Shown here: piece after piece, positions 1 to 64,000 of the stretch | How the letters are laid out: the number at the start of each line of letters is the position of its first letter | How positions within the stretch are numbered: the first letter of the stretch is position 1 | Origin: a virus | IMG/VR virus record: IMGVR_UViG_3300006982_000001 | Location: 1-64,000 of that record | Direction: 5' to 3' (one strand) | DNA: 64,000 nt | The notes under the pieces: generated by a model | The model's input: only the letters and a program-made list of their open reading frames with translations | What the model was told of the DNA's origin: nothing | Database searches by the model: none | Translations under genes and position numbers: made by a program

Positions 1-1
1 G

Positions 2-1726
2 TCTGCCGAGGGCAACTCCTACGACGAGAACCGCTCGATGTTTATGGCCTACAACGTCGTCGACACGCAGCTCTGTGTCGCTCTGGACGACGTTCAAGGC
101 ATCTTCGAGTTCTGGTACCAGATCGCAGACATCTGCTCAATCCCACCGTACTCCGTCGGCTCGGAGATGAAGGAGGTCGAGGGGTTCCTGTTCAAGCACC
201 GTTCGCCGAATGAGATCCTGCCGGACACTCCAGAGGATCGAGAGCTGGACGACATCTCTGGCGGCTTCGTGATGCCACCGTCGGATGGGATCAGCGACGG
301 AGTCGGGGTGACTGACCTGAAGTCGCTCTACCCGTCCTCGATTATTACGTGCAATATCAGCGAGGAGACGAAGGTGGACGACCCGGAGGAGGCCGATATC
401 ATCGTCCCCGATATGCCGCTGAACTACGACGAGGTCGACGGCGACGAGATCACGGAGGACGACATCGGGTGGGATATCACGGAGGGCGCGCACGGTTTCA
501 CGCTCGATAAAGAGGGCATCCTGCCGAAGTATATCAAGCTCCTGTTCGACGAGCGAAAGAAGAAGAAGGATCTCCGCGACCAGCACGAGCCGGGATCGGT
601 AGCATACGCTCGTTACGATCTTCAGCAGGGCGCGGTGAAGGTCATTATGAACTCGTTCTTCGGTGTCTCCGACAACGATTACTTCCGCCTGTCCGGCGAC
701 GGGATGGGCGACTCGATCACGGGAGCGTCCCGGTTCGTTCAGTGGTACGGTGTCCAGCGGATCGAGGAGCAGGGCTACGACGTGATCTACGGAGACACGG
801 ACTCACTGATGCTCGAGCTGATCGACGAGGATGAGGAGTTCGTCACGGACGAGGTGATCCAGCGTGGGAAGGATCTGGATGAGAACCTCGTGGAGCTGAT
901 GTCCCCGATCGCCGACGAGTTCGGGATCCCCGAGGATCACCCATACGTGGACGTGGACGAGCTACCTCACGACCGTCTGCCATCGGATGAGAATCACCTG
1001 TGGCAGTACGAGTTCGAGAAGCTCTACCGCCGGTTCTTCCAACCCGGATCGAAGAAGCGATACGCGGGCTGGATCGTCTGGAAGGAGGGCAAGCGAGTCG
1101 ACAAGGTGGACACCGTCGGGATGGAGTCCCAGCGATCTGACTCGCCAGCGCTCGCCAAGAAGGTGCAGACGAAGTTCATCGAGCTGGTGCTCAAATCCGA
1201 GTCCTTCGAGGAGCTCTCGGAGTTCGTCCAAGAACGAGTCGAGGGGATTCGGAACCTCACCTACGGGGTGGACGAGATCGGTGTGCCGAGCACGATCAAC
1301 AAAGATATCGAGAAGTATCCGAACGGGCCGATGCCGAGAGGAGTCAGACACGTAAACGAGTACGTGGACGAGTACCACTGGTCTGTGGGCGATGATCCGT
1401 GGCTGGTGTACGTGGACGGCGTCCCTCAAGGAGTCGGCTCTACGGACGTCTTAGCGCTCCCGTGGACGGCCACAGAGCTGCCCCGTGGGTATGAGCTGGA
1501 CGTCGAGAAGCACGTCGAGAAGGCGATTGAACAGCCGATCCGAGCCATCGTTCAGGAGACTGAATATACGTGGTCCGAGCTGAAGACGGGTCGTAACGAG
1601 CAGTCGGTGCTGGGTGGGTCGGGTGGCGGTGGGACGCCTGACTTCGGGGAGACGACGGTCGAGGAGCCGGACTTCGGTGACGAGGACGACTCGAAGCCTC
1701 AGCAGAACTCGGCCTTCGATTGGTAG
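2..1726 (+). CDS. polB: Family B DNA polymerase, C-terminal ~574 aa (5' end upstream of window)
   Basis: Frame open from nt 2; YNVVDTQL (ExoIII-like), DLKSLYPSSI (motif A), KVIMNSFFGV (motif B), YGDTDS (motif C); C-terminus QNSAFDW. Confidence 0.9.
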   Translation, partial: SAEGNSYDENRSMFMAYNVVDTQLCVALDDVQGIFEFWYQIADICSIPPYSVGSEMKEVEGFLFKHRSPNEILPDTPEDRELDDISGGFVMPPSDGISDGVGVTDLKSLYPSSIITCNISEETKVDDPEEADIIVPDMPLNYDEVDGDEITEDDIGWDITEGAHGFTLDKEGILPKYIKLLFDERKKKKDLRDQHEPGSVAYARYDLQQGAVKVIMNSFFGVSDNDYFRLSGDGMGDSITGASRFVQWYGVQRIEEQGYDVIYGDTDSLMLELIDEDEEFVTDEVIQRGKDLDENLVELMSPIADEFGIPEDHPYVDVDELPHDRLPSDENHLWQYEFEKLYRRFFQPGSKKRYAGWIVWKEGKRVDKVDTVGMESQRSDSPALAKKVQTKFIELVLKSESFEELSEFVQERVEGIRNLTYGVDEIGVPSTINKDIEKYPNGPMPRGVRHVNEYVDEYHWSVGDDPWLVYVDGVPQGVGSTDVLALPWTATELPRGYELDVEKHVEKAIEQPIRAIVQETEYTWSELKTGRNEQSVLGGSGGGGTPDFGETTVEEPDFGDEDDSKPQQNSAFDW

Positions 1727-1741
1727 AGGAGTATCGATACC

Positions 1742-1753
1742 AATAGATTTATA
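1742..1753 (+). promoter_or_regulatory. BRE/TATA promoter core
   Basis: AATAGATTTATA; TATA start 43 nt before ATG 1791; preceded by GTATCGATACC. Confidence 0.7.
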
Positions 1754-1790
1754 TGGGTATCGGCTCTACGAGTAAGTGGAGATAAGAAAG

Positions 1791-1991
1791 ATGCACCTCG
1801 AAATGAATCTGGACGCGACCTGCGACGAGTGCGGCGAAGAAGAAGTCACCTACTACACGAAGGACGAGACGGAGACCATCGACGAGGTCTACGTTCAGTG
1901 CCGCGGATGTGGGTACGAGTACCCGAAGCGCGTCGTGAAGAAGTCCAACGACCGTGACCGTGCCGAGATCGCTCAGGAGATCGTGAACTGA
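1791..1991 (+). CDS. Small zinc-ribbon protein (66 aa)
   Basis: CDECG...CRGCG; conserved leader GTGGAGATAAGAAAG directly before ATG 1791 (ORF-track GTG 1776 lies in the leader). Confidence 0.65.
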   Translation: MHLEMNLDATCDECGEEEVTYYTKDETETIDEVYVQCRGCGYEYPKRVVKKSNDRDRAEIAQEIVN

Positions 1992-2004
1992 TTCAAGCCG
2001 AGTG

Positions 2005-2016
2005 AATAGATTTATA
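2005..2016 (+). promoter_or_regulatory. BRE/TATA promoter core
   Basis: AATAGATTTATA; TATA start 32 nt before ATG 2043 (leaderless spacing). Confidence 0.6.
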
Positions 2017-2042
2017 TCCATCGACGCTCGAGTGTTGAGCGG

Positions 2043-2147
2043 ATGGGAACGAACTGCCCGGACTGCGGACGTCAGCTGAAACGACGCGCTCCGAACTTCT
2101 TGGAGAACGTCCGCCGTCGTGAGATCGAGGACGGAAGAACTAAGTAA
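2043..2147 (+). pseudogene. Truncated zinc-ribbon gene (34 codons), GC-rich 5' remnant of the gene present intact at 2628..2837
   Basis: MGTNCPDCGRQLKRRAPNFLENVRRREIEDGRTK*; 16/24 residues identical to CPECGGSLRKRAPNFIENVKRREV at 2640..2711; terminated by the (TAAN)5 repeat. Confidence 0.55.
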
Positions 2148-2160
2148 GTAACTAACTAAG
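2141..2160. repeat. Tetranucleotide repeat (TAAG/TAAC)x5 giving TAA stops in all three + frames
   Basis: taagtaagtaactaactaag; TAA at 2141, 2145, 2149, 2153, 2157. Confidence 0.9.
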
Positions 2161-2170
2161 TTATCGGTGG

Positions 2171-2290
2171 ATGCCCAAGAACATCAATCTCACTCTGGGC
2201 GATCAAGAGTACGAGGAGCTTAGTGAGTTCAAAGACGACGAGGGTCTGACGTGGAAAGAGGTGCTCAAACGTGGCACAGACTCACAGTAA
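2171..2290 (+). CDS. Ribbon-helix-helix (CopG/Arc-like) small protein, 39 aa
   Basis: MPKNINLTLGDQEYEELSEFKDDEGLTWKEVLKRGTDSQ: beta-strand then two helices; overlaps start of next ORF; similar gene at 7954..8070. Confidence 0.5.
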   Translation: MPKNINLTLGDQEYEELSEFKDDEGLTWKEVLKRGTDSQ

Positions 2291-2837
2291 ATTCACCTGT
2301 CCTGCTTCCGGATGCGAAAAAGAGTTAGCGACTATGCATCGGAATCATTTCAGACACGTACACGGTGCTACTCCGAAGAACTGGGTGGATGATCAAATAG
2401 GCGATGAGATAAGATCGCTCTATGCTGCAGGGCTGGGAACTTTGTCCATCTCCAGAAAGTACGAGTGGCTGACGAAGGATATGGTTTCAGAGTTAGTAGA
2501 CCTCCGGGACTTCGATACAGCGTTATCGGATTTCAACGTCAATCAAAGACGTGAGCACCGTAATCGGTTGTCTAAACAGCAAAGAGGTAGATCAAACAGT
2601 AATTGGAGAGACGATGGAGGAGTTACTATGCCAGATGTAAAATGTCCAGAGTGTGGTGGTTCGTTGCGTAAGAGAGCACCCAATTTCATCGAGAACGTCA
2701 AGAGACGAGAAGTGGGTAATGTACGAGATCGGTTTGTGTGTGAACCGTGTGAGAAGACGTTTTCCAGAGATGAAGTGGTTGTGAATGAGGAGAAAAGTAT
2801 TCAAATGATGGAGTGGATGAGTGATCAAGATGAGTGA
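2271..2837 (+). CDS. C2H2 Zn-finger + HTH homing-endonuclease-like protein without HNH motif, in frame with an intact Zn-ribbon gene copy (internal ATG 2628)
   Basis: CPASGCEKELATMHRNHFRHVH as in the HNH genes at 8063, 9807, 32240, 42116; EIRSLYAAGLGTLSISRKY HTH-like; C-terminal CPECGGSLRKRAPNFIENVKRRE...CEPCEK; GTG start. Confidence 0.55.
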   Translation: MAQTHSKFTCPASGCEKELATMHRNHFRHVHGATPKNWVDDQIGDEIRSLYAAGLGTLSISRKYEWLTKDMVSELVDLRDFDTALSDFNVNQRREHRNRLSKQQRGRSNSNWRDDGGVTMPDVKCPECGGSLRKRAPNFIENVKRREVGNVRDRFVCEPCEKTFSRDEVVVNEEKSIQMMEWMSDQDE

Positions 2838-4050
2838 CAAACCATTAGTTGAGAAGTTTCGTCCGCAAAAATTCGAAGACCTGCAGGGTAATAACTCCGC
2901 GATCAAGTCAATCAGGACGTGGGCTGAGCACTGGGAACGAGGCGACCAGCCTCAGCTCTTGTCCGGTCCGCCCGGTGTCGGAAAGACGTCCACGGCGCAG
3001 GTCGTGGCGAACGAGATGGGCTGGCCGATCACTGAAATCAACGCCTCGGACGCGCGCCGGTCTGATGAGATCGCAGACATCGTGAACGATATGAAGCTGA
3101 CTCCGATCGACGCGGAGCACCAGCTGGTCCTGCTGGATGAGGTGGACTCGCTGCCCGGACGCACGAATCTGACTCCGCTCTACGAGGTTCTGGACGATCC
3201 GCCGAACCCGGTGATGATGGTCTGTAATGAGCCGTGGGACGTCCGATCGGGAATTAAGAGTCGGTCAAAAGAGCACGAGTTCAGCCTCGGTCGCTCATCC
3301 CGTCAGGCGAAGCTCCGGAAGATTGCAAAGGAGGAGGATCTGGATATCGGTGCCGCCAAGATCGGAGAACTGTCCGAGCGTGAGAACCTACGAGACGCGA
3401 TCACAGATCTGCAGATGATGGTCGCCGCTGGTGGTGAAATACTGGAGGACGGTCGAACCTACGAAGATTCACCATTCAGCGCGCTGGACGACATCCGTAT
3501 GGGACGAGGCGTCGACGGTCTGATGGCAGAGACGCCGCCCGATATGCTGATGTGGATGGACTCTGGACTACGCGATCGCTACCGAGGAGTCGAGGCTCAG
3601 GTCGTCTGGGATCTGCTGGCACGATCGGACAAGTGGTGCGCACGCGCGGGTCCGAACAACGACTTCCGATATTGGAAGTACGCCGGCGCTCTGCAGCAGG
3701 AGATAGCCAACGTCCGGCTCACAGATCCTTACGGTGGGTATGTGAACTACGGTGGTCCGACGAGAGTCTACCCACCGAACGCCCAGAGCGACAACGCCGA
3801 GTCCACGCTCTACCGAGAGCTTCAGGGTGAGGACGGACGGTTCGGGATGTCGTGTGAGTTCAACGAGTTCCGCCAGATCTACCTGCCGATGCTGCTGGAT
3901 CTGGACGTCGAGGAACGCTACCAACTCGCAGTTGAATACGACCTCTCGGACAAAGCACAGAAGGCCCTCGACATCGACCCAGACGATCAAGAGGACTGGG
4001 CGACGGAGTCGGGTGAGAAGGTCGAGGAGCAGTCGGTATTTGATTGGTGA
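2830..4050 (+). CDS. RFC-like AAA+ clamp-loader subunit
   Basis: LVEKFRPQKFEDLQGN, Walker A GPPGVGKTS, Walker B LVLLDEVDS; C-terminus EEQSVFDW; ATG 2830 overlaps upstream stop (ATGAGTGA). Confidence 0.85.
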   Translation: MSDKPLVEKFRPQKFEDLQGNNSAIKSIRTWAEHWERGDQPQLLSGPPGVGKTSTAQVVANEMGWPITEINASDARRSDEIADIVNDMKLTPIDAEHQLVLLDEVDSLPGRTNLTPLYEVLDDPPNPVMMVCNEPWDVRSGIKSRSKEHEFSLGRSSRQAKLRKIAKEEDLDIGAAKIGELSERENLRDAITDLQMMVAAGGEILEDGRTYEDSPFSALDDIRMGRGVDGLMAETPPDMLMWMDSGLRDRYRGVEAQVVWDLLARSDKWCARAGPNNDFRYWKYAGALQQEIANVRLTDPYGGYVNYGGPTRVYPPNAQSDNAESTLYRELQGEDGRFGMSCEFNEFRQIYLPMLLDLDVEERYQLAVEYDLSDKAQKALDIDPDDQEDWATESGEKVEEQSVFDW

Positions 4051-4735
4051 TAATATGTACGAACTGATTGACGGAGATATCTTCGATGTTGGCGAGCAGG
4101 TGGTCGGGGAGTACGATATCGATTTGGTGCTTACTGATCCGCCCTATAATATCTCGGGGGATATTGACCTATCTCATTCCGGGATGAACAGTCAGTTTAC
4201 TCAGGACTTCGGTGAGTGGGACCACGATAGCATCGTCCCCGAGATGTGGGTGCCTCTGCTAAATGGTATAGATGGAGCGACTGTTATCTCGTTCTACGAT
4301 AACCGAACGATGGGACGTCTGGTGAGCTGTCTCGCAGAAATACAGATGGATGTCGTTCAGATGGGTTACTGGCTGAAGCCATCCCCCCCGCCGAGGATGG
4401 TCAAGAAAGATCGCTGGATGGATGCTGTAGAGCAGTTCGTGATTGCTTCCGACGATGATGACTGGTTCTTCAACGAAGAACCACCTCAGCAGCAGAATGT
4501 ACTCAGATACCGAAGCCCTCGCGGAGATAAACGCTGTCATCCCAACCAGAAACCCGTAGACTTGTTTGCTGAGATTATTAGATTCTGGTCTGAGCCAGAC
4601 GACGTGGTCTTCGACCCATTTATGGGTTCTGGTACGACGGGAGTCGCTTGTCGTAAAACGGGGAGAGACTTCGTTGGTGTAGAGGTTAACAAAGACTATT
4701 ACGAGCTTGCACAGTCTCGTGTAACAGACGATGTC
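4051..4735 (+). mobile_element. Low-GC methyltransferase gene insertion between the RFC-like gene and its apparently displaced terminal codons
   Basis: RFC ends tcg gta ttt gat tgg tga; MTase ends tct gtg ttc gac tgg tga (same SVFDW*). Confidence 0.4.
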
Positions 4736-4756
4736 AAATCTGTGTTCGACTGGTGA
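4055..4756 (+). CDS. DNA methyltransferase, beta-class N6-adenine/N4-cytosine type
   Basis: DPPYN (motif IV) upstream of FDPFMGSGTTG (motif I), HPNQKPVDL; lower GC than flanks; ends KSVFDW. Confidence 0.85.
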   Translation: MYELIDGDIFDVGEQVVGEYDIDLVLTDPPYNISGDIDLSHSGMNSQFTQDFGEWDHDSIVPEMWVPLLNGIDGATVISFYDNRTMGRLVSCLAEIQMDVVQMGYWLKPSPPPRMVKKDRWMDAVEQFVIASDDDDWFFNEEPPQQQNVLRYRSPRGDKRCHPNQKPVDLFAEIIRFWSEPDDVVFDPFMGSGTTGVACRKTGRDFVGVEVNKDYYELAQSRVTDDVKSVFDW

Positions 4757-4759
4757 ACG

Positions 4760-4915
4760 ATGACTCGAAAGTCCGAGCTACCCGACGTCCCTGATGGCAA
4801 AGTCAGGGTGATCGACGAGGCAGAGCTCGAGGGAGTCACGCTCACAGAGGACGGCTTCGAGCTGGTAATGGACGTCACCGAGCACCATCTGGAGGACAGA
4901 GATGAGTACGTCTGA
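4760..4915 (+). CDS. Hypothetical acidic protein (51 aa)
   Basis: ATG 4 nt after MTase stop; 3' end overlaps ATG 4902; below ORF-track length cutoff. Confidence 0.4.
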   Translation: MTRKSELPDVPDGKVRVIDEAELEGVTLTEDGFELVMDVTEHHLEDRDEYV

Positions 4916-5225
4916 CTACGAGTGGAAGGGACTCCGGAGAGTCAAACCGCACCTGCCCGCGTGGTTGGTCGAGCGACGTCCTTACGACGAATGCCCCCGG
5001 TGCGAGCGCTTTCAGTACCGTCCACTCTACGACGGTCGACTCGAGGAGTCATACGGGAAGTGTAAGCACTGCGAGTTTAAGGACGACTCGATCAGAGTCG
5101 AGCCGGACATCTACGTCCACGACGCGAACAAAGCGATGGGAGATCTGCTCCTCGTGATCCTCGCTCTGGCTGCTCTGATCTTCGTCCTCTGGCTCGGGTG
5201 GCAGGGTGTTCAGGTGATTGTCTGA
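4902..5225 (+). CDS. Zinc-ribbon protein with C-terminal TM helix
   Basis: CPRCE...CKHCE; LLLVILALAALIFVLWLGW. Confidence 0.6.
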   Translation: MSTSDYEWKGLRRVKPHLPAWLVERRPYDECPRCERFQYRPLYDGRLEESYGKCKHCEFKDDSIRVEPDIYVHDANKAMGDLLLVILALAALIFVLWLGWQGVQVIV

Positions 5226-5641
5226 TGAACGAGTGCATCGAGTGTGGTTCGCCTCAGACGATTCCTGTTTGGGAGGACGTCGAGGACGCTGGGGAGACTC
5301 ACCCGGACTACATCGGATGTACGGACTGCTCTACGATGGTGAGGCCTCATCTGGTGCCTGAGGATGAGGAGGACAGATCGTTCGGTCAGGCTCAGCTCAC
5401 CAGTCAAGAGGTGACGCGTCTGAAGACAGGGAATCAGCACTCGAGCGATCTGACGGTGATCGACTGGCAGGTCGTGAAGGCTGCCGCGATCCACTACGGA
5501 GTGAGGGACTGGACGTCGAAGGTCGATGGCTCTCTGACGTCCTCGGAGAACGTGGGGCTGATGGAGGAGTACGGCTCCCGGAACAAAGAGACGTCCCTGC
5601 GGATGCTGAAGTCACCTCGCGAGTACCGTGGCGAGTCGTAG
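5225..5641 (+). CDS. Hypothetical zinc-binding protein
   Basis: MNECIECGS...CTDCS; ATG overlaps upstream TGA (TGATG). Confidence 0.55.
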   Translation: MNECIECGSPQTIPVWEDVEDAGETHPDYIGCTDCSTMVRPHLVPEDEEDRSFGQAQLTSQEVTRLKTGNQHSSDLTVIDWQVVKAAAIHYGVRDWTSKVDGSLTSSENVGLMEEYGSRNKETSLRMLKSPREYRGES

Positions 5642-5656
5642 AGGGATGATGAAATC

Positions 5657-5668
5657 CATAGATTTATA
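5657..5668 (+). promoter_or_regulatory. BRE/TATA promoter core
   Basis: CATAGATTTATA; 43 nt to ATG 5706. Confidence 0.7.
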
Positions 5669-5705
5669 TGGGTAGCGGTATTAGACGTAAGTGGAGATAA
5701 GAAAG

Positions 5706-6191
5706 ATGTCGACCACCCAATCCACCAGCGACCGACAGTACGAGAACGTGACCGAAGCCGAGTTCGACGCGTTTATGGACGACCTCGCGAAGTACGAGAA
5801 GTCCGTCCCCGAGAACGCCCGAGAGATCGTCTACGACATCCCGACGCCGTCCGACACGCTCGTCGTGCGAGTCTGGAGTACCCTCGTCCGAGGGAACAGC
5901 CGAGCGAAGGGTCAGGACGCGATCCGCGCGGTCGTCTGGGACACGGAGGAGGAACAGCCGATCGGTGGCCGTGAGAAGACGCTCCGCCTCGGCCCGACCG
6001 ACAGCAACCCCGAGGGCTGGAAGGGCAACCTGCGCCCGAAGATCGTCGACCTCGTGAGCAGCTGGCGAGACTACGATAAGGAGTGCCCGGAGTGTGGAAA
6101 CCGAATGGCTCTGCGAGAGCCGAGCCGGGGCGACGATTGGGACGCCTTCTGGGGCTGCACCAACTACCCGAACTGCCAGCACTCGGAGTGA
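5706..6191 (+). CDS. DNA-binding protein with C-terminal topoisomerase-type C4 zinc finger
   Basis: CPECGNRMALREPSRGDDWDAFWGCTNYPNCQH; GTGGAGATAAGAAAG leader. Confidence 0.65.
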   Translation: MSTTQSTSDRQYENVTEAEFDAFMDDLAKYEKSVPENAREIVYDIPTPSDTLVVRVWSTLVRGNSRAKGQDAIRAVVWDTEEEQPIGGREKTLRLGPTDSNPEGWKGNLRPKIVDLVSSWRDYDKECPECGNRMALREPSRGDDWDAFWGCTNYPNCQHSE

Positions 6192-6354
6192 CAGAGTGCG
6201 GAGCTGAAGTTTAGGCCCGGTGCCTGATTTCGGTAAGGAAAGCGCGTCGAGCAGGCCGATTCCGTCTCAGAGGCCCGTCTGTTTTTAAGTAGGCTATCTT
6301 CTGGATTCGTTAGCACTAACTCCCGAGTCCGAGTCTGGAGCCGATAGAGAGACA

Positions 6355-6366
6355 TAAAGATTTATA
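6355..6366 (+). promoter_or_regulatory. BRE/TATA promoter core
   Basis: TAAAGATTTATA; 38 nt to ATG 6399. Confidence 0.6.
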
Positions 6367-6398
6367 TCCAAGCGTATCCAAGAGACGAGCGCAGACCG

Positions 6399-6896
6399 AT
6401 GACCGACACAAGAACGCTCCACGTTGAACGGAGCACGAGTACGGCGCACCGACTCCACCACTACGACGGTGTCTGTGGGAACGTCCACGGGCATAATATG
6501 AAGTGGGAAGCAGAGGTCGAGGTGTCGATGGAAGAAGTGGGTGACGACAATATGCCGCTGGATCTGAAAGACGTCAGCAGTCTCATCGACGACACGGATC
6601 ACGCGATCCTTCTGAACGTCAACGACAAGCTGCTGGACGCGCTCGCTGACGAGGTTCTGCTGGATGAGTCCCAGAGCCTCGAGCAGATGCGTCAGAAGGA
6701 TCAGAGCGGCATCTACGTCGACTCAGGGCAGATCCCTCTGCTCGGAGAGGCGTACCTGTTCCACGGCGACCCCACCTGCGAGGTGATGGCTCAGTGGATG
6801 GCTGACCGGATTCAGAACATCGACGCCGTCGTGGACGTGGAGATCATCGTCTACGAGACGGACAAGTACGGGATCGAGACTTCGAGCTGGGGCTGA
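6399..6896 (+). CDS. queD: 6-carboxy-5,6,7,8-tetrahydropterin synthase (QueD, PTPS family)
   Basis: STAHRLHHYDGVCGNVHGHNMKWEAEVEV (CxxxHGH motif), T-fold-like length. Confidence 0.85.
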   Translation: MTDTRTLHVERSTSTAHRLHHYDGVCGNVHGHNMKWEAEVEVSMEEVGDDNMPLDLKDVSSLIDDTDHAILLNVNDKLLDALADEVLLDESQSLEQMRQKDQSGIYVDSGQIPLLGEAYLFHGDPTCEVMAQWMADRIQNIDAVVDVEIIVYETDKYGIETSSWG

Positions 6897-6898
6897 CG

Positions 6899-7129
6899 AT
6901 GGAGACAGACAACGCGGATCCTCTGGGCGAGGCCGTCCGAGATGGTCTGTTCTCCCTCGCGCTCGCCGCTGTCGCAGGGCTGGGCGCGTGGACGCTCCTC
7001 CCACCGATGCCCGGTGGTGAGTGGGCGATGATCATCCGCGGAGTCGTAACGCTCGTGATCGCTGGGATCGTCTTCAGTATCGCGTGGTTCATCACCGTCC
7101 TGCTGACGATGAAGGAGATGGGACTATGA
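6899..7129 (+). CDS. Small membrane protein (2 TM)
   Basis: [18 protein letters not shown] and [21 protein letters not shown]; stop overlaps queE ATG (ATGA). Confidence 0.55.
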
Positions 7130-7917
7130 CTCAGGTCAAGGTGGCCGAACAGTTCTTCAGCATACAGGGAGAGGGACCGTATGCCGGGACGCCAGCAATC
7201 TTCCTCCGCCTCGCAGGGTGCAATCTCTCCTGCGGGTGGATAGACGATCTGGATGAGTACGAGCCGGGCGACGAGCCGCAGGGAGACGCGACGTGGGTCT
7301 GCGATACGATCGACGTCTGGCGTGATCCCGAGAACACCTACGAGCCGATCGAGCTGGTCGAGGAGTGGGAGGACAGAGGGTGGTTCGACGTCCTCCAGAA
7401 CCGGGATGCGCACATCGTCCTGACCGGTGGCGAGCCGACGCTACCGAGTCACCAGATGGCGTTCTTCGACTTCTACCACACTCTGAAAGACGAGATCGAG
7501 ACGCGTCCCTTCGTGGAGGTGGAGACGAACGGGACGCAAGAGATCACCCCGTCCTTCGGAGCTGTGGTTGATCACTTCAACGTCAGCCTGAAACTCGCGA
7601 ACTCCGGGATGTCCGAGGAGCGTCGGCTTACGGACGCGGTCGATCAGTTCGTGTATATGGGCGAGGACGAGGACGACCAGATCCCGCCCGCCGTGTTCAA
7701 GTTCGTCGTCTCCTCCGAGGGCGATATGCAGGAGATCGACTACCTGATCGACGTCTGCGACATCCCCAGAGAGAAGGTGTCCCTGATGCCTGCCGGGCAG
7801 ACTCAGGAGCAGCTTCGTGAGACCTATCCCGTGGTGGCTGAGATCTGTAAAGTGAGGGGCTTCCGATTCAGCCCACGCCTTCACGTAGACGTCTGGGACG
7901 CTGCTACCGGTGTATAG
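7126..7917 (+). CDS. queE: 7-carboxy-7-deazaguanine synthase (QueE, radical SAM)
   Basis: [28 protein letters not shown]...CDT, LTGGEPT; Cys motif interrupted by 20-aa acidic insert. Confidence 0.85.
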
Positions 7918-8686
7918 ATAACACTTAACTACACCCATCAACACTTATCGAGTATGGAGAAGACGAGTATCCAGCTTTCCAAAGAGGTCCGGGATGAGCT
8001 GAAGTCTCTGGGCCAGAAAGGAGAGTCCTACGACGATATCCTACGGAGGGAGTTAGACATCGATGAGTAGTTGTCCCGCCAGTGGTTGCGATTACAATGG
8101 CACTAATCATGGTGTGAAGGTGCATTACGGACGTTCTCATGACGGGACTCTGGCAAAGACGTCTGTATGCGAGACCTGTAGGTGTGAGTATAAGATTCGG
8201 GATGGCAAATCCATCTCAGAATCGAAGTATTGTTCTCTTCCCTGTAAGAAGGCTTCTGAGGCGGGATGCAATACGCTTCAGGGATGGGCGAGAGCACGTA
8301 CAAATCGATGTCAGTGGTGCGATGAGTGGTTTGTTGCTCCACCCGCTGCTGATAGAGAGTTCTGTTCGCGAGAATGTACCGATATCCGTAGATCGGAAGA
8401 GGACATCCTGAGCGGAGACAATCATCCCCGGTGGGTAAGTGAAGAAGCCGATCGATACTGGATGTCTCAGTCGAAGGTTGAACAGGTTGTTCAGAGGGAC
8501 AAGCAATGTCAGATGTGTGGATTAAGTAACGAGGCTCACAAGGTTATGGTAAGCAATCGATTGCACATTCATCATGTGAAACCCCGACGAAAGTGCGAGT
8601 CCAGAGAGGAGGCTAATCAGCTGTCAAACCTCCTTCTTCTGTGTAGTACGTGCCATAATAGGCTCGATAACTTCATACGACAGACA
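7897..8686 (+). mobile_element. Low-GC RHH + ZnF-HNH cassette at the queE 3' end
   Basis: GC drop; queE ends ATGV*, HNH ORF ends QTGV* immediately before PRTase ATG. Confidence 0.45.
7954..8070 (+). CDS. Ribbon-helix-helix small protein, 38 aa
   Basis: MEKTSIQLSKEVRDELKSLGQKGESYDDILRRELDIDE; overlaps HNH start by 8 nt. Confidence 0.5.
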   Translation: MEKTSIQLSKEVRDELKSLGQKGESYDDILRRELDIDE

Positions 8687-8695
8687 GGGGTCTGA
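8063..8695 (+). CDS. HNH homing endonuclease with N-terminal C2H2 zinc finger
   Basis: CPASGCDYNGTNHGVKVHYGRSH; FCSRECTD; NRLHIHHVKPRR...NLLLLCSTCHNRLD. Confidence 0.85.
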   Translation: MSSCPASGCDYNGTNHGVKVHYGRSHDGTLAKTSVCETCRCEYKIRDGKSISESKYCSLPCKKASEAGCNTLQGWARARTNRCQWCDEWFVAPPAADREFCSRECTDIRRSEEDILSGDNHPRWVSEEADRYWMSQSKVEQVVQRDKQCQMCGLSNEAHKVMVSNRLHIHHVKPRRKCESREEANQLSNLLLLCSTCHNRLDNFIRQTGV

Positions 8696-8696
8696 G

Positions 8697-9164
8697 ATGG
8701 TCGAGAAAGAATACGTCGATTGGGGTGAGGCCGAGTCGGCCGCTGTCCAGATCGCCGAGGCCGCCGAGATGATCGACGACCCGGATCATATCGTAGGAGT
8801 CGCTCGGGGTGGGCTTCCGCTGGCCGTGATGGTCAGTCACGAGCTCGACCTGCCGATGACGTCCCTACGCGCGACACACTACGATGGGAAAGAACGGGAG
8901 GACGAGGTCGAGATCCATACGGATGGACTCGATCAGATCGAGGTGGGCGAAACGGTCTTGCTGGTCGACGACGTCGTCGATAGCGGACGAACGCTCCAGC
9001 GGATCACGGAGCTGTGGGATCGCTACGAGGTAGACCATCGAACCGCTGTCTGGCACGAGAAGCCCGACAGCGAGTTCAAGCCGAACGTCTCTATCTCTCA
9101 GACGGATAGCTGGATCGTCTATCCGTGGGAAGAACCGCGCACGATGAGGAACGCAGAACGATGA
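8697..9164 (+). CDS. Type I phosphoribosyltransferase (purine PRTase-like)
   Basis: PRPP loop VLLVDDVVDSGRTL; GVARGGLPLA; size of Hpt/Gpt-like enzymes. Confidence 0.75.
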   Translation: MVEKEYVDWGEAESAAVQIAEAAEMIDDPDHIVGVARGGLPLAVMVSHELDLPMTSLRATHYDGKEREDEVEIHTDGLDQIEVGETVLLVDDVVDSGRTLQRITELWDRYEVDHRTAVWHEKPDSEFKPNVSISQTDSWIVYPWEEPRTMRNAER

Positions 9165-9796
9165 GTCAAGAACCTATGACACAAGAGCACCCGGAGCAGG
9201 ATCCAGCAGAGTACCACTTCCGTCGCTTTATGGAGGAGATCGGGGTCGACCCGGACGGCGACGAGCACCTCGAGGAGACACCGAAGCGAGTCGTCCGATC
9301 CCGTCGCAACGAGCTGTTCGGTGGGAACGGTGACGATCCGGACGAGCATCTGGAGAAGACGTTCGAAGACGTCGAGCAGTACGAGGGCGACACGGGTGAA
9401 TACAGCGGAGACGCTGGCTGGGTGATCGTCGATAACATTCAGGTGGAGTCGATGTGTGCTCACCACTTCTTGCCCTTCCGCGGAGTCGCTCACGTCGGCT
9501 ACATCCCGAAGGACAAGGTCGTGGGACTGTCGAAGCTCGCGCGGGTGACGGACGGGTACGCTCGCCGGCCGCAGGTCCAAGAGCGGCTGACGAATCAAGT
9601 CGCCAACGCCGTCCACGAGAAGCTCGATCCGCTGGCGACGGCAGTAATCATTCGGTCTGAGCACTTGTGTATGACGTGCAGGGGTGTTCAAGAGCCGAAC
9701 TCCCAGACGTCGACAGTAGCGCTTCGTGGTGCTGTAAGAGAAGACGACCCTATGCGAGAAGAGTTCTACAATATCCTTAAGATGCACGAGAGCTAA
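9161..9796 (+). CDS. folE: GTP cyclohydrolase I (FolE)
   Basis: CAHHFLPFRGVAHVGYIP, GLSKLARV, RRPQVQERLTNQ; ATGA overlap with PRTase stop; last ~50 codons are low-GC. Confidence 0.9.
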   Translation: MSQEPMTQEHPEQDPAEYHFRRFMEEIGVDPDGDEHLEETPKRVVRSRRNELFGGNGDDPDEHLEKTFEDVEQYEGDTGEYSGDAGWVIVDNIQVESMCAHHFLPFRGVAHVGYIPKDKVVGLSKLARVTDGYARRPQVQERLTNQVANAVHEKLDPLATAVIIRSEHLCMTCRGVQEPNSQTSTVALRGAVREDDPMREEFYNILKMHES

Positions 9797-10528
9797 TACT
9801 CTCGTAATGGATTGTTCGAAGTGTGGTAAAAGTGTCCAGGATAGTCAGACTCTGGACGAACATCTCGAGCTTCATTCTTCGGGTGAGGGCGTCGAGTGTC
9901 AGGAGTGTGGGTGGCTATACGGTAGCGAGCGTACTCTGAAGTGCCACCATACCAAAAAGCACGGTAAGGACCCGGAGTGGACTACTTACGAGTGTGAGGA
10001 TTGTGGTGTAGAGGTGGGTCACTACTCTGGGGCTGAGGATCGTGTGAGTCGGTTTTGTAGAAGCTGCTATCAGGAACACAGATCTGCTGATACCATCGAC
10101 GTTGAGTGTGAGACTTGTGGAGCAGTTGAGTGCGTACCAGAGTACCTGAGTAGCAGGCGGTTCTGTAGTCCTCAGTGTCGTGCTGAGTGGGTTTCAGAGG
10201 AGATAGCAGGGAGAGATCATCCCAATTGGAAAGGTGGTGAGAGCCAGTACAGAGGCTCTAATTGGAATGAACAGCGTGAGAAAGCTCTAAATCGTGATGG
10301 ACATAAATGTCGTGTCTGTAGAGACGAAGAGCAGCTTATCGTCCATCATATCGTATCGTTTCATGAGTTCGATGGATTCCGTAAGGCGAACGATCTGGAG
10401 AACCTCGCAACGCTCTGTCGATTGTGCCACGGTTATCTGGAGGGTTGGATCAATCGGGAGGATTTGGGTAGACAGGGTCAGAAGACGGCCTTTGAGTTAG
10501 CTGAAGCTGAAACTCGGAGCACCTCTGT
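9640..10528 (+). mobile_element. Homing cassette: recoded folE 3' end plus ZnF-HNH gene
   Basis: GC drop from ~9640; displaced original folE end follows at 10529. Confidence 0.6.
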
Positions 10529-10532
10529 ATGA
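9807..10532 (+). CDS. HNH homing endonuclease with N-terminal C2H2 zinc finger
   Basis: CSKCGKSVQDSQTLDEHLELH; FCSPQCRAEW; HKCRVCRDEEQLIVHHIV...NLATLCRLCH. Confidence 0.85.
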   Translation: MDCSKCGKSVQDSQTLDEHLELHSSGEGVECQECGWLYGSERTLKCHHTKKHGKDPEWTTYECEDCGVEVGHYSGAEDRVSRFCRSCYQEHRSADTIDVECETCGAVECVPEYLSSRRFCSPQCRAEWVSEEIAGRDHPNWKGGESQYRGSNWNEQREKALNRDGHKCRVCRDEEQLIVHHIVSFHEFDGFRKANDLENLATLCRLCHGYLEGWINREDLGRQGQKTAFELAEAETRSTSV

Positions 10533-10663
10533 GCTGCCGGGGTGCTCAGGAGCCTCACTCGAGTACGTCCACGGCAGCCCTGCGAGGGGCCGTCCGAGAG
10601 GACGACTCGATGAAGCGCGAGTTCTACGACCTGATCCAGATGTCCGACAACGGGCGCGTGTAG
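10529..10663 (+). pseudogene. Displaced original 3' end of folE (44 codons)
   Basis: MSCRGAQEPHSSTSTAALRGAVREDDSMKREFYDLIQMSDNGRV*; 26/41 aa identical to folE residues encoded at 9671..9796; GC-rich codons. Confidence 0.8.
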
Positions 10664-10698
10664 GGCCGCGTGTACGGACCTCAGTAGAGAGCTGAGTC

Positions 10699-10748
10699 AT
10701 CCGTCGCGCAAAGGACGGATTCGCTCACAGCGCGTGTGAGCGCTTTTT
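10699..10748 (+). terminator. Two hairpins followed by T5
   Basis: atccgtc-N8-gacggat and gctcaca-gcgcg-tgtgagc then gcttttt. Confidence 0.5.
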
Positions 10749-10784
10749 AGAGGATGGTACGTGTACGACGAGAGGGTAGAGAAC

Positions 10785-10796
10785 CATAGATTTATA
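10785..10796 (+). promoter_or_regulatory. BRE/TATA promoter core
   Basis: CATAGATTTATA; 35 nt to ATG 10826. Confidence 0.6.
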
Positions 10797-10825
10797 GACT
10801 CCGATCCTCTACTGGCAGACGTAGT

Positions 10826-11527
10826 ATGGAGACAAAGACCGACCGTCAGCGAACGATGCTCCTGTTTGGCATCGTCGCCGCGTTCGTGGTATCGCTCGCG
10901 ATCTCTCAAGTGATCGCCTCAAAGCTCGCATCGTACTCACTACCGTGGTTCGGAGTCCTGCTCTACCCGGTAGGCTCGATCACCTACGCCGTCCTCTTCT
11001 TCTGCTCGGACCTGATGTCCGAGATGTTCGGGAAAAAGCGAGCGGCCTATATGGTGAACATCGGGTTCCTGATGAACTTTCTACTGCTCGCCTTCGTCTG
11101 GGGAGCTATCTTCGTCCCGAACTCTGGGGCTGGAGCGAGTCAGGGAGCCTTCGAGGAGGTGCTGACGTCGTCGACGAACATCGTCTTCGCCTCGCTCGGA
11201 GCTTACTTGATCAGCCAGAACCTCGACGTCTTCCTGTTTCACAAGATCCGTGGGATCACCGGGAAGTCGAAGCTCTGGCTCCGGAACATCGCGTCCACGG
11301 GGACGTCGCAATTGGTCGATGCGATCGCTTTCACGTCGATCGCCTATCTACTCCTGCCCGGACTGACGGGGATTGGACAGACGGTACCGATCGAGACCGC
11401 CGTGCTGATCGTGCTCGGTCAATACTTCATCGTCCTCGGAGTCGCCTTCTTGGACACGCCGGTCGTGTACGCCGTGGTCGAGGGGCTGGAGAAGTTCACT
11501 GACCTCGAGCGAGCCGACGTCGAGTAA
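10826..11527 (+). CDS. yhhQ: YhhQ/DUF165-family queuosine-precursor (preQ0/preQ1) transporter
   Basis: Multi-TM; FFCSDLMSEMFGKKRA and ASLGAYLISQNLDVFLFHKIRG...LWLRNIASTGTSQLVDAIAFTSIAY parallel E. coli YhhQ ATDLTVRIFG / ASFMAYALGQILDVHVFNRLRQ...APTASTLFGNVSDTLAFFFIAF. Confidence 0.8.
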   Translation: METKTDRQRTMLLFGIVAAFVVSLAISQVIASKLASYSLPWFGVLLYPVGSITYAVLFFCSDLMSEMFGKKRAAYMVNIGFLMNFLLLAFVWGAIFVPNSGAGASQGAFEEVLTSSTNIVFASLGAYLISQNLDVFLFHKIRGITGKSKLWLRNIASTGTSQLVDAIAFTSIAYLLLPGLTGIGQTVPIETAVLIVLGQYFIVLGVAFLDTPVVYAVVEGLEKFTDLERADVE

Positions 11528-11543
11528 TCGGTCTACCTTCTTC

Positions 11544-11555
11544 AATAGATTTATA
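11544..11555 (+). promoter_or_regulatory. BRE/TATA promoter core
   Basis: AATAGATTTATA; 34 nt to ATG 11584. Confidence 0.6.
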
Positions 11556-11583
11556 GACTTTGATACGGTAGAGGTGAGTGCTT

Positions 11584-11961
11584 ATGCCGCCACAGATTAG
11601 AACAACGTGGGCGAAGGTCAGTCTACGATTCGACGCTCACCACCGATGGGACGAAGCATTCGACGAGGTCGCTTTCCTTCAGAACGAACACCGTCACGAG
11701 TTCCACGTCACGGTACAGGTGCAGCAGTACCACGACGACCGGGACGTCGAATACATCCACCTCAAGCGCCGTCTCCAGAGCTGGATCGAGAACGAGTACC
11801 TACCCGAGGATCGGGATCTGGGTCAGAAGTCCTGCGAGATGATGGCCGAGGACATCCTCGAGAAACTGATCGAGTGGCACGGGAAGGGTCGTGCCTACCG
11901 AATCGAGGTCACGGAGGACGGAGAGAACGGAGCACTGCTCGAGGTGCCGGTCGATGAGTAA
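11584..11961 (+). CDS. Divergent PTPS/QueD-like T-fold protein lacking the catalytic Cys
   Basis: RFDAHHRW...NEHRHEFHVTVQV...SCEMMAEDI...EVTEDGENGA follows QueD layout but CxxxHGH is replaced by LQNEHRH. Confidence 0.5.
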   Translation: MPPQIRTTWAKVSLRFDAHHRWDEAFDEVAFLQNEHRHEFHVTVQVQQYHDDRDVEYIHLKRRLQSWIENEYLPEDRDLGQKSCEMMAEDILEKLIEWHGKGRAYRIEVTEDGENGALLEVPVDE

Positions 11962-12184
11962 CGATCAGTTCTACCGTCTGGTCGAGTCGTGGCCGGGCTC
12001 TGAGTGGCCGCTCCCGCTGGAGGATGAAGTCCTCGAACAACTCAACGAAGTCGCTCCACCGGGCTTCCACTACGCCACAGAGCCGTCCCTGAACGGGCAT
12101 CCGCGGGTGGAGCTCTACGAGTACGTGGGCGAGTTCAATCCGATGGAGCTGGCCGAGGACGAACACCGTGAGCCAGAGCGATGA
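11954..12184 (+). CDS. Hypothetical acidic protein
   Basis: ATGA overlap with upstream stop; GC3-rich. Confidence 0.55.
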   Translation: MSNDQFYRLVESWPGSEWPLPLEDEVLEQLNEVAPPGFHYATEPSLNGHPRVELYEYVGEFNPMELAEDEHREPER

Positions 12185-12369
12185 CTGAGGAGGAGGACAA
12201 CGGTGATCACTTCAAGATCCACGGCTCGCTCGGCAGCCTGAGTCTGACTGTCGAGGGTGGGGATGAGGAGTGGGTGAAAGAGACGTTCGATGAGGAGTGG
12301 GAGGAGCGGATGGAGGAGTCCGCAGAAATCAGCAAAGCTCTTCGCGACGGAGCTCGAAGCCATCAGTAG
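12181..12369 (+). CDS. Hypothetical acidic protein
   Basis: ATGA overlap; EEWVKETFDEEWEERMEE. Confidence 0.5.
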   Translation: MTEEEDNGDHFKIHGSLGSLSLTVEGGDEEWVKETFDEEWEERMEESAEISKALRDGARSHQ

Positions 12370-12581
12370 TGAGAATCTGCCTTAACTCCGGGGACGTCAA
12401 GATCAAACACGTCCGAACGACCTACGACGGTCGGATCACGGGGTTGGTAGAGGACTTCGGCGGGACGTGGGGTACGGGATACAACTACCGTCTGCGGAAC
12501 GCGAAGGGGGAGGAATTTCTTGCGGAGCTGGTGGAGATCGAGAGTCACAACGATAAGACCCGGCTAACCTTCGAGAAGTGA
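12369..12581 (+). CDS. Hypothetical protein (GTG start)
   Basis: Only start codon after upstream stop is GTG 12369; GC3-rich. Confidence 0.4.
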   Translation: MRICLNSGDVKIKHVRTTYDGRITGLVEDFGGTWGTGYNYRLRNAKGEEFLAELVEIESHNDKTRLTFEK

Positions 12582-12628
12582 GTGTCTACACCGAATTATA
12601 GGTACGGATATAGCCAATTCCACAGACC

Positions 12629-12640
12629 AATAGATTTATA
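12629..12640 (+). promoter_or_regulatory. BRE/TATA promoter core
   Basis: AATAGATTTATA; 35 nt to ATG 12670. Confidence 0.6.
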
Positions 12641-12669
12641 CACATAGACCAATTATCCTCGACCGTAGT

Positions 12670-13053
12670 ATGAGTACCGAATCAACGGGGACGCATCCGG
12701 TCTACATCGGACGCGATCTCAAAAAGGAGGTCAAGGTCGAAGCGACGCAGAGAGAACTGACGATGCGCCAGATCACGGAGCGGCTCATCAACCGTGGGAT
12801 GGAACGCGGCTTCCACACCGATCCACTTCCGCAGGAGTTCCACGAGAAGCTCGAGGAGATCGAGGAGGAGGTCGAGCGAGCACGCGACCTCGGCGATCTG
12901 GATCGGCTTCAGGATCGTCTGGACGACGTCGAAGCGGACTTCGAGGCAGTCGATCTGCCGGAGGAGGACGCCGAGGACGACATCCAAGAGGAGATCAACG
13001 CGGTGTCCGATGCGATCCAGACGACCCGCGCTGACTTCGAGGACGACGAATAA
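12670..13053 (+). CDS. RHH-like N-terminus plus acidic coiled-coil protein
   Basis: HPVYIGRDLKKEVKVEATQRELTMRQITERLINRG then E/D-rich helix. Confidence 0.5.
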   Translation: MSTESTGTHPVYIGRDLKKEVKVEATQRELTMRQITERLINRGMERGFHTDPLPQEFHEKLEEIEEEVERARDLGDLDRLQDRLDDVEADFEAVDLPEEDAEDDIQEEINAVSDAIQTTRADFEDDE

Positions 13054-13074
13054 CGATGCTTCTGGGCGAGACCG

Positions 13075-13428
13075 ATGTCTGATGGAGACGAGGAGTTCGA
13101 CCGGGAGTACCAACAGCGCGAGCGGAAAGAGGCTCTGAAAGAAGCGTCCCAAGAGCTGGCTTCCGACGATCTGGAGTCTTTCGTTCTCATCTCGTTCGAT
13201 GGCGATCAGTCGAAGGTGACGATGCACGCTGATCAGTTCCACCAAGAGACCGAGATGCCGATGCCCCAGATGCTTCTCGCGACCCTGATCTACAACTACT
13301 CACAGCGCACGGACATCGAGCCGCTGCGGATCGGGCAGGCGGCTACCTACGCCGCCGAGCAGATCTTCCACGACGCTACGGAGGCAGACTTCGTCCGCGA
13401 CTTCGACGACTACCTCCGTGATCAGTAG
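13075..13428 (+). CDS. Hypothetical protein
   Basis: Acidic GC3-rich ORF. Confidence 0.55.
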   Translation: MSDGDEEFDREYQQRERKEALKEASQELASDDLESFVLISFDGDQSKVTMHADQFHQETEMPMPQMLLATLIYNYSQRTDIEPLRIGQAATYAAEQIFHDATEADFVRDFDDYLRDQ

Positions 13429-13493
13429 ATCTGTTGTGGACCTTTAAGTCAAGCAAAGTGCGGTAAAAGAGGAACCCGTACATAGGGACGAAG

Positions 13494-14351
13494 ATGTCGA
13501 ACGAACCTCTGGCACTCCAGAAAGTCAACGAACTCCGGAGCGTCGTCTCCGATCAGTCTGATATGGCCGAGATGGTGGACACGCTCGCCACCCTCCTCGT
13601 CCTCAGACAGGATATGACGAATCCGATGCTGGGCGCAAAGGTCACCTTCTGGGAGAAGCCCGAAGGCGAATGGGTGGACATCGATTACGAAACCTACCGA
13701 GAGCACCACGAGAACGCCGACGTCCTCCCAGACGATCCCGAGGAGATCTACAGCGAAAGCGAGCGCACCGGGCGTATGTCTCGGGACGATGAGGAGGGTC
13801 TGATCCGTGAAGGAGAGCCGTGGTGGCTCCGCTGGCGACGGATCGACGGCGATCGGAACAGCACGATCCCGGACGGTACTCACGAACACGAATTCACTCA
13901 ATACAAGCAATGGTCTGGTCAAGAGGAGCTGGACGAGAGCGACGTCCCCGACGAGATCCTCGAGGCGGACGGCGTCGGCGAGAAGCAATCAGTAGCCGAG
14001 GAACGCGCTGGTGAGGAGTGGACGATCTACCGCTCCGGAACGGGCGATGAGCGGAGTACGACGTACAAAGCCGATCGACTCGTCCACTGCTCTGAGTTCG
14101 TGGGACGTCGGGCGATCGTGATCGAGGCCAGCATCGCCGAGCAGCCGAACGATACGGAGTTCTGGGATCCGAATCGACAGGAATACACGACGCCCGAGGA
14201 CTATCCGATGGGCACGGTGAACGTCACTCTCCCGGAGGATCCCGAGAACGTCCTCGGAGAAGACTACGTCCACGAGATGCGGATCGAGACGAGCGTGGTC
14301 CCAGCTGATGGAGATCCGGGGAGTCACTCCTACACTCCGGGCTGGGACTGA
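13494..14351 (+). CDS. Hypothetical acidic protein (285 aa)
   Basis: Long acidic ORF, no motif recognised. Confidence 0.6.
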   Translation: MSNEPLALQKVNELRSVVSDQSDMAEMVDTLATLLVLRQDMTNPMLGAKVTFWEKPEGEWVDIDYETYREHHENADVLPDDPEEIYSESERTGRMSRDDEEGLIREGEPWWLRWRRIDGDRNSTIPDGTHEHEFTQYKQWSGQEELDESDVPDEILEADGVGEKQSVAEERAGEEWTIYRSGTGDERSTTYKADRLVHCSEFVGRRAIVIEASIAEQPNDTEFWDPNRQEYTTPEDYPMGTVNVTLPEDPENVLGEDYVHEMRIETSVVPADGDPGSHSYTPGWD

Positions 14352-14395
14352 GGGCACACCTTTTCGTACCTCCGTCACCTGATTCCGGGTAGGAT

Positions 14396-14560
14396 ATGGC
14401 GCAGCCGAAAGATCCGAATCCGATGCCCGGCTACCGACGAGCGAGTCGCTGTCCTGACTGCGGAGCTTTTGCTCGAGTCGAGTTCAGGCGCATCGGGACC
14501 TACTATGTAGAGTGCTCTAACTGCGGGACTGAGGGCCGATTCGACGAGGACGAGCTATGA
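14396..14560 (+). CDS. Small zinc-ribbon protein (54 aa)
   Basis: CPDCG...CSNCG; below ORF-track cutoff. Confidence 0.45.
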   Translation: MAQPKDPNPMPGYRRASRCPDCGAFARVEFRRIGTYYVECSNCGTEGRFDEDEL

Positions 14561-14580
14561 CGTAAGGAGATATCTAAACC

Positions 14581-14592
14581 AATAGATTTATA
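14581..14592 (+). promoter_or_regulatory. BRE/TATA promoter core
   Basis: AATAGATTTATA; unusually 175 nt before ATG 14762. Confidence 0.6.
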
Positions 14593-14610
14593 CTATGGGG
14601 GCGTGTATCA

Positions 14611-14761
14611 GTAGATGGAAGCGGAGAACGGAGAGGAGGACCGGGCACCGACCCGAGAGGGTGGAGGTGTAGGTCGTCTCCTCGTAGGGTTCGACTCCCT
14701 GACCCACCGGGCGTCCTCCCGGTGAGGCGATCTCAGTGACGCGCCGCTTCCGGACCTAAGA
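14611..14761 (+). promoter_or_regulatory. Long structured 5' leader containing a tRNA 3'-half-like element
   Basis: 8-bp closing stem ggaagcgg (14617..14624)/ccgcttcc (14744..14751); T-arm-like taggg-ttcgact-ccctg plus acccacc-g at 14685..14709. Confidence 0.4.
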
Positions 14762-15034
14762 ATGAACGCGATCAACCCCGAAGACGTCGACGAAGGCAGC
14801 ACGATTTCGATTGAATACACGCCCGAGAGCCGCCTGCTCGGACGCGGTGGCCGCAAGACGATGGAGGACTGCGAAGTCCTCGAGCAGATGGGCCAGATCG
14901 TCAAGGTGGCGAACCCGTTTGAGGACGACGAGCTGACGCTGATCATCGACCCAGACGGTGACCTTTGGGCGCGAGAAGGTAACGACGCGTCCACGGACGG
15001 ACTGTTCGGCAGCAACGCTCGGGTGGTGGCCTGA
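14762..15034 (+). CDS. Hypothetical protein
   Basis: Starts MNA like the MNE/MND leader class; acidic. Confidence 0.55.
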   Translation: MNAINPEDVDEGSTISIEYTPESRLLGRGGRKTMEDCEVLEQMGQIVKVANPFEDDELTLIIDPDGDLWAREGNDASTDGLFGSNARVVA

Positions 15035-15249
15035 TGAATCTCGAACTCAGCGTCGGAGATCAGTTCAATTGGCACGATGACCCCGCGCCGTCCCCCGGAC
15101 CTGACGTGGAGATCCTCAAGATCTACGAGGACGAAGATGGTCACGAGCAGGTGCGGATCGAGGATCTCGGTTCGGAGACGACCGTCACCCGAGAGGACGT
15201 CGAAGAAGCGCTGGAGACAAACCGGCTTCGCCGGGTGAACGACGAATGA
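15034..15249 (+). CDS. Hypothetical acidic protein
   Basis: TGATG coupling; acidic. Confidence 0.5.
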   Translation: MNLELSVGDQFNWHDDPAPSPGPDVEILKIYEDEDGHEQVRIEDLGSETTVTREDVEEALETNRLRRVNDE

Positions 15250-15479
15250 TGGACACCAGCGATCTGGACGTCGTCGAGCAGGCAGTCGAGGAGTCCGACG
15301 ATGTCCTCAAGGTCGGCTCAGTGGACGATGTACGCGGTGTGATCGTCTTCGTTGAGGCGGACGACAAGCAGACCGTGATCGATCTCCTCGACGATGAGGA
15401 CGCTGAGATGGCCGTCTACACGGTCGGGAGCGACACCGACGACGTCTACCGGATCGGACTCCCGATGGAGGCCATCTGA
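15246..15479 (+). CDS. Hypothetical acidic protein
   Basis: ATGA coupling. Confidence 0.5.
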   Translation: MMDTSDLDVVEQAVEESDDVLKVGSVDDVRGVIVFVEADDKQTVIDLLDDEDAEMAVYTVGSDTDDVYRIGLPMEAI

Positions 15480-15682
15480 TGAACCGAGATGCCCTCGAGT
15501 ACCTGTTTGAGCAGATGAGCTGCTCGTGGTGCGACCTGAGCGAGCGGGACAGTACGGTGGACGACGGCTATCTGCTCCGGACGAGCACGCTCACGAACGA
15601 CGAACTCGGTGAGATCAGCGCCTGCGGAGCTGGTGTTGAAGCCTATCCGGGTGAATGGTTCCGGGTGTACGACGATGAGTGA
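15479..15682 (+). CDS. Hypothetical protein
   Basis: TGATG coupling. Confidence 0.5.
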   Translation: MNRDALEYLFEQMSCSWCDLSERDSTVDDGYLLRTSTLTNDELGEISACGAGVEAYPGEWFRVYDDE

Positions 15683-15971
15683 GGACAAACCGTGGACGGA
15701 CTACGACCGTCTGCTCGAGCTGGAGGAGAAGCACGACACCGATCGGGCGGCTGCTGACGAACTCGGCTGCCACCCGAACACCTACCGGAAGCACCTGAAG
15801 CGTGCTCACGAGCAGGCCGACGACGTCCTCGAGGAACCGGAGGACGATGAGCCGGAGGAACTCGGTCCGGAGATCTGTGTACGGTGCGAGGAGAATCAGA
15901 CGCCGGGCGGAGCACAGAGTGCGAACCAGATGTGTGACGACTGTCTGGACGAGGTGAGGCACGGTGAGTGA
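15675..15971 (+). CDS. Hypothetical HTH/zinc-binding protein
   Basis: AAADELGCHPNTYRKHLKRA; CVRCE...CDDC. Confidence 0.5.
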   Translation: MSEDKPWTDYDRLLELEEKHDTDRAAADELGCHPNTYRKHLKRAHEQADDVLEEPEDDEPEELGPEICVRCEENQTPGGAQSANQMCDDCLDEVRHGE

Positions 15972-16248
15972 CTACGATGAGGGAGAGGTCTTCGAGATCA
16001 ATTGGAGGGTACACGGGCACGCTAACGCCGCTCTAATCGCCTACTATCACCAGCGCATCGACGTCTTCCTCCACCGCTGGGAAGACACGGGTGAGTGGTG
16101 CCTACTCGCCGATCAGAGCTGGTTAGATGAGCACGAGGACGGAGACGGCTCGGAGTCTGCTGAGTACGTCAGAGCCTACGTGGAGGGAGTCTCTGTCGAT
16201 CCTGACGACGTCTTCGCTCATCCCCGAATCGACCCCGTCGAGGAATGA
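15964..16248 (+). CDS. Hypothetical protein (GTG start)
   Basis: GTG overlapping upstream end; stop abuts the promoter 12-mer. Confidence 0.45.
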   Translation: MSDYDEGEVFEINWRVHGHANAALIAYYHQRIDVFLHRWEDTGEWCLLADQSWLDEHEDGDGSESAEYVRAYVEGVSVDPDDVFAHPRIDPVEE

Positions 16249-16259
16249 ATAGATTTATA
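16248..16259 (+). promoter_or_regulatory. BRE/TATA promoter core
   Basis: AATAGATTTATA; 33 nt to ATG 16287. Confidence 0.6.
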
Positions 16260-16286
16260 CTCATAGGAGGGAAAGCATAGGATGCG

Positions 16287-16832
16287 ATGGTAGAAGATAC
16301 AGACATCGGACTCGGATACCGGGTCCGGGATACGATCAGCGGCTACGAAGGCATCGTCACGGACATAGGAACGCATCTGACGGGCTGTACGCGCTTCGGA
16401 GTGATGCCCGACAGTCACGAGGATCCCACTCGACGAGGCGACACAGAGTTCTTCTACGGGGCTCAGCTGGAGATCCTGAGCGAGGACACGGACTACGCCG
16501 AAGACGCAGAGGACTCGATCACGGAGGTCGACTTCGATCTGGGTGACGTGGTCGAGGACGACGTCACCGGTTTCCGAGGAGTGGCCTCGACGATCACATA
16601 CAACCTCTACAACTGCCCGCGGGTGGCCGTCCAGCCACAGGTCGGCTCAGACACGATCCTACCGGGCGGAGACAGCGAGAACGACATCGATCGTGAGTGG
16701 TTCGATACCCCGCGCGTCGTCCGCGTGAACGAGGGTGTCTCGGCCGACTACGAGACGCTCATCAACGAGGGGACGGCTGCTGAGACGGGTGCTCCGGGTA
16801 CGGACGTCAGCCGAAAGGAGGACAAACGATGA
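16287..16832 (+). CDS. Hypothetical protein with internal tandem domain duplication
   Basis: GYRVRDTISGYEGIVTDIGTHLTGCTRFGVMP vs GDVVEDDVTGFRGVASTITYNLYNCPRVAVQP. Confidence 0.55.
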   Translation: MVEDTDIGLGYRVRDTISGYEGIVTDIGTHLTGCTRFGVMPDSHEDPTRRGDTEFFYGAQLEILSEDTDYAEDAEDSITEVDFDLGDVVEDDVTGFRGVASTITYNLYNCPRVAVQPQVGSDTILPGGDSENDIDREWFDTPRVVRVNEGVSADYETLINEGTAAETGAPGTDVSRKEDKR

Positions 16833-17155
16833 GCGACGACACCCGCCTCCCTGACATCGGTGGGATGGTCGAGTCCGTCGAGGACGTCCGAGAGTGTCTT
16901 CTCGAGCAGTTCAAGGCGACTGACGTGGACGTGAACACCTACGACGGAGACGTCTCGATCCGCCTCAACTTCCGCGGATTCGAGGGCTACGAGCCTGCTG
17001 TCGACAAGGTCACGGGAGTCGCGTCTACCTTCGAGGAGCATCCCGAGGTGGACGAGGTCGAGCTGAACGCGAGCACGTCCGGGATGTACGATCCCGAGGC
17101 CGACGAACACGACGAGCGCCCTGCTGGATGGGTGAGCGCCAAGATCGAGGGCTGA
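16829..17155 (+). CDS. Hypothetical acidic protein
   Basis: ATGA coupling. Confidence 0.5.
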   Translation: MSDDTRLPDIGGMVESVEDVRECLLEQFKATDVDVNTYDGDVSIRLNFRGFEGYEPAVDKVTGVASTFEEHPEVDEVELNASTSGMYDPEADEHDERPAGWVSAKIEG

Positions 17156-17157
17156 CG

Positions 17158-17475
17158 ATGGAGGAACTCACTGCCTTCCAACGAGACTGCCTCTACGTGA
17201 TCGCCGGGATGAACGAGGAGGAGCCGCACGGGCTGGGAGTCAAAGAAGCGCTCGAGGACTACCGAGTGGAGAAGATCAACCACGGGAGACTCTACCCGAA
17301 CCTCGACACCCTCGTCGACAAAGGGCTGGTCTCCAAAGGGGAGATCGATCGGCGGACGAACTACTACAAGCTCACACGCCGTGGACGTCGGGAGATCAAC
17401 GCGCGTCACGAGTGGGTGAACGAACAGGTCGAAGACGTCGACCACGTCGTCGCTCTCGAACAGGCAGACGACTGA
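17158..17475 (+). CDS. PadR-like winged-helix transcription regulator
   Basis: HGRLYPNLDTLVDKGLVSKGEIDRRTNYYKLTRRG. Confidence 0.65.
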   Translation: MEELTAFQRDCLYVIAGMNEEEPHGLGVKEALEDYRVEKINHGRLYPNLDTLVDKGLVSKGEIDRRTNYYKLTRRGRREINARHEWVNEQVEDVDHVVALEQADD

Positions 17476-17477
17476 CG

Positions 17478-17714
17478 ATGGCGTGGGAGGAGATCGCTCT
17501 CGCGCTGGCGAACACGACGCTGATCCTCCCGCTTCTCCCGACCCTGAGAGATGAGGAGAGCGCCGTCCCTCGGTGGACGTCCATCCCGACTGCGATCTGC
17601 CTGCTGGTGATCGGGACGAGCTACGTCTCTCTGGAGCTCTGGCTCGCAGCGACGAGCGCCTACGGTCAGACGATCTGTTGGGGAGCGATCGCCGCGTGGA
17701 GATCCACGGACTGA
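17478..17714 (+). CDS. Small membrane protein
   Basis: Two hydrophobic segments. Confidence 0.5.
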   Translation: MAWEEIALALANTTLILPLLPTLRDEESAVPRWTSIPTAICLLVIGTSYVSLELWLAATSAYGQTICWGAIAAWRSTD

Positions 17715-17716
17715 TG

Positions 17717-17728
17717 AATAGATTTATA
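17717..17728 (+). promoter_or_regulatory. BRE/TATA promoter core
   Basis: AATAGATTTATA; 47 nt to ATG 17770; leader ATGGAGGTGAACAGAAG. Confidence 0.6.
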
Positions 17729-17769
17729 TTCATAGGTTGTGTGGGTAGGAGTATGGAGGTGAACAGAAG

Positions 17770-17916
17770 ATGAGCTGCGCCTACTCCAGAGGAGTCTACC
17801 TCTGCCAGACGGACGTGATCGGAGTGGTGGCCGTACTGACCGTGATCGTCCTCGCGCTCGCTCTCGCATACTACATCGGACGAACCGGCTACCTGCGAGA
17901 GCAGATCCACGGATGA
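17770..17916 (+). CDS. Small single-TM protein (48 aa)
   Basis: VIGVVAVLTVIVLALALAYYI; ATGA overlap with 17913. Confidence 0.45.
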   Translation: MSCAYSRGVYLCQTDVIGVVAVLTVIVLALALAYYIGRTGYLREQIHG

Positions 17917-18137
17917 GCCTGATCGACAGCGCCGTGTCCCTCTGGACCGACTGGAGACTCTACGCGCTTCTCGGGATCCTCGGAGTCGGTCTCCTCACCG
18001 TCGACATCGCCGCCACCGTCCTCCCCGCCCACCAGCTCCTCGTTGGACTGATCGGCGGCTACCTCATCTCCGAACTCACGACAGGATTTGCCGACGTGTA
18101 CGGACGACCGGGTCACGGTGAAGATCGTGATGAGTAG
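17913..18137 (+). CDS. Small membrane protein (2 TM)
   Basis: LYALLGILGVGLLTV, LLVGLIGGYLI. Confidence 0.5.
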   Translation: MSLIDSAVSLWTDWRLYALLGILGVGLLTVDIAATVLPAHQLLVGLIGGYLISELTTGFADVYGRPGHGEDRDE

Positions 18138-18409
18138 GTAGATCGAGAGTATAAGATCTTTTTAAGTGGAGACCCCTCCAGACGAGTCCACACCAGAGGG
18201 ACACCTCAGCCCCGCATACAGAGCCGATACAGGAGAGACTACACGGGGCAAACAGGGGGCAATCAGGGCTCTTAGGGTACCCGCTCACGGCGGGCGGGCG
18301 CGGGTTGGTAAAAGTTGTCGCTCTTGCTCAGGTGGAGAGGAGCGCCTGAGAGCCTGTCTACGGCAGGAGTTGGTGAGAGCGTGTCCTGCTCAGACGCGCC
18401 GGCGTCGGT

Positions 18410-18423
18410 TCGGTTTCACCGGT
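18410..18423. repeat. 14-bp direct repeat copy 1 (TCGGTTTCACCGGT)
   Basis: Identical copy at 18463..18476 within a 385-bp non-coding region. Confidence 0.8.
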
Positions 18424-18462
18424 TCACCACCCTGAACAGAGGCCGATCTGGGGGTGGTCGAG

Positions 18463-18476
18463 TCGGTTTCACCGGT
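18463..18476. repeat. 14-bp direct repeat copy 2 (TCGGTTTCACCGGT)
   Basis: 53 bp downstream of copy 1. Confidence 0.8.
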
Positions 18477-18522
18477 CGATATCCGGCAGAGTTTAGGAGT
18501 CAGGTTTCTACACACTAATCGG

Positions 18523-18978
18523 ATGGAATACGACCCAGCCTACACCGAAGACGACGTCAGGATGATCGTCGACGAAGCGCTGAAACTCGTCGATAGAAAC
18601 ACTCACAAGTTCGATTGGCGTCAGTTCAAGGACCTCAAAGAGGTGCAGTTCGATAACCAAATAGGCATCTGGCTGAACGATTTCCGTACCGGTGTGTCCT
18701 CGGAGGGTGGAGAAAGCAGAAAGTTACCCACCGAGGCTGAGGAGCTGCTGGATGAGATGGGCGATGAAGAGATCGTGCGGGCGCTGAATCGGGAGCGTGC
18801 TCTGTCGACGTCCTCGAATGGACGTCCCTCGAAGGTAGACGAGTGGGTGGAGCGGATCACGAACGGCGAAGCTGAGCTCGAGGACATCGACGTCGGGACG
18901 GTGTCTGACGGGGCTGATATGAGTCGGAAGACCTTCTACAAGCTCCGTGACCGCGTCGAAGGATCCGGAGAAGATTAA
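18523..18978 (+). CDS. Hypothetical protein
   Basis: First ATG of ORF 18454 after the repeat region; C-terminal SRKTFYKLRDRV. Confidence 0.5.
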   Translation: MEYDPAYTEDDVRMIVDEALKLVDRNTHKFDWRQFKDLKEVQFDNQIGIWLNDFRTGVSSEGGESRKLPTEAEELLDEMGDEEIVRALNRERALSTSSNGRPSKVDEWVERITNGEAELEDIDVGTVSDGADMSRKTFYKLRDRVEGSGED

Positions 18979-19014
18979 TCGCTCCCGTCTACGTCAGCTC
19001 CTCACAGAGCCTCT

Positions 19015-19218
19015 ATGGGAGATCAAATCGGCAGCCATCTGAAGCAGCTGGAGGAACGGGCCGGGATCGCTATGCAGGAGCTGCGGGCGATGGACGCGGG
19101 CGATATGGACGGGGTCACTGAGCACTGCTACGGGGACTTCGATAACGAGGCGTGGCTCTCCGAGGAGCTGTCAGAGCTGGGCGACCGGTTCGATCGGCTC
19201 GAGGACACTCAGCCATAG
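19015..19218 (+). CDS. Hypothetical acidic protein
   Basis: Acidic GC3-rich ORF. Confidence 0.5.
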   Translation: MGDQIGSHLKQLEERAGIAMQELRAMDAGDMDGVTEHCYGDFDNEAWLSEELSELGDRFDRLEDTQP

Positions 19219-19229
19219 ACCTCGAAACC

Positions 19230-19241
19230 AATAGATTTATA
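19230..19241 (+). promoter_or_regulatory. BRE/TATA promoter core
   Basis: AATAGATTTATA; 45 nt to ATG 19281; leader GTAGATGAGGACAACGGAACT. Confidence 0.65.
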
Positions 19242-19280
19242 CCCATAGCACTCCTCTGTGTAGATGAGGACAACGGAACT

Positions 19281-19652
19281 ATGAACGAAACCACGCTCAA
19301 CTACGACAGCATCAACCCGCGCGACGTCATCGGCTACACCGTCTTCAACTGCGACAGCGGTATGGGAGCCGGCGAGGTCGTCGCGATGACCCGGATCGAG
19401 GAAGAGGCTCACTTCGTCTGTGACGTCGGTGGACGCACGGTCAACCGTCCCGTCGAGCAGGTGATGACGCAGCTCCGCGAGCACGGATACGACCTCTGTA
19501 CCGAGGCGTGGGACCCCATCGAGGAGCTCCCGTCCTCCGGAGACGTCGAGGCAGAGATCGCCGACCGCGCTCACGAGAGCTGGGCACGCCTCGCTGACGA
19601 GTTCGGTCTGACCGAGGACGTCGTCCGATCGATCATCACGGGGTCGGCCTGA
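19281..19652 (+). CDS. Hypothetical protein (MNE leader class)
   Basis: ATGAACGAAACC start shared with 54097. Confidence 0.55.
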   Translation: MNETTLNYDSINPRDVIGYTVFNCDSGMGAGEVVAMTRIEEEAHFVCDVGGRTVNRPVEQVMTQLREHGYDLCTEAWDPIEELPSSGDVEAEIADRAHESWARLADEFGLTEDVVRSIITGSA

Positions 19653-19816
19653 TGAGCACCACCGACGACGCCTTCGACGGACTGACAGAGCGAGAAGTGC
19701 GCGCGCGTCTGGAGGGAGAGCTGGACGAGCTACGAGCCGACGGAGCCCGAGAGTGCGTCCTCCAAGACGTCCTCTTCGAGCTCGCCAACGAGACCGCCGC
19801 AGCGAGGTGGGACTGA
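19652..19816 (+). CDS. Hypothetical protein (54 aa)
   Basis: TGATG coupling both ends; below cutoff. Confidence 0.4.
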   Translation: MSTTDDAFDGLTEREVRARLEGELDELRADGARECVLQDVLFELANETAAARWD

Positions 19817-20049
19817 TGACCGACGCCGGCCGTCGACGCCTCGAAGACCTCGACGAGCGCGCCGTCCACGCCGCCACAGAGCTGCAAGGAATGGCCGACG
19901 ACGAACTCGCCGAGCAAACCCGCATCGCCGGTCAGGACTTCGACCACCGGGAGTGGATGGAGGCAGAGCTGCAGGAGACGATGGCCGAGCGAGAACGGAC
20001 GCTGGACGTGGTCACCGTGCTGGGCGGAGCCACCTACGAGCAGCCCTGA
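19816..20049 (+). CDS. Hypothetical acidic protein
   Basis: Coupled start; acidic. Confidence 0.5.
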   Translation: MTDAGRRRLEDLDERAVHAATELQGMADDELAEQTRIAGQDFDHREWMEAELQETMAERERTLDVVTVLGGATYEQP

Positions 20050-20160
20050 GGGGAGGGGGGTTAGGCAACGGGCCGCCGATCATCTCGAGGGGGGTTCTCT
20101 GCGGTTCTGAGTCTGTGAAAACGCGATCGGGGGCTCTTCATCGCATCTGCCGATTTTTCA

Positions 20161-20186
20161 CAAACCCGGATTTTGGCAAACCCGGA
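20161..20186. repeat. Direct repeat CAAACCCGGA x2 just upstream of a promoter
   Basis: 20161..20170 and 20177..20186. Confidence 0.7.
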
Positions 20187-20197
20187 ATCCGCTTACC

Positions 20198-20209
20198 TAA
20201 AGATTTATA
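20198..20209 (+). promoter_or_regulatory. BRE/TATA promoter core
   Basis: TAAAGATTTATA; 31 nt to ATG 20235. Confidence 0.6.
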
Positions 20210-20234
20210 TTCATAGGTACTCACTCTCCTTCGT

Positions 20235-20420
20235 ATGAGCACTGAGACAGCCGACGAGTGTGGAGCAGAGTTGAACGGACTGACGTGTCACCGGGATGTG
20301 GGACACGGCGGGCGGCATCAGGCGGACGCGTTCGAGGACGACGGTCACCACGATCTGCAGATTGTCGAGTGGTGGAGCATCAAGCCGAACGGGGATCCGG
20401 TGGAGGACGATGGTGCGTGA
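20235..20420 (+). CDS. Hypothetical His-rich small protein
   Basis: CHRDVGHGGRHQ...DDGHHD. Confidence 0.5.
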   Translation: MSTETADECGAELNGLTCHRDVGHGGRHQADAFEDDGHHDLQIVEWWSIKPNGDPVEDDGA

Positions 20421-21192
20421 GGTAGACGGGATCTACGTGGACGAGTTTCACTGTCCGCAGAACCTTCAGTCCTTCTGGTGGAATCGGCTTCGGAAGCTCG
20501 ACGGCGTCCCTGTCCCGACGACCTATGGAGTGGAGCTGGACGACAACGACGAGCCATCCTATGAGTATATCCTCAAGGTGATGAACCACGAGGGCTGGGA
20601 CCGGGCGTTCATCCGGGGAGACTCGTTCTCCGATAAGGTCAACCCGCGTACCGGCTCCGTAATTCGGGAGGCTGATCCGAGCGAGATCCGTCGGACGGTG
20701 GAGACGCTCACGAACCATCTGATCAACCATATGGACACGCCGATGGGCGAGGCCGTCTTCGTCCGGGAGTGGTTGGATCTGGACTACTGCTCTCGTCCTC
20801 GTGAGTGTACGAACTGGCATCCGACGGAGCTCCGGTTCATCGTGGAGGGCGGTGAGATCCAGTCAGTGAATCCGTCTCTGGAGACACTCGAGGAGCTGAA
20901 CAGGGCGCACGAGTGTACCTACGACTATCTCCGGGATCGGCTGACGGAGTCGGATCTGTCGGAGCCGTGGGAGCACGCGAGGACTGTCGCTGAGGAGTTC
21001 GACGAGTGGGCGTGGCACGTCGATTTCTGTCTGACGACGTCCCTCGAGTGGTACTGTATCGATATGGGCCTGAACGGCGTGTATTGGGACGAGGAGTCGT
21101 CTGAGTGGACGGTGATGACGGGGCAGCCGGAGTCCCTCGAGGAGCAGATGCTGGCGAAGGCTGATCAAGTTCTGGAACCTCGAGACCAATAG
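20410..21192 (+). CDS. Hypothetical protein, possibly ATP-grasp-like
   Basis: AFIRGDSFSDK, VFVREWL, RFIVEGGEI, WHVDFCLT...YCIDMGLNG loosely follow ATP-grasp strand order; weak. Confidence 0.35.
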   Translation: MVREVDGIYVDEFHCPQNLQSFWWNRLRKLDGVPVPTTYGVELDDNDEPSYEYILKVMNHEGWDRAFIRGDSFSDKVNPRTGSVIREADPSEIRRTVETLTNHLINHMDTPMGEAVFVREWLDLDYCSRPRECTNWHPTELRFIVEGGEIQSVNPSLETLEELNRAHECTYDYLRDRLTESDLSEPWEHARTVAEEFDEWAWHVDFCLTTSLEWYCIDMGLNGVYWDEESSEWTVMTGQPESLEEQMLAKADQVLEPRDQ

Positions 21193-21199
21193 ATTTATA
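21188..21199 (+). promoter_or_regulatory. BRE/TATA promoter core
   Basis: AATAGATTTATA; its TAG is the stop of 20410..21192; 35 nt to ATG 21229. Confidence 0.6.
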
Positions 21200-21228
21200 C
21201 TTTTAGCGACTGACGTTCCGGGTGGACT

Positions 21229-21531
21229 ATGGAACAGATCCGTGTTATCACGACGGCGACTGTCCTCACGGTGCGATACAGCGTGGAGGACGCGCAGGAG
21301 GAAAGTGAGGTCGAGTACGAGGTCGAGGCGACGGATGTAGTCGGTCAGGACGTGGCGGGCTCGAGCGTCAAGCTCCAGATCTGGTCGCCGATCTCCCGGA
21401 CTGTCTTCGAGGACGTCCGCGACGAGATCGAGGACGGTGAGATGGACGTTACGGGGCTGATGGTGCCGGAGTACCTGCTCCCTGCCTACATCAACAACTA
21501 CGCCGACGAGCTGGAGGTCTATCCGCTATGA
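21229..21531 (+). CDS. Hypothetical acidic protein
   Basis: Acidic ORF. Confidence 0.55.
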   Translation: MEQIRVITTATVLTVRYSVEDAQEESEVEYEVEATDVVGQDVAGSSVKLQIWSPISRTVFEDVRDEIEDGEMDVTGLMVPEYLLPAYINNYADELEVYPL

Positions 21532-21674
21532 GCACGACGGAGTCCTCGGAGACCGGCCCAGAGGAGTACCGGTGTCAGTCGTGTGGTGACGTCCTCGATA
21601 TCGTGGGACTGATCGAGCACGACTGCGAGGCTGTCCTCTCGGCAGAGGAGCTCTCGTCGCGGAGGTCGACAACA
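21528..21674 (+). CDS. Small zinc-binding protein, 3' end undefined (no in-frame stop before 22400)
   Basis: MSTTESSETGPEEYRCQSCGDVL...HDCEAVLSAEEL then frame becomes Arg-rich; -1 frame ends VAEVDNR* in ATGA overlap with 21676. Confidence 0.4.
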
Positions 21675-21675
21675 G

Positions 21676-21900
21676 ATGAAAGATCGCTACAAAGAGCTGA
21701 TGCGGCGGTCGTTCGGAGACGCCGTCTCGCTGGCCGACGACTTCGAGGAGGAGTACGGGCTACCGGTCACGGACGATATGCTGGTGAATATGGGGATGGC
21801 CCTCTACCAGCACCGCGTCCGGAACTACGAGATGAAGAAGGCCGAGATGAAGTCCGGTGCTCAATTCCCCGAGGGATCTCCGGACGCTGGGAGGTACTGA
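21676..21900 (+). CDS. Hypothetical protein
   Basis: MKDRYKELMRRSFGDAVSLADDFEEEYG...; protein-like composition versus Arg-rich overlapping frame. Confidence 0.55.
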   Translation: MKDRYKELMRRSFGDAVSLADDFEEEYGLPVTDDMLVNMGMALYQHRVRNYEMKKAEMKSGAQFPEGSPDAGRY

Positions 21901-22400
21901 TGGACTTCAACGACACCAAGACGTCCGAGCGACCGGGTACGATGGTCGACGATCTGGAGCCATACGAGAAGTGGGATCTGGTGGCGTGGCCGAAGCCCGG
22001 TTACTCAGGTGACGAGTTCGAACAGGTCTTCGATCGTCTTCGGACGCCTCACATCAACGGGCAGCCGATGCGCGTCGGCTACGTCCAGAAGGTCACCGAA
22101 CACTCCGTCCACGTCCTCGAGGCTGAACCGACTCGATTCGGTGAGGAGAGAGTCCGAGACCCGAGTTTTCAGCACGCGACTCCTGTCCCGAAAGAGGAGA
22201 TCGTGGCGAAGAAGGAGAGGGAGCACAACCCGCGGTATCAGCGCGAGAAGAAGAAGCGAGAGGAGCAGCGACGTCACCGTCAGGCGAATCTGGAGTGGCG
22301 AGAGCTGCCGACGTGGAAGCGGTGGACGTTGTTCCTCACGGGGGCGAAGTACGATTGGATTCACAACCGAGTCACTCAGATCAAGGAGAACGAAGAATGA
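21900..22400 (+). CDS. Hypothetical protein with basic C-terminal region
   Basis: ATG overlaps upstream TGA; KKEREHNPRYQREKKKREEQRRHRQ. Confidence 0.55.
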   Translation: MDFNDTKTSERPGTMVDDLEPYEKWDLVAWPKPGYSGDEFEQVFDRLRTPHINGQPMRVGYVQKVTEHSVHVLEAEPTRFGEERVRDPSFQHATPVPKEEIVAKKEREHNPRYQREKKKREEQRRHRQANLEWRELPTWKRWTLFLTGAKYDWIHNRVTQIKENEE

Positions 22401-23227
22401 AATACGTAGATGCAGAGGCGATGGCCGAGGAACTGACCGACGATGAGAAAGACGATTACGCGATCTGGCTGTCCTCCGAGGATCAGCATCGCGTCTACGA
22501 CGACGCAGATCCGATCCGGCACAACCACCCGGACGATGGCGTCAAGGGCGTGGAGCTTCGGGGCGATTCAGAGATCACGTCACCCCAGCTCCTGCCGAAG
22601 GACGTGGAGGACATCCCGGACGACGTCACCCTCCACGATCCACCACTTCAGCTCGTTCAGCAGTTGATCGAGCCGACCCGCAAGAACGTCGACCGACCGG
22701 GATTCGAGCAGGTGATCTTCCGCGACCGGCTGTTCTACGAGGTGGAGAAGGTCGAGTACCGCTTCGCTCTGGATGCAATCGAGGACGTTATGCGGCTCGG
22801 AGAGCTGCGTGAGATCTTCTCTCAGGCGAAGGAGGGTCGATGGACGATGGAACTATCGGACCAGAACGAACTCGTCTTCTGGCGCGCTCCAGAGCCGGGA
22901 ACGGAATACACAGATCAGCAGATCGTGTTCAAGCTGGACGCGACGAGCGAGCGTGATATGGACATCGACGATATGCTCGAGCACGTTCGCCTGATCGACC
23001 AGCTCGCCACCTACGGTCTGGAGGGGATCGATGGTGAGCAGCGAATGGAGATCACGGAGCGGATCGAGCGGCACGTCCAAGACGACCAGCCTGTCCAGAT
23101 GGTAGAGAACTCCGAGGATGCGCTGGAGGATAGCCTCACCTTTGAGACGGAGGAGGACGAAGTCGTGATAGGTGAGCAAATCGTCACTCTTGGTGGTCTC
23201 TATATGACGAAAACGCCGGATGCGTAA
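22397..23227 (+). CDS. Hypothetical acidic protein (276 aa)
   Basis: ATGA coupling. Confidence 0.6.
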   Translation: MKYVDAEAMAEELTDDEKDDYAIWLSSEDQHRVYDDADPIRHNHPDDGVKGVELRGDSEITSPQLLPKDVEDIPDDVTLHDPPLQLVQQLIEPTRKNVDRPGFEQVIFRDRLFYEVEKVEYRFALDAIEDVMRLGELREIFSQAKEGRWTMELSDQNELVFWRAPEPGTEYTDQQIVFKLDATSERDMDIDDMLEHVRLIDQLATYGLEGIDGEQRMEITERIERHVQDDQPVQMVENSEDALEDSLTFETEEDEVVIGEQIVTLGGLYMTKTPDA

Positions 23228-23360
23228 TGAGGTAATCTGCATCCTCTGTCGGGAGTACGTCCACCACGACAACGCCGTACCGGGACCGGGGAGCTACCCT
23301 GTTCACGAGTCCTGCCTGTATGGTCCTTCGGCGACTCCGTCGGAGGGTAGGTACATATAG
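23220..23360 (+). CDS. Small Cys/His-containing protein (46 aa)
   Basis: CILCREYVHH...HESC; stop abuts the promoter core (motif starts 23356). Confidence 0.35.
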   Translation: MRNEVICILCREYVHHDNAVPGPGSYPVHESCLYGPSATPSEGRYI

Positions 23361-23367
23361 ATTTATA
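23356..23367 (+). promoter_or_regulatory. BRE/TATA promoter core
   Basis: TATAGATTTATA; 31 nt to ATG 23393. Confidence 0.6.
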
Positions 23368-23392
23368 CGGACTGACGTCCGAAGACCTGTAG

Positions 23393-23881
23393 ATGCTTCT
23401 TAGCGACAAGACGATCGACCGTCTGCTCGAGGCTGGTGACATCGTCGTGGAACCGGAGATCACTGACGAGCAACTCCAGCCCGCGTCTCTGGACGTCCGT
23501 CTGGGCTCTGAGCTCTACGACATCGACGCTGACCGGCTCTACGAGGGCGAGTGGCCGGGAACGGTCACCGTCGAGCCTCACACGCCGTACATCGGGCACA
23601 CGCACGACAGGATCGAGCTCCCGGACGACATCGCCGCGATGCTGACAGGGCGAAGTACGTATGGCCGACTGTTCGTCACCGTCCATCAGACAGCGGGGTG
23701 GTTGGATCCGGGCTTCGAGGGTCAGATAACTCTGGAGATCTTCAACTTCAGCGATGAGCCGATCGAGATCCCTGTTGAGGAGCGAGTGGGGCAGCTCGTC
23801 TTCTTCGAGCTCGACCAACCGTCCTCCGGGTACGAGGGACGCTATCAAGGACAGGAGGGCATCGCTACCAGCCGTGAGTGA
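23393..23881 (+). CDS. dcd: dCTP deaminase
   Basis: MLLSDKTIDRLL...SLDVRLG...GRSTYGRLFV...AGWLDPGFEGQITLEIFN. Confidence 0.85.
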   Translation: MLLSDKTIDRLLEAGDIVVEPEITDEQLQPASLDVRLGSELYDIDADRLYEGEWPGTVTVEPHTPYIGHTHDRIELPDDIAAMLTGRSTYGRLFVTVHQTAGWLDPGFEGQITLEIFNFSDEPIEIPVEERVGQLVFFELDQPSSGYEGRYQGQEGIATSRE

Positions 23882-24107
23882 CGACGAGCTCCTCGACGAC
23901 ATCCTCGTCGAGAACGATCCAGAACTCCCAGAGGGAAAGGTCCTCGTCGCCAGCTCGAAGTCTGGTGGACAGCGGAAGTTTCACACCGACCCGGACTGTC
24001 AGTACGTCTCAGATCGTCATACGGAGTGGGATCGGGAGGAGGCAGAGGAGTGGGATCTGAAGAAGTGCTCGAAGTGCGATGGCACGAAGCCGACCGGTGG
24101 ATACTGA
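23874..24107 (+). CDS. Hypothetical protein (GTG start)
   Basis: GTG overlapping dcd end; CQYVS...CSKCDG. Confidence 0.45.
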   Translation: MSDDELLDDILVENDPELPEGKVLVASSKSGGQRKFHTDPDCQYVSDRHTEWDREEAEEWDLKKCSKCDGTKPTGGY

Positions 24108-24156
24108 TTGGTAGATCTGGAGAACTCTTTTGGACTCGCCGCGAGATGTCCTAAGT

Positions 24157-24627
24157 ATGCCACAGACCCGACTCGCGAATCTGTCGTGGTTGGATCTGAA
24201 CGACCTCATCGAGGATGGGGTGCTCGGGCAGATCGAGCGAGTCAGGAATCAGGGAACGGTGACGGCGGACTTCGTGAGCGACGTGGCGACGGTACAAGAC
24301 ACGGAGGTCCTCATCTTCCGGAAGGATCAAGTCGTACAGATCCGCGCAGGGCTCAATGATCAAGTCGATCTGGAGCCGAACACTCAGAACGAGATCTTCC
24401 TCGGAGTTCGGAAGACTCAGGCGATCCTCGAGGCCAGATCCAGCGGTACGCCCAGCTACCCGTCACGCAAGATCGCGACGGTGAACTACTCGGACAACTC
24501 GGTCAACCAACAGAGAGCGACCGAGGGTCTGATCGCCGGGGACGACCTGACGTTCGGACCGAATCAGGAGCGGACAATTCTATACGACTCCGTCCTCGAC
24601 TCTCTGGTAGTGGTGAATAATGAGTAG
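24157..24627 (+). CDS. Hypothetical protein
   Basis: First ATG of ORF 24130 (TTG). Confidence 0.5.
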   Translation: MPQTRLANLSWLDLNDLIEDGVLGQIERVRNQGTVTADFVSDVATVQDTEVLIFRKDQVVQIRAGLNDQVDLEPNTQNEIFLGVRKTQAILEARSSGTPSYPSRKIATVNYSDNSVNQQRATEGLIAGDDLTFGPNQERTILYDSVLDSLVVVNNE

Positions 24628-25948
24628 CAACGGATACGAACTCGGTACGGCAGACACGCTCGAGGAGGTAATGGATCGGCGGACGGACGACTTCCACAAT
24701 CTCAAGATCGAGCAGCTGCTGACTCAGTGGAAGCACAAGATCGCTGCCGTTCCTCAATCAGCAGATGGTGGCGGGACAGAGACGGCGATTTCATCGAAGT
24801 GGTGGACGTTCACTTCTGGGGTCAACCGTGTCGGACCTTCGGCACAGGTTCCTCCGGGAGAGAACATTCGTACAGACCAGTCTGGCGACTATATCGTGGG
24901 AGTCCCTGCTCTGGCTGGTGGTGCTGCTCGAGTCGAAGGGACGCCGGTACAGAACGCGGGAGATGATTGGTGGACGGGGTACACCAATCGTCTGATTCAG
25001 CCTGCTGGAGATCGGGACGGTGCTGGTATCGGATACTCCTACTTCGATGCTGGAGAGGGAGATTTGGGAGGAGCTGATGCAGGCGGCGATCAAGAGTACG
25101 TCTGGTTCTACTCTGGCGTCTCAGGCGTCAGCAACCTCCGGGTCCCCCGCGATCAGTGGAACGGAGAACTCGCTCAGAAGATCGCAGATGGAGATTTCGA
25201 CGACGAGGATCTGTCGAAAGGCAATCTGTTCAACCGGGGTGGCTTCGTCCGCATCGATCACACCTTCTACGATGAGGGAACGGCGAAGGTGAACTACGGA
25301 ATCAAGAAGAACGATGGATCTCTGGAGGTGATCACACTCCACGAGTTGAACGTGGTAGGAGACGAGATGTGGCAGCGGTCCGACCTGAGCTGGCAGATGG
25401 AGACGACGGCAGGGGCTGGGAACCTGACGGGCTACATCGCAGCTGCTCACTATCAGGCCGGTGAGAGCAAAGACTTCAATCGGTTCAGTGGTGAGGGTCG
25501 AGACGGCTCGGTCTTCGGAGCTGGAGTTACAATCACGAGCGGGACGCCGATCCCACTCATCTCGATTCGGAAGCGTAACGGGTGGGAGAGCGTGAACCTG
25601 ACACCGCTCGACTACTCGGTGTCGATGGATAACAGTTTCTACGTGTTCGTCGGAGTCGACGCAACCCTGACGGGAGCGAACTTCACGGAGCCGAACCTGT
25701 CCTTCGCGAACCTCGCTCGAGAAGACTCTGAGTACGCGGCTCTGTCCGACAACGAGGCGACGGCAGTCGACAATCTCGCAGACGTCGAAGTCCTCGAGTT
25801 CGTCCCCCCCGTCTGGGAATCAGGCGACGTCAGTTGTTACGGGTACGGACGTGGATCTGGCGGTCGACGAGGACGAGATTATCACGCTGGGTGTGATCCC
25901 CATCGCGGCGACAGCTCTGGACGGAGCGAGTCTGTCGTGGGGGTATGA
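24620..25948 (+). CDS. Hypothetical 442-aa protein; C-terminus probably continues in the +1 frame after the C7 run (to 25982)
   Basis: Zero-frame tail after 25811 is Arg/Gly-rich; +1 frame gives SGNQATSVVTGTDVDLAVDEDEIITLGVIPIAATALDGASLSWGYELLTVSESRYQ*. Confidence 0.6.
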   Translation: MSSNGYELGTADTLEEVMDRRTDDFHNLKIEQLLTQWKHKIAAVPQSADGGGTETAISSKWWTFTSGVNRVGPSAQVPPGENIRTDQSGDYIVGVPALAGGAARVEGTPVQNAGDDWWTGYTNRLIQPAGDRDGAGIGYSYFDAGEGDLGGADAGGDQEYVWFYSGVSGVSNLRVPRDQWNGELAQKIADGDFDDEDLSKGNLFNRGGFVRIDHTFYDEGTAKVNYGIKKNDGSLEVITLHELNVVGDEMWQRSDLSWQMETTAGAGNLTGYIAAAHYQAGESKDFNRFSGEGRDGSVFGAGVTITSGTPIPLISIRKRNGWESVNLTPLDYSVSMDNSFYVFVGVDATLTGANFTEPNLSFANLAREDSEYAALSDNEATAVDNLADVEVLEFVPPVWESGDVSCYGYGRGSGGRRGRDYHAGCDPHRGDSSGRSESVVGV

Positions 25949-25977
25949 ACTTCTAACAGTATCGGAGTCTCGATACC

Positions 25978-25989
25978 AATAGATTTATA
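25978..25989 (+). promoter_or_regulatory. BRE/TATA promoter core
   Basis: AATAGATTTATA; 45 nt to ATG 26029. Confidence 0.65.
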
Positions 25990-26028
25990 TTCAAGGGGGT
26001 TCTCTCTGTAGATGAGGCCAGAGGAACT

Positions 26029-26187
26029 ATGAACGACATCGCACGCGAACGGCAGATGGTCGAGCAGAACAGCCCCGAACACTACCCGACGTCCAACGAC
26101 GAAGACGAGCTGACGATCGAGGAGGAGCACCGGCACGCTCAGGAGTCCGGCGAGGTCTTCGAGGGCGGCCGCGCGGGGGCACTATGA
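26029..26187 (+). CDS. Hypothetical protein (52 aa, MND leader class)
   Basis: GTAGATGAGGCCAGAGGAACT leader then ATGAACGAC. Confidence 0.45.
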   Translation: MNDIARERQMVEQNSPEHYPTSNDEDELTIEEEHRHAQESGEVFEGGRAGAL

Positions 26188-26333
26188 GCGAGACGGTCGA
26201 AGTCGACGCGGAGGATCTGGACAAGGTGCTCGAGTACGTCGCGCTCGAGGCGAGTGAGAACCCGGCCGCTGTCCCTGACACGACGGATGAGGCTGCTCAG
26301 CGCCTCGAGGAGACGGTCTACGACGATGAGTGA
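26184..26333 (+). CDS. Hypothetical acidic protein (49 aa)
   Basis: ATGA coupling both ends. Confidence 0.4.
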   Translation: MSETVEVDAEDLDKVLEYVALEASENPAAVPDTTDEAAQRLEETVYDDE

Positions 26334-27213
26334 GGAATACTTCCAAATCCACGTCACCGACACAGAGCGCGATTTTGAGGCTCTGTGCGAGGCTGAGGTG
26401 GAGGTCGATCAGATGGAGGTGTCGGCGACGGGCGAGACGCGGTCGCTGATGTTCTCCAGAGGCGGGCCGATCGAGATCCCGGACGGCGATCCGTTTGCGA
26501 TTCAGGTAGACGAGGAGAACAACCTCAGTCGAACCATCGTCCGGGACTACCACGTCGGAGTGGCCTACTATCTGCACACGCTGGAGACGCACGGTGTGGA
26601 CGAGGAGGCCGCGATCGAGGAACTGTCTGAGCGCGTGGACGTCGCGCCGTTCTTGGAGTGGATCGAGTCCCTAACCGTCAGTGAACGTCAGGTCCGTCTG
26701 TTCGAGCTTCTCGAGTGGCGAGCTGGTGATGGTGGCGATTGGGCTGCCGCGATCTATCTGGACGATCACCCGTGCGAGTTCCGGTCGAAGGAACTCACGG
26801 GGTCCGGGCAGACGCTGGCGGAAGATATCACTCGGCAGATCGACGTCAAGCCGAAGATGTGCTATTGGACAGCCCAGCACGCGGCGATGCTCCACGCCGA
26901 CAATCACCGGGTCGAGTACGCCGAGGGAATCGTCCTCCCGAAACAGGCAGCGCAGTCAGTCCGTCACGCGTGGATCGAGATCGACGGAGAGGTCGCTGAG
27001 ATTACGTGGCCGTGGCACTACCCGGACGGACGCGAGGCGATCTACTACGGAGTCACCGTGGACGCCGAGACCGTGGTAGAGACGCGGGAGCGTCGGGAGA
27101 CGAACGGTTCTGTCCTCCTGACCGACGAGGAGGTGGTGAAGCTCGGTCAGGGGATGCGGCCGGACGACGATCTGATGGACTCACCCGCACTCGTAGACTA
27201 TCGAAATCAATAG
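26326..27213 (+). CDS. Hypothetical protein with transglutaminase-like (papain-fold) Cys...His motif
   Basis: KMCYWTAQHAAML ... RHAWIEIDGEVAEITWPW resembles C...HAWxE core; stop is the TAG of the promoter 12-mer. Confidence 0.4.
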   Translation: MSEEYFQIHVTDTERDFEALCEAEVEVDQMEVSATGETRSLMFSRGGPIEIPDGDPFAIQVDEENNLSRTIVRDYHVGVAYYLHTLETHGVDEEAAIEELSERVDVAPFLEWIESLTVSERQVRLFELLEWRAGDGGDWAAAIYLDDHPCEFRSKELTGSGQTLAEDITRQIDVKPKMCYWTAQHAAMLHADNHRVEYAEGIVLPKQAAQSVRHAWIEIDGEVAEITWPWHYPDGREAIYYGVTVDAETVVETRERRETNGSVLLTDEEVVKLGQGMRPDDDLMDSPALVDYRNQ

Positions 27214-27220
27214 ATTTATA
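27209..27220 (+). promoter_or_regulatory. BRE/TATA promoter core
   Basis: AATAGATTTATA; 43 nt to ATG 27258. Confidence 0.7.
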
Positions 27221-27257
27221 TTCAAGGGGGTATTCTATACAGGTGGAGATAAGAAAG

Positions 27258-27530
27258 ATGTCGACCGCACTCACCCAATCCGACGACGAGCTCACGACCG
27301 CCGAACAGTCCCGAGACAACCGCGCCCGCGATAGTCACGTCACCCTCACCGGTGTCTTCGGAGACGACTTCGTCTTCGACTTCGAGGGGAGCGACGACAC
27401 TCACGTCGTTCACACGTCCGGCAGTGACGCCGAGATGTGTACCTGCCCGGACCACCAGCAGCGGAACGTGCGATGCAAGCATATGGCCGCCTACGAGCGC
27501 TTCAGCTACATCGACGAGTTCGACTTCTGA
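27258..27530 (+). CDS. SWIM zinc-finger protein
   Basis: CTCPDHQQRNVRCKH (CxCxnCxH); GTGGAGATAAGAAAG leader. Confidence 0.65.
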   Translation: MSTALTQSDDELTTAEQSRDNRARDSHVTLTGVFGDDFVFDFEGSDDTHVVHTSGSDAEMCTCPDHQQRNVRCKHMAAYERFSYIDEFDF

Positions 27531-27621
27531 ACGCGCCTCGGATTCTTAGGATGTCGATCTGAAGATTTTTGTACGAGGCAGAGAGACGTCTACCCGGAAC
27601 GATGAACAGGGCGGATCGCAG

Positions 27622-27792
27622 ATGAGTCCTCAGATCACCTTCGAGGTAGACGAGGAGACAGCTGAGGCCATCATCGAGGACATCGACGACGCGGTATCGA
27701 GCGGCGAGGAGAGCTGGGACTTCCACGGAGACTTCGAGATCCCTGAGGCCCTCCGAATCCGAAACGACCTAAACGAGCAACTCAATCGATGA
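27622..27792 (+). CDS. Hypothetical acidic protein (56 aa)
   Basis: ATGA overlap with thyX start. Confidence 0.45.
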   Translation: MSPQITFEVDEETAEAIIEDIDDAVSSGEESWDFHGDFEIPEALRIRNDLNEQLNR

Positions 27793-28592
27793 ACGTCAAG
27801 ATCATAGAATCCACAGATGAGCCGGAGAAGCTGATCTGCACGGCTGCACGCAACGACTACGAAGACCGCTACGTCGGCGACCTCTCCTTCCACGAAGCGA
27901 TGAGTGGGATCTCCCAGAGCGACGATCTACCGGACGAGGTCAGGCAGGCCTACCACGACGAGCAGGACATCGTCCTCACGCGGAAGATGCACCACCTGAT
28001 CACGGAGACGCTTCTGAACCACGGGCACTTCGGTCCCTTCGAGCACCCGCACGTCACCTTCGCTGTCGAGGGAGTGAGCCGCTCGCTGATGGCACAGATC
28101 ACCCGACACCGTCACGTCAGCTTCGACATCCAATCGATGCGCTACGTCGGGTTCGACGACGCCGTCCCCGAGCCGGGAGAGGCAGTGGTTAGGATCCCCG
28201 GACTCGACGATCCGGGGCTGACCGGGCGGAACGCAGAGTTCGCTGACGGAGAGGAGGAGATGGCCGACGAGGTGATCCTCCGGGAGCGGCGGATGTGCTA
28301 CGAGCGAGCGATCGAGCGGTCGTTCAACGAGTACCAGAACCTGCTGGATCTGGGCGTGCCCGCGCAGGACGCTCGGATGGTGCTGCCGATCGGGACGAAG
28401 GTGAATATGGTGTTCACTCTGAATCTACGGATGTTGATGCACGTCGCCGATATGCGGGCCGCCGCAGACGCTCAGTGGGAGATCCGTGAGATGACCGAGG
28501 ACGTCCTCGATCTCGCTCGGGAGTGGGCACCGATCACGATGCACTTCTACGAGACCGAAATGAAGCACAGAAAGAATAGACTCGCACCTTAG
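27789..28592 (+). CDS. thyX: Flavin-dependent thymidylate synthase ThyX
   Basis: HGHFGPFEH; ThyX motif RHRHVSFDIQSMRY; last codons low-GC. Confidence 0.9.
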   Translation: MNVKIIESTDEPEKLICTAARNDYEDRYVGDLSFHEAMSGISQSDDLPDEVRQAYHDEQDIVLTRKMHHLITETLLNHGHFGPFEHPHVTFAVEGVSRSLMAQITRHRHVSFDIQSMRYVGFDDAVPEPGEAVVRIPGLDDPGLTGRNAEFADGEEEMADEVILRERRMCYERAIERSFNEYQNLLDLGVPAQDARMVLPIGTKVNMVFTLNLRMLMHVADMRAAADAQWEIREMTEDVLDLAREWAPITMHFYETEMKHRKNRLAP

Positions 28593-29100
28593 AAAGATGG
28601 CGGGATATAAAGATAAAAATTGGTTAGAGCGCGAGTACGTCCAGAACAATCGTACTCAAGCTGAAATAGCTGCACAGTTCGGAGTTACTCCCGGAGCTGT
28701 TCGCTACTATACCGAGAAGTACGGATTGACGAAGGCGTGGAAAGATGAGGAGATGCTACGTGCAAAGTACGTTGATGAAGGGCTGGATGTTAGTGACATT
28801 GCTCGGGAGTTTGGGGTAGATGATGGCACGATTCTGTATTGGATGAGAGAGTATAATATTCCCAGAAGACAGGGCGGTGATCATTCACTTCCGTATGCGT
28901 CTCTGTCGATGACCGGTGAGGGCTACGAGATGTGGTGCGACGGTGAAGACCGCGTCTACGTCCATCGCTTGCTCGTGGTAGCAGAGTACGGTTTGGATGC
29001 TTTGTCGGACGACGTCCACCACCATTCAGGCATTCCGTGGGATAATCGCCCGGAGAACGTCAAGCCGATGTCCCGATCAGAGCACCAGAAAGAGCACGCG
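28566..29100 (+). mobile_element. Homing cassette: recoded thyX end plus HTH-HNH gene
   Basis: KNRLAP* encoded twice (28572..28592 low-GC, 29101..29121 GC-rich). Confidence 0.55.
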
Positions 29101-29121
29101 AAGAACCGTCTGGCACCCTGA
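28597..29121 (+). CDS. HNH homing endonuclease with two N-terminal HTH repeats
   Basis: RTQAEIAAQFGVTPGAVRYY / LDVSDIAREFGVDDGTILYW; VHRLLVVAEYG...HHHSGIPWDNRPENVKPMSRSEH; low GC. Confidence 0.8.
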   Translation: MAGYKDKNWLEREYVQNNRTQAEIAAQFGVTPGAVRYYTEKYGLTKAWKDEEMLRAKYVDEGLDVSDIAREFGVDDGTILYWMREYNIPRRQGGDHSLPYASLSMTGEGYEMWCDGEDRVYVHRLLVVAEYGLDALSDDVHHHSGIPWDNRPENVKPMSRSEHQKEHAKNRLAP

Positions 29122-29123
29122 CG

Positions 29124-29330
29124 ATGATCGGTCTGCCAGCGGTAGCGTGCGGAGTAGGTGTAGTCTGGGTCCTGCTCTGGATCGCGCTCACGTACACGGA
29201 GCTGGGCTCTGACAGGGAGTCCCCCGTGAAGATGGGGTTCTACCTATCTGCGCTCTCGATCGGTGTGTGGGCCGTCCTCACGCTTCTGATCGCAGGTGTG
29301 GGATGGGCGGTCTGGTCGTTCCTCGGATAG
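29124..29330 (+). CDS. Small membrane protein (2 TM)
   Basis: Hydrophobic segments flanking LGSDRESPVK. Confidence 0.5.
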   Translation: MIGLPAVACGVGVVWVLLWIALTYTELGSDRESPVKMGFYLSALSIGVWAVLTLLIAGVGWAVWSFLG

Positions 29331-29369
29331 AGCGAGTCATCGGTATCGACGTAAGCAGATATCGATACC

Positions 29370-29381
29370 AATAGATTTATA
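29370..29381 (+). promoter_or_regulatory. BRE/TATA promoter core
   Basis: AATAGATTTATA preceded by ATATCGATACC; 43 nt to ATG 29419. Confidence 0.7.
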
Positions 29382-29418
29382 TTCAAGGGGGTAATAGAGT
29401 AGGGTGGAGCTAAGAAAG

Positions 29419-30669
29419 ATGTCGAACGAAGCAAAGCAGCTGATCGCAGAAGCGCTCGAGAACAACCCTGACGGCCTGCAGTTCGAACACCTCGTCCGCG
29501 ATCTGGACGACCAGCTCGACGTCCAGCAGAAGACGATCAAGACGTACATCTACCAGTACGCCCAGAGCGAGGACAGCGGTGGGTCGAAGTGGGTCGCGCA
29601 GATGAAGCCCGAGCATATGGACGCGACGGTGTCCGCGAGCGCGGAGGACGCTGGTCTGACCGAGGGCACCTTCGAGGCGACCGACGAGATCCCGCCGGCA
29701 GTCGGTAAGACGTTCCACGAGATGGAGATCCGCCAGCCCGGTCACCCGAAGGTGCCGAGTACGGGCGAATACATCAAGCGGCCGATGGGTGGTGACGACG
29801 TCGAGGTCGACTTCAACCAGAACGTCACCTTCATCGAGGCACTCACGAAGGCGATCTCCGTCCCCGACTTCCCGGTCCTCGTGATCGGCGAGCCGGGTGT
29901 CGGTAAGAGCTACTCGATCAAGCACGCCTGCGACCAGACGAACACTCCCCACGACCGCGTGAACGCGGGTACGGGCATCCGGAAGGAGCAGCTCGTCGGA
30001 GGGTTCGTCCCGAAGGGCAACGGTGACAAGCTCGAGACCGAACTCGAGAAGGCGGAGGAGCTCGCGAGCAACACCGCGAACCTGACCGTCGCCGACGCGC
30101 TCGAAGCAATCGGCAGCCGGGATCAGTTCGAATGGCAGGACGGCCTGCTCACCCAGCGAGTCCGCAACGGTGGCGTCTTCCAGATGGACGAGCTGAACGC
30201 TGCCCCGCCCGAAGCGACGATGGCACTCCACGGTCTGCTCGAAGACGGTGACAATCGATCGCTCGAGCTGATGGAGAAAGGCGAGGTCATCACGCCTCAC
30301 GAGGACTTCCGGTTCGTGGCGACCCAGAACCCGTCGACCTTCGCTGGTACCCACCAGATGAACGAAGCGTTCGAGACGCGGTTCATCCCGATCGACTGCC
30401 CGGCGCTCGGGCCGCGAGCGGAGAAGGGACTGCTCGTCGACACTACCGACCTGTCCAAGAGCGAGGCTGATGAGCTGGTCGAGATGGCACTCGACCTCCG
30501 CTCGGACGACAACGCGCCGCCGTGCTCGTTCCGACAGCTCAAACAGATCGCGGCGATGAAGGACACGATGGGGATCGAAGGTGCGACCCGGATGATCCTC
30601 CTGTCGAACCTGACGAGCGACACCGCGTCGAGCGCAGTCAACAAGCGACTGAATATGGTGAACTTCTGA
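29419..30669 (+). CDS. AAA+ ATPase, MoxR/CobS (AAA_5)-like
   Basis: Walker A GEPGVGKS, Walker B VFQMDELN, FRFVATQNP, ETRF. Confidence 0.8.
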   Translation: MSNEAKQLIAEALENNPDGLQFEHLVRDLDDQLDVQQKTIKTYIYQYAQSEDSGGSKWVAQMKPEHMDATVSASAEDAGLTEGTFEATDEIPPAVGKTFHEMEIRQPGHPKVPSTGEYIKRPMGGDDVEVDFNQNVTFIEALTKAISVPDFPVLVIGEPGVGKSYSIKHACDQTNTPHDRVNAGTGIRKEQLVGGFVPKGNGDKLETELEKAEELASNTANLTVADALEAIGSRDQFEWQDGLLTQRVRNGGVFQMDELNAAPPEATMALHGLLEDGDNRSLELMEKGEVITPHEDFRFVATQNPSTFAGTHQMNEAFETRFIPIDCPALGPRAEKGLLVDTTDLSKSEADELVEMALDLRSDDNAPPCSFRQLKQIAAMKDTMGIEGATRMILLSNLTSDTASSAVNKRLNMVNF

Positions 30670-30872
30670 GATTGGGAAACGGAGCCCGGTTTCAGGGCCA
30701 CGACCCCGAGGGTAAACACCCGGAGATTACCCTTCCACGGACTTACAGAGAATCGACTCCGGTAGAGAGCCTCTGTGTACGGTTTTCAGCAGGCATACCT
30801 GCACTGAGAAGCCGATCAGCTCCTTACTCGCGACGTCGGTGCCAGATCAGGCCCGAAGGTAGTATCGATACC

Positions 30873-30884
30873 AATAGATTTATA
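30873..30884 (+). promoter_or_regulatory. BRE/TATA promoter core
   Basis: AATAGATTTATA preceded by GTATCGATACC; 43 nt to ATG 30922. Confidence 0.7.
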
Positions 30885-30921
30885 TTCAAGCCCCTGTTAG
30901 ACTCTGGTGGAGCTAAGAAAG

Positions 30922-32214
30922 ATGGCGAACCAAATCATCGACACGGTCAGCACCCGACTACGTCAGCAGCAGGCGACCTCGCCTGAGCGCCGACGCTACC
31001 TCGAACAGCTCGCTCGGTTGATGTGCCGAGAATACTCACCGACGGTCAACTTCCGCGACATCCCGACCGCGCGGTGCCGACACAATCAGGGCGAGATCGA
31101 TATCGACGTCGGACGAGAGATCGTCGACCAGACGGTCACCAGCCTCGCGCCGGACGTCTGGTCGCTGGTTGCTCAGGAGGGACTCATCGTCCACGAGATC
31201 GGGCACGTCCTCTACACCGACTTCGACGCGCACGAGGACATCAAGAACGACCTCGGTATGCAGGAGATGAATGCGTTCCACGACATCGTCTGGAACCCTG
31301 CCGAGGACGCGGCGATCGAGGAGCAGCTCCGATGGAAGTTCGACTGCTCGCGAGAGCTCGACACCTATAACGCGAATCTGTTCACCCGGCAGAAGTCCGG
31401 TGCTCGGAACCTGCCGATCCCGCAGGCGGTCAAGATCACGATCCTCGAGAAGGGTTGCTACGACGCGGGCGCGGTGGACGAGCACGTCAAGGGCGAGCGC
31501 GATCTCGTTCAGCCGTCGAACCGGACGCTGTTCGACCAGACGATCCTCCCGGAGGTCAACTCGATGCTGGCCGACGTGATGACCGAGCCGGATCCGGGCG
31601 AGCGCTACGAACGGATGCTCGAGTTCTGGTACTGGTTGAAGGACCTGATGGCAGACGAGAACGGTAACGACGCTGCGAGTCAGGCTCAACAGGGCGGCGG
31701 CTACGACGATGCGAAGCCTGACGACACGTCCGGGATGACGCCCGGCGAGATGGCCGACGCGCTGGACGACCTCGATGAAGACGACGTCCGCGAGCAGCTC
31801 GAGCAGATCGCCCAGCCACCCCAGCAGCACGATTGGGACGAGATTCTCGACGAGGACGAAGACGACGATGGTCAGGCTGGTGCTGGTGGCGAGGAGGATG
31901 CTGAGGCAGAGGAGGGTGACGAAGACGACGAGCCGTCCCTCGGAGATCTGTTCGGTGATCCGGACGGTGACGACGAGGCAGACGATGGCGACGGTGATGG
32001 TGACGGTCAGGGCGGCGAAGATGGCGACGGCTCTGAGGGCGCTGAGAGCGACGACACGGGCGAGGGTGACTCGTCCGGTGGATCCGGCGGGGATCAGGAC
32101 GGGGACGCTGACAGCGACGGACAGGCGGGCTCTGGAGGATCGTCTGGTGGAGACGGTGATAGTAGCTCAGAGTTTCCTGGTCACGAAGGTCACTCATTGA
32201 TCATCAGAGATTAA
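30922..32214 (+). CDS. HExxH metallopeptidase-like protein with long D/E/G-rich tail
   Basis: LIVHEIGHVLYTDF; C-terminal ~130 aa of DEDDDG/GDGDGDG low complexity. Confidence 0.65.
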   Translation: MANQIIDTVSTRLRQQQATSPERRRYLEQLARLMCREYSPTVNFRDIPTARCRHNQGEIDIDVGREIVDQTVTSLAPDVWSLVAQEGLIVHEIGHVLYTDFDAHEDIKNDLGMQEMNAFHDIVWNPAEDAAIEEQLRWKFDCSRELDTYNANLFTRQKSGARNLPIPQAVKITILEKGCYDAGAVDEHVKGERDLVQPSNRTLFDQTILPEVNSMLADVMTEPDPGERYERMLEFWYWLKDLMADENGNDAASQAQQGGGYDDAKPDDTSGMTPGEMADALDDLDEDDVREQLEQIAQPPQQHDWDEILDEDEDDDGQAGAGGEEDAEAEEGDEDDEPSLGDLFGDPDGDDEADDGDGDGDGQGGEDGDGSEGAESDDTGEGDSSGGSGGDQDGDADSDGQAGSGGSSGGDGDSSSEFPGHEGHSLIIRD

Positions 32215-32900
32215 GTAGGACACCGCCTTAATCTGGAGTGTGCCAAAGTGTCCCACCTGTGGTGCTGATCGGTTCGACCGTGACCGTGATATGAAGATCC
32301 ACCACAAAGCTGCTCACGACAAATCGATTGCTGAACGTGATCGTCAGACCACTGTCGTAGACTGCGATGAGTGTGGTGAAGAGACAGAGGTTCTGAAGTA
32401 CGTCGATGCCGATCATCGGTTCTGCGGGGAGGAGTGTCGTATGGATTGGTTGTCGAGGAGCAGATCTGGAGATTCTAATCCAGCAAAGGATCCGAAGGTC
32501 AGACAGCAGATCTCAGATACTCTCTCCGGACGTTCGTTATCGTCTGAACACCGGCGGAATATCTCGCAGGCTCAGAGTGGGCGTCAAGTGACGTGGAGTG
32601 ACAAACTGAAAGGGCGTCAACCAGCAGATCCGTTCCCGGAGGGTGACGAAAACCCGTCGTGGTCTGGAGGAGAACCGTATGATCCGGGTCCTCTTACTCA
32701 GAAGCAGAAAGAGCTCATCAGAGAATCGAGGGGACGTATGTGCGAGGAGTGTGGGAAGTTGTCCGAGGAGCAGCCAAAGAAGATGTCTGTTCATCACATC
32801 GATAACGATGTCACCAATAACGATGCAGAAAATCTCAAACTGCTCTGTAATTCGTGCCACGCTAAGGAGCACAACTGATCCGGGACTAACACTCCCGGCT
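32215..32900 (+). mobile_element. Free-standing low-GC ZnF-HNH gene between the HExxH and VWA genes
   Basis: GC drop; no flanking duplication seen. Confidence 0.4.
32240..32878 (+). CDS. HNH homing endonuclease with N-terminal C2H2 zinc finger
   Basis: CPTCGADRFDRDRDMKIHHKAAH; FCGEECRMDW; MSVHHIDNDVTNNDAENLKLLCNSCH; GTG start. Confidence 0.85.
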   Translation: MPKCPTCGADRFDRDRDMKIHHKAAHDKSIAERDRQTTVVDCDECGEETEVLKYVDADHRFCGEECRMDWLSRSRSGDSNPAKDPKVRQQISDTLSGRSLSSEHRRNISQAQSGRQVTWSDKLKGRQPADPFPEGDENPSWSGGEPYDPGPLTQKQKELIRESRGRMCEECGKLSEEQPKKMSVHHIDNDVTNNDAENLKLLCNSCHAKEHN

Positions 32901-32912
32901 GATGTATAGATG

Positions 32913-32924
32913 AATAGATTTATA
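32913..32924 (+). promoter_or_regulatory. BRE/TATA promoter core
   Basis: AATAGATTTATA; 44 nt to ATG 32963. Confidence 0.7.
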
Positions 32925-32962
32925 TTCAAGGGTGCATTAGAGTAGGGTGGAGGTTGGAACGA

Positions 32963-34024
32963 ATGTCACAACTCGTCTGCGAAACCTGCGGGGAGGTCCT
33001 CGTCGAGGACCTGAACGAAGGGGACGCACAAGAAGCACAGAACCGACTCGACGTCGAGGATCACACGCACGACGATTCCGACGACGAGGCAGATGAACAG
33101 TCAGACGATCAGTCCGGTGGGCTGGACGACCGGACGGACGTCGAGGAGATGGAAGACGAGCTCGAGGACGACTTCGAGGACAAGGTCGACGAGGTCACGG
33201 ATCAGGAGCAGGTCGACGACACGACCGACGACGTCTCAGAGTACGTCGGAGCTGCCGAAGCGGAGAACGTGGATCTCGAAGTCCTCGTTGGATCCGACAA
33301 CTCAGTTCCCGGTGCCCGCTGGCAGCAGTGCAGCGAGGACGCCGAACCCGTCGCCGCGATCTTCGAGGACAAGCTCCGACAGATGCGCCGCGCCCGAACG
33401 ACGAAGGGCCAGCAGTCCGGTCGCTTCGACTCCTCGCGGATGATCCAAGCGAGCCGTGGTGACCCGCGAGTCTTCGAGCGGCAGGAGGAGGGCGACGAGG
33501 CTGACTACGAGACGTATATCGTCCTCGACCGTTCGTACTCGATGAAGCACTCGGAGATGGCGCCTGCCGAGAACGCGGTCGCTACCCTGATGATCGCGCT
33601 GGAGGAGGCCGGAGTCAGCACCGAGCTGGTGGACTTCTTCGACAACGATGCGCGCGTCATCAACACCAAGACGCAGAACGCTGAAGCCGAGTGTGGGAAC
33701 ATCCTGCAGGGTGGATCCGCTGCCGACGGTGGCACCCCGCTGGGCGAAGTGATGCAGCTCGTCGCAGAGCGCATCGAGGGCGTCGACGGTCAGCCGTTCG
33801 TGATCGTCGTGACGGACGGTCGCCCCGGTTCCCAGAGCACGTATCAGAGCGCGGTCGACGACCTCGAGGATGAGGACGTCCCCGTACTCGGAGTCACGAT
33901 CGGTGACGGTGCATCGATCGACGATGCGACGATGGATCAGATGTACGATCACCACGTTACGGTGACGGACAATACGACGCTGTCGACGAAGCTGGAGGAG
34001 CTCGCTCGGGGCGTAATGTTCTGA
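32963..34024 (+). CDS. von Willebrand factor A (MIDAS) domain protein with acidic N-terminal region
   Basis: YIVLDRSYSM (DxSxS), DGGTPLGEVM, FVIVVTDGRP. Confidence 0.8.
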   Translation: MSQLVCETCGEVLVEDLNEGDAQEAQNRLDVEDHTHDDSDDEADEQSDDQSGGLDDRTDVEEMEDELEDDFEDKVDEVTDQEQVDDTTDDVSEYVGAAEAENVDLEVLVGSDNSVPGARWQQCSEDAEPVAAIFEDKLRQMRRARTTKGQQSGRFDSSRMIQASRGDPRVFERQEEGDEADYETYIVLDRSYSMKHSEMAPAENAVATLMIALEEAGVSTELVDFFDNDARVINTKTQNAEAECGNILQGGSAADGGTPLGEVMQLVAERIEGVDGQPFVIVVTDGRPGSQSTYQSAVDDLEDEDVPVLGVTIGDGASIDDATMDQMYDHHVTVTDNTTLSTKLEELARGVMF

Positions 34025-34047
34025 GCGGGAACGAGGAACGATTCAAA

Positions 34048-34479
34048 ATGAGCAACGACAACGACGGAACTCCGTACCGAGAAGAAGCGCTGTATGTGAC
34101 TGAGGATACGACCGTGGATCAGATCACGGCGTACCTCCGTCACTGCATAGAGAACCCTGTCAGGCAGGGCGAGAACGTAATCTGGAACTTCAGCACACAC
34201 GAGATCGATTGGCCTGCCCTCGACGTCGAGGGGAAGGATCAGTCTCGGTTCATCATCCCGTATCAGGTGACCGGGACGTGGGGCTTCATCTACCAGCTGC
34301 TGCCGGAGGACATCCGGTCGGCGGAGCTTCTGGTCTACCACGCGGACGATCAGAAATACTACGCCTACCGGAACTTCTACCGGACGACGGGCAGCGACAG
34401 GCAGGACCAGATCCGGCAGGATCTCGGTCGTCGTCTCGAGGCGTCTGATGTCGCGGAGGAGCTGGGACTCCAGAGATGA
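34048..34479 (+). CDS. Hypothetical protein
   Basis: GC3-rich ORF. Confidence 0.55.
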   Translation: MSNDNDGTPYREEALYVTEDTTVDQITAYLRHCIENPVRQGENVIWNFSTHEIDWPALDVEGKDQSRFIIPYQVTGTWGFIYQLLPEDIRSAELLVYHADDQKYYAYRNFYRTTGSDRQDQIRQDLGRRLEASDVAEELGLQR

Positions 34480-34709
34480 CTGACGGCTGGCCCCTACCCG
34501 ACGACGTCGTCTGCCCGGAGTGTGGTGAGGAGGAGTACCTGATGGGACACGTCGTGCGAGAGAGGCAGCTACCTGTCGATCCCGTCACTGACGAGACGAA
34601 GACGGAAGTGCTCGAAGCAGACCTTCGGTGTGGCGACGGTGTCCCCCGCGATGGTGAGGTTCCCGGATGCGGGCATACGTGGACGTGGACAGCGGAGGAG
34701 GACGACTGA
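34476..34709 (+). CDS. Zinc-ribbon protein
   Basis: CPECGEE...CGDG...PGCGH. Confidence 0.5.
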   Translation: MTDGWPLPDDVVCPECGEEEYLMGHVVRERQLPVDPVTDETKTEVLEADLRCGDGVPRDGEVPGCGHTWTWTAEEDD

Positions 34710-34963
34710 TGTTCGCGACGATCTCCTACATCGTGGCGTCGGCCTACGGAGCGCAGATCACTCCGTATGCTCTGGTCGGTACGGTGATCGTGGACTTCGC
34801 AACGATGCACGCCTTCTCCGATTGGATGCAGAGCCGGGCGATGGCGAAGATCGATCACGTCCCCGTAGCGATCATCGCTCAGGATCCCGCCGAGCTGTCC
34901 GAGGAGGACGTGGAGAATATGGCCCTCGACGCTGATCAGGTGGAGGAACGATATGGGGAGTGA
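34709..34963 (+). CDS. Small membrane protein
   Basis: MFATISYIVASAYGAQITPYALVGTVIV; TGATG coupling. Confidence 0.5.
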   Translation: MFATISYIVASAYGAQITPYALVGTVIVDFATMHAFSDWMQSRAMAKIDHVPVAIIAQDPAELSEEDVENMALDADQVEERYGE

Positions 34964-35249
34964 CGTCACGGGCACCGGGCTGAATCGGGATCAGCTCGAG
35001 GCGCTCGAAGAGATGGCGATGCTCCTACAAGATGCCGGGTTCGATCTGCAAAAGATGGATCACCTCGATCTGGCGTGCAACGATCTCGAGGTGGCAGCGC
35101 AGGATCTACGCTTCGAGGACTTCGAGACGGCAGCTCAGAACATCGAGTCTGCTGTCGTGGAGCTGGAGAAGATCAACACGCACCTCCTCGGATCCCAGAT
35201 CCAGAGCGCGGGTGCAGAGCTACAGAACTTCATCGAGGGTGAACGATGA
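34953..35249 (+). CDS. Hypothetical acidic protein
   Basis: Helical acidic ORF. Confidence 0.5.
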   Translation: MGSDVTGTGLNRDQLEALEEMAMLLQDAGFDLQKMDHLDLACNDLEVAAQDLRFEDFETAAQNIESAVVELEKINTHLLGSQIQSAGAELQNFIEGER

Positions 35250-35434
35250 CCGATGCTCAATACGACCGACTGAACTGCGCGGAGTGTGGTACTGACGTGG
35301 GCGCGATCCAATCCCCACCGGAAAACGATCTCGGGACTGACGGAGCGGACGTCGTGGTCTCCCAGAACGAGGGAGCCGCGCGAGTCCTCTGCCCGAAACA
35401 CGCCGACGAGAAGATGGGTGATCGAGATGCCTGA
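35246..35434 (+). CDS. Zinc-ribbon protein
   Basis: CAECG...CPKH. Confidence 0.5.
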   Translation: MTDAQYDRLNCAECGTDVGAIQSPPENDLGTDGADVVVSQNEGAARVLCPKHADEKMGDRDA

Positions 35435-35561
35435 GTGTACCGAGTGCGGTGGTCACGTCACACCGGACTTCGTGCGGGTGTTTGGAGTCGGTGGAGAAGT
35501 CCACGGATGCCCGAGCTGCACCTCGTCCACGGATCTCGAGGAGGCGATGAAGGATGGGTGA
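35427..35561 (+). CDS. Small CPxCG-type zinc-finger protein (44 aa)
   Basis: MPECTECGGHVTPDFVRVFGVGGEVHGCPSC, haloarchaeal CPxCG pattern. Confidence 0.55.
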   Translation: MPECTECGGHVTPDFVRVFGVGGEVHGCPSCTSSTDLEEAMKDG

Positions 35562-35778
35562 GGACGACGACTCGATCTCGTTCACGATGGACGTCGAGCA
35601 GTCCCACGACATCCCCGGAGAGATGGCCGACGTCCTCGAGGTGAAGACCGAGGAGTGTCGGGAGTGTGGTGAACAGATGCGAGCCACCTACGACCACGAA
35701 CCGGGCGAGCACTACTGCCCCGCGTGCGGAGTCTACAAGACTCAGAGCGGAGTCGGAACTACGGTGTTCGGACCGTGA
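35554..35778 (+). CDS. Zinc-ribbon protein
   Basis: CRECG...CPACG. Confidence 0.5.
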   Translation: MGEDDDSISFTMDVEQSHDIPGEMADVLEVKTEECRECGEQMRATYDHEPGEHYCPACGVYKTQSGVGTTVFGP

Positions 35779-36077
35779 GCGAGGACTCTGTCTGGACGAT
35801 CGGTGACGTGGATACCTGTCCCCGGTGTGGGTCTGATACGGACGAACTCGAGGAGAACTCTGATGGCTCTGTGAGCTGCCCTGAGTGCGCTGACAGCGTT
35901 CTCGTGGATCGGCGACGAGTCCGTCGGGTCGTGGACTCAATCGAATCTGAGGCGTCCTCACACGGCTCTAACTACGCCGCTGGGATGAGACGTGCTCGGA
36001 TGATCGCCGAGTCGGAGATGCTGGACATCGTGCGCGCGGAGGAGGGTCTGGCCTCGTACTCAGCCACAGAGGAATAA
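35775..36077 (+). CDS. Zinc-ribbon protein (GTG start)
   Basis: CPRCG...CPECA; GTGA overlap. Confidence 0.45.
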   Translation: MSEDSVWTIGDVDTCPRCGSDTDELEENSDGSVSCPECADSVLVDRRRVRRVVDSIESEASSHGSNYAAGMRRARMIAESEMLDIVRAEEGLASYSATEE

Positions 36078-36092
36078 CGATACCTCTGAATC

Positions 36093-36104
36093 AACAGATT
36101 TATA
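36093..36104 (+). promoter_or_regulatory. BRE/TATA promoter core
   Basis: AACAGATTTATA; 43 nt to ATG 36142. Confidence 0.65.
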
Positions 36105-36141
36105 TACATACCCGTTCTACGAGTAGATGGAGATAAGAACT

Positions 36142-37230
36142 ATGGCGAGCAACGAAGCGAACTCCACGACCGAAGCACAGAGCGCAGACAAGCAGGCCGA
36201 CCTCGAGGGCAGCGTCAAAGTCGGCGGCCAGAACATCGAGGCAGTCGCAGACGACTCCGACCGGGAGATCCTCGGATGGGTCGTTCCGTTCACGATCGGT
36301 AACGACTTCATCGTCCCCCGTAGCTGGCTGGAGACGCGCGCGAGCGACCTCGGTCTCAGCCACGCCGTCCTCCCGAGCAAGACCAGCAAGAAGCGCGCGT
36401 TCACTCGCGCCGGTGGCTTCGTCGAGGACCGGAACGTCGCCGGGATCGAGCAGGAGAACGAGAACGTCGAGATCCACCTCGAGAAGGTGAAGTACGAGTA
36501 CGAATACCGCGTCGAGGTTCACGACCGCCGTCAGGAGAACGAGTTCGACGGTGAGATGATCGCGTACATCGGCTACGACAGCGAGACGGAGTCCCTCAAT
36601 TGGAATCCGCGCATCAAGCCGGAGCACGAGATGTGGCAGGCCGCTCAGGACTACATCGGTGCGTTCCGCGACGAGTGGGACCTCCAGCAGAAGTCGAACA
36701 CGGGCCGCGACATCCGGTCGATGATCACCCGGTTCTTCACGACGCGCAGTCAGTCCGTGAAGTTCCGAGCCGGTGGCGGAGTCTACTTTGCCCCGGTGGC
36801 TGCCGAGGAGGTCGTGAAGGCGTTCGACACCCTCGTCTCCGACATCAACTCGGAGCACAAGAAGTCCGGCTTCCCGTGTGAGCTGGACACGATCGAGGTC
36901 GCCGACAGCGACGAGAAGAAGTCGATGGTCGAGGAGAAGGTCCGCCGCGACCTCGAACGTCAGGTCAGCGAACTCATCGAGGACGCGATCGACAACCTCG
37001 CCGACGAGGACACGCTGGTCGACGACCTCATCGGTGACATCGAGAACGAGCTCGACGACGTCGAAGGGTTCGCCGGTCAATACAACGCCCTACTCGACGC
37101 TGAGATGACGGTGCGAGAGTACCTCGAGGACTGGAAGACGACGACCACGGGCGAGGCAGAGGATCTGGTCGAGGAGGTCCTCGACGGGCTGGAGGACGAC
37201 GACTCCGACGACTACGACCGAGTCATCTGA
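36142..37230 (+). CDS. Hypothetical 362-aa protein
   Basis: ATGGAGATAAGAACT leader; RSQSVKFRAGGGVYFAP; acidic tail. Confidence 0.6.
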   Translation: MASNEANSTTEAQSADKQADLEGSVKVGGQNIEAVADDSDREILGWVVPFTIGNDFIVPRSWLETRASDLGLSHAVLPSKTSKKRAFTRAGGFVEDRNVAGIEQENENVEIHLEKVKYEYEYRVEVHDRRQENEFDGEMIAYIGYDSETESLNWNPRIKPEHEMWQAAQDYIGAFRDEWDLQQKSNTGRDIRSMITRFFTTRSQSVKFRAGGGVYFAPVAAEEVVKAFDTLVSDINSEHKKSGFPCELDTIEVADSDEKKSMVEEKVRRDLERQVSELIEDAIDNLADEDTLVDDLIGDIENELDDVEGFAGQYNALLDAEMTVREYLEDWKTTTTGEAEDLVEEVLDGLEDDDSDDYDRVI

Positions 37231-37292
37231 AGCCGGGAGCTCCCCGATGACCCCCTGATCACGGCGAGGGGATCTCCAGAGGTCGCACGCAT

Positions 37293-37366
37293 ACGTGGGT
37301 AGTGTAGTGGTATCACGCCGGACCTTTGCCTGTCCGGCAACGGTGGTTCGAATCCACCCCCGCGTA
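37293..37366 (+). tRNA. Orphan tRNA-like gene, Gln(UUG)-like, with 8-nt anticodon loop CUUUGCCU
   Basis: Acceptor acgtggg/cccgcgt (A1-U72), T-arm ggtgg-ttcgaat-ccacc, anticodon stem ccggac/gtccgg enclosing 8 nt. Confidence 0.6.
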
Positions 37367-37420
37367 CTCCGAGCGCTGCCGAGCGCGATGACACCGAAAT
37401 ACGTGGAGGAAAGACCAACG

Positions 37421-38341
37421 ATGTCAACCACAGAAGACGCGGCAGAAGTCGAGACCGGAGTCGAACAGATCACCGAGGACACGCTAATCCCCATCCGCAT
37501 CGGGAGCGGCCATCGAGGCGGCCTCTGCATCGGGAACGAGGAGCAGTCTCTCACCGCTAACAGCAGCTACACGCGATATCTCGTCTACGCGACGGCGGAG
37601 TCCGTCCTCCGGTGTGAATCGGTCAACAGCACCGACAGAGGCGTCCTCTCGACGCTGATGGACAGCGGACTCGAGTTCGAGACGTACACGGAGGAGGCCG
37701 ACAACCGCTTCGGGCGACCGGCTCTCCAGATTATCGTCGACGAGGGTGCCGAGGCATACGCAGAGCTCCGGGATCAGATCGACGACAACGCCTACCTGCA
37801 CGCGGCCATCAACGAGACGACCGTCTGGGACGCCGCTCAGGAGCTGGACGTCACTCCTGTCCTGCCGATCATCGACGGGGACGGCGAGATCGTGAACACC
37901 ATCGGCGGAGGGTGGGGCGATCCGGATCTGGTGTCCGGGGCGATCGAGCACGAGGGAGACGTCCTCGAGGCAGATCTCCGGGAGATCACTCCGAGTCTGG
38001 AGTTCGTCGTGGAGAATTGGTCGACCCTCAGCGGGTCGCGCTCCGGAATCGTGAACCGTCTTCGTGGGGACGACACGGATCGAGATCAGCTGCTGGCGAT
38101 GGCTCGGGACGACCCGGATGCACAGACCGCGCAGTTCATCGTTAACTCGAGCGACGACGATATCACTGCTCACGGTGTCCGGGAGATCGAGGAGGCTGTC
38201 GTGGCAGACGAGGAGGATCGCTACAAGTCGTTCTGCGGAATGGTGAAGAAGCGGAAGTCGAAGGCGACTGTCCTCGAGCTGGAGATGGACTCCGTCGCTG
38301 ACCGTCTCCTCTGCTCCCTCTGCGCGAAGTCGATGGACTGA
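37421..38341 (+). CDS. Hypothetical 306-aa protein
   Basis: Leader-like GTGGAGGAAAGACCAACG before ATG 37421. Confidence 0.6.
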   Translation: MSTTEDAAEVETGVEQITEDTLIPIRIGSGHRGGLCIGNEEQSLTANSSYTRYLVYATAESVLRCESVNSTDRGVLSTLMDSGLEFETYTEEADNRFGRPALQIIVDEGAEAYAELRDQIDDNAYLHAAINETTVWDAAQELDVTPVLPIIDGDGEIVNTIGGGWGDPDLVSGAIEHEGDVLEADLREITPSLEFVVENWSTLSGSRSGIVNRLRGDDTDRDQLLAMARDDPDAQTAQFIVNSSDDDITAHGVREIEEAVVADEEDRYKSFCGMVKKRKSKATVLELEMDSVADRLLCSLCAKSMD

Positions 38342-38512
38342 CGATGAGATCCGACTCAACGACAATCCGATCGTACTGCAGGATCGCCTGATCAAAGCCT
38401 ACGACGAGGGCACGGTCTTCGTCACTGAGGACGGTCAGGAGATCATCCTCGATGGATCGAACTCCGGGAACTCGACCAGCTCAGGGGTGCCGGACTCGCC
38501 GGGTGGTAACTG

Positions 38513-38776
38513 ATGACGTCCGGTGACGATCACGAGGGTCTGGACCGTCGGAAGTTCCTCGCAGCTGCCGGTGCCACCGGAGCAGTCGCTCTGGCTGGCT
38601 GTGCAGCGGAGGAGGACGGGTCTGACGGGAACGCGACGGATGGGTCGGGTGAGGGCACGAACGCTCTCACGCCGCCCTCAGCGCCGTCTGTCCCGGACGA
38701 CGAGTATTGGGCCTTCGTCGTGGAGTCTCTCGAGTACCAGAACGCGGTTCTGGAGGAGCTGCACGATGGTAGCTAA
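38513..38776 (+). CDS. Tat-signal lipoprotein
   Basis: DRRKFLAAAGATGAVALAGC (twin-Arg + lipobox). Confidence 0.65.
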   Translation: MTSGDDHEGLDRRKFLAAAGATGAVALAGCAAEEDGSDGNATDGSGEGTNALTPPSAPSVPDDEYWAFVVESLEYQNAVLEELHDGS

Positions 38777-38969
38777 ACTCGTCTTCGGTCTGCTGGCCGT
38801 GGCCTTCGTGCTCTCGGTGGCAGTGATCGCCGCGTATCGGTACTTCGACAATCAGGCGGATCGACGTCACGAGAAGGAGATGGTGCGCGAGGAGCACCGT
38901 CACGAGGAGATGTCGGATATCACGACCGACCCGATCGATCGGGAGCTCGAGCGCGAGCGAGAGAAGTAG
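38766..38969 (+). CDS. Small single-TM protein
   Basis: LVFGLLAVAFVLSVAVIAAY then charged tail. Confidence 0.5.
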   Translation: MVAKLVFGLLAVAFVLSVAVIAAYRYFDNQADRRHEKEMVREEHRHEEMSDITTDPIDRELEREREK

Positions 38970-38985
38970 GTCAACTCCGACCATC

Positions 38986-38997
38986 AAGATTTTTATA
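38986..38997 (+). promoter_or_regulatory. TATA promoter of tRNA operon 1
   Basis: AAGATTTTTATA; ~168 nt before first tRNA. Confidence 0.5.
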
Positions 38998-39159
38998 CCC
39001 CCACCTCGTTAGTGGGTAGTAGAACGATGCTGACACGGACACTCACTCGGGGCAGGTTCGGCCCGATAGTTGGGTGTCCAATTAGAGTCCATCCTCAGGG
39101 ATGGCCTCAACACCTCTTTTAGATCCGCTGAAAAGGCGGGTCTGTTCGCTTCACATCGC

Positions 39160-39245
39160 TCCGGCGTAGCATAGTCAGGGGCACATCGCCATAATGCACC
39201 TCCCTCGTAAGGAGGAGAACGGGGGTTCGATTCCCTCCGCCGGAT
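39160..39245 (+). tRNA. tRNA-Thr: tRNA-Thr(CGT) with 21-nt D-loop
   Basis: Acceptor tccggcg/cgccgga; anticodon arm cctcc-ctCGTaa-ggagg; T-arm ggggg-ttcgatt-ccctc; D-stem gcat/atgc encloses 21 nt. Confidence 0.7.
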
Positions 39246-39250
39246 TTCTT

Positions 39251-39324
39251 GGGATCGTAGTGTAGTGGTCTATCACCCCTCGTTTGGGACGAGGAGATCG
39301 CTGGTTCGAATCCAGCCGATCCCA
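39251..39324 (+). tRNA. tRNA-Pro: tRNA-Pro(TGG)
   Basis: gggatcg/cgatccc; cctcg-ttTGGga-cgagg; gctgg-ttcgaat-ccagc. Confidence 0.9.
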
Positions 39325-39328
39325 CTCT

Positions 39329-39401
39329 GCGCGTGGTTGATCCAACGGCAAGACAGGGGCCTTCCAAGCCTCAGATCCCGGTTCGATTCCGGGGCCGCGC
39401 A
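39329..39401 (+). tRNA. tRNA-Gly: tRNA-Gly(TCC)
   Basis: ggggc-ctTCCaa-gcctc; cccgg-ttcgatt-ccggg; acceptor base has mismatches, ends +/-1. Confidence 0.75.
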
Positions 39402-39405
39402 TCGC

Positions 39406-39481
39406 ACTCCCGGAGTCCCCGCTGGCGAGGGACGCTGGACTTTGGATCCAGAGATCGCCGGTTCGATTCCGGCCGGGAGGA
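39406..39481 (+). tRNA. tRNA-Gln: tRNA-Gln(TTG)
   Basis: ctgga-ctTTGga-tccag; gccgg-ttcgatt-ccggc; A1 opposite G72. Confidence 0.8.
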
Positions 39482-39484
39482 TGA

Positions 39485-39559
39485 ACGGGGGTAGCGCAGT
39501 CCGGTCGACGCACTCGGCCGATAACCGAGGTGAGGCAGGTTCGAATCCTGTCCCCCGTA
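39485..39559 (+). tRNA. tRNA-Ile: tRNA-Ile(GAT), C at position 33
   Basis: acggggg/cccccgt; ctcgg-ccGATaa-ccgag; gcagg-ttcgaat-cctgt. Confidence 0.8.
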
Positions 39560-39562
39560 TGA

Positions 39563-39635
39563 TGGTGCGTAGATCAGCTGGTAGATCGTCCCGCTCACAT
39601 CGGGGAGGTCGCAGGTTCGAGTCCTGCCGTACCAA
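39563..39635 (+). tRNA. tRNA-Val: tRNA-Val(CAC)
   Basis: tggtgcg/cgtacca; tcccg-ctCACat-cgggg; gcagg-ttcgagt-cctgc. Confidence 0.9.
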
Positions 39636-39637
39636 TT

Positions 39638-39710
39638 GGGGACGTGGTGTAGCCCGCTATCACACGCGCCTCCAGAGCGCGAGAGAGGGGTTCAAATCCC
39701 TTCGTCCCCA
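39638..39710 (+). tRNA. tRNA-Trp: tRNA-Trp(CCA), intron-less
   Basis: ggggacg/cgtcccc; cgcgc-ctCCAga-gcgcg. Confidence 0.9.
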
Positions 39711-39714
39711 TACG

Positions 39715-39789
39715 GGGCACATAAGCTCAGCTGGACAGAGCACCCGGCTTCTAACCGGGATGTCGGCCGTTCAAATCGGTCTGTGCCCA
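39715..39789 (+). tRNA. tRNA-Arg: tRNA-Arg(TCT)
   Basis: gggcaca/tgtgccc; cccgg-ctTCTaa-ccggg; ggccg-ttcaaat-cggtc. Confidence 0.9.
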
Positions 39790-39795
39790 TCGAGA

Positions 39796-39868
39796 GCCCA
39801 CGTAGCTCAGTGAACAGAGCACCGGTCTTCGAAATTGGGTGTCGCAGGTTTGAATCCTGTCGTGGGCG
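39796..39868 (+). tRNA. tRNA-Arg: tRNA-Arg(TCG)
   Basis: gcccacg/cgtgggc; ccggt-ctTCGaa-attgg; gcagg-tttgaat-cctgt. Confidence 0.85.
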
Positions 39869-39871
39869 TAG

Positions 39872-39944
39872 GTCGAGGTGGCAGAGTGGTGAACGCACCC
39901 GCCTGCAGAGCGGGAAAACGTCGGTTCGATTCCGACCCTCGACT
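39872..39944 (+). tRNA. tRNA-Cys: tRNA-Cys(GCA)
   Basis: gtcgagg/cctcgac; cccgc-ctGCAga-gcggg; gtcgg-ttcgatt-ccgac. Confidence 0.9.
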
Positions 39945-39948
39945 CTCT

Positions 39949-40022
39949 GGGACGGTAGCTCAGCTCGGGAGAGCGCGGCGCTGAAGACGTCGTCTGCCTC
40001 GGTTCAAATCCGAGCCGTCCCA
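39949..40022 (+). tRNA. tRNA-Phe: tRNA-Phe(GAA)
   Basis: gggacgg/ccgtccc; cggcg-ctGAAga-cgtcg; ctcgg-ttcaaat-ccgag. Confidence 0.9.
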
Positions 40023-40024
40023 CT

Positions 40025-40099
40025 GCCGGGATGGTCTAATACAGAAAGATTGGAGGCTTGTGATGCCTCAGACGCGGGTGCTAAGTCCCGCTCCCGGCC
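40025..40099 (+). tRNA. tRNA-His: tRNA-His(GTG) with non-canonical D and T loops
   Basis: gccggga/tcccggc; gaggc-ttGTGat-gcctc; D-loop aatacagaa (no GG); T-loop tgctaagt (8 nt, no TTC); AT-rich. Confidence 0.7.
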
Positions 40100-40129
40100 C
40101 TTATCTATCTGGAGATCGTAGAGCGGACG

Positions 40130-40519
40130 ATGGCTCACCAAGATTTGTTCCACTATCAGGCCCGCATCGAGCGGATCGTAGACGGTGATACATACGACGT
40201 CGTGATCGACATCGGTTTCAAGCTCTCGAAAGAGATCAGGATCCGTCTGAACGACGTCAACACCGCCGAGACCTACGGAGTCAAGAAGGAATCCGAGGAG
40301 TACCAGAATGGGATCGCTCACAAGACCTTCGTCGAGGAGTGGCTCCACAAAGCACAAGCCGACTCCGAGCACGAGTTCCCCGTTCTGATGCGGACTCACA
40401 AGCACGAGAAGGGGAAGTATGGTCGCTACGTGGCCGACGTGGTCCGCCGATCCGATGGCGCTGTCCTCTCCGAGGATCTGCTCGAGGAGTTCGACACGGT
40501 CGAGAAGGTGGACTACTGA
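40130..40519 (+). CDS. Staphylococcal-nuclease (SNase/thermonuclease)-like nuclease
   Basis: RIVDGDTYDVVID...IRIRLNDVNTAETYG...GKYGRYVADV. Confidence 0.75.
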   Translation: MAHQDLFHYQARIERIVDGDTYDVVIDIGFKLSKEIRIRLNDVNTAETYGVKKESEEYQNGIAHKTFVEEWLHKAQADSEHEFPVLMRTHKHEKGKYGRYVADVVRRSDGAVLSEDLLEEFDTVEKVDY

Positions 40520-40529
40520 CCCGCAGACC

Positions 40530-40541
40530 CATAGATTTATA
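40530..40541 (+). promoter_or_regulatory. BRE/TATA promoter of tRNA operon 2
   Basis: CATAGATTTATA; 37 nt before tRNA-Asp. Confidence 0.65.
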
Positions 40542-40572
40542 TTCATCGGTGCTATACGGCAAGACGCGATGA

Positions 40573-40645
40573 GCCGAGCTGGTGTAGTCAGGAAACATCG
40601 TGCCCTGTCACGGCGCGGCCGCGAGTTCAAATCTCGCGCTCGGCG
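40573..40645 (+). tRNA. tRNA-Asp: tRNA-Asp(GTC)
   Basis: gccgagc/gctcggc; gtgcc-ctGTCac-ggcgc; gcgag-ttcaaat-ctcgc. Confidence 0.9.
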
Positions 40646-40648
40646 TGC

Positions 40649-40723
40649 AGCGGGATGGGATAGCCAGATCACTCCGCCGGGTTCATATCCCGGAGAACGC
40701 AGGTTCAAATCCTGCTCCCGCTA
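40649..40723 (+). tRNA. tRNA-iMet: tRNA-Met(CAT), initiator-type
   Basis: A1-U72 (agcggga/tcccgct); anticodon stem ccGGG-ttCATat-CCCgg with three G-C pairs next to loop. Confidence 0.8.
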
Positions 40724-40870
40724 TGCGCCTCTCCGGCGCTCACTAAGTAGGAGTTCGGTTCCAACCACCGGGCAGGTGGCTGTCACACGCTCCTGACCCG
40801 ACCCCCGAATCCCATAACGAGGATAGAAAACGCTCGCAAGGTCCGGACGCTCCCGGACTACAATCCTCGC
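40724..40870 (+). other. 147-nt tRNA-free, hairpin-rich spacer inside tRNA operon 2 (candidate ncRNA or decayed tRNA)
   Basis: gcgcc-tctcc-ggcgc; ccacc-gggca-ggtgg; cgaggat...gtccgg-acgctc-ccggac...atcctcg. Confidence 0.3.
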
Positions 40871-40944
40871 GGGCTCGTAGTTCAGCTCGGTAGAACCCCC
40901 GCTTCGCAAGTGGGAGGCCGCCGGTTCAAGTCCGGCCGAGTCCA
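40871..40944 (+). tRNA. tRNA-Ala: tRNA-Ala(CGC)
   Basis: gggctcg/cgagtcc with G3-U70; cccgc-ttCGCaa-gtggg; gccgg-ttcaagt-ccggc. Confidence 0.9.
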
Positions 40945-40955
40945 TCGCTCATCGC

Positions 40956-41034
40956 GGGCAGGTAGCAAAGGCGATGCGCAGCCTGCACCGGGCCTTTAAC
41001 CCGGCTATCGTGGGTTCAATTCCCACCCTGCCCT
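40956..41034 (+). tRNA. tRNA-Lys: tRNA-Lys(TTT), enlarged D-loop, C33
   Basis: gggcagg/cctgccc; ccggg-ccTTTaa-cccgg; gtggg-ttcaatt-cccac; 79 nt. Confidence 0.7.
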
Positions 41035-41042
41035 CTCAGCGA

Positions 41043-41129
41043 GCTCCCGTGGGGTAGCGGACACACGCTCTCAGGCAATCCTACCGGCCTTTCGAGCCGG
41101 TGACGTCGGTTCGACTCCGACCGGGAGCA
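41043..41129 (+). tRNA. tRNA-Glu: tRNA-Glu(TTC) with 22-nt D-loop
   Basis: gctcccg/cgggagc; ccggc-ctTTCga-gccgg; gtcgg-ttcgact-ccgac; D-stem gggt/atcc encloses 22 nt; 87 nt. Confidence 0.7.
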
Positions 41130-41173
41130 TCAGCGGCAGAGCAAAGAGGACGTCTGTCCTACCGCTCTGGTGA

Positions 41174-41248
41174 CGGCAGGTAGCTCAGAGGCCGCAAGCG
41201 ACGGACTGTAGATCCGTGTCGACGGAGGTTCAATTCCTTCCCTGCCGA
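41174..41248 (+). tRNA. tRNA-Tyr: tRNA-Tyr(GTA)
   Basis: C1-G72 (cggcagg/cctgccg); acgga-ctGTAga-tccgt; ggagg-ttcaatt-ccttc. Confidence 0.85.
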
Positions 41249-41249
41249 T

Positions 41250-41405
41250 TTGACCATCGAGGAGTGTCCTAACTGCGGGGAGCAATCCCCGGAAACGGCT
41301 CAGGCTTTACGAGCTCGGACGCTCCTCTGTTGTTCTTCGACGTGGATCCCCGGACGTGGAGTCGTGATCACTCCGGCGGGTGACGAGCTTCCGTTGGATG
41401 AATAG
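41250..41405 (+). CDS. Possible small CPxCG zinc-finger protein (TTG start, 51 aa)
   Basis: TIEECPNCGEQ...; stop is TAG of the next promoter 12-mer; weak. Confidence 0.25.
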   Translation: MTIEECPNCGEQSPETAQALRARTLLCCSSTWIPGRGVVITPAGDELPLDE

Positions 41406-41412
41406 ATTTATA
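41401..41412 (+). promoter_or_regulatory. BRE/TATA promoter of tRNA operon 3
   Basis: AATAGATTTATA; 103 nt before tRNA-Asn. Confidence 0.65.
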
Positions 41413-41509
41413 CGGTATGCTCCTCTCTGTCCGAGTAGACGATGCCCCACCCGAATCGATCGTCATCGTTGCTATCCTCTCTTCTTAGTCGATAGTGCAA
41501 CGGTGGCGT

Positions 41510-41583
41510 GCCGGGTAGACTCGCTTGGTGCGGGTGCCTGACTGTTAATCAGGATGCGCGAGGTTCGATCCCTCGACCCGGCG
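41510..41583 (+). tRNA. tRNA-Asn: tRNA-Asn(GTT)
   Basis: gccgggt/acccggc; cctga-ctGTTaa-tcagg; cgagg-ttcgatc-cctcg. Confidence 0.9.
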
Positions 41584-41626
41584 TAAACCGTTGCTCTCGT
41601 GTGTAGATAGCAGACTCCTATACAGA

Positions 41627-41711
41627 GGGTGGATGCCCGAGTCAGGTCGAAGGGGTCCGGCTCAGGACCGGATGCTTAGTGTCTTCGCAGGTTCAAATCC
41701 TGCTCCGCCCA
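41627..41711 (+). tRNA. tRNA-Leu: tRNA-Leu(CAG)
   Basis: gggtgga/tccgccc; tccgg-ctCAGga-ccgga; long variable arm; gcagg-ttcaaat-cctgc. Confidence 0.85.
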
Positions 41712-41714
41712 TAG

Positions 41715-41799
41715 GGTGCGCATCGGGGATCTGGCTACCCGACCCGCCTGCTACGCGGGATCCCTCCGTGGACACTCGGTTCGATTCCGAGGCGCACCG
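41715..41799 (+). tRNA. tRNA-Ser: tRNA-Ser(GCT)
   Basis: ggtgcgc/gcgcacc; cccgc-ctGCTac-gcggg; long variable arm; ctcgg-ttcgatt-ccgag. Confidence 0.85.
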
Positions 41800-41803
41800 T
41801 CGG

Positions 41804-41887
41804 GCCGACGTTACCGTAGTCAGGCCAACGGACTCGTTTGGAGGACGAGAGCCGAGAGGTTCCCCGGTTCAAATCCGGGCGTCGGCG
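41804..41887 (+). tRNA. tRNA-Ser: tRNA-Ser(GGA)
   Basis: gccgacg/cgtcggc; ctcgt-ttGGAgg-acgag; long variable arm; cccgg-ttcaaat-ccggg. Confidence 0.85.
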
Positions 41888-41890
41888 TCT

Positions 41891-41975
41891 GGTGGGATGG
41901 CGGAAGTGGACGATCGCGCCTGTCTTGAAAACAGGTACCCGAGAGGGTTTCAGGGTTCGAATCCCTGTCCCACCG
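41891..41975 (+). tRNA. tRNA-Ser: tRNA-Ser(TGA)
   Basis: ggtggga/tcccacc; cctgt-ctTGAaa-acagg; long variable arm; caggg-ttcgaat-ccctg. Confidence 0.85.
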
Positions 41976-41978
41976 CTC

Positions 41979-42080
41979 GCGGGCGTGGCAGAGCTTGGCC
42001 GAACGCGTCTGGCTTAAGACCAGATGAGTGTAGGCTCAACGGGGCAACCCATTACGTAGGTTCGAATCCTACCGCCCGCA
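41979..42080 (+). tRNA. tRNA-Leu: tRNA-Leu(TAA), 102 nt with ~31-nt variable region
   Basis: gcgggcg/cgcccgc; tctgg-ctTAAga-ccaga; gtagg-ttcgaat-cctac; variable region includes ggg-gcaa-ccc hairpin. Confidence 0.65.
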
Positions 42081-42610
42081 TTAACCTCTTTACTCAGTAG
42101 GTCTTAATTTCTTGTATGACGTCTGAATGTCCTACTTGTGGTGAGGGGTTTGGTAGTCAGAAGGCGATGAAGATACACCATAAAGCGAAACACGGGCAAA
42201 GTTTAGCAACAGAGAAATCTACTTGTCTGTCGTGCGATTCCGAGTTTTCCTACTACCCCTCAAATCGATCTGGAGAATTATGTCACGAGTGTAGTGATAA
42301 ACACTCCGATGAGTGGTCTGAACATATGATGAGTCTGAAAGGGCCTGAAGATATAGATGGTCGTTCTTCCGAAGATAGTACCCTACACAAGCGTCGGAGG
42401 ATTCAGCAGATCAAATTGGGGGTAGGGTGTTCTGAGTGTGGATACAACGAACATCCTGCTGCTCTGGATTTCCACCACTTAGAAAACAAAGATCGCAGTA
42501 TTACGAGGTTGGTATCTGGTAACTTCAAATGGAGCAGGGTTCTAACAGAACTTCAAAAGTGCGATGTTCTATGTAGCAATTGTCATAGAGTGATTCATTC
42601 ATCTGCATAG
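42081..42610 (+). mobile_element. ZnF-HNH homing cassette adjoining tRNA-Leu(TAA) (left boundary may lie inside the tRNA)
   Basis: Low GC; followed by an orphan tRNA 3' fragment with nearly the same acceptor strand. Confidence 0.55.
42116..42610 (+). CDS. HNH homing endonuclease with N-terminal C2H2 zinc finger
   Basis: CPTCGEGFGSQKAMKIHHKAKH; LDFHHLENKD...CDVLCSNCH; low GC. Confidence 0.85.
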   Translation: MTSECPTCGEGFGSQKAMKIHHKAKHGQSLATEKSTCLSCDSEFSYYPSNRSGELCHECSDKHSDEWSEHMMSLKGPEDIDGRSSEDSTLHKRRRIQQIKLGVGCSECGYNEHPAALDFHHLENKDRSITRLVSGNFKWSRVLTELQKCDVLCSNCHRVIHSSA

Positions 42611-42642
42611 GTCCCACGCGGGTTCAAATCCCGTCGCCCGTA
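42611..42642 (+). pseudogene. Orphan tRNA 3' fragment (T-arm plus 3' acceptor strand)
   Basis: gcggg-ttcaaat-cccgt then cgcccgt-a; acceptor strand differs by 1 nt from that of tRNA-Leu(TAA) (cgcccgc-a); no 5' half. Confidence 0.7.
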
Positions 42643-42652
42643 TGTCACGAAG

Positions 42653-42913
42653 ATGCCCCGTTCAACTAAGAGGGTTCGTCTCGAAAGTGAGAGTGTGAGG
42701 GTAGACTATTACGATGTAGGAGCACTCATCGTGCTCACGGTCGTCGGGTTTGCGTCGTACGGTATTCCCGGAGCAATAGTAGCGAGCGGCCTCGTCCTCA
42801 CGTTCTTCGCTGCCACTCACGTTCTGATCGTCCGACCGGTCAACGCGGTGGAGGAGCTCGAAGATGAGTTGCTCAAAGAGCCTATCGAGGAGGATGAAGA
42901 AGTAGATGAATAG
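42653..42913 (+). CDS. Membrane protein with acidic tail
   Basis: GALIVLTVVGFASYGIPGAIVASGLVLTFFAATHVLIV. Confidence 0.55.
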   Translation: MPRSTKRVRLESESVRVDYYDVGALIVLTVVGFASYGIPGAIVASGLVLTFFAATHVLIVRPVNAVEELEDELLKEPIEEDEEVDE

Positions 42914-42946
42914 CGACTTAGAGATGCTCTATCACGAGTAGATCCG

Positions 42947-42962
42947 ATAAAAAGTTTTTACT
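42947..42962 (+). promoter_or_regulatory. Variant A/T-rich promoter (ATAAAAAGTTTTTACT)
   Basis: ~30 nt before ATG 42985; similar AAGAGTTTTACT at 62013. Confidence 0.35.
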
Positions 42963-42984
42963 CCCCGTATCTAAGGATCTATCG

Positions 42985-43692
42985 ATGAGCGACTCCCAGC
43001 TACCAGACAAAGCCAAGCGCGACGGGCCACGCTTCCGCCGGGTCGAACAGAGACGGCGGGTCGCGCTGGCGAAGTATTACGGGACGGGATCCGGCGAGGA
43101 GTGGGACATCCCCGATATCGCCGACTACCTCCGAGTCTCCGAAGACACCGTCAAAGACTACCTCTACGACACCGAGATGGGCGACCGCGTTCGAGAAATG
43201 TTCCCCGCCGCCGAGGAGCGGATGAAGATGGACATCCTCCTCGAGAAGAAAGAGCGCCTCGACAAGCTCCGGGAACTCTTCGAGGACAAGCTCGACGAGA
43301 AGGAGATCTCCGTCACGGGGCACCGGATCGAGTCGGCGCAGGCTGATATGAACTTCGAGAACGTCGAGGGCGTCAAACCCCCATCGATGGACGGCGTGAG
43401 CAACACGATCAGGCTGGACGCGCCGACCCCTGATCAATTCGAGGAGCGATCTGTCTTCGACGACGAGACCCGTGCGATCCTCAGAGAAATTCGGAAGCAC
43501 GAGAACGACATCCGGGAGATGATGTCCCTCGACGAGCCAGACGAGGTCCGTACCGAGCACCACGGGGACGCGGTCGTGGAGCAGAAGATCTACAACTTCG
43601 ACGGTGCCGACAGTACGCTCCCGGATGCTGAGATCGTCGACGTGGACGCTCAGCCCGTAGACACCGAGTCCGTGGGGCCAACTGATGAGTAG
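42985..43692 (+). CDS. Putative small terminase subunit
   Basis: Immediately upstream of and overlapping TerL; HTH-like IADYLRVSEDTVKDYL; coiled-coil; position-based. Confidence 0.45.
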   Translation: MSDSQLPDKAKRDGPRFRRVEQRRRVALAKYYGTGSGEEWDIPDIADYLRVSEDTVKDYLYDTEMGDRVREMFPAAEERMKMDILLEKKERLDKLRELFEDKLDEKEISVTGHRIESAQADMNFENVEGVKPPSMDGVSNTIRLDAPTPDQFEERSVFDDETRAILREIRKHENDIREMMSLDEPDEVRTEHHGDAVVEQKIYNFDGADSTLPDAEIVDVDAQPVDTESVGPTDE

Positions 43693-45160
43693 TGCCTCGA
43701 GCGGAGGAGTCGACGACAACGTCCGTAAGAAGCCGTTCACGCCTACTCCGACGCAGAAAGAGTTCCTGCGGAATACGAAGAAGCAGGTTCTGATGAGCGG
43801 GTCGTTCGGGGCTGGGAAGTCTCGGATCGGATGTGAGAAGGGCTATATGCTGAATCTGAAGTACCCCGGCAACCGTGGGCTGATCGTCCGGGACCAATAC
43901 ACGGACGTCTGGAGCTCGACGATCGACCAGACGCTCCTCGAGGAGGTAATCCCCGAGAGTCACATCGTCGAGCACAACCAGACGAAGCACAAGATCACTC
44001 ACTTCACGGGGACGCGCGGGCCTGACAAAGAGCCCGTCACCTCAGAGATTCAGTACCACGGGCTGGACGCTGGCGGGTCTGATGGACTACCGACGAAGAT
44101 CGGTGGTCAGCAGTATGGATGGATCTTCGTGGATGAGGGTATCGAGATCTCAAAGTCCGCGTGGGTTCAGCTCCTCGGACGTCTCCGGTACACGGGGAAG
44201 GAGATGAACGGTCGACGCTACGAAGTCCCCTTCCGTCAGATCTTCACGGCGACGAACCCGGCCTCGAAGGCTCATTGGATGTACCAATGGTTCTTCAACT
44301 CGGAGAAGGACGACGCGAAAGCCTACCGGATGACTGCTCACGAGCTGGCGAAGCACGTCCCTACCGTCCCGAACGACTACGTGGAGACGATGGAGTCGAA
44401 CTTCACGGGGATGTACGCCGACCGGTACATTCACGGTGAGTGGGTAGCTGCCAGCGGGCTGGTCTACAACGAGTATGACCCAGAGATCCACCTCCGTCCT
44501 TCGCAGGATCTACCCGGAGAGTGGACGGTGGACTCGAGGATCGATCACGGCGAGTACGAGACCGTCCTCGCTCTCCCACCTGAGGGCTGGCGTGTCTACC
44601 GGAGTATCGACTTTGGGTATCGGAATCCGTTCGTCTGTCAGTGGTGGGCGCGGAATCCTCAGACGGACAAGCACGTAATGTTCCGAGAAGTCTATCGGAC
44701 GGAGGAGCTGATGGAGGATCTGGCCGTGGAGATCAAGCGTCTCACGGACGGGATGCGGATCGAGCAGTCCTACGCAGACCCTGCCTCTGCCGAGGATCGG
44801 GCGACTCTCGCTCGTCACGGTGTGGAGACGACGGAGGCCAAGAAGGACGTCAGCTCAGGTGTTCAGGAGGTCAAGGGCAAGCTCAATACGGCCGACGACG
44901 GGCCGAAGCTGATGTTTATGTCGGGAGCTCTGGCGCACGCTCCTGATCCGAACCTCAACGACGAGGGAGCTCCTGTCAAGACAGTCGACGAGATCCGCGA
45001 TTACCAGTGGAAAGATAATAAGGATGCGCCAGAAAAGGAGGACGACCACGGGATGGACACGATGCGCTACTACGTTCACACGGTATCTCAGGGCAGTACG
45101 TGGACGCAGGATGAGATGGAGCGCCTCGAGTCGATGTTCAACTCGGACGGAGGATTCTGA
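43685..45160 (+). CDS. terL: Terminase large subunit
   Basis: Walker A GSFGAGKS, Walker B WIFVDEG, C-terminal nuclease-type DDHGMDTMRYY. Confidence 0.85.
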   Translation: MSSASSGGVDDNVRKKPFTPTPTQKEFLRNTKKQVLMSGSFGAGKSRIGCEKGYMLNLKYPGNRGLIVRDQYTDVWSSTIDQTLLEEVIPESHIVEHNQTKHKITHFTGTRGPDKEPVTSEIQYHGLDAGGSDGLPTKIGGQQYGWIFVDEGIEISKSAWVQLLGRLRYTGKEMNGRRYEVPFRQIFTATNPASKAHWMYQWFFNSEKDDAKAYRMTAHELAKHVPTVPNDYVETMESNFTGMYADRYIHGEWVAASGLVYNEYDPEIHLRPSQDLPGEWTVDSRIDHGEYETVLALPPEGWRVYRSIDFGYRNPFVCQWWARNPQTDKHVMFREVYRTEELMEDLAVEIKRLTDGMRIEQSYADPASAEDRATLARHGVETTEAKKDVSSGVQEVKGKLNTADDGPKLMFMSGALAHAPDPNLNDEGAPVKTVDEIRDYQWKDNKDAPEKEDDHGMDTMRYYVHTVSQGSTWTQDEMERLESMFNSDGGF

Positions 45161-45162
45161 CT

Positions 45163-47271
45163 ATGAGTAGACTCACAAAGCCGCTGAAGGCGGCGAAACA
45201 ACGGTTCGAGAACGAGGTCTTCGGCGTCCTCGCGAAGTACGGGTATCCCCCGTTCGGTCGTGGGCAGCGCGGAGGACGAGGGCGAGGGTCCCAAGAGGCG
45301 AAGCCACCATACGCCTACGAGGTCGACCCTCGCTGGTTGATCAACGTCGCGAACAACCAGTCGATTATGAACAACTCCGTGGAGACGAAGGTCCACCAGA
45401 CCTTCCGACGCGGCTTCACGGGGCTGGAGAAGCGTTGGGAAGCGAAGTGCCCGGAGTGCGATCACACCTTCTCCACACTCGATCCGTTCAAGCTGGACGA
45501 GGAGATCTCCGACGAAGAAGTCGATATGGACACCCCTCGTCTCTGCCCGCACGCGGAGTGCCCGAGTGAGGGGCCGGTCGAGATGATCACGCCTGATCCG
45601 TCCAATCGGGACGTCGCCGAGTCGTTCCTCGAGCGGGCGAATATGCGGGACACGAACGACGATCTGGATCCGGGACGTCACGCCTCGATCAGTCAGACGT
45701 TCCTCGAGGTCTGTGAGACCGTCGCCAGAGACATTCAGGTGTTCGACGATGGCTGGATGATCTTCGAGCGGTCCTACGTTCTGGAGGAGGACGGGAGCGT
45801 CTTTCAGTGGAATCTCCGCGACGTCCACCGAGCGCCTGCTCATCTGATGCGCTACTCCGTGGACGACGACTCAGGGAAGATCGGTAACGAGTATTGGGTC
45901 TGTCTCGAGTGCAGAGCGAAGAACCCCGAAGACTATTCCCCGGAGAAGAAGCCCGGAGAGTGCCAAAAATGCGGAAGTCGGACTTATGAAGTATTCGCCT
46001 ATATGCTGGACGACATTATGGGCGACCCGGTGGAATACTACATCCGGGGTGAGTTCGCTCACGCGAGCGAGTACCAGCCCTCGTTCCTCTACGGCTACTC
46101 GCCGATCCTGTCTGTCTGGCAGGAGGGACGGACGCTGGAGAATATGGACTCGTGGTATCAGGAGGCATACGAGCAGCGTCGTGCCCCGCGAGGAGCGATC
46201 ATCATCCGCTCGTCGAACGCCGAGTCCGTCCGCGCGTGGAACACAGAGCAGATGGAGAAGCTGAACGCCGACGACGGTCACATCCCGACGTTCATCGACG
46301 ACACCGATGGACAGGGCGATCCGCTCAAATTCGAGCCACTCCTCGAGGAGCCAGCGGCGATGCAGCATATGGAGATGCGTGAGTGGTTCAAGGACCGGAT
46401 CTCCTCGAAGTTCGGCGTCACTCAGGTCTTCCAAGACGCCGGAGCAGAGTCCTCTGGGATGAGTCAGTCCCTCGAGATCGTGGTGACGAACAGATCCACG
46501 GAGCGACTCAAGAGCGTCTTCGACGACGTCTTCCTGCCAGCGTTCCTCGGACAGGTAAAAGCCGAAGGCTGGGAGCTGCGAGTGTCCCCGCCCGAACCCG
46601 AAGACGAGCAGGCCGAAGCTCAGCTCACGGGCCGTCACCTGAACAATCTTCAGGTCGCTCAACAACTCGGGCTCGATGCTGAATGGACTGACGAAGACGT
46701 CGCCGACATCAAACAGGGAGAGATTGCCGATGAACCTCAGGGCGGAGGCGCTGAGGGTAATATGGCAGAAGCGCTCGCCGGTGGAGAACCTGAAGACGCG
46801 CCCGGTCAGGGTGGATCCGGTGGCACGACCCCGTCCGGTGGACGTCCAGATGAGCCGAATGAGATGGGCGGAGCTCCTGATGAGCCGCAGGATCCGTCCA
46901 CAGACGAACCCTACAACCGGCAGGACTCTGGTGGCAGCGGCTCGGTGACGTCCGGGTCGAGCGGCTACTCAAGTACGTCCTACGGCGGGGCTGACGAGGA
47001 GATCAGCGAGTACCTTCAGTCCGTCCGAGAGGCTCTGAACGAGGACGAATCTAAGGCTGATGACGCCGTCTCTGAGGCGAAGGAGGCATACAACGGTGCA
47101 GGTATCGGACCGGGCATCGAACGGCTCACAGCGCTTGCACACGACCCAGACAAGTCCTTCCAAGATCTCCGACGAGCTGAAGGCGGGGATTGGGTGGAGG
47201 ACTACACCAAGAACCACGTCGTCCGCCAGATGTACGACATCGTCCAGCGGGCACCCCCGGAGGATGAGTAA
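45163..47271 (+). CDS. Putative portal protein (702 aa) with Zn-ribbon insertions
   Basis: Position directly after TerL, size, acidic/Gly-rich tail; CPECDH...CPHAEC and CLECRA...CQKCG. Confidence 0.6.
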   Translation: MSRLTKPLKAAKQRFENEVFGVLAKYGYPPFGRGQRGGRGRGSQEAKPPYAYEVDPRWLINVANNQSIMNNSVETKVHQTFRRGFTGLEKRWEAKCPECDHTFSTLDPFKLDEEISDEEVDMDTPRLCPHAECPSEGPVEMITPDPSNRDVAESFLERANMRDTNDDLDPGRHASISQTFLEVCETVARDIQVFDDGWMIFERSYVLEEDGSVFQWNLRDVHRAPAHLMRYSVDDDSGKIGNEYWVCLECRAKNPEDYSPEKKPGECQKCGSRTYEVFAYMLDDIMGDPVEYYIRGEFAHASEYQPSFLYGYSPILSVWQEGRTLENMDSWYQEAYEQRRAPRGAIIIRSSNAESVRAWNTEQMEKLNADDGHIPTFIDDTDGQGDPLKFEPLLEEPAAMQHMEMREWFKDRISSKFGVTQVFQDAGAESSGMSQSLEIVVTNRSTERLKSVFDDVFLPAFLGQVKAEGWELRVSPPEPEDEQAEAQLTGRHLNNLQVAQQLGLDAEWTDEDVADIKQGEIADEPQGGGAEGNMAEALAGGEPEDAPGQGGSGGTTPSGGRPDEPNEMGGAPDEPQDPSTDEPYNRQDSGGSGSVTSGSSGYSSTSYGGADEEISEYLQSVREALNEDESKADDAVSEAKEAYNGAGIGPGIERLTALAHDPDKSFQDLRRAEGGDWVEDYTKNHVVRQMYDIVQRAPPEDE

Positions 47272-47273
47272 CG

Positions 47274-49874
47274 ATGAGCTCTGAACCAAACATCCACGAC
47301 CTCGACAAAGGCACAGAGAAGATCTCGATGCGGCGGTTCACCGCGCTCGCATCCGAAACACCTGACCCGACTCGGGAACCCGCCGAGGGTGACATCTACG
47401 AAGTGGAGGACGAGGAGAACCTTCCCGAGGACGCCAAAGCCCAGACCATCGCGCTGTTCCGTAACGAGGAGGACGACGAAGATCTCCCCGTCCACGTCTG
47501 GGTGAACACATCGGATCAGGCTCGTCACGTCGGTCTGTCCAACCACGAGAAGATCAATCGGGACGAGGGGATGCTGTTCGATTGGGGTGAGTTCGGCACT
47601 CACGGTTTGACGATGCGTAATATGTCGTTCCCGATCGATATGGTGTTCCTCGATGAGCGAGGTTACGTTCAGCAGATCGTGGAGCGTGTGCAGCCAGAGG
47701 ATCCGAACACGTACACGTCCGCCTGTCAGTACGCGCTGGAGCTCTCGTCCGGGTTCTGTGAGAAGCACGAGATCGACACGTCGTGGCGAGTGTTCAACGA
47801 GGTTCGGGAGTTCGAGACGAATCCGCAGATCGTGGACGTCTCCGATCGTCACCAAGAGAAGTTCTACCAGCAGTTCTTCGGTTGGGATGAGGAGGAGATC
47901 GAGAACGCGATGTCCCTACCGGAACCGACTGTCCTCGAGCTGGACAAGCAAGACGAGCCGATTCACTTCACGAACGTCGGCGGAGACCCGTTCCAAGACT
48001 ACGAGGATCTGAAGGACTTCTGCGCCGAACTCGAGGACGCGGGTGGCGAGGTCCTCCTCGGAGACGAGCCGTGGGAGCACGCTTCCGGTCACCACGATCG
48101 CCCGGTGATCGTCTACGGGCTGACGATGGGTGAGGTCGAGGAGATCTGGAGTGACTACGAGGACGATGCGCTGGCGATCGGTGGGCCGACCACCAAGCAA
48201 GAGGAGGACGTGGACGCTCACGAGGAGGCTGGACAGATCGTCCGAGTCGACAACGTCCATCAAGCTCCCGAGGACGTCGTCGTTCACTCTCACGAGGATC
48301 TGGGGCTGTTCTACGTCTACGAAGATCACACCGTGGAGCGAGCACTCGACGACTACGTCCAGAAGGCGGACGATCTGGAGATCAGTCGGTTCGTGCGCGT
48401 CTGGGTTCGTGATCCTGACGACGTCCCAGCCGGATGTGAGGCACTCGAAGGAGACGGACCTGCGGGGAACGAATATTACTACTACGAGACAATCGGTAAT
48501 CAGAGCGACCCAGATGACCGTTCATCCACGGAAGCCGAACAGACGGCCGCGCACGAATCCGGTTACGAATACCCCGATGCTGGGTCGATGGAAGCGCAGC
48601 CAGAGGTCCGAGAGGCTGTCCAGCGTTTTCGCCAGACAGTACCCGAAGAGGTAGCCGAGGAGGACGCGCTCCTCTATTGGCTGCTCGGGACGGGCACGCC
48701 CGACTACAAGATGTCCAAAGAGGACTCGGAGTACCAGAGCGCTCCCTCGGGTGGGGAGCAGTGCGGGAACTGCGAGTACCTGTATGCATCCAACGAGAGC
48801 GGGAACCTGATCTGCTCGAAGATCCGGGGACCGGTCGAGTGGTCCGGGTGGTGCAAGCTCCACGATCACGCCGATCCCGATCCAGCACTCGAGGAGGCCT
48901 ACGCGGACGCCGGGGACGTGAAAGAGGATTGGTACCCGATCACGGTCGTCGAGGCGATGGCGAAGCAGATGAACTTCGAGGTCGAGATCTTCCGCATCGT
49001 CGCGACGGAGGATATGGATATGGGCCTCACGAGCGACCTGATGGCCGTCGGAGTCAACTTCCCGAGCCACGACGTCTTCGTCGATTGGAGGACGGACTCG
49101 TGGCCTGACGGTGAGGAACTCGACGGGCCTCACGTCTCGATCTACAGTACGATGAACGACGTCCGGGACGTCGCGCAGGGAGAGATCGAGATGCTCACCA
49201 CGGTCGATCCGGGGGAGGGGTTGGACAAAGAAGATTTTCTGACCAGCGGGACGACCGTACCGGACGGTAAATGGGACGAGCTGGACGACATCCTGTTTCA
49301 GTCCTACCGGGAGCAGATCTGGGAGGAGAAGTTCGGTAAACAGCAGTGGGCTGACTCCGACGACGTCCCCGAGTTCGTTCAGCGGTGGATCTCCGAGGTG
49401 GTGGAGCTCACGGATCCTCTCTGGGCTGGTGGGTTCAACGACATCCCTCGTATGGCCGCTCTCACCGTCCACAAAGAGATCACTGACAGTCTGACCCAGC
49501 CGCAGGGTTGGTCCGTCAACTCGATTGTGGGGCGTATAGTGGACGAATTTGAGTGGCTGGAGGCGGACGACGCGCGGAACATCGTGCGAAGCGAGGTCGC
49601 AGCCGTCCTCAACAAAGCTCGAGAGGTAGCCTACCGAGCCCGTCCAGACGAAGTGATGGTCGATTGGTCGGGGCCGAGTGACTCCCATACCACGGTGATC
49701 TGCGAGACGGTGAAAGAGCGGATCAACGCCGAGGGTGGCTCAGTCCCGATCGAGGAGCTGAAGGAGATCCTCCGGGACGTCTCCTCAGAGTACCGGGAGA
49801 AGGGAGGGACCCCCGAGCGCGTGGAGGAGTATATACCCCACTACCAATGTAGACATACACTTGTTCAGGTGTGA
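47274..49874 (+). CDS. Minor head protein (Mu F / SPP1 gp7-like C-terminus) with N-terminal DUF192-like domain
   Basis: HVGLSNHEKINRDEGMLFDWGEFGTHGLTMRNMSFPIDMVFLDERG...YALELSSGF (DUF192 pattern); C-terminal IPHYQCRHTLV (HxNCRC-like). Confidence 0.6.
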   Translation: MSSEPNIHDLDKGTEKISMRRFTALASETPDPTREPAEGDIYEVEDEENLPEDAKAQTIALFRNEEDDEDLPVHVWVNTSDQARHVGLSNHEKINRDEGMLFDWGEFGTHGLTMRNMSFPIDMVFLDERGYVQQIVERVQPEDPNTYTSACQYALELSSGFCEKHEIDTSWRVFNEVREFETNPQIVDVSDRHQEKFYQQFFGWDEEEIENAMSLPEPTVLELDKQDEPIHFTNVGGDPFQDYEDLKDFCAELEDAGGEVLLGDEPWEHASGHHDRPVIVYGLTMGEVEEIWSDYEDDALAIGGPTTKQEEDVDAHEEAGQIVRVDNVHQAPEDVVVHSHEDLGLFYVYEDHTVERALDDYVQKADDLEISRFVRVWVRDPDDVPAGCEALEGDGPAGNEYYYYETIGNQSDPDDRSSTEAEQTAAHESGYEYPDAGSMEAQPEVREAVQRFRQTVPEEVAEEDALLYWLLGTGTPDYKMSKEDSEYQSAPSGGEQCGNCEYLYASNESGNLICSKIRGPVEWSGWCKLHDHADPDPALEEAYADAGDVKEDWYPITVVEAMAKQMNFEVEIFRIVATEDMDMGLTSDLMAVGVNFPSHDVFVDWRTDSWPDGEELDGPHVSIYSTMNDVRDVAQGEIEMLTTVDPGEGLDKEDFLTSGTTVPDGKWDELDDILFQSYREQIWEEKFGKQQWADSDDVPEFVQRWISEVVELTDPLWAGGFNDIPRMAALTVHKEITDSLTQPQGWSVNSIVGRIVDEFEWLEADDARNIVRSEVAAVLNKAREVAYRARPDEVMVDWSGPSDSHTTVICETVKERINAEGGSVPIEELKEILRDVSSEYREKGGTPERVEEYIPHYQCRHTLVQV

Positions 49875-49955
49875 CCACGGTTATTAGTGTCGTCATACGA
49901 TCGTTAAGGTCGATACGGAGTGAGTAACTATACGCGAGTCCGTCATAGCTCGGGT

Positions 49956-50081
49956 ATGGTGCGAGACCAAGACGATGGATCGACGATCTGTTTCGTGTGC
50001 CAAACACCGATCGCCGGGTACGAGTCCTCCTACCGGGGCGAACCTGTTCACGGTGAGTGCAGACCTCGTAACGGAATATAG
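49956..50081 (+). CDS. Possible small zinc-binding protein (41 aa)
   Basis: CFVCQ...HGEC; weak. Confidence 0.3.
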   Translation: MVRDQDDGSTICFVCQTPIAGYESSYRGEPVHGECRPRNGI

Positions 50082-50086
50082 ATACC

Positions 50087-50098
50087 CATAGATTTATA
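50087..50098 (+). promoter_or_regulatory. BRE/TATA promoter core
   Basis: CATAGATTTATA; 43 nt to ATG 50136. Confidence 0.65.
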
Positions 50099-50135
50099 CT
50101 ATGGGAGTGTGTACGTGGATGTAGAGATAAGAAAG

Positions 50136-50282
50136 ATGCCGACCTGCCCACACTGCTCGACTGATGCACAGCTCAAAGCCGGCGTCCTGCTCGACACCGT
50201 CACCGGTCAGAAAGGATACGGCTGCGACGAGTGCAACACCGCGTATAGTACGGGGGAGCTCAAGAGGCTGGGAGCGCTATGA
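50136..50282 (+). CDS. Small zinc-ribbon protein (48 aa)
   Basis: GTAGAGATAAGAAAG leader; CPHCS...CDEC. Confidence 0.5.
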   Translation: MPTCPHCSTDAQLKAGVLLDTVTGQKGYGCDECNTAYSTGELKRLGAL

Positions 50283-50395
50283 CGGTAGAGGGTGTTCTGA
50301 AGCGCTGTCCTGACTGCGAGACTCTGAACAACGTCACAGTGAACCCGGAGCGGTGCTGGTCGTGCGGGAGACCGTGGGAACACTTGAGGAGGTAG
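50279..50395 (+). CDS. Small zinc-ribbon protein (38 aa)
   Basis: ATGA coupling; CPDCE...CWSCG. Confidence 0.4.
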   Translation: MTVEGVLKRCPDCETLNNVTVNPERCWSCGRPWEHLRR

Positions 50396-50415
50396 ACGCC
50401 TGACACGCTGTCACG

Positions 50416-50685
50416 GTGCCAGATCTCCAGAGCCTACGGAAGAACGTGGAAGCGGTGGCAGGAGTGCTGAACTTCTTCGTTCCCTTCGAGGTGGTGTCCG
50501 GGATCGGGTTGGTCTTCACGATGGAGAACATCGTAGATGCGTGGCTGAGTACGGGCGAGGTGCCGATGATCTGGCTACAGGTGTACATCGTCTTCGCGCT
50601 CGAGATCGGAGTGGTGACGTACCTCTCTGCGGATGAGGAGGCGCTGGAGGAGCTGGCGGACGATCTGGACGAGATCACCGACTGA
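50416..50685 (+). CDS. Small membrane protein (GTG start)
   Basis: Two hydrophobic segments then acidic tail. Confidence 0.4.
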   Translation: MPDLQSLRKNVEAVAGVLNFFVPFEVVSGIGLVFTMENIVDAWLSTGEVPMIWLQVYIVFALEIGVVTYLSADEEALEELADDLDEITD

Positions 50686-50709
50686 CTCTCCCTCGGAGAT
50701 ATGGAAATC

Positions 50710-50721
50710 AATACTTTTATA
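50710..50721 (+). promoter_or_regulatory. BRE/TATA promoter core (variant)
   Basis: AATACTTTTATA; 43 nt to ATG 50759. Confidence 0.6.
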
Positions 50722-50758
50722 TCCTATACCGTTCTACGGGTAGATGGAGCTCAGAAAG

Positions 50759-52225
50759 ATGTACGAACGATCCATCGACGAATTCGGCGACCAGATAGAG
50801 TGGCTCGAAAACGAGAGCAGTCGGAACGACAAGAAAGCACAGATCGCACAGATCGCTCAGGAATCCCTCTGGCGACACAAGTTCGAGATCCTCGCGGGTC
50901 AGCGGTTCGACGACATCGGCATCGCCAAGAAGACGGCGATCAAGTCCGTCGCCCGCGCCTACGGGAAGCACGACGGAGACGTCGAGTCTGACGTCGCTGA
51001 GATCGGCTCTGTGACGGAGGCAGTCCGGGAGTACGGTGACACGTCGTCCTCCACCTCGGATCACCTAGACGAGCTATACACGGCCTTAGAGAGCCTCGAG
51101 GATCTTCGGGGCGACAAGCAGATCGCAGAGTTCAGCTCGATGCTGCAGAAGTTCGCGAGTCCGTGGGTCGTGACGTTCGCTGTCGTGGGAGACCTCTCGA
51201 TCGGTGTCAGTCACAGCACGATCTGCTCTGGAGTGGGCGAGTCGTTCGGCTACACCAAAGACGAGATCCAACGTGGACGCGCGCTTATCCCGAACACGGC
51301 GGAGTTCGTCGAGGCCGTCAAGAACGACCGAGTGATCGACAGCCCGACCGCCGGAGAAGCCTTCGCTCCGATGAAGGCGAAGTCCATCAGTGAGCCGGAC
51401 GATCTGGACGAGTGGGTCGCTCAGATCAAGCTCGATGGCTACCGGTGTATGATCCACATCGAGGAGGACGGGACGGCACGAGCGTTCAGCTCAGCTCTGA
51501 ACGAGCAGACGGAGAAGCTCCCGGAGCTGGCCGACATCAATTGGCCGGACGGTGAGTGGATCTTCGACGCCGAAGTGATGGCCGCAGACGACTCCTACGA
51601 GTCCACGTCAGAACGTATGCAGCGGAAGGGCAGCTCTGAGCTGCCACACACGATGAACTTCTGGGTGTTCGACGTCCTCGTCGCAGACGGAGAAGACGTC
51701 AGCAGAGAACCGTTCACCGACCGGATGGACACCGTGATCGCCAAAGCCCCGATGGACGAGCGAGTGATCCCGGTCTTCGCTCACGACGACATCGACGAGG
51801 CTCGAGAGGACGCGCTTGACAACGGGTACGAGGGCACGATCCTCAAGCACAAAGACCACGAATTCGAGTTCGGGAAGCGGTCCAAGAATTGGATCAAGGA
51901 CAAGATCACGACGGACACCGCCGACCTGCGAGTCTCCGGGTTCATTCAGGGCGAGGGACGTCACTCGGATCGGCTCGGGGCGATCACGCTGGAGACGGAG
52001 GACGGGGTCGATCTGGGAAAGGTCGGAACCGGGTTCACCGACCGGAAGCGCAAACAGATCTGGGACAACCGGGACGATTGGGACAACGCGATTGTCGAGA
52101 TCAAGTTCGACGCGGACGACGGGTACGAGGATGGACTCCGGTTCCCTGCCTTCGTCACGCGCCGGGACGACAAGCTCGCAGCGAACGACGAGCAGCGGAT
52201 TCGGAATATCGCAGGTGGTAACTGA
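50759..52225 (+). CDS. lig: ATP-dependent DNA ligase
   Basis: Motif I KLDGYR, EGTILKH, WIKDK; ATGGAGCTCAGAAAG leader. Confidence 0.85.
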   Translation: MYERSIDEFGDQIEWLENESSRNDKKAQIAQIAQESLWRHKFEILAGQRFDDIGIAKKTAIKSVARAYGKHDGDVESDVAEIGSVTEAVREYGDTSSSTSDHLDELYTALESLEDLRGDKQIAEFSSMLQKFASPWVVTFAVVGDLSIGVSHSTICSGVGESFGYTKDEIQRGRALIPNTAEFVEAVKNDRVIDSPTAGEAFAPMKAKSISEPDDLDEWVAQIKLDGYRCMIHIEEDGTARAFSSALNEQTEKLPELADINWPDGEWIFDAEVMAADDSYESTSERMQRKGSSELPHTMNFWVFDVLVADGEDVSREPFTDRMDTVIAKAPMDERVIPVFAHDDIDEAREDALDNGYEGTILKHKDHEFEFGKRSKNWIKDKITTDTADLRVSGFIQGEGRHSDRLGAITLETEDGVDLGKVGTGFTDRKRKQIWDNRDDWDNAIVEIKFDADDGYEDGLRFPAFVTRRDDKLAANDEQRIRNIAGGN

Positions 52226-52494
52226 TGAAGCCTGAGTGGATCCCGAAGCACTGCCTTCACTGTATGACGTACACGGGGCACGGTGAGGAGGACTTCGCCG
52301 ACTGCCCGAACAGGTCGTGCGGCCACGACGAGGACCACGCGACTCACTCAGGGACCTACGTCTGCCCGACGTGCGGGCATAGCTGGATGGCAATCCCACC
52401 GGAGGATTGGGACGGGAGTCTCCTCGTGCGTCCGGAGAAGCCGATCCCAACCCCGCCACCTGAGTACCGGGACACGAACGAGGTGAGCGCCTGA
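52225..52494 (+). CDS. Cys/His-rich zinc-binding protein
   Basis: CLHC...CPNRSCGH...CPTCGH. Confidence 0.5.
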   Translation: MKPEWIPKHCLHCMTYTGHGEEDFADCPNRSCGHDEDHATHSGTYVCPTCGHSWMAIPPEDWDGSLLVRPEKPIPTPPPEYRDTNEVSA

Positions 52495-52658
52495 TGGTGG
52501 AAGTCACGATGAAGACGGCGCAAGAGGTAGCGGACGAGCTGGCGGAGCTCGAGAATCAGATGCTTTGGTCCAAAGAGGATCAGGGACGATGGCGAGTACT
52601 CGTCTGGGTCCTCGGACTCGATCGGGAGCCACCGTGGGAGGGTGACGATGGCGAGTGA
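52494..52658 (+). CDS. Hypothetical protein (54 aa)
   Basis: TGATG coupling; below cutoff. Confidence 0.4.
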   Translation: MVEVTMKTAQEVADELAELENQMLWSKEDQGRWRVLVWVLGLDREPPWEGDDGE

Positions 52659-52776
52659 GCCAGACGCCTACGGATATATGGGGATGGGAGTGGCTCTCAT
52701 CGCCGCCGCGTGCGCGACGGTGGTCTGGACGTTCTTCCCGATCCCGGTCTACCACCTCGCTATCGGCTCGGGCTGA
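52648..52776 (+). CDS. Small single-TM protein (42 aa)
   Basis: GVALIAAACATVVWTFFPIPVY. Confidence 0.35.
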   Translation: MASEPDAYGYMGMGVALIAAACATVVWTFFPIPVYHLAIGSG

Positions 52777-52842
52777 CGGGGTGTCTGATGTTCCTCGTTG
52801 GACGGAGTCACGAGAAGGCAGTCCTCGAGGAGGAGATGGCCG

Positions 52843-53289
52843 ATGGGTGACGGAGAGTTCGTCGTCTGGTGTCAGTGCGGTTTCGAGAAGTGGTACGATA
52901 CCCACGCCTCGGCCAGCGCCGCGCAGGCTGGTCACACGGGATGTGAGTCAGACCGTCCGACGTGGATCGATACCGAAGAGTCCTACGAGGAGGACACTCC
53001 GCAGACGATGGCTGAAGCGACGATGTCCGGTCTGGCTCTGTCAGCACTCCGTGCTCTCATCGACCGGTACGAACCAGATCGAGAGGGTGCGCCCATCGAA
53101 CGATTTGACGATCGGTGGGAGTTGGTGCAGACAGCTCGGCGGAAGGGCGTCGTCTACCTCGCTGGGGACAGACTCTACGACACGGGACAGGAGAGACTTG
53201 AGGGTGCGGAGGACTACGAGGAGGCTCGTCAGGCTGCACGGGACGCAGCTCGTGACCGTGGACACGAGATCGAGGAGCTGGAGCAGTGA
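52843..53289 (+). CDS. Hypothetical protein
   Basis: First ATG in ORF 52798; CQCG...HTGC. Confidence 0.5.
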   Translation: MGDGEFVVWCQCGFEKWYDTHASASAAQAGHTGCESDRPTWIDTEESYEEDTPQTMAEATMSGLALSALRALIDRYEPDREGAPIERFDDRWELVQTARRKGVVYLAGDRLYDTGQERLEGAEDYEEARQAARDAARDRGHEIEELEQ

Positions 53290-53621
53290 TCAGCCTCTAC
53301 CTGCTCACGGCGCACCTGATCGGGGACTTCCCTCTGCAACCAGATTGGATGGCCGCTGAGAAGCTCGACAGTCGGTCTGTAAGGGCGAGGCACGTCATCA
53401 GGTACTCTCTACCGTTCATCCCACTCCTCGCGCTCACGTCGCCGCTGAACGGGCTGACGTTCATCGTGAGTAATGGAGTCGTTCACTACCTCGTGGACAG
53501 TCGCCGGCGGGCCGAGCCGAAGGACCACTGGTCACCTCCGGAGATGTGGGTCTGGTTCATCGACCAGATCATCCACCTTACCCAGATCACCGTCCTCGGG
53601 ATAGTAGTCTTCGGGTTCTAA
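53286..53621 (+). CDS. DUF3307-like membrane protein (GTG start)
   Basis: LLTAHLIGDFPLQPDWM; several TM segments. Confidence 0.55.
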   Translation: MISLYLLTAHLIGDFPLQPDWMAAEKLDSRSVRARHVIRYSLPFIPLLALTSPLNGLTFIVSNGVVHYLVDSRRRAEPKDHWSPPEMWVWFIDQIIHLTQITVLGIVVFGF

Positions 53622-53672
53622 TAGAGGAGTCCTGTCCTCCGCTGTCTGCTGTCCAAAAGAGTTCGTGAGTAG

Positions 53673-53700
53673 AGAGTAGGGATCAGAGAGTAGGGATCAG
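53673..53700. repeat. Tandem direct repeat AGAGTAGGGATCAG x2
   Basis: 53673..53686 and 53687..53700. Confidence 0.85.
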
Positions 53701-53710
53701 GGATCTCCAA

Positions 53711-53738
53711 TCACCCACTCTCCACTCACCCACTCTCC
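53711..53738. repeat. Direct repeat TCACCCACTCTCC x2, inverted relative to the 53673 repeats
   Basis: 53711..53723 and 53726..53738; reverse complement GGAGAGTGGGTGA shares AGAGTRGG core. Confidence 0.8.
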
Positions 53739-53901
53739 TACTCTACCTCCCTGCAGTAGCGGTATAGGTGGAAGATGATAAAGGGGACGATTGGGTATTG
53801 GGACAGAGTAATCTCGAAAGGACGGGATCGAGTTCACGGTTCCGAACAGCGACGATCTAAGCGTCCTCTCGAAGATCTCAGAGGCCTGCGACCGATTCGA
53901 T

Positions 53902-54030
53902 ATGGAGGTCCGACGTCCCGCTTACAAGCAGCCTGAGTTCGCTTACACGCCGCGTGGTGGGGAGCGGAGAGTCTACAACGAGGACGTCGACTACGATGCC
54001 TTCGTCCGACTCGTGCCGACCCGCGACTAA
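53902..54030 (+). CDS. Hypothetical protein; ATG-defined minimum, coding signal extends upstream to 53812
   Basis: GC3-rich frame open from 53812 without ATG/GTG/TTG until 53902. Confidence 0.4.
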   Translation: MEVRRPAYKQPEFAYTPRGGERRVYNEDVDYDAFVRLVPTRD

Positions 54031-54045
54031 CGGAGTATCGAAACC

Positions 54046-54057
54046 AATAGATTTATA
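54046..54057 (+). promoter_or_regulatory. BRE/TATA promoter core
   Basis: AATAGATTTATA; 45 nt to ATG 54097. Confidence 0.65.
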
Positions 54058-54096
54058 CCCATAGCCGTATTATAGACATACGAGGAAAGAGGAACT

Positions 54097-54288
54097 ATGA
54101 ACGAAACCCAGCCTACCCCGACCGCGGTCAAACAGAGTATCGCTCACGACGTCGAAGTTGCGATGGACGATCTCGGCTACGGTCTTCAGAAGGCCGCCGA
54201 AGTCGTGGTGTCCGACAGCGACTACGTCGCCGAAGAAGACGAGGCCGAGATGATCGAGGCCGTCGTGGAGGAGATCCAGACCGAGTAA
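54097..54288 (+). CDS. Hypothetical acidic protein (MNE leader class)
   Basis: GAGGAAAGAGGAACT leader then ATGAACGAAACC. Confidence 0.55.
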   Translation: MNETQPTPTAVKQSIAHDVEVAMDDLGYGLQKAAEVVVSDSDYVAEEDEAEMIEAVVEEIQTE

Positions 54289-54309
54289 GGCGACGTCACC
54301 TCAGGCTTG

Positions 54310-54549
54310 ATGGGACTGACCTATACCCACCCGGACGATTGCGAGTGCTACGAGTGCGTCGGTCAACGGCTCGAGTGGCACAACGGACGGCGCGTGGTTG
54401 TGAACAATATGAAGTACCACACCTTCGGAGAGGAGTGCTCCGAGTGTGGTCACGAGAAGTCCGAGTACCGAGATCTCGGGCGGAAAGGCTACTACGGTTG
54501 CTGGTGGTGTCGGGAACGAACGGCGGATCCCGGCGAACTGCGGGAGTAG
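54310..54549 (+). CDS. Cys-rich zinc-binding protein
   Basis: CECYEC...CSECGH...CWWC. Confidence 0.5.
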   Translation: MGLTYTHPDDCECYECVGQRLEWHNGRRVVVNNMKYHTFGEECSECGHEKSEYRDLGRKGYYGCWWCRERTADPGELRE

Positions 54550-54600
54550 ACCTCCCGCCAAAGACTTTTCGAGGTATCGGTTCAAGTGAGCGGCAGAGCG

Positions 54601-55257
54601 ATGCCTTCAGAGCAGAACCGCGTCTACATCGAGAACGAGGACGAGGCCCCCGACGACGCGCTCATCCGGGAGAGCGACAACGGGAACCTCTACTACACCC
54701 CGTCAGATCGCGGGCGAAACAATCACACCGGCGGGAACAAGACGAACGAGCTCCTCGAGCAGTCCGGCCCGGAGCTCACACCGAAGCCCGGTGAAGAGTC
54801 CGAGGACACAGAGAAGTCCGAGGAGGACACGTTCGGCAAACCCTTCGAGGGTCCGAACGGTCAGGGGCCGTTCGATTCTCTGGAGGACTGCGCTCGCCAG
54901 ATGGAAGGTGAGGTCGACGATCCTGAAGGCTGGTGCGCGTGGGCGGAGAACAAAGCTCGGAAGTCCGAGGGGGCAAACAAGGTCTACGTCGGATCAGAGG
55001 ACGAAGCTCCCGAGGACGTCACCGTCAAAGAGGACGACACGGGTCTGTTCTACCGCCAGCAGACGGCGTGGGAGTCTCGAGATATGCACTACCCGGAGGA
55101 CACGGAGGAGGAGATCGAGGAGGACACGGACGTCGAGCTACCTGATTCAGAGACAGCTACTGATGAGGGGGTTCCGTCTGAAGCTGATGCGGAGGATGAG
55201 GAGGAGGAGCTTCACGATGAGTCTCACGAGCAGTTCGGTGGGCCAGACGAAGACTGA
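54601..55257 (+). CDS. Acidic protein with internal duplication
   Basis: NRVYIENEDEAPDDALIRESDNGNLYY vs NKVYVGSEDEAPEDVTVKEDDTGLFYR; FDSLEDCARQMEGEVDDPEGWCAW. Confidence 0.55.
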   Translation: MPSEQNRVYIENEDEAPDDALIRESDNGNLYYTPSDRGRNNHTGGNKTNELLEQSGPELTPKPGEESEDTEKSEEDTFGKPFEGPNGQGPFDSLEDCARQMEGEVDDPEGWCAWAENKARKSEGANKVYVGSEDEAPEDVTVKEDDTGLFYRQQTAWESRDMHYPEDTEEEIEEDTDVELPDSETATDEGVPSEADAEDEEEELHDESHEQFGGPDED

Positions 55258-55388
55258 TTTATCTGGATATCTCGCTATCGGTAGGTGACTGTTTTTCTGG
55301 ATCTTCACAGTAGAAGCGCTCAGGCATCGGAATATCGGCACAAAGGTTTTTGTGCGGCCTCGACAATTCGAGAGTGAGGTAAAGCCTG

Positions 55389-55532
55389 ATGCGCTGTCCA
55401 AACTGTAATGCTCGGATCGGAGTAAGCAAGAATCTCCGTCCGGGCAAGAACGACACACCCGACACCTGCGATGAGTGTGGGGAGTCGTTGGACAAGTCAG
55501 AGGGTGGTAACCGAGACCTCATTATGAAGTGA
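55389..55532 (+). CDS. Small zinc-ribbon protein (47 aa) in low-GC spacer
   Basis: CPNCN...CDECG. Confidence 0.4.
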   Translation: MRCPNCNARIGVSKNLRPGKNDTPDTCDECGESLDKSEGGNRDLIMK

Positions 55533-55540
55533 TTTCACAG

Positions 55541-57643
55541 ATGGCACAAGGAGTATCACTCGACGACCCGAACCTCGACAGCAGACTGTCGAAGTCGGAT
55601 TCTCTCGAGAAGATGGAGTTCGAAGCCTCGGTCACTCGAGGCGTTCAGACCGTCTTCAAGAAAGGAGATGACTTCGTAATCTGGGGTCCGGCGTCAGTCG
55701 AGATCGTCGATAAGGAGGGCGACAAGATCAGCGCGGAAGCGCTGGGCAAAGCCCTTCCGCAGCTCCTGCGCCGTGCCCGTCTTTCGCTCGAGCACACCGA
55801 TCAGATCGTAGGTCGAATCCTCGAACGGTTCGTCACAGAGGAGCCGGTCGAGATAGAGATCAACGGGAATCGGTACGAGCGAAGTGAGTTCCCTACGGAT
55901 GTTCTGGATCTCAACGATGGAGATCCGCCTGCGCTGTATGTGGCTGGAGAGGTCTACGATGACACTCAACAGTCCAAACGCGCGCGTGAACGTATCCAAG
56001 ACGGGGAACTGACGTCGTACTCGATCTCGGGTGAGGCACTCGTGACCCGCAAGAAGGTCGATGACGGGACTGTCTACGACGACATTCTCGATCTGGACCT
56101 TTCAGCGGTCACCCTCTGCGAGGAGGGGATGAATCAGGGTGCTGCCTACGCAAAGGTCGAGGGCGAACTATCGGACAAGGAACTCGCAGGAGAGGCGTCG
56201 GATGGCGACGTCTCAAAGGAGGATGTTCCTGTCCTCGAGCATCCCACCACGCAGACGGTGGATGCAAACGGCGCGGGCAGCGCCGATCCCCAGACAGCAA
56301 CGGTTTCGAAAAATATGAGTGACGACAACTCAGACGAGGACTCCACCGAGGAGAAGTCCGCCGCTGAGATCCTCAAGGAGCGTCTCCCCGACGATGGAGA
56401 GCTCGCTACCAAAGAGGATCTGGACGACGTCCAAGAGGACGCTGTCAAGGCAGTTCAGGACTCTCTCCCGGAGGGTAACCTCGCTACGGTAGAGGCGATG
56501 AAGTCGATCGTCGAAGACGAAGTCGCCTCGCAGATCGAAGCGGCACTCGAGCGTTCGGACGACGCTCGGAAGTCCGTCCAGCAGCTCTATGCGGAAGCGG
56601 ATACCGCAGAGGAGTTCGAGACGGCCTTCAAGCAAGAGTACGGGTCCGATATGGCCGACGTCGATGCCCCCGAGCACGACGGTAACTACGGTGGGATGGA
56701 CGGCGACAGTCCTGCTGACGATATGCAGGAGCAAGCCGGAGACGTCGACCAAGCCGGGGACTCTACCCCGGACGAAGCTGCCAGCGAAGCTGGTAACCGG
56801 ACCAGCGGAGATCGTTCACCCGATCAGGGGAGCGAGACGGGCAGCACGGACGTCAGCACGACGTCCGACAAGTCCGACGACGGTGACTCAGAGATGGACA
56901 AGCAAGAACCAGAAGGCGACGAGATGGGAACCCCATCGGACGCGCCTTCGATGGAGCCACCTCACCCGGACGACTACCAGACTCAGGAGGCGTGGCAGGC
57001 AGACTACGAAGCGTGGTCCGCCGAGTTCGAAGACTACGCCTCCGAAGAAGCGGAGGATCTGGAGTCCGGTGAGGATGGCGGCGAGGAGAAGAGTGCGGAC
57101 AACGACGAGGACGACGAGATGGAGACGGACAAGCAGGACGTCCGTGCCCACGCGTCCCAACTCGCCGACAAGTACGATATGAGCACTGAAGAAGTGCTCG
57201 AGCAGCTCGATCCCGACGGTGGGAAAGAGGGCGGCGACTACGAGGACGACGAAGACGAGCAGGAGATGGCCGTCCCTGAAGGGGAGCCCGAAGACGAGAG
57301 GGATCCCCAGATGGAGATGATGCAGGTTCTCGAAGAGTCTCTGCCATCGGATGTCTTCGAGGTCGTCCGGGAGTACGTCGGCGGCGATCAGATCGCCCGA
57401 GAAGACGCTCAGAAGATCGCAGCCGCCGCGAAGTCCAACGATTCGGGCGAGGAGTCCGATGAGGAGGACCTCGAGAAGACGGTGGCTGACGTCCTTCAGG
57501 GCGGAGCCGAAGTGCAGGGCGGAGCGGCGATCCCGACGGATCCCGAGGACAGTCAGGTCGACAAGCAATACTCCAGCCCTGATGAGGGCGGAGACGGAGG
57601 GGCGGCGGAGGCTTCGCCAGCCCTCTCCAATTTCTACGGGTGA
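55541..57643 (+). CDS. Prohead serine protease (HK97/S78-like) fused to acidic scaffold-like region
   Basis: VIWGPASVEIVDKEGDKIS...SLEHTDQIVGRI...GELTSYSISGEAL; ~450-aa D/E-rich C-terminal part; precedes capsid gene. Confidence 0.7.
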   Translation: MAQGVSLDDPNLDSRLSKSDSLEKMEFEASVTRGVQTVFKKGDDFVIWGPASVEIVDKEGDKISAEALGKALPQLLRRARLSLEHTDQIVGRILERFVTEEPVEIEINGNRYERSEFPTDVLDLNDGDPPALYVAGEVYDDTQQSKRARERIQDGELTSYSISGEALVTRKKVDDGTVYDDILDLDLSAVTLCEEGMNQGAAYAKVEGELSDKELAGEASDGDVSKEDVPVLEHPTTQTVDANGAGSADPQTATVSKNMSDDNSDEDSTEEKSAAEILKERLPDDGELATKEDLDDVQEDAVKAVQDSLPEGNLATVEAMKSIVEDEVASQIEAALERSDDARKSVQQLYAEADTAEEFETAFKQEYGSDMADVDAPEHDGNYGGMDGDSPADDMQEQAGDVDQAGDSTPDEAASEAGNRTSGDRSPDQGSETGSTDVSTTSDKSDDGDSEMDKQEPEGDEMGTPSDAPSMEPPHPDDYQTQEAWQADYEAWSAEFEDYASEEAEDLESGEDGGEEKSADNDEDDEMETDKQDVRAHASQLADKYDMSTEEVLEQLDPDGGKEGGDYEDDEDEQEMAVPEGEPEDERDPQMEMMQVLEESLPSDVFEVVREYVGGDQIAREDAQKIAAAAKSNDSGEESDEEDLEKTVADVLQGGAEVQGGAAIPTDPEDSQVDKQYSSPDEGGDGGAAEASPALSNFYG

Positions 57644-57649
57644 TCACAG

Positions 57650-59029
57650 ATGAGTAGCGAATCCATCGGTCAGCAAGAAGCGTACCAGCTCACGAAAGCA
57701 CAGCTCTCCAAGCAAGAGGAGCTGATGAAGTCCGACGCCGCGCGCGACTACCTCCAGAAGAGGCAGATCGAGCGTGGCGGAGTCGGTCAGGGCTTCTACA
57801 AGCTCCAAGGTCGGACAACGGACGGCAAGAGTCCGGGGTCGGTCACGAAGGCGGACGGGTACATCCGGACCGTCTACGATATGATCGACTACTACTACGG
57901 CTTCGTGCCGGAGTATATGCAGCAGAAGTCCGGCGGGATGAACAAGCAGGACAACTCGGTCGTCTCCACGGACGCCGGGTACCGGAACGCGGTCTACGGG
58001 TCCGAAGTGTTCTCGCTGGTCAACAGCGAGCCCAACATCTTCGCGCTCCTCGAGAACCGCGCGTGGACCAAGTCCGGTGAGCGTGCTCTCACTGAGCACG
58101 GCCACCAGCCGCTCGGTCAGGGCGGGATCGGTGAGAACGCCACCATCCCGGACACGGACCACCCACCGCTGGACGAGTTCGAACAAGATCCGGAGACGGT
58201 CGCTCACTCCTTCGACGTCTCGCAGGAGAAGCAGCTCCTCGCGCAGACTCAGGACGACGACCTCGACGATCCGTTCGACTTCCTGCGCCGCTGGTACGGC
58301 GAAGGGACTCAGCACCAGACCGGGATGGGCGAGCACCCGAAGCACCTCAACGTCCAGCTCGGCCGGAAGGTCGACGACGTCGCAGACGGGACCGTGGACG
58401 ATACGGACGACTTCCTGTCCATCGACAAGGCGATCTCCAACGGGACGGAGTCCGGGATCCTCTCGGACCCGGCCGCGAACGACCTGTACGGCTTCGATCG
58501 CTCGGCCAACGAGTTCGAAGCGAACGTCATCGAGAACGGTGGGAACGCGCTCACCTTCACGACGGACATCCTCGACGACCTCATCCGGCTGGTCAAGACG
58601 GAGTCCGGTCGCAACCCGGTGACGGACGACAACTACTTCTTCCTCACCAATCACGATACGTACCAGCGTATCGAGAACGAGGTCGGTGGGAAGGAGCGTC
58701 TGGAGCCGCAGCGGGTCAGCGTCGGCCTGCGCGGTGTCGAGACGAACCCCGGACAGGACGTCGGGATCACGGTGCAGAGCTACAAGCAGATCCCGATCTT
58801 CGAGTCCACGGACGTCCCGCAGGACGACCTCGGGCGCGTCTACCTCATCGACAGCACCACGATGTATATCAAGACCCTCCTCCCTACTCAGTTCTACTCG
58901 ACTGGTACGGAGGTCGACGCGAACCCCTACGCGATCGATCGGATGGGGAATCAGGGTCTCTACGCGACGATCGGTCAGCTCACGCTCGTCAACCCTGCCG
59001 CGCACGCGAAGGCGCGGGATCTGGCCTAA
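57650..59029 (+). CDS. Major capsid protein (presumed HK97 fold)
   Basis: Position after protease-scaffold, 459 aa; no motif check possible by eye. Confidence 0.6.
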   Translation: MSSESIGQQEAYQLTKAQLSKQEELMKSDAARDYLQKRQIERGGVGQGFYKLQGRTTDGKSPGSVTKADGYIRTVYDMIDYYYGFVPEYMQQKSGGMNKQDNSVVSTDAGYRNAVYGSEVFSLVNSEPNIFALLENRAWTKSGERALTEHGHQPLGQGGIGENATIPDTDHPPLDEFEQDPETVAHSFDVSQEKQLLAQTQDDDLDDPFDFLRRWYGEGTQHQTGMGEHPKHLNVQLGRKVDDVADGTVDDTDDFLSIDKAISNGTESGILSDPAANDLYGFDRSANEFEANVIENGGNALTFTTDILDDLIRLVKTESGRNPVTDDNYFFLTNHDTYQRIENEVGGKERLEPQRVSVGLRGVETNPGQDVGITVQSYKQIPIFESTDVPQDDLGRVYLIDSTTMYIKTLLPTQFYSTGTEVDANPYAIDRMGNQGLYATIGQLTLVNPAAHAKARDLA

Positions 59030-59771
59030 CGGCCTGATCGCGCTCCTGTTTCGGAGGAACATACGAATCATGAATTACCGACCCGGTGACCAGTTCGAAT
59101 GTAAGCGGTGCGGTGAGGAGTTCGAACTCTCTCGTTATACTCAGACCAAGCCCAAATACTGCTCCAGAGACTGCTCGGATGCGATGGGACGGAAGTCCAC
59201 GTCCGAACGGGTCAAAGTTACGTGTGAGGTATGTGAGCAGGAGGAGATGGTTTATCCGACAAGGGCGGAGTCATATCGTACCTGCTCTCGGGAGTGTAGG
59301 TCTGAACTTCAATCTAACGAGCGAAGTCCAAACTACGACTGGTCTGTACCGTCCGGGGAAGTAGGTCAGAAATACGAGAATGGTGAATCCATCTCATCTC
59401 TTGTAGATGAGTATGATACCACGAGGAAAGTAATTCGTCGCAGGTTGCAGATTGAGGAGATCGATCTGGACCATCCTGCCAGCCATAGCATCGAGACCAA
59501 TCGTGGAGAGAAGGTTCGGTCGGAGCCCGAAGAACAAGTCGCTAACTGGCTCCACGATCATGGAATCGACTATGAGTACGAACCAGATATCGAAGGTCCG
59601 TACATTCCAGACTTCATGGCCGACGGTCTGATCATTGAGGTCTGGGGGTGGGAGAGCGACGAGTACGAAGATCGACGTCAAAGCAAAACGGAGTGGTATC
59701 GAAACAATGGATACGCCGTGTTAGGCGTGAAACCCGGAGACGAGCTAACAGAGAAGCAAATATGCGTATAG
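59030..59771 (+). mobile_element. Low-GC homing-endonuclease-like gene inserted after the capsid gene
   Basis: GC drop relative to both flanks. Confidence 0.4.
59070..59771 (+). CDS. Homing-endonuclease-like protein: Zn-ribbon repeats + HTH + Vsr/PD-(D/E)xK-like nuclease domain
   Basis: CKRCG..YCSRDCSD, CEVCE..CSRECRSEL (same FCSxEC-type module as HNH genes); IPDFMADGLIIEVWGWES. Confidence 0.6.
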   Translation: MNYRPGDQFECKRCGEEFELSRYTQTKPKYCSRDCSDAMGRKSTSERVKVTCEVCEQEEMVYPTRAESYRTCSRECRSELQSNERSPNYDWSVPSGEVGQKYENGESISSLVDEYDTTRKVIRRRLQIEEIDLDHPASHSIETNRGEKVRSEPEEQVANWLHDHGIDYEYEPDIEGPYIPDFMADGLIIEVWGWESDEYEDRRQSKTEWYRNNGYAVLGVKPGDELTEKQICV

Positions 59772-60127
59772 CTACAGTTCAGTACACAGGCCGGGTGAGA
59801 AACCAGACGAAGCGTGGCCCCACCGGCGAGCGGTATCAGTTCGGTGGGTCCAAAGAGGCGTCTATCGGCTCACTCGAGGACGCTCGGCACTTCGAGAACG
59901 CTCCCAACTTCGAGGTCAGCTACACGGCGCGCGGACAGCTGATGGAGATGGTGTCGGGAGAAATCGAGGACGTCGAGGCGGCGATCTCCGAGCTGGACTA
60001 CAACGTCAAGCGATCGCTGGCAAGTAAACTCGGTCTGGAGACTGACGGGAGTGAGGAATCGGCACTCGAAGAAGCTCTCGCCGATCAGGCAGAGAGACTG
60101 CAGATGCAGATGGAGCGACAACGGTAA
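59762..60127 (+). CDS. Hypothetical head-module protein
   Basis: ATG 59762 in ORF 59648; overlaps upstream end by 10 nt. Confidence 0.5.
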   Translation: MRIATVQYTGRVRNQTKRGPTGERYQFGGSKEASIGSLEDARHFENAPNFEVSYTARGQLMEMVSGEIEDVEAAISELDYNVKRSLASKLGLETDGSEESALEEALADQAERLQMQMERQR

Positions 60128-60140
60128 GAGGTAACAACAG

Positions 60141-60428
60141 ATGTCATACACCACCACGTTCGAAGAACTCGAATTCGCCGGAGCGATGGCGATTCGGTTC
60201 CTCGAGCTCGACTTCACGGACTACGATGGTACCGAGACGTTCGACGAAAACGACGCTGGGATGAGCCGCATCCAGCACGTCGACTTCGAGACAATCGACG
60301 GCTCCGGGTTCCGAGTCGATTGGAACGAGAGCACCGGCGAACTGCAGGTGTTCGACGGAGCCACCGAAGCAACCACCGCGGGCGGAGTCAGCCCGGTCGT
60401 GCGAGCAAAAGTCACCGGGCGACAGTAA
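60141..60428 (+). CDS. Hypothetical structural-module protein
   Basis: Position in head module. Confidence 0.5.
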   Translation: MSYTTTFEELEFAGAMAIRFLELDFTDYDGTETFDENDAGMSRIQHVDFETIDGSGFRVDWNESTGELQVFDGATEATTAGGVSPVVRAKVTGRQ

Positions 60429-60442
60429 CGAGGTAGTCGCCT

Positions 60443-60892
60443 ATGGCAAAGCATCGCCGGGTCGATAGCCTCGTTGGCGTCACTGCCACGGGTGCTGGAT
60501 CCTCGGAGAAGACGCGGGGGCACACGAAGCACGCTCTGCTGGTGATCGCAGAGAACTTCGATCCCGGTCAAGACACGCTGGAGGTTCAGGGAGAGGTGTC
60601 TGCGGACGACACCTACTTCGCCCCGATCGACAGCGCGGCTCCGGCAGTGGATAACTGTCTCCAGATCGTGACGGGGGACCTGACCGAGACGGACGAGACA
60701 GGGACCTTCGCTGCCTACATCCAGCACAACGACACTCCGGCTGAACACATCCGGGCGAACGTCACGTCCTACGACAGCGTCTCAGCGGGCGCTCTCACGG
60801 TCACAGCGTACATCTTCATCGGAGGATGGGGTGGTCGTGGGAAGTCGTTCAAGGAACGTGAGGACACGCCTACGGGTCAGCTGGGGCGGTAA
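60443..60892 (+). CDS. Hypothetical structural-module protein
   Basis: Position in head module. Confidence 0.5.
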   Translation: MAKHRRVDSLVGVTATGAGSSEKTRGHTKHALLVIAENFDPGQDTLEVQGEVSADDTYFAPIDSAAPAVDNCLQIVTGDLTETDETGTFAAYIQHNDTPAEHIRANVTSYDSVSAGALTVTAYIFIGGWGGRGKSFKEREDTPTGQLGR

Positions 60893-61218
60893 TGGCGATC
60901 GACCTCGTCACTTGGCTTCTGGATAACCCGGAAGTCGGGTGGGTGGTCGTGATCCTTTACCTGATGTGGGAGATCCGTGGACCGAAGGGCAAGATCAACG
61001 ATCTCAGTGAACGGATCGCTGGGATCGTCGTGGTCGTTAGAGCCCTCGCCTCGGCCCATCGGGATATCGACACCGAGAAGGTGAACGACTACCTCATCGA
61101 GAACGGGAGTCAACCCGAGGACTTCATCGAGCAGAAGCCTCCGGTCCCGAAAGAGGATGAGTTCACCAAAGGAGACGACGAACAGGGAGCAAATCAAAGC
61201 GGATCCAGCGGAGACTAA
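60892..61218 (+). CDS. Hypothetical protein with N-terminal TM segment
   Basis: VGWVVVILYLMW. Confidence 0.5.
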   Translation: MAIDLVTWLLDNPEVGWVVVILYLMWEIRGPKGKINDLSERIAGIVVVVRALASAHRDIDTEKVNDYLIENGSQPEDFIEQKPPVPKEDEFTKGDDEQGANQSGSSGD

Positions 61219-61224
61219 TCACGT

Positions 61225-62001
61225 ATGAGCGTCCAACCACCGGATCGTCAGACGACCACGGCCTACGCAGAGCCTGCTGACGTCACGGACTTTTTCGACA
61301 AGTACGATGCGTTCCTCGACATCGGTGAGGTGCTCCTCGAGGACGGGACTGTCAAAGACAAGTCCAACGTCCAGAGTGGGGAGACCATCGACGAGGAGGG
61401 GCCGACGAACCCGTCGAAGTCACAGGTCCAGAGCCGACTCTACGCGGAGTCCAATTGGATCGATGAGCATACGGGTCACGCGTGGCGCGAGCGGCGGGTC
61501 ACGGACGAATACAAGTCCCTCGGTGGTACTCAGGCCTCGTCCACGAACTACTATTGGAGGGCGGGGACGCCGCTCAAACTGATGAAGCGGAGTATCCGAA
61601 CTCCGCTGGATCCGTCGAAGGGAGACAAGATCGAGATCTGGGAAGGTGACCAATACGAGGAGTGGGTGTCCGACTCAGAGAAGCTCGAAGGGCGAGACGA
61701 AGACTATTGGGTAGAGGAGTCGACGGGGATGCTCTACATCTACCGTCGGCGTCTGTTCTTCAACCGGCATAAGGAGATCCGAGTCTCCTATCGGTTCGGG
61801 AAAGAGAGCGTGCCGCAGATCATTCGGGACGTCTGTGCCCGAAGGGTCGCGGCTCACTACCTCGAGAGTCAGCAGTACCGCATCACGGTTCCGGGGAACG
61901 AGGAGGCTCCCGATGCCTCAGCGGTCGCGGAGAATTGGCGGGAGATCGCCGAGCAGGATCTCGCACCGTTCGCCGAAGTCCGTACCATCGGGAATCAGTG
62001 A
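61225..62001 (+). CDS. Hypothetical head-completion/connector-region protein
   Basis: Position only. Confidence 0.5.
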   Translation: MSVQPPDRQTTTAYAEPADVTDFFDKYDAFLDIGEVLLEDGTVKDKSNVQSGETIDEEGPTNPSKSQVQSRLYAESNWIDEHTGHAWRERRVTDEYKSLGGTQASSTNYYWRAGTPLKLMKRSIRTPLDPSKGDKIEIWEGDQYEEWVSDSEKLEGRDEDYWVEESTGMLYIYRRRLFFNRHKEIRVSYRFGKESVPQIIRDVCARRVAAHYLESQQYRITVPGNEEAPDASAVAENWREIAEQDLAPFAEVRTIGNQ

Positions 62002-62012
62002 GGTTTCGGACG

Positions 62013-62024
62013 AAGAGTTTTACT
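62013..62024 (+). promoter_or_regulatory. Variant A/T-rich promoter (AAGAGTTTTACT)
   Basis: ~33 nt before ATG 62051; resembles 42947 element. Confidence 0.3.
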
Positions 62025-62050
62025 ATTCGCCGCTCAATCAGTAGGTAGAT

Positions 62051-62419
62051 ATGGAGTCAGAGCTGGTCTCGGCCTGCCACGACATCGCCGAGCAGGCCGG
62101 TCGTGAGATGGCCGAGGATCTCCGTGAGGAGATGATCAGCCAGCTCGAGGGGTCCTATCAGGGGGCACCCGAGTTGGTCAACTTCATATCTGACGTCCAA
62201 GACGAAGGCGACGGATTCTCCATCGAGATTCGTCACCCCACTGCTCCGCTCCACGAGAGGGGAGGCTACATCGAGCCGTCCTATACGAAGGCGCAAGCCC
62301 TCGGATGGACACGAGACGGCTTCTACGAGGCGCTCACGGACTGTAATGAGGTCGTGGAGCGCAAGAAATACACGTTCAACGCCGTGAACGCTGTCGATGC
62401 AAAGTGGGGTGAACGATGA
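62051..62419 (+). CDS. Possible HK97 gp10-like head-tail joining protein
   Basis: IEIRHPTAPLHERGGYIEP resembles gp10-family core; position. Confidence 0.4.
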   Translation: MESELVSACHDIAEQAGREMAEDLREEMISQLEGSYQGAPELVNFISDVQDEGDGFSIEIRHPTAPLHERGGYIEPSYTKAQALGWTRDGFYEALTDCNEVVERKKYTFNAVNAVDAKWGER

Positions 62420-62925
62420 CGACCGCTAATTGGTTGCAGGATGTGCTGAATGCAGAGTGGGCGAACCCGGCAGACGACCCACTCTCCACAGATCAGCCCC
62501 AGCCGAGTACGGTCGTCGGAGGATCGCAGGCACCGAGACGTCGATCGGTTCAAGCCGATGAACCCTACATCTTCATCACGGATGGCGGGAATCCCGTGAT
62601 CGAGCCCCGCTCTGTCGGCTATCGGGAGGAGCACTCCGAAACGATCCTCTCTGTCGACATCGAGACGAACGAGGGTCGCGAGGCCCTCGTCGGAACGGTC
62701 ACGAACACCTACGGAGGCCTCGCCGGGGAGGTCAAACGAATCGTCGACAAGTATCGGCGTGGGACGGGTGACAACGCTCCGGTACCAGATCCGGGGTACG
62801 ACATAATCACCTTCGACACGTTCGAGAATGAAGTCGAACAACGTGGTGCAGATCGATGGGGTGGTGTCTGGACGGTGCGGTTCATCACCTTCGCCAGCAA
62901 GATCGGACAGGATCCAATCGTATGA
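62416..62925 (+). CDS. Hypothetical tail-completion-region protein
   Basis: ATGA coupling; position. Confidence 0.5.
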   Translation: MTTANWLQDVLNAEWANPADDPLSTDQPQPSTVVGGSQAPRRRSVQADEPYIFITDGGNPVIEPRSVGYREEHSETILSVDIETNEGREALVGTVTNTYGGLAGEVKRIVDKYRRGTGDNAPVPDPGYDIITFDTFENEVEQRGADRWGGVWTVRFITFASKIGQDPIV

Positions 62926-63173
62926 ACAGAGAAGAACTCAAAGCGGAATACGAGAACGGTCAGCTCGACCGTCCAGCTCGGCTCCGGCATCTTCGTAGCG
63001 ATATCGAGGAGCACACGGGCCTGACTGTCCCCCGCGACATCGGAGCGATCCGAGAGTGGTGGGACAAGAATAAGGCAGTCGTCGCTCGTAAGCTGAACGA
63101 GGACGATGCGGAGTCCGACGAGGACGAACCAACAGACGAGGCAGATACGGAGGAAACTACCAACGATGAGTGA
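62922..63173 (+). CDS. Hypothetical acidic protein
   Basis: ATGA coupling. Confidence 0.5.
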   Translation: MNREELKAEYENGQLDRPARLRHLRSDIEEHTGLTVPRDIGAIREWWDKNKAVVARKLNEDDAESDEDEPTDEADTEETTNDE

Positions 63174-63648
63174 ACGACCACAGAAATTCGTGAGAGCGAT
63201 GTATTACCTCCAGCAAAGCGGATACGATGAAGTCCGTGAGTACGTGGAGGAACTCGAGGAACAGTACGGCGAAGATCTCCGGGCCGAGGACGAGGAGTCA
63301 AACGACGAGGTCGACGAGTCCGGCGACGAGTCAGAGGCGGAGGAATCGGAGCCTGAAGAGGACGTCGATCCTGAGCCGCCTGAGGACGCCACAGAGGAGT
63401 CCGACGAAGAGACGACGGAGGATGCGGAGGAACCAGACACCTTCGCTGAGGGCTTCGCTGAGGCGGTAGAGGAGGACGACCTGACTCGGTACACGGTCGG
63501 CGACCTCGAGAGTAACATCGGTGACGTCGACGATGCCGAACTGCTTGAGCAGGCCTTCAGGACCGACAGCCGAACAACGGCTCAGGATGCCTACGCGGAT
63601 CGGTATCAGGAGCTCACCGGCAGCGACCTCGAGGGTGATGACGAATGA
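63166..63648 (+). CDS. Hypothetical highly acidic protein
   Basis: ATGA coupling; E/D-rich centre. Confidence 0.5.
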   Translation: MSERPQKFVRAMYYLQQSGYDEVREYVEELEEQYGEDLRAEDEESNDEVDESGDESEAEESEPEEDVDPEPPEDATEESDEETTEDAEEPDTFAEGFAEAVEEDDLTRYTVGDLESNIGDVDDAELLEQAFRTDSRTTAQDAYADRYQELTGSDLEGDDE

Positions 63649-64000
63649 GTACGTCAGTCACAGGTGCTCACACGATCTGGGTCTACCTCTGGGAAGACGA
63701 CGACGCCTTCAATCAGGATCCCGGAGTGCCGACCGAGAACGTCAGCACCGACGCCGACCAGAAGATCTTCGGGATCAACGAGACGATGGACGCGCAGGAT
63801 CGGGAGAACAATCCCGAGCGGATGTTCCGTCCGTTCAGCCGATCCGCGGAGGACATCATCGAGACTCAGTTCGATGGGTCGTGGACGGCCGACTTCGTCC
63901 TCACGAACTCGTGGTGGCTTCAGTTCTTCTTCGGAGACCCGACGGTCACGGAGGTTACTGCCGGGACCGAGTACGAGCACTTCTACGAGACAGATCCCCG
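63645..64000 (+). CDS. Hypothetical structural protein, 5' part (continues beyond window)
   Basis: ATGA coupling at 63645; frame open to window end (MSTSVTGAHTIWVYLWEDDDAFNQDPG...). Confidence 0.55.
   Translation, partial: MSTSVTGAHTIWVYLWEDDDAFNQDPGVPTENVSTDADQKIFGINETMDAQDRENNPERMFRPFSRSAEDIIETQFDGSWTADFVLTNSWWLQFFFGDPTVTEVTAGTEYEHFYETDP

Follow-up and report, generated by a model that had tools for sequence, protein, structure and literature searches.

A candidate precursor module for 7-deazaguanine DNA modification, with an embedded purine PRTase, in a haloarchaeal tailed virus related to HVTV-1

DpdL, described in 2023 in NAR as a proposed 7-carboxy-7-deazaguanine (CDG) decarboxylase, is found in phages that encode FolE, QueD, and QueE but lack QueC (PMC10516641). 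One such phage, Cellulophaga phage phiST, encodes DpdA3 and has 2'-deoxy-7-deazaguanosine (dDG) in its DNA, in which guanine is fully (100%) replaced, as it is in Flavobacterium phage immuto; DNA of Campylobacter phage CP220 is also fully modified (PMC10516641). Co-expression of DpdL and DpdA in E. coli left dDG absent (PMC10516641). HVTV-1, in which 30% of DNA guanines are replaced, has a preQ1 module and encodes QueC, QueF, and DpdA4 (DUF6610), the last directly after folE. In the formation of tubercidin by Streptomyces tubercidicus, TubC, TubA, and TubB act together with a CDG-specific PRTase (TubE) and a UbiD-type decarboxylase (TubF), and ToyH of toyocamycin biosynthesis is listed as a TubE homologue (PMC6112128).

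The stretch of DNA analyzed here (the window) comprises 64 kb of a haloviral genome of ~104 kb, so that ~40 kb lies beyond it. The virus is related to HVTV-1 (47, 60, and 54% identity for the polymerase, FolE, and QueE, respectively) and carries its cluster where HVTV-1 does, between RFC and AAA/vWA genes, with the same gene order queD-queE-folE. In place of QueC, QueF, and DpdA4, however, the window has a PRTase, a YhhQ transporter, and DpdL, and no DUF6610 protein. With a probability of about 0.5, region 6399-11961 supplies the precursor for 7-deazaguanine modification of DNA in a haloarchaeal tailed virus. It would be the first DpdL-type 7-deazaguanine cluster from archaeal viruses, such gene sets being already known from bacterial phages. 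A sequence-only reading had listed queD, queE, the PRTase gene, folE, the YhhQ gene, and a QueD-like gene; these identities and their positions, all on the + strand, proved correct (Table 1). Further features of the region were two HNH genes, a folE remnant, a 76-aa membrane ORF, and a 38-aa DUF7557 ORF.

Table 1. Positions of genes and other features in and directly upstream of the cluster, counted from the first nucleotide of the window.
Feature	Position	Strand	Support
166-aa protein with C-terminal Top1-type zinc ribbon	5691..6191	+	PF01396 E=1e-10
queD, 6-carboxytetrahydropterin (CPH4) synthase	6399..6896	+	PF01242 E=2e-17, TIGR03367 E=9e-15
76-aa hydrophobic (membrane) ORF between queD and queE	6899..7129	+	ORF list
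queE, radical-SAM CDG synthase	7126..7917	+	54% identity to HVTV-1 QueE
38-aa DUF7557 ORF directly upstream of first HNH gene	7954..8070	+	PF24434
HNH homing endonuclease between queE and PRTase gene	8063..8695	+	PF01844 E=8e-9
Type I purine (6-oxopurine-type) PRTase	8697..9164	+	PF00156 E=5e-22
folE, GTP cyclohydrolase I, complete copy	9161..9796	+	PF01227 E=7.5e-59
Second HNH homing endonuclease, at folE 3' end	9807..10532	+	PF01844 E=1e-8
Remnant second copy of folE C-terminus (SEHLCMSCRG...)	10514..10663	+	tblastn
Virus-specific promoter-like motif ATAGATTTATAGACT, upstream of yhhQ	10786..10800	+	core count
Identical promoter-like 15-mer, upstream of dpdL	11545..11559	+	sequence read
YhhQ/Vut_1 family 7-deazapurine (queuosine-precursor) transporter	10826..11527	+	PF02592 E=4e-42
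dpdL, Cys-less QueD paralogue, proposed CDG decarboxylase	11584..11961	+	motif LQNEHRHEF

FolE, QueD, and QueE would together convert GTP to CDG. QueD, with the catalytic motif CGNVHGH (nt 6474-6494), showed 42% identity to its HVTV-1 counterpart, and FolE, with the motifs CAHH and QERLT, scored 198 bits against model NF006826 (cut-off 162). QueE contains the Cys motif CNLSC...C and aligned over its full length with HVTV-1 gene 73; five NCBIfam QueE models matched it with E-values of 1e-18 to 3e-10, none of them reaching its cut-off. The zinc-ribbon gene also lies directly 5' of queD in five related haloviral contigs (L030, L032, L035, L037, and L135). The 76-aa ORF, whose stop shares ATGA with the queE start, is likewise called as a gene on an identical JGI contig (L002), and a family search with it gave no match.

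The first HNH gene has atypical codon usage, was dropped by a gene caller trained on the long ORFs of the window, and is missing from the corresponding, empty position in sister contigs L035 and L037; assignment of the small ORF upstream of it to PF24434 was taken from precomputed Pfam data on contigs L002 and L003. Downstream of the second HNH gene comes the displaced 3' remnant of folE, which matched residues 155-199 of HVTV-1 FolE (tblastn, E=7e-11) and is 74% identical in nucleotide sequence to the intact folE 3' end. This duplicated remnant is the footprint of an HNH insertion. The core of the promoter-like motif, ATAGATTTATA, occurs 20 times, on the + strand only, against a chance expectation of 0.42.

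The loss of Cys from the second T-fold protein had been noted in the sequence-only reading, but its identity had gone unrecognized: its motif LQNEHRHEF (nt 11677-11703) matches the published DpdL signature LxxxHRHxF (PMC10516641). This signature was present in all 88 sequences inspected (the window protein and 87 homologues). The protein has 17 invariant residues and is homologous to DpdL of phiST and ACP17. An AF2 model (pLDDT 94.8) predicted a T-fold, with E. coli QueD (4NTK) as top Foldseek match. Motif, homology, and predicted fold together identify the protein as a member of the DpdL family. Since DpdL would decarboxylate CDG to 7-deazaguanine, QueC would be unnecessary and its absence does not call for the salvage pathway that had been proposed. 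By analogy with phiST, the pathway should end in 7-deazaguanine, and dDG is the predicted DNA base.

A tRNA array is present in the window and haloarchaea make archaeosine from preQ0, which would agree with a function of the cluster in supplying precursors for archaeosine (G15) in host tRNA or the 21 virus-encoded tRNAs, via host QueC, ArcTGT, and ArcS. A 2019 paper suggested such a boost, of queuosine precursors for host tRNA, in phages without DpdA. This explanation is nevertheless very improbable, as DpdL would divert CDG from preQ0 and the cluster encodes no QueC, while guanine replacement in HVTV-1, with its homologous FolE-QueD-QueE set, and dDG in the DpdL phage phiST both point to DNA.

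Neither QueC nor QueF nor a member of any known DpdA subfamily could be detected in the 64 kb. Pfam searches of concatenated ORFs and PHROGs searches of unannotated large ORFs yielded no QueC or DpdA, tblastn with QueC, QueF, and DpdA4 of HVTV-1 and HMMs of DpdA3 and of a DSGG-motif TGT-like family found nothing, and hhalign reached a maximum probability of 3.5%. The earlier observation that neither QueC nor DpdA is in view holds across the window. Nor were DpdA, QueC, or QueF seen next to the cluster on seven contigs from related haloviruses. A very divergent transglycosylase could still be encoded in the window. In the proposed DNA-modification system, the required transglycosylase would be encoded in the remaining ~40 kb, be too divergent to recognize, or be derived from the host. 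Insertion of virus-made 7-deazaguanine by a haloarchaeal DpdA homologue of the host or by ArcTGT alone, with the PRTase and YhhQ as generic auxiliary metabolic genes, would fit the lack of a detectable viral DpdA, and host insertion was proposed for HVTV-1 before DpdA4 was known, when a DpdA homologue of Haloarcula vallismortis had been noted (2019 paper). It is, however, unlikely: every virus shown so far to have 7-deazaguanine DNA encodes its own DpdA (PMC10516641), and the host enzyme would have to accept 7-deazaguanine instead of preQ0.

The PRTase gene lies between queE and folE inside the operon, its stop sharing ATGA (9161-9164) with the folE start. A gene placed inside a biosynthetic operon usually encodes an enzyme for a pathway intermediate. 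Among PRTase relatives, linkage to CDG genes was seen in 60 of 80 metagenome loci (41/47 for FolE/QueE in those of at least 5 kb, with a median gap to FolE or QueE of ~1 kb over the metagenome loci), and all 21 IMG/VR loci had FolE/QueE adjoining. Viral PRTases thus almost always adjoin CDG genes, in contrast to cellular homologues (0/80 loci). Relatives were present in phiST, where gp064 is the homologue, and in immuto, which shares the order QueE-PRT-FolE with many uncultured phages. A purine-salvage PRTase proves to be widespread alongside viral 7-deazaguanine gene sets, and a literature search found no paper discussing this companionship.

This virus-specific linkage, and the place of the PRTase gene between queE and folE with its ATGA overlap, would fit modification before replication, at the nucleotide level. 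As in tubercidin formation, the PRTase would couple CDG or 7-deazaguanine to PRPP, DpdL would decarboxylate base or nucleotide to 7-deaza-GMP, and kinases and ribonucleotide reductase (RNR), from host or virus, would yield 7-deaza-dGTP for incorporation by the viral family-B DNA polymerase. DpdA would be dispensable, and YhhQ would import further 7-deazapurine bases for the same PRTase, as the salvage proposal had it. The replacement of QueC, QueF, and DpdA4 of HVTV-1 by PRTase, YhhQ, and DpdL, the missing DpdA in the window and beside the cluster in relatives, complete replacement of G in phiST and immuto, and the failure of DpdL and DpdA alone to produce dDG in E. coli are consistent with such a route. 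So is gene order elsewhere: in phiST, the first gene after the PRTase gene is dNMP-kinase-like and the second encodes the RNR large subunit, and MaInes has both RNR subunits, dNMP kinase, and folE directly upstream of the PRTase gene.

Several observations, however, weigh against this route, which has a modest probability. Three sister haloviral contigs (L030, L034, and L137) have a QueD-QueE-FolE-DpdL core without PRTase or YhhQ, and tblastn against Campylobacter phages and two DpdL phages, ACP17 and PA5oct, gave no PRTase. In all four named groups of bacterial phages with the PRTase, one or more members encode a DpdA: besides phiST, DpdA3 is annotated in immuto and was found by HMM in MaInes (E=4e-6), and BUCT-ZZ01 has a TGT-like protein. 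The window has no dNMP kinase, RNR, or dGTP-clearing MazG, and ~40 kb of genome is outside view. Moreover, the PRTase occurs not only in DpdL/dDG clusters (phiST, BUCT-ZZ01, and the window) but also with QueC (MaInes) and with QueC and QueF/fdPreQ1 (immuto), whose enzymes use free bases. Because these clusters differ in end product, the purine they have in common would be guanine or GTP.

The PRTase itself has the motifs of an ordinary 6-oxopurine PRTase. It retains the PRPP loop VLLVDDVVDSGRT, including the catalytic-base-equivalent Asp, Lys122, and the purine-stacking motif WIVYPWE (WIVYPWEE in full). Its top PDB sequence matches were P. horikoshii purine PRTase (1VDM, 2e-17) and S. solfataricus HGXPRT (4Z1O, 5e-14), with 33 and 30% identity, respectively, and 1VDM was also the top Foldseek match (TM 0.8) of its AF2 model (pLDDT 87). 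Sequence and model therefore look like those of a normal 6-oxopurine enzyme, although sequence does not separate guanine from 7-deazapurine PRTases: TubE, despite its specificity for CDG, looks like an ordinary purine PRTase (PMC6112128).

The likelier role of the PRTase in the proposed DNA-modification system is guanine recycling and GTP supply, the latter having been the fallback of the sequence-only reading. Free guanine, from breakdown of host nucleic acids and released from DNA whenever a base is exchanged, would be converted via GMP to GTP and feed FolE, a step that would recycle the purine skeleton and clear a base competing with 7-deazaguanine. YhhQ, gained from haloarchaea, would import free 7-deazapurine bases. 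It scored 126 bits against TIGR00697 (cut-off 51), has at least five hydrophobic segments, and has its nearest cellular relatives in Halobacteriales (up to 49% identity), a sequence relationship indicating haloarchaeal origin. Because sister haloviruses lack both proteins, PRTase and YhhQ are accessory and dispensable.

YhhQ homologues in some phages had already been noted in the 2019 paper. The viral protein belongs to the same Vut_1 family as the preQ0/preQ1 importer YhhQ of E. coli but is distant from it (NF008406, 48 bits, cut-off 252), with haloarchaeal nearest relatives and a QueC-less, DpdL-bearing cluster around it. The archaeal 6-oxopurine PRTases (PH0095/1VDM and 4Z1O) share with the window PRTase, in addition to fold, a conserved PRPP loop, Lys122, and a C-terminal W-I-V-x-P-W motif. 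In gene logic, the locus resembles the tubercidin cluster, which has no QueC and combines GCH I, CPH4 synthase, a QueE-like CDG synthase, and a purine-type PRTase with a decarboxylase that works after the ribosylation step; the decarboxylases are, however, unrelated (T-fold DpdL versus UbiD), the window lacks a GMP-reductase or Nudix tailoring enzyme, and tubercidin is a secreted nucleoside antibiotic rather than DNA. Elsewhere, as in ACP17-type loci, DpdL comes with a partner domain and a GT-B-like protein; both are absent from the clade of the window, which counts against the DNA-modification reading. With phiST, the locus shares FolE, QueD, QueE, DpdL, and the PRTase, as well as the absence of QueC. 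Unlike phiST, this virus has an archaeal host, no DpdA3 or other DpdA in view, YhhQ embedded in its cluster, and a PRTase gene that overlaps folE instead of lying ~18 kb from dpdL.

The six genes claimed by the sequence-only reading were all recovered on the + strand (Table), in the order QueD-QueE-(HNH)-PRTase-FolE-(HNH)-YhhQ-DpdL, in which PRTase denotes a purine-type phosphoribosyltransferase and DpdL the second, Cys-less T-fold protein. QueD belonged to the PTPS fold family (PF01242, E = 2e-17) and carried the catalytic CxxxHGH motif at residues 26-32; its score against TIGR03367 was 55 bits, below the cut-off of 89. For QueE, five NCBIfam models of the family matched (E = 1e-18 to 3e-10), none of them reaching its curated cut-off; the protein had no Pfam match and showed an atypical cysteine spacing (C32-x3-C36-x22-C59). 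HVTV-1, whose QueE is 54% identical to it, has been proven to make preQ1 DNA, as stated in passages of a 2019 paper on phage 7-deazaguanines. FolE scored above the cut-offs of PF01227 (198.6 versus 27 bits) and NF006826 (198 versus 162 bits).

Table. Features of the window and their positions.
Feature	Position	Strand	Remark
Zn-finger ORF	2271-2837		no HNH match
QueD	6399-6896	+	motif CGNVHGH
QueE	7126-7917	+	54% identity to HVTV-1 QueE
HNH homing-endonuclease gene	8063-8695		codon usage atypical or weak
PRTase	8697-9164	+	VLLVDDVVDSGRT; ATGA overlap with folE
FolE	9161-9796	+	PF01227, E = 7.5e-59
HNH homing-endonuclease gene	9807-10532		directly after intact folE
Displaced folE 3' copy	10514-10663		~50 codons, behind HNH gene
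YhhQ	10826-11527	+	TIGR00697 above cut-off
QueD-like protein (DpdL)	11584-11961	+	motif LQNEHRHEF
HNH-type ORF	28597-29121		codon usage atypical or weak
HNH-type ORF	32240-32878		codon usage atypical or weak
tRNA array	39251-41976		upstream of terminase
HNH-type ORF	42116-42610		codon usage atypical or weak
866-aa protein	47274-49874		after portal; N-terminal DUF192 domain
DUF3307 membrane protein	53286-53621		among structural genes

All confidently coding ORFs in the 64 kb lay on the + strand, and the encoded proteins were strongly acidic. Gene order ran from a family-B DNA polymerase, truncated because the window begins within it, through the RFC large subunit, the 7-deazaguanine cluster, dCTP deaminase and ThyX to AAA/vWA proteins, a 21-tRNA array, terminase, portal and major capsid protein. 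The closest cultured relatives were the Haloarcula viruses HVTV-1, HCTV-1, and HCTV-5 (Druskaviridae), with identities to HVTV-1 of 60% for FolE, 54% for QueE, and 47% for the polymerase; megablast gave no nucleotide-level match to the window among GenBank phages. Scans for exact 40-mers in IMG/VR and GTDB genomes and a metagenome scan with the polymerase fragment were negative as well. Part of the cluster was matched by JGI contigs from samples 3300007038 (100% nucleotide identity) and 3300007029 (98%). Since a PRTase 100% identical to that of the window (protein record P0088) is encoded on a 104,118-bp contig (JGI samples 3300007038, 3300007029, and 3300007028), the genome measures ~104 kb, of which ~40 kb lies beyond the window. 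The dense tRNA array comprised 21 genes and two doubtful ARAGORN calls, and its GUN-anticodon tRNAs included those for His, Asp, Asn, and Tyr. No RNA family was found by Rfam between 5 and 13 kb.

The cluster is interrupted by two HNH homing-endonuclease genes. The second is followed by a displaced copy of the folE 3' end with 74% nucleotide identity to the intact copy, an arrangement left behind by a homing event that targeted folE at its SEHLCM codons. In a more distant DpdL-encoding halovirus, a 624-aa QueE (L137:15467-17341) contained an intein, for which the Pfam PT-HINT and Intein_splicing matches were both weak; this is a further selfish element in genes of the same pathway. A contig from sample 3300007038 (L002) was 100% identical to window positions 5691-7727 and 7876-9396 and lacked the intervening 148 bp (7728-7875), which cuts QueE short after ~200 residues. 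It represents either a QueE-defective population variant or an assembly artefact.

The motif ATAGATTTATA occurred 20 times in the window, on the + strand only, versus 0.42 copies expected by chance (for example at 10786, 11545, 12630, 16249, 29371, and 30874). Because it stood just upstream of an ORF at the sites read, it probably serves as a TATA-type promoter specific to the virus. An identical 15-mer, ATAGATTTATAGACT, preceded both yhhQ and dpdL. There was no copy of ATAGATTTATA between 2020 and 10786, so that queD, queE, the PRTase gene and folE must be transcribed differently.

Cui, Hutinet and colleagues (NAR 2023; PMC10516641) described DpdL as a QueD paralogue, found in Cellulophaga phage phiST and in further phages with FolE, QueD, and QueE and without QueC. 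In these proteins LxxxHRHxF takes the place of the QueD motif CxxxHGH, and the proposed reaction is decarboxylation of 7-carboxy-7-deazaguanine (CDG) to 7-deazaguanine, which is found as 2'-deoxy-7-deazaguanosine (dDG) in phiST DNA; expression of DpdL and DpdA alone in Escherichia coli yielded no dDG (PMC10516641). The second T-fold protein of the window, with the DpdL signature at residues 32-40, was homologous to the DpdL proteins of phiST and ACP17 and was likewise accompanied by FolE, QueD, and QueE without QueC. The signature was kept in 87 of 87 database homologues, and 17 residues were invariant in this set. The family is large: clustering at 50% identity left 2,880 representatives with E values of at most 1e-10. 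Pfam PTPS matched the window protein at E = 1e-4, and an AlphaFold (AF2) model was a T-fold (pLDDT 94.8) whose best Foldseek matches were E. coli QueD (4NTK) and PTPS entries, with a probability of 1.0. By sequence and predicted structure, this protein is a DpdL, a putative CDG decarboxylase; the signature rules out both a QueF-like protein and a QueD that has degenerated. The known DpdL variant of the pathway explains the absence of QueC, and, as no DpdL was found in cultured archaeal viruses, the locus extends this variant to viruses of archaea.

In most other viruses, DpdL was flanked by an uncharacterised domain of ~170 aa (motif FxGIExEGP..G..TLFVPG ... YFGAG), to which it was fused in at least six representatives (P0290, P0304, P0306, P0325, P0332, and P0407); no relatives of this domain were found in Pfam, PHROG or PDB. 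A GT-B-like protein of ~350 aa often followed DpdL, and an epimerase or MazG sometimes accompanied it (loci with the partner domain or GT-B-like gene: L030:10536-12212, L137:10353-12306, and L017:6550-8689), and further DpdL fusions involved NAD epimerase/dehydratase, MazG or PIG-L-like domains. The GT-B-like family had no Pfam or PHROG relative and gave only marginal PDB matches, to GT4 enzymes (E = 0.04). DpdL chemistry may be more complex than plain decarboxylation. The partner domain, GT-B-like protein, epimerase, MazG and PIG-L-like domain were all missing from the window and its close clade, which adds uncertainty on the final base in the DNA of that clade. An apparent mutual exclusion in haloviruses between the PRTase and the partner domain plus GT-B-like protein was not counted as evidence, as each configuration corresponds to one of two clades (FolE ~80% versus 60-65% identical) and bacterial phages carry both.

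The sequence-only reading had seen neither QueC nor DpdA, the transglycosylase that places 7-deazaguanines into DNA, and this was borne out across the 64 kb. The window was searched for a hidden DpdA with Pfam, PHROGs, tblastn, three HMMs, hhalign and a scan for the DSGG motif, all with negative results: nothing matched PF01702, PF20314 (DUF6610) or HVTV-1 DpdA4. Because Pfam hmmscan misses DpdA3 and the fam7 TGT-like proteins even where a phage is known to encode them, profiles were built for DpdA3 and for the DSGG-motif TGT-like proteins of uncultured phages; these had no match in the 64 kb either. As a positive control, DpdA4 of HVTV-1 (gene 69) was detected by PF20314/DUF6610 at 2.7e-56. 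DpdA was likewise not found in seven related haloviral contigs (L030, L032, L034, L035, L037, L134, and L137) over the 8-21 kb around the cluster in each, which reached at most 10 kb upstream of the polymerase gene, or up to 10 kb upstream of that gene in L134, L135, L137, and L034. The insertion step is thus unaccounted for; the inserting enzyme may be encoded in the ~40 kb beyond the window, may have diverged too far for recognition, or may come from the host.

Judged from sequence, YhhQ clearly belongs to the Vut_1 family of queuosine-precursor transporters: it scored 126 bits against TIGR00697 (cut-off 51), matched PF02592 at E = 4e-42, and had hydrophobic segments fitting a polytopic membrane protein. 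Its closest cellular relatives were from Halobacteriales (44-49% identity), so that the virus probably acquired it from the lineage of its host. Among sister viruses its occurrence was patchy (present in the window, L032, and L037; not in L035), and passages of the 2019 paper already noted homologues in some phages. It was treated here as a candidate accessory importer of 7-deazapurine bases.

The PRTase (PF00156, E = 5e-22) had 1VDM, 4Z1O, 7KL6, and 1A95 as its nearest solved structures and was 33% identical to the purine PRTase of Pyrococcus horikoshii and 30% identical to the HGXPRT of Sulfolobus solfataricus, with Helicobacter pylori XGHPRT and E. coli XGPRT as more distant relatives. R37, G38, G39, D91, D95, T99, K122, W139, P143, and W144 were invariant, and the PRPP loop, Lys122 and the purine-stacking motif W-I-V-Y-P-W were kept. 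Sequence and predicted fold indicate an ordinary small 6-oxopurine PRTase. It fell below the cut-off of every NCBIfam equivalog model, so that no substrate class was assigned, nor was the class readable from motifs in alignments of viral and cellular enzymes. Haloviral PRTases resembled cellular ones, and many phage PRTases lose the Lys, a loss uninterpretable without structures.

What set the PRTase apart was its genomic company. For each of the 21 IMG/VR relatives FolE was no more than 10 kb away, in most cases accompanied by QueE and by either DpdL or QueC. In an unbiased metagenome scan, CDG-pathway genes accompanied 60 of the best 80 PRTase loci and 41 of the 47 loci of at least 5 kb, at a median distance of ~1 kb between PRTase and FolE or QueE; two unverified faecal scaffolds had a PRTase relative and no CDG gene in the flank retrieved. 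Among relatives in cellular genomes (archaea and Chloroflexi), none of 80 had a CDG neighbour. Named phages with a homologue formed four groups, represented by Cellulophaga phage phiST (gp064) and kin, Flavobacterium phage immuto (gp60; QueD-QueE-..-PRT-FolE-MazG-DpdA3-DpdN-TMP kinase-QueF-PolA), Brevundimonas phage MaInes (RNR-dNMP kinase-FolE-PRT), and Synechococcus phage BUCT-ZZ01 (QueE-PRT-x-QueD-FolE-..-DpdL); phiST and immuto are the two model phages in which guanine is replaced completely. Whether the virus infects bacteria or archaea, the PRTase shows a specific and very frequent linkage to CDG genes. Many uncultured phages of bacteria encode a HIT-family protein (PF01230) immediately downstream of the PRTase, at L017:10384-10830 and at 19 other metagenome loci, which points to nucleotide chemistry around it. 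The word 'phosphoribosyl' does not occur in the 2023 paper (PMC10516641), no PRTase is named among the passages listed for 'ribosyl' in the 2019 paper, and full-text searches found no discussion of a PRTase in the 7-deazaguanine pathway. With this recurrent enzyme, the pathway model as it stands has a real gap, and one that can be tested.

The likelier role is recycling of guanine and supply of GTP. Each base exchange releases one guanine and each 7-deazaguanine costs one GTP, a loop that a guanine PRTase would close while also clearing the base that competes with 7-deazaguanine. Consistent with such a role, the enzyme occurred with clusters of differing end products (dDG, preQ0, and fdPreQ1), so that guanine or GTP is the purine common to all of them; representatives of all four named phage groups encode DpdA (partly according to PMC10516641); and nothing in its motifs departs from normal 6-oxopurine enzymes. 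Moreover, neither PRTase nor YhhQ accompanies the QueD-QueE-FolE-DpdL core in the haloviral contigs L030, L034, and L137, which indicates that the PRTase is dispensable.

A nucleotide-level route, given about half the weight of guanine recycling, is suggested by tubercidin biosynthesis. In that pathway TubE, a purine-type, CDG-specific PRTase with ToyH (ACF06639.1) as a listed homologue, acts after GCH I, a CPH4 synthase and a QueE-like enzyme, and a decarboxylase then works on the nucleotide (PMC6112128). By analogy, the viral PRTase would ribosylate CDG or 7-deazaguanine as the entry of a pre-replicative pathway in which 7-deaza-dGTP is made and polymerised directly, a proposal that we consider unlikely (roughly one chance in five). 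The gene-cluster analogy argues for it, as do the position of the PRTase within the operon, overlapping folE, and in the place of DpdA4 in the synteny with HVTV-1; the dNMP kinase and RNR neighbours in phiST and MaInes; the lack of a visible DpdA in the window's clade; and the failed reconstitution with DpdL and DpdA. The salvage or nucleotide-level branch advanced by the sequence-only reading is accordingly not established and survives as a minority hypothesis. Near the polymerase and RFC genes of relatives, though not in the window, nucleotide-level enzymes were encoded (L134:1583-1984, L030:482-1093, and L135:10003-10605), one a weak nucleoside 2-deoxyribosyltransferase-family protein and the others dNK- or thymidylate-kinase-like; they could act on a modified base or nucleoside.

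To our knowledge, the current view is that DpdA transglycosylases insert every 7-deazaguanine DNA modification after replication. A preference of the PRTase for CDG or 7-deazaguanine would overturn that view: DNA modification in the haloviral clade would then need no DpdA at all, and the PRTase could be the missing factor of the DpdL reconstitution and could underlie complete replacement of guanine in phiST and immuto. A preference for guanine would instead mean a recycling loop that makes large-scale base exchange affordable. DNA containing 7-deaza-dG resists many restriction enzymes, so that the pathway is also of biotechnological interest.

The likeness of the window to tubercidin biosynthesis is one of gene clusters. 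The syntenic module of HVTV-1 reads QueF ... QueC-QueD-QueE-FolE-DpdA4, whereas the window has PRTase, YhhQ, and DpdL and lacks DpdA4. The dDG branch depends on DpdL, itself unvalidated and with a failed reconstitution; the locus brings this branch to archaeal viruses and exposes an overlooked pathway component, the CDG-linked purine PRTase. At its core, the cluster represents the DpdL/dDG branch, a pathway variant already known, in a host domain that is new for it.

Follow-up and report, generated by a model that had tools for sequence, protein, structure and literature searches.

The DNA analysed here is a 64,000-nt stretch (the window) of a tailed haloarchaeal virus, kin of HVTV-1 and HCTV-1. 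It encodes a DNA polymerase, terminase, portal and protease together with a tRNA array, and its folE gene lies in a cluster for 7-deazaguanine modification of DNA. Among isolates, HVTV-1, HCTV-1 and HCTV-5 come closest; the cultured viruses HCTV-1 and HCTV-5 have a common host, Haloarcula californiae. Close relatives of the window are metagenomic contigs throughout, mostly short. Scans of IMG/VR with folE and with the HNH protein as queries returned distant relatives only, and a metagenome contig scan with the HNH alignment as query gave one weak match.

All features at the locus lie on the plus strand. The folE gene (9161..9796) is full-length but hybrid. It matches Pfam GTP_cyclohydroI over profile positions 2-178/179 (E=7.5e-59) and can be aligned with solved FolE structures over its entire length, in keeping with an earlier suggestion that folE is kept intact. 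Its 5' part (9161..9655), which itself matches GTP_cyclohydroI, has a GC content at third codon positions (GC3) of 0.775, and its 3' end of 46 codons plus stop (copy 1, 9656..9796), which completes the profile to position 178/179, has a low GC3 of 0.585. A preliminary description of the locus had noted a turn to AT-richer codons at about 9640, and GC3 does fall there, from 0.775 in 9161-9640 to 0.558 in 9641-9796. A 10-nt spacer (TACTCTCGTA, 9797..9806) separates the folE stop from the gene of a 241-aa zinc-finger HNH endonuclease (9807..10532; Pfam HNH PF01844, E=1.2e-8; PHROG HNH families, E~1e-21), with a GC3 of 0.488. The last 46 folE codons and the HNH gene together form one low-GC block. 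The two genes have no terminator between them, and transcription of folE therefore probably extends into the HNH gene.

Downstream of the HNH gene lies a second folE 3' end (copy 2, 10514..10663; 49 codons plus stop, GC3 0.844). The preliminary description had correctly recognized a GC-rich folE end overlapping the HNH stop (ATGA) but had set its start at 10529, which is where a 44-aa ORF opens (10529..10663); homology to folE begins at 10514, 15 nt 5' of that ATG, corresponding to 9656 in copy 1. The final 19 nt of the HNH ORF (10514-10532: six codons and TGA) are thus folE sequence from the displaced fragment. In an HMM search this ORF does match GTP_cyclohydroI, covering the last 36 positions (143-178) with E=1.1e-4 and 22 bits, which is under the 27-bit gathering score. 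Counted from the S codon of SEHLCM, 31 of 46 residues are identical between the copies (BLASTP E=1e-25); the 26 of 41 residues first counted were recovered on alignment, with 82 of 123 nt. At the nucleotide level 44 of 138 positions differ, 23 of them at third positions, and the NG86 dS is undefined (saturated). In a window-wide tblastx self-scan ranked with a per-HSP bit-score filter, the pair is the top same-strand short-range protein-level duplication of the 64 kb (84.5 bits; next 51.5). Two hairpins and a TTTTT run follow at 10699..10748; both had been described, but the T5 run is not conserved and relatives read CTTCTG. Apart from the start of copy 2, every element of the preliminary description was located where it had been placed.

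The status of the two ends is decided by the relatives. The HNH gene is absent at folE in five of them (L013, L014, L020, L021 and L024), and each has a single folE end, never both, which is of the copy-2 type and terminates like copy 2 in ...GRV*. Copy 2 shares 79-82% of its amino acids with the native ends of L014, L020 and L021 and 68% with copy 1. The gene order in L013 and L021 is PRTase-folE-Vut_1, and the distance from the native folE stop to the Vut_1 start is 162 nt in both, as it is in the window when measured from copy 2. A hairpin region homologous to 10699..10748 lies 3' of the native stop in the endonuclease-free L013, which identifies that segment of the window as the original region 3' of folE. 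The earlier proposal that copy 2 is the original gene end is therefore upheld. Removing 9656..10513 in silico yields a 214-aa folE that is nearer to all five endonuclease-free relatives than the hybrid folE is. None of the relatives examined has two folE ends without the HNH gene. In one further contig, L023, folE homology breaks off at the equivalent of window position 9547, with no Rfam match and no in-frame continuation.

Occupancy is sporadic, with the HNH gene absent in these five relatives and present in the window, L016/L017, L015, L018 and L019. L016 and L017 come from two samples, are 100% identical to each other and have the same junction as the window, as does L015, from a lineage that is ~72% identical. 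The comparison of the window with L016 is strongly mosaic. Upstream there are 8 mismatches in 950 nt (0.8%), and the resident folE 5' part is ~99% identical up to ~9596. Across 9561-10505 there are 171 mismatches in 945 nt (18%), with 82% identity over ~9597..10509, and across copy 2 only 3 in 185 nt (1.6%), copy 2 itself being ~99-100% identical. A second divergent patch lies outside the cassette at 10691-11060 (36 mismatches in 370 nt). L019 gives the reverse picture, with 2 mismatches in 576 nt within the block (99.7% identity) on a backbone that is 73% identical. Given that the same backbone carries different cassettes and the same cassette sits on different backbones, these alignments show the replacement end and the HNH gene to be one unit whose history differs from that of either flank. 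Across the window, L016 and L019, copy 1 varies together with the HNH gene and not with the backbone, and TSTVALRG and MR.EF..ILK are common to the copy 1 sequences of three lineages; by this pattern of variation and by its GC3 (0.585, against 0.844 in copy 2), copy 1 is of foreign origin.

Taken together, the empty alleles, L016, L019 and L015 show, at the level of allele comparison, that the mobile unit consists of the replacement folE end plus the HNH gene, as had been suggested from the window alone, and identify copy 2 as the original end, now displaced. The inserted unit would span ~858 nt (9656..10513), comprising the replacement end, the spacer and all but the last 19 nt of the HNH gene. 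It has a sharp right edge, with the final mismatch between window and L016 at 10509 and the onset of folE homology at 10514. The left edge is variable, at 9597 or 9635 depending on the comparison, and ~20-60 nt of resident folE travel with the cassette, which makes the last ~20-60 nt before 9656 a variable crossover or co-conversion zone. In L019, 17 nt of upstream sequence are available and contain 3 mismatches, so that few sites lie beneath its left edge. The insertion point falls between the R and S codons, just 5' of the EH-x-CM motif that is conserved in solved FolE structures. The preliminary description had gone further and seen in the replacement end a recoded version of the presumed cleavage site. 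The alleles do not support this: near the junction, no more than two nucleotide positions differ consistently between occupied and empty sites, and we therefore make no claim about a recognition site or immunity. An Rfam search of 9400-10900 found no family at E<=1, and with no ribozyme family in that interval we rejected a group I or group II intron; an intein was rejected because folE has its own TAA stop (9794-9796) and the HNH gene its own ATG (9807).

Both parts of the unit appear to be maintained by selection. Copy 1 is under purifying selection, as judged from a dN of 0.046 and a dS of 1.2 against the copy 1 of L016. Four HNH variants have identical catalytic residues (H180/H181, N195/N199 and H208) and identical zinc-binding Cys pairs (C168/C171 and C204/C207), and a dN/dS of ~0.1 (0.09-0.11) shows past purifying selection on the HNH protein. 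The GC3 of all four variants is 0.45-0.51, that of folE ~0.76. An apparent HNH frameshift in L016/L017 was dismissed: the ORF is intact at 241 aa, and the gene caller had picked an internal ATG. Three cassette variants have the end of their HNH ORF within copy 2. The remaining two occupied alleles are different. The HNH gene of L019 is truncated, and copy 2 is absent from both L018 and L019, though the cassette or part of it persists. L018 has an HNH gene without the displaced end, with ~40 unique nt matching nothing else, and its HNH frame also terminates in host terminator sequence. The truncation in L019 and the missing end in L018, whether ancestral or derived, are what would be expected of stages in the life cycle of a selfish endonuclease gene.

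We consider it likely that folE was invaded by a free-standing homing-endonuclease cassette that carries a replacement folE end and displaced the original one. The resident 5' part of folE would read into the replacement end to give a full-length enzyme, and the original end, with its downstream hairpins, would have been pushed past the HNH gene. We infer that the cassette spread by homing: the endonuclease would cut the empty folE allele of a co-infecting virus somewhere near the junction, and the occupied allele would serve as the repair template, with the resident folE 5' part as left homology arm and the displaced end as right arm. A left arm within folE would explain the fuzzy left edge (9597-9640), and a right arm in the displaced end would explain both the sharp right edge (10510-10513) and the constant match of copy 2 to the recipient backbone. 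The differences in the replacement end may in addition shield the occupied allele from recutting.

A one-time illegitimate insertion of the replacement end and HNH gene, followed by ordinary recombination during co-infection with the nuclease as a passenger or inactive, could produce a similar mosaic. Haloviruses and phages are strongly mosaic, the patch at 10691-11060 shows window/L016 divergence outside the cassette, and no target site can be inferred from comparing occupied and empty alleles. However, the mosaic edges coincide with the element edges (10509/10514 on the right, 9597-9640 on the left), the HNH gene has kept its catalytic residues under purifying selection, and a single junction is kept across HNH variants with dS >1. 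Phage nuclease genes at recombination boundaries have also been ascribed to homing (PMC10448857), and overall we regard a passenger nuclease as unlikely. That copy 2 is retained for a function, be it as a 44-aa peptide whose translation the ATGA overlap may couple to that of the HNH gene, as supplier of the HNH stop or terminator, or as a needed right homology arm, is improbable as well. It is missing in L018 and L019 although the cassette or part of it stays, a 44-residue C-terminal fragment cannot be an enzyme alone, and the comparable native C-termini in Glomus are transcribed in some cases only (PMC3630166). These points stand against an open frame in the window, L016/L017 and L015, the use of copy 2 by three cassette variants to end the HNH ORF, and a dN below dS against native ends; a fragment that was displaced only recently would show low dN/dS in any case, because until then it belonged to a working gene. 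If the folE 3' end had been duplicated in tandem within this genome and had diverged in place, with the HNH gene inserted later, copy 1 would be native and two similar ends in direct orientation 858 nt apart would be accounted for. We find this very unlikely, given that synonymous divergence between the copies is saturated where the window/L016 flanks are ~1% apart, that copy 1 has the low GC3 of the HNH gene and co-varies with it, and that two ends without the HNH gene occur in no relative. Finally, an assembly artefact fusing folE alleles of different viruses is scarcely credible: although the window and all its close relatives are metagenomic assemblies, four assemblies that are independent of one another have this junction (samples 3300006999, 3300007029 and 3300005193 among them), and an analogous arrangement exists in the cultured, fully sequenced HCTV-1.

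Invasion of folE by a homing cassette can be set beside several known systems. In Aeromonas phage Aeh1 the HNH gene mobE reportedly splits nrdA into two polypeptides that reassemble, as described by Friedrich et al. in 2007. There too an HNH gene has entered a conserved metabolic gene of a phage with no intron or intein involved, but nrdA is split, whereas folE is kept whole by the replacement end that the cassette carries. Group I intron and intein homing endonuclease genes (HEGs) resemble the folE cassette in occupying a conserved catalytic coding position (here EH-x-CM) and in having a device that spares the host gene; introns and inteins restore function by splicing, the folE cassette in DNA by a duplicate end. 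The T4 seg/mob and ICP1 HEGs are likewise free-standing, adjoin an essential or conserved gene and show presence/absence polymorphism, with co-converted flanks and the nuclease at the edge of the recombination tract (PMC2790892, PMC10448857). They are, however, intergenic, and their homing just replaces flanks, whereas the folE insertion is intragenic with a duplicated end; a displaced duplicate of the target-gene end is not described for them (PMC2790892, PMC10448857).

A fuller parallel is found in the mobile ORF (mORF) hybrid genes of fungi: Allomyces macrogynus atp6, Rhizopus oryzae atp9, Mortierella verticillata cox2 and Glomus sp. atp6/atp9/cox2/nad3 (PMC3630166). As in folE, a gene core is followed by a foreign in-frame C-terminus, an endonuclease ORF and the displaced native C-terminus, and the native end groups with relatives while the inserted end stands apart (PMC3630166). 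Nucleotide identity between the two ends is 60-70% in both systems, for example 63.5% in Glomus atp6 (PMC3630166) and 68% in folE, and the complete replacement of the native end in Glomus atp9 (PMC3630166) can be compared with L018. The fungal endonucleases are LAGLIDADG or GIY-YIG enzymes in mitochondria, whereas the folE case is a zinc-finger HNH protein in an archaeal virus, and activity has been demonstrated for the Allomyces mORF (PMC3630166), whereas the folE HNH is a putative nuclease. Unlike in the fungal mORFs, the HNH ORF is separate, with a stop and a 10-nt spacer before it, and ends at a stop codon that belongs to the displaced end. We found no report of this arrangement in the literature on phages and archaeal viruses.

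A mirror-image case is present in HCTV-1, where a related ZnF-HNH gene lies at the 5' end of QueE and would take its start codon and 20 residues from the displaced native QueE terminus; the site is occupied in HCTV-1 and empty in HCTV-5. Self-scanning the whole HVTV-1 genome revealed no duplicated gene end next to its HNH genes, and hence the arrangement is not general in the virus family. Tentatively, the ZnF-HNH genes of haloarchaeal tailed viruses may be an unrecognised class of 'self-complementing' homing cassettes, which would invade the terminal ~20-50 codons of a conserved gene from either side, folE and QueE both being genes of the 7-deazaguanine DNA-modification pathway, bring a recoded replacement terminus and draw translation signals and a homology arm from the displaced native one. 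If so, entering coding sequence with neither intron nor intein would be routine in archaeal viruses, and possibly a weapon against the DNA-modification genes of a co-infecting rival.

For annotation, short 'hypothetical' ORFs such as 10529..10663 can be displaced gene ends, and chimeric gene ends can distort the trees of folE and other viral auxiliary genes. The HCTV-1/HCTV-5 pair makes homing of the QueE cassette directly testable, and at folE empty, occupied, truncated and cleaned-up natural alleles are available together. The cassette points to a third harmless route into a gene beside the intron and the intein, in which a spare gene end is carried along. This strategy is known mainly from fungal mitochondria, and its occurrence in archaeal viruses, where another nuclease family is involved, suggests that it is convergent and may be under-annotated.

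The folE gene of the window (9161..9796) encodes a complete GTP cyclohydrolase I (Pfam PF01227, E=7.5e-59, profile positions 2-178 of 179) and is followed, after a spacer of 10 nt, by a 241-aa ORF (9807..10532) with N-terminal zinc fingers and a C-terminal HNH motif (PF01844, E=1.2e-8), the gene order proposed in the preliminary description. The TGA of this HNH gene overlaps the ATG of a 44-aa ORF (10529..10663), which was checked for FolE similarity and aligns to the final 36 positions of that profile at E=1.1e-4, under the gathering score. Aligned from this ATG, the two folE ends are identical at 26/41 aa, which reproduces the earlier count, and at 82/123 nt. The second end had been thought to begin at the HNH stop: the ATGA overlap at 10529 is real, but the homology extends 15 nt further upstream, to the Ser codon of SEHLCM (9656 in the first copy, 10514 in the second; 31/46 aa, E=1e-25). 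The pair is the top short-range same-strand protein duplication of the whole window (84.5 bits). GC3 falls from 0.775 in folE 9161-9640 to 0.558 in 9641-9796, in keeping with the AT-richer end described from ~9640, and is 0.488 in the HNH gene and 0.844 in the second end. Two hairpins and a T5 run are present at 10699-10748, also as described. We refer to 9656..9796 as copy 1, to 10514..10663 as copy 2 and to 9656..10513 as the cassette, consisting of the replacement folE end, the spacer and the HNH gene minus its last 19 nt.

The window is part of the genome of a tailed archaeal virus and codes for a DNA polymerase, large terminase, portal, prohead protease and DNA ligase, along with a dense array of ~22 tRNA genes on the + strand (39251-41976, also 37293-37367). 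An identical folE product is recorded from a 104-kb JGI metagenome contig, and the closest cultured relatives are the haloviruses HVTV-1, HCTV-1 and HCTV-5 (~102 kb; folE ~60% aa identity). Within the window folE sits in a 7-deazaguanine cluster that starts with a QueE-like gene (7126-7914) and has a phosphoribosyltransferase (PRTase) gene directly before folE (8697-9164), then a Vut_1/YhhQ-type transporter gene (10826-11527) and a QueD-like PTPS gene (11578-11961). The sequence AACCATAGATTTATAGAC (10780-10799, TTTATA at 10791-10796), ~30 nt upstream of the Vut_1 start and nearly invariant in the window and the metagenomic contigs L013, L016, L018 and L021, is probably the archaeal TATA-box promoter of the Vut_1 gene.

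A protein search yielded folE relatives of 75-87% identity and four close HNH relatives, and the contigs were sorted into four classes. Five are empty, that is, without the HNH gene (L013, L014, L020, L021, L024); these were checked for a second folE end, and each has a single one, terminating ...GRV* as copy 2 does. L013 and L021 keep the PRTase-folE-Vut_1 order of the window, and the native stop lies 162 nt from the Vut_1 start in both and, counted from copy 2, in the window; in L013 the hairpin region lies 3' of the native folE stop. Occupied alleles with a displaced end are found in L016/L017 (two samples, 100% identical to each other) and in L015, whose lineage has only ~72% identity to the window and whose displaced end has the same register (..AEHECMSCRG...NGRV*) and an equivalent overlap with the HNH stop. 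L018 is occupied without a displaced end: the equivalent of window ~10468-10735 is missing and the HNH gene continues directly into the 3' arm of the second hairpin. In the truncated L019, the cassette ends abruptly at 10210. In-silico removal of 9656..10513 (858 nt) restores a 214-aa folE that is 4-10 residues nearer each empty-site relative than the real hybrid folE. At the level of sequence comparison, copy 2 is shown to be the native folE end; the ...GRV* ends and the 162-nt spacing agree with its earlier reading as the original gene end. The truncated HNH gene of L019 and the lost displaced end of L018 fit the invasion-decay-loss cycle of a selfish endonuclease.

Another contig, L023 (JGI 3300006999; 959-1159), carries a folE relative (81% aa identity) whose homology ends abruptly at window-equivalent 9547, after ...LSKLARV. 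The remaining 200 nt gave no match among the sequences fetched and no Rfam family, and L023 is either another folE interruption or an assembly chimera.

Alignments to L016 and L019 show a separate history of the replacement end and HNH gene. The window and L016 differ at 8 positions in 950 nt over 8611-9560, at 171 in 945 nt over 9561-10505 and at 3 in 185 nt over 10506-10690, which contains copy 2. Position 10509 holds the last mismatch before copy 2, and the folE homology begins at 10514, which makes the right edge sharp and places it at the insertion junction. On the left the transition is gradual (first clustered mismatches 9597-9649), as would be given by crossover within homologous folE sequence. 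Conversely, the window and L019 show 2 mismatches in 576 nt across 9635-10210 and 3 in the 17 nt just upstream of 9635, and the downstream backbone of L019 is only 73% identical. These mismatch patterns therefore reveal one backbone with different cassettes (L016) and one cassette on different backbones (L019), which is the signature of a mobile unit; judged from the alignments, its right boundary is the junction and the right flank, copy 2, is the recipient's. Both mosaics agree with the proposal of a unit made of a substitute gene end and an endonuclease gene. GC3 of all four HNH variants is 0.45-0.51 vs ~0.76 for folE, and the HNH catalytic and zinc-binding residues are invariant. With dN/dS of 0.09-0.11 at dS 1-2 between variants, the endonuclease has been a working protein through most of its history. 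Copy 1 is likewise under purifying selection between the window and L016 (dN 0.046, dS 1.2), as expected of an expressed gene end. A second divergent patch between these two, 10691-11060 (36 mismatches in 370 nt, ~1% either side), extends over the hairpins and ~235 nt at the start of the Vut_1 gene; 185 nearly identical nt separate it from the cassette, and it may be an independent recombination tract.

The cassette lies between Arg and Ser codons just ahead of an EH-x-CM motif that is conserved in solved FolE structures (AEHMCM, AEHLCM). We take its His-x-Cys to include a catalytic His and a zinc-ligand Cys (E. coli H179, C181); if so, the insertion point would be invariant coding sequence, a typical target of homing endonucleases. 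The HNH frame crosses the junction, reads six displaced-folE codons out of the folE frame and terminates at the TGA within ATGAGC (C-M-S), and the HNH frames of L016 and L015 do likewise. The cassette thus has no endonuclease stop codon of its own. No terminator-like site was found between folE and the HNH gene, so co-transcription of the two is likely.

We infer spread by homing. The endonuclease would cut the empty folE allele of a co-infecting virus, and break repair would copy the cassette from the occupied genome, with the 5' part of folE as left and the displaced end as right homology arm. Such two-arm repair would explain why the left edge varies, why the right junction is invariant and why copy 2 always matches the local backbone. 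The preliminary description also suggested that the replacement end recodes the presumed cleavage site. Copies 1 and 2 differ at 44/138 nt, 23 of these at third codon positions; a comparison of three cassette variants with four empty alleles leaves only 2 positions near the junction that are consistently occupied-specific, and recoding of a cleavage site is accordingly still hypothetical. Apart from this proposal on immunity, the preliminary description is confirmed as an observation and supported as an interpretation.

A mirror image of the folE case is found in HCTV-1 (KC292029.1). The first 20 codons of its HNH gene 70 and the upstream region are the native QueE 5' end, matching the QueE 5' end of HCTV-5, and downstream of the HNH body QueE gene 69 starts anew with an AT-rich recoded copy of these codons (GC 0.42; copies at 3444-3503 and 4097-4156). 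In this virus the endonuclease gene takes over its start codon and N-terminus from the displaced end, and a replacement 5' end is part of the cassette; the junction is once more preceded by a conserved motif (..QGE|G..). The site is empty in HCTV-5 (~2604-2706) and HVTV-1. No such case turned up when the whole HVTV-1 genome was scanned, so the arrangement is recurrent but not universal.

Several other loci were noted. A second HNH gene of the window (8063-8695, low GC of 0.49; PF01844, E=7.8e-9), with a 38-aa ORF (7954-8070), is inserted between the QueE-like and phosphoribosyltransferase genes, which directly adjoin in L014, L020 and L021; no gene-end duplication was found there. Between the DNA polymerase and RFC-like genes, a short zinc-ribbon ORF (2040-2147; MGTNCPDCGRQLKRRAPNFLENVRRREIEDGRTK*) recurs at 57% aa identity in the C-terminal part of the 2271-2837 ORF (low GC of 0.46), the N-terminus of which resembles the C2H2-like fingers of HNH proteins; this locus may be another such cassette, or a degenerate one. 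A third zinc-finger-HNH-related ORF (~32240-32875) has 22-28% aa identity to the other two. A DNA-level repeat of ~90-100 nt, matching in all frames, occurs three times on one strand, 1.5-2.2 kb apart (~27186-27292, 29347-29457, 30856-30960). In HVTV-1 (19663-22369), the large terminase gene (110) lies between HNH genes 109 and 111, which are paralogous and have similar ends (64 bits).

An intron is ruled out, no Rfam family being found at E<=1 in 9400-10900, as is an intein, folE having its own stop. Free-standing phage endonuclease genes (T4 seg and mob; ICP1) likewise show presence/absence patterns and sit at recombination boundaries, but they lie between genes and leave no duplicate (PMC10448857, PMC2790892). 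The folE cassette shares its architecture with the mobile-ORF hybrid genes of fungal mitochondria, the order being resident core, inserted foreign C-terminus, endonuclease ORF and native C-terminus; the earliest account of these concerned Allomyces macrogynus atp6, whose endonuclease was biochemically shown to mobilise the element, and later ones Rhizopus atp9, Mortierella cox2 and four Glomus genes (PMC3630166). The fungal elements carry LAGLIDADG or GIY-YIG nucleases, whereas the folE cassette has a zinc-finger HNH nuclease, resides in an archaeal virus and, unlike them, borrows its stop codon. Our literature search found no description of this arrangement for phages or archaeal viruses, which does not prove its absence. 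In kind the folE cassette is a known element; an archaeal virus is an unusual host for it, and its nuclease is of another family. It is well delimited and backed by natural alleles for each stage of the life cycle.
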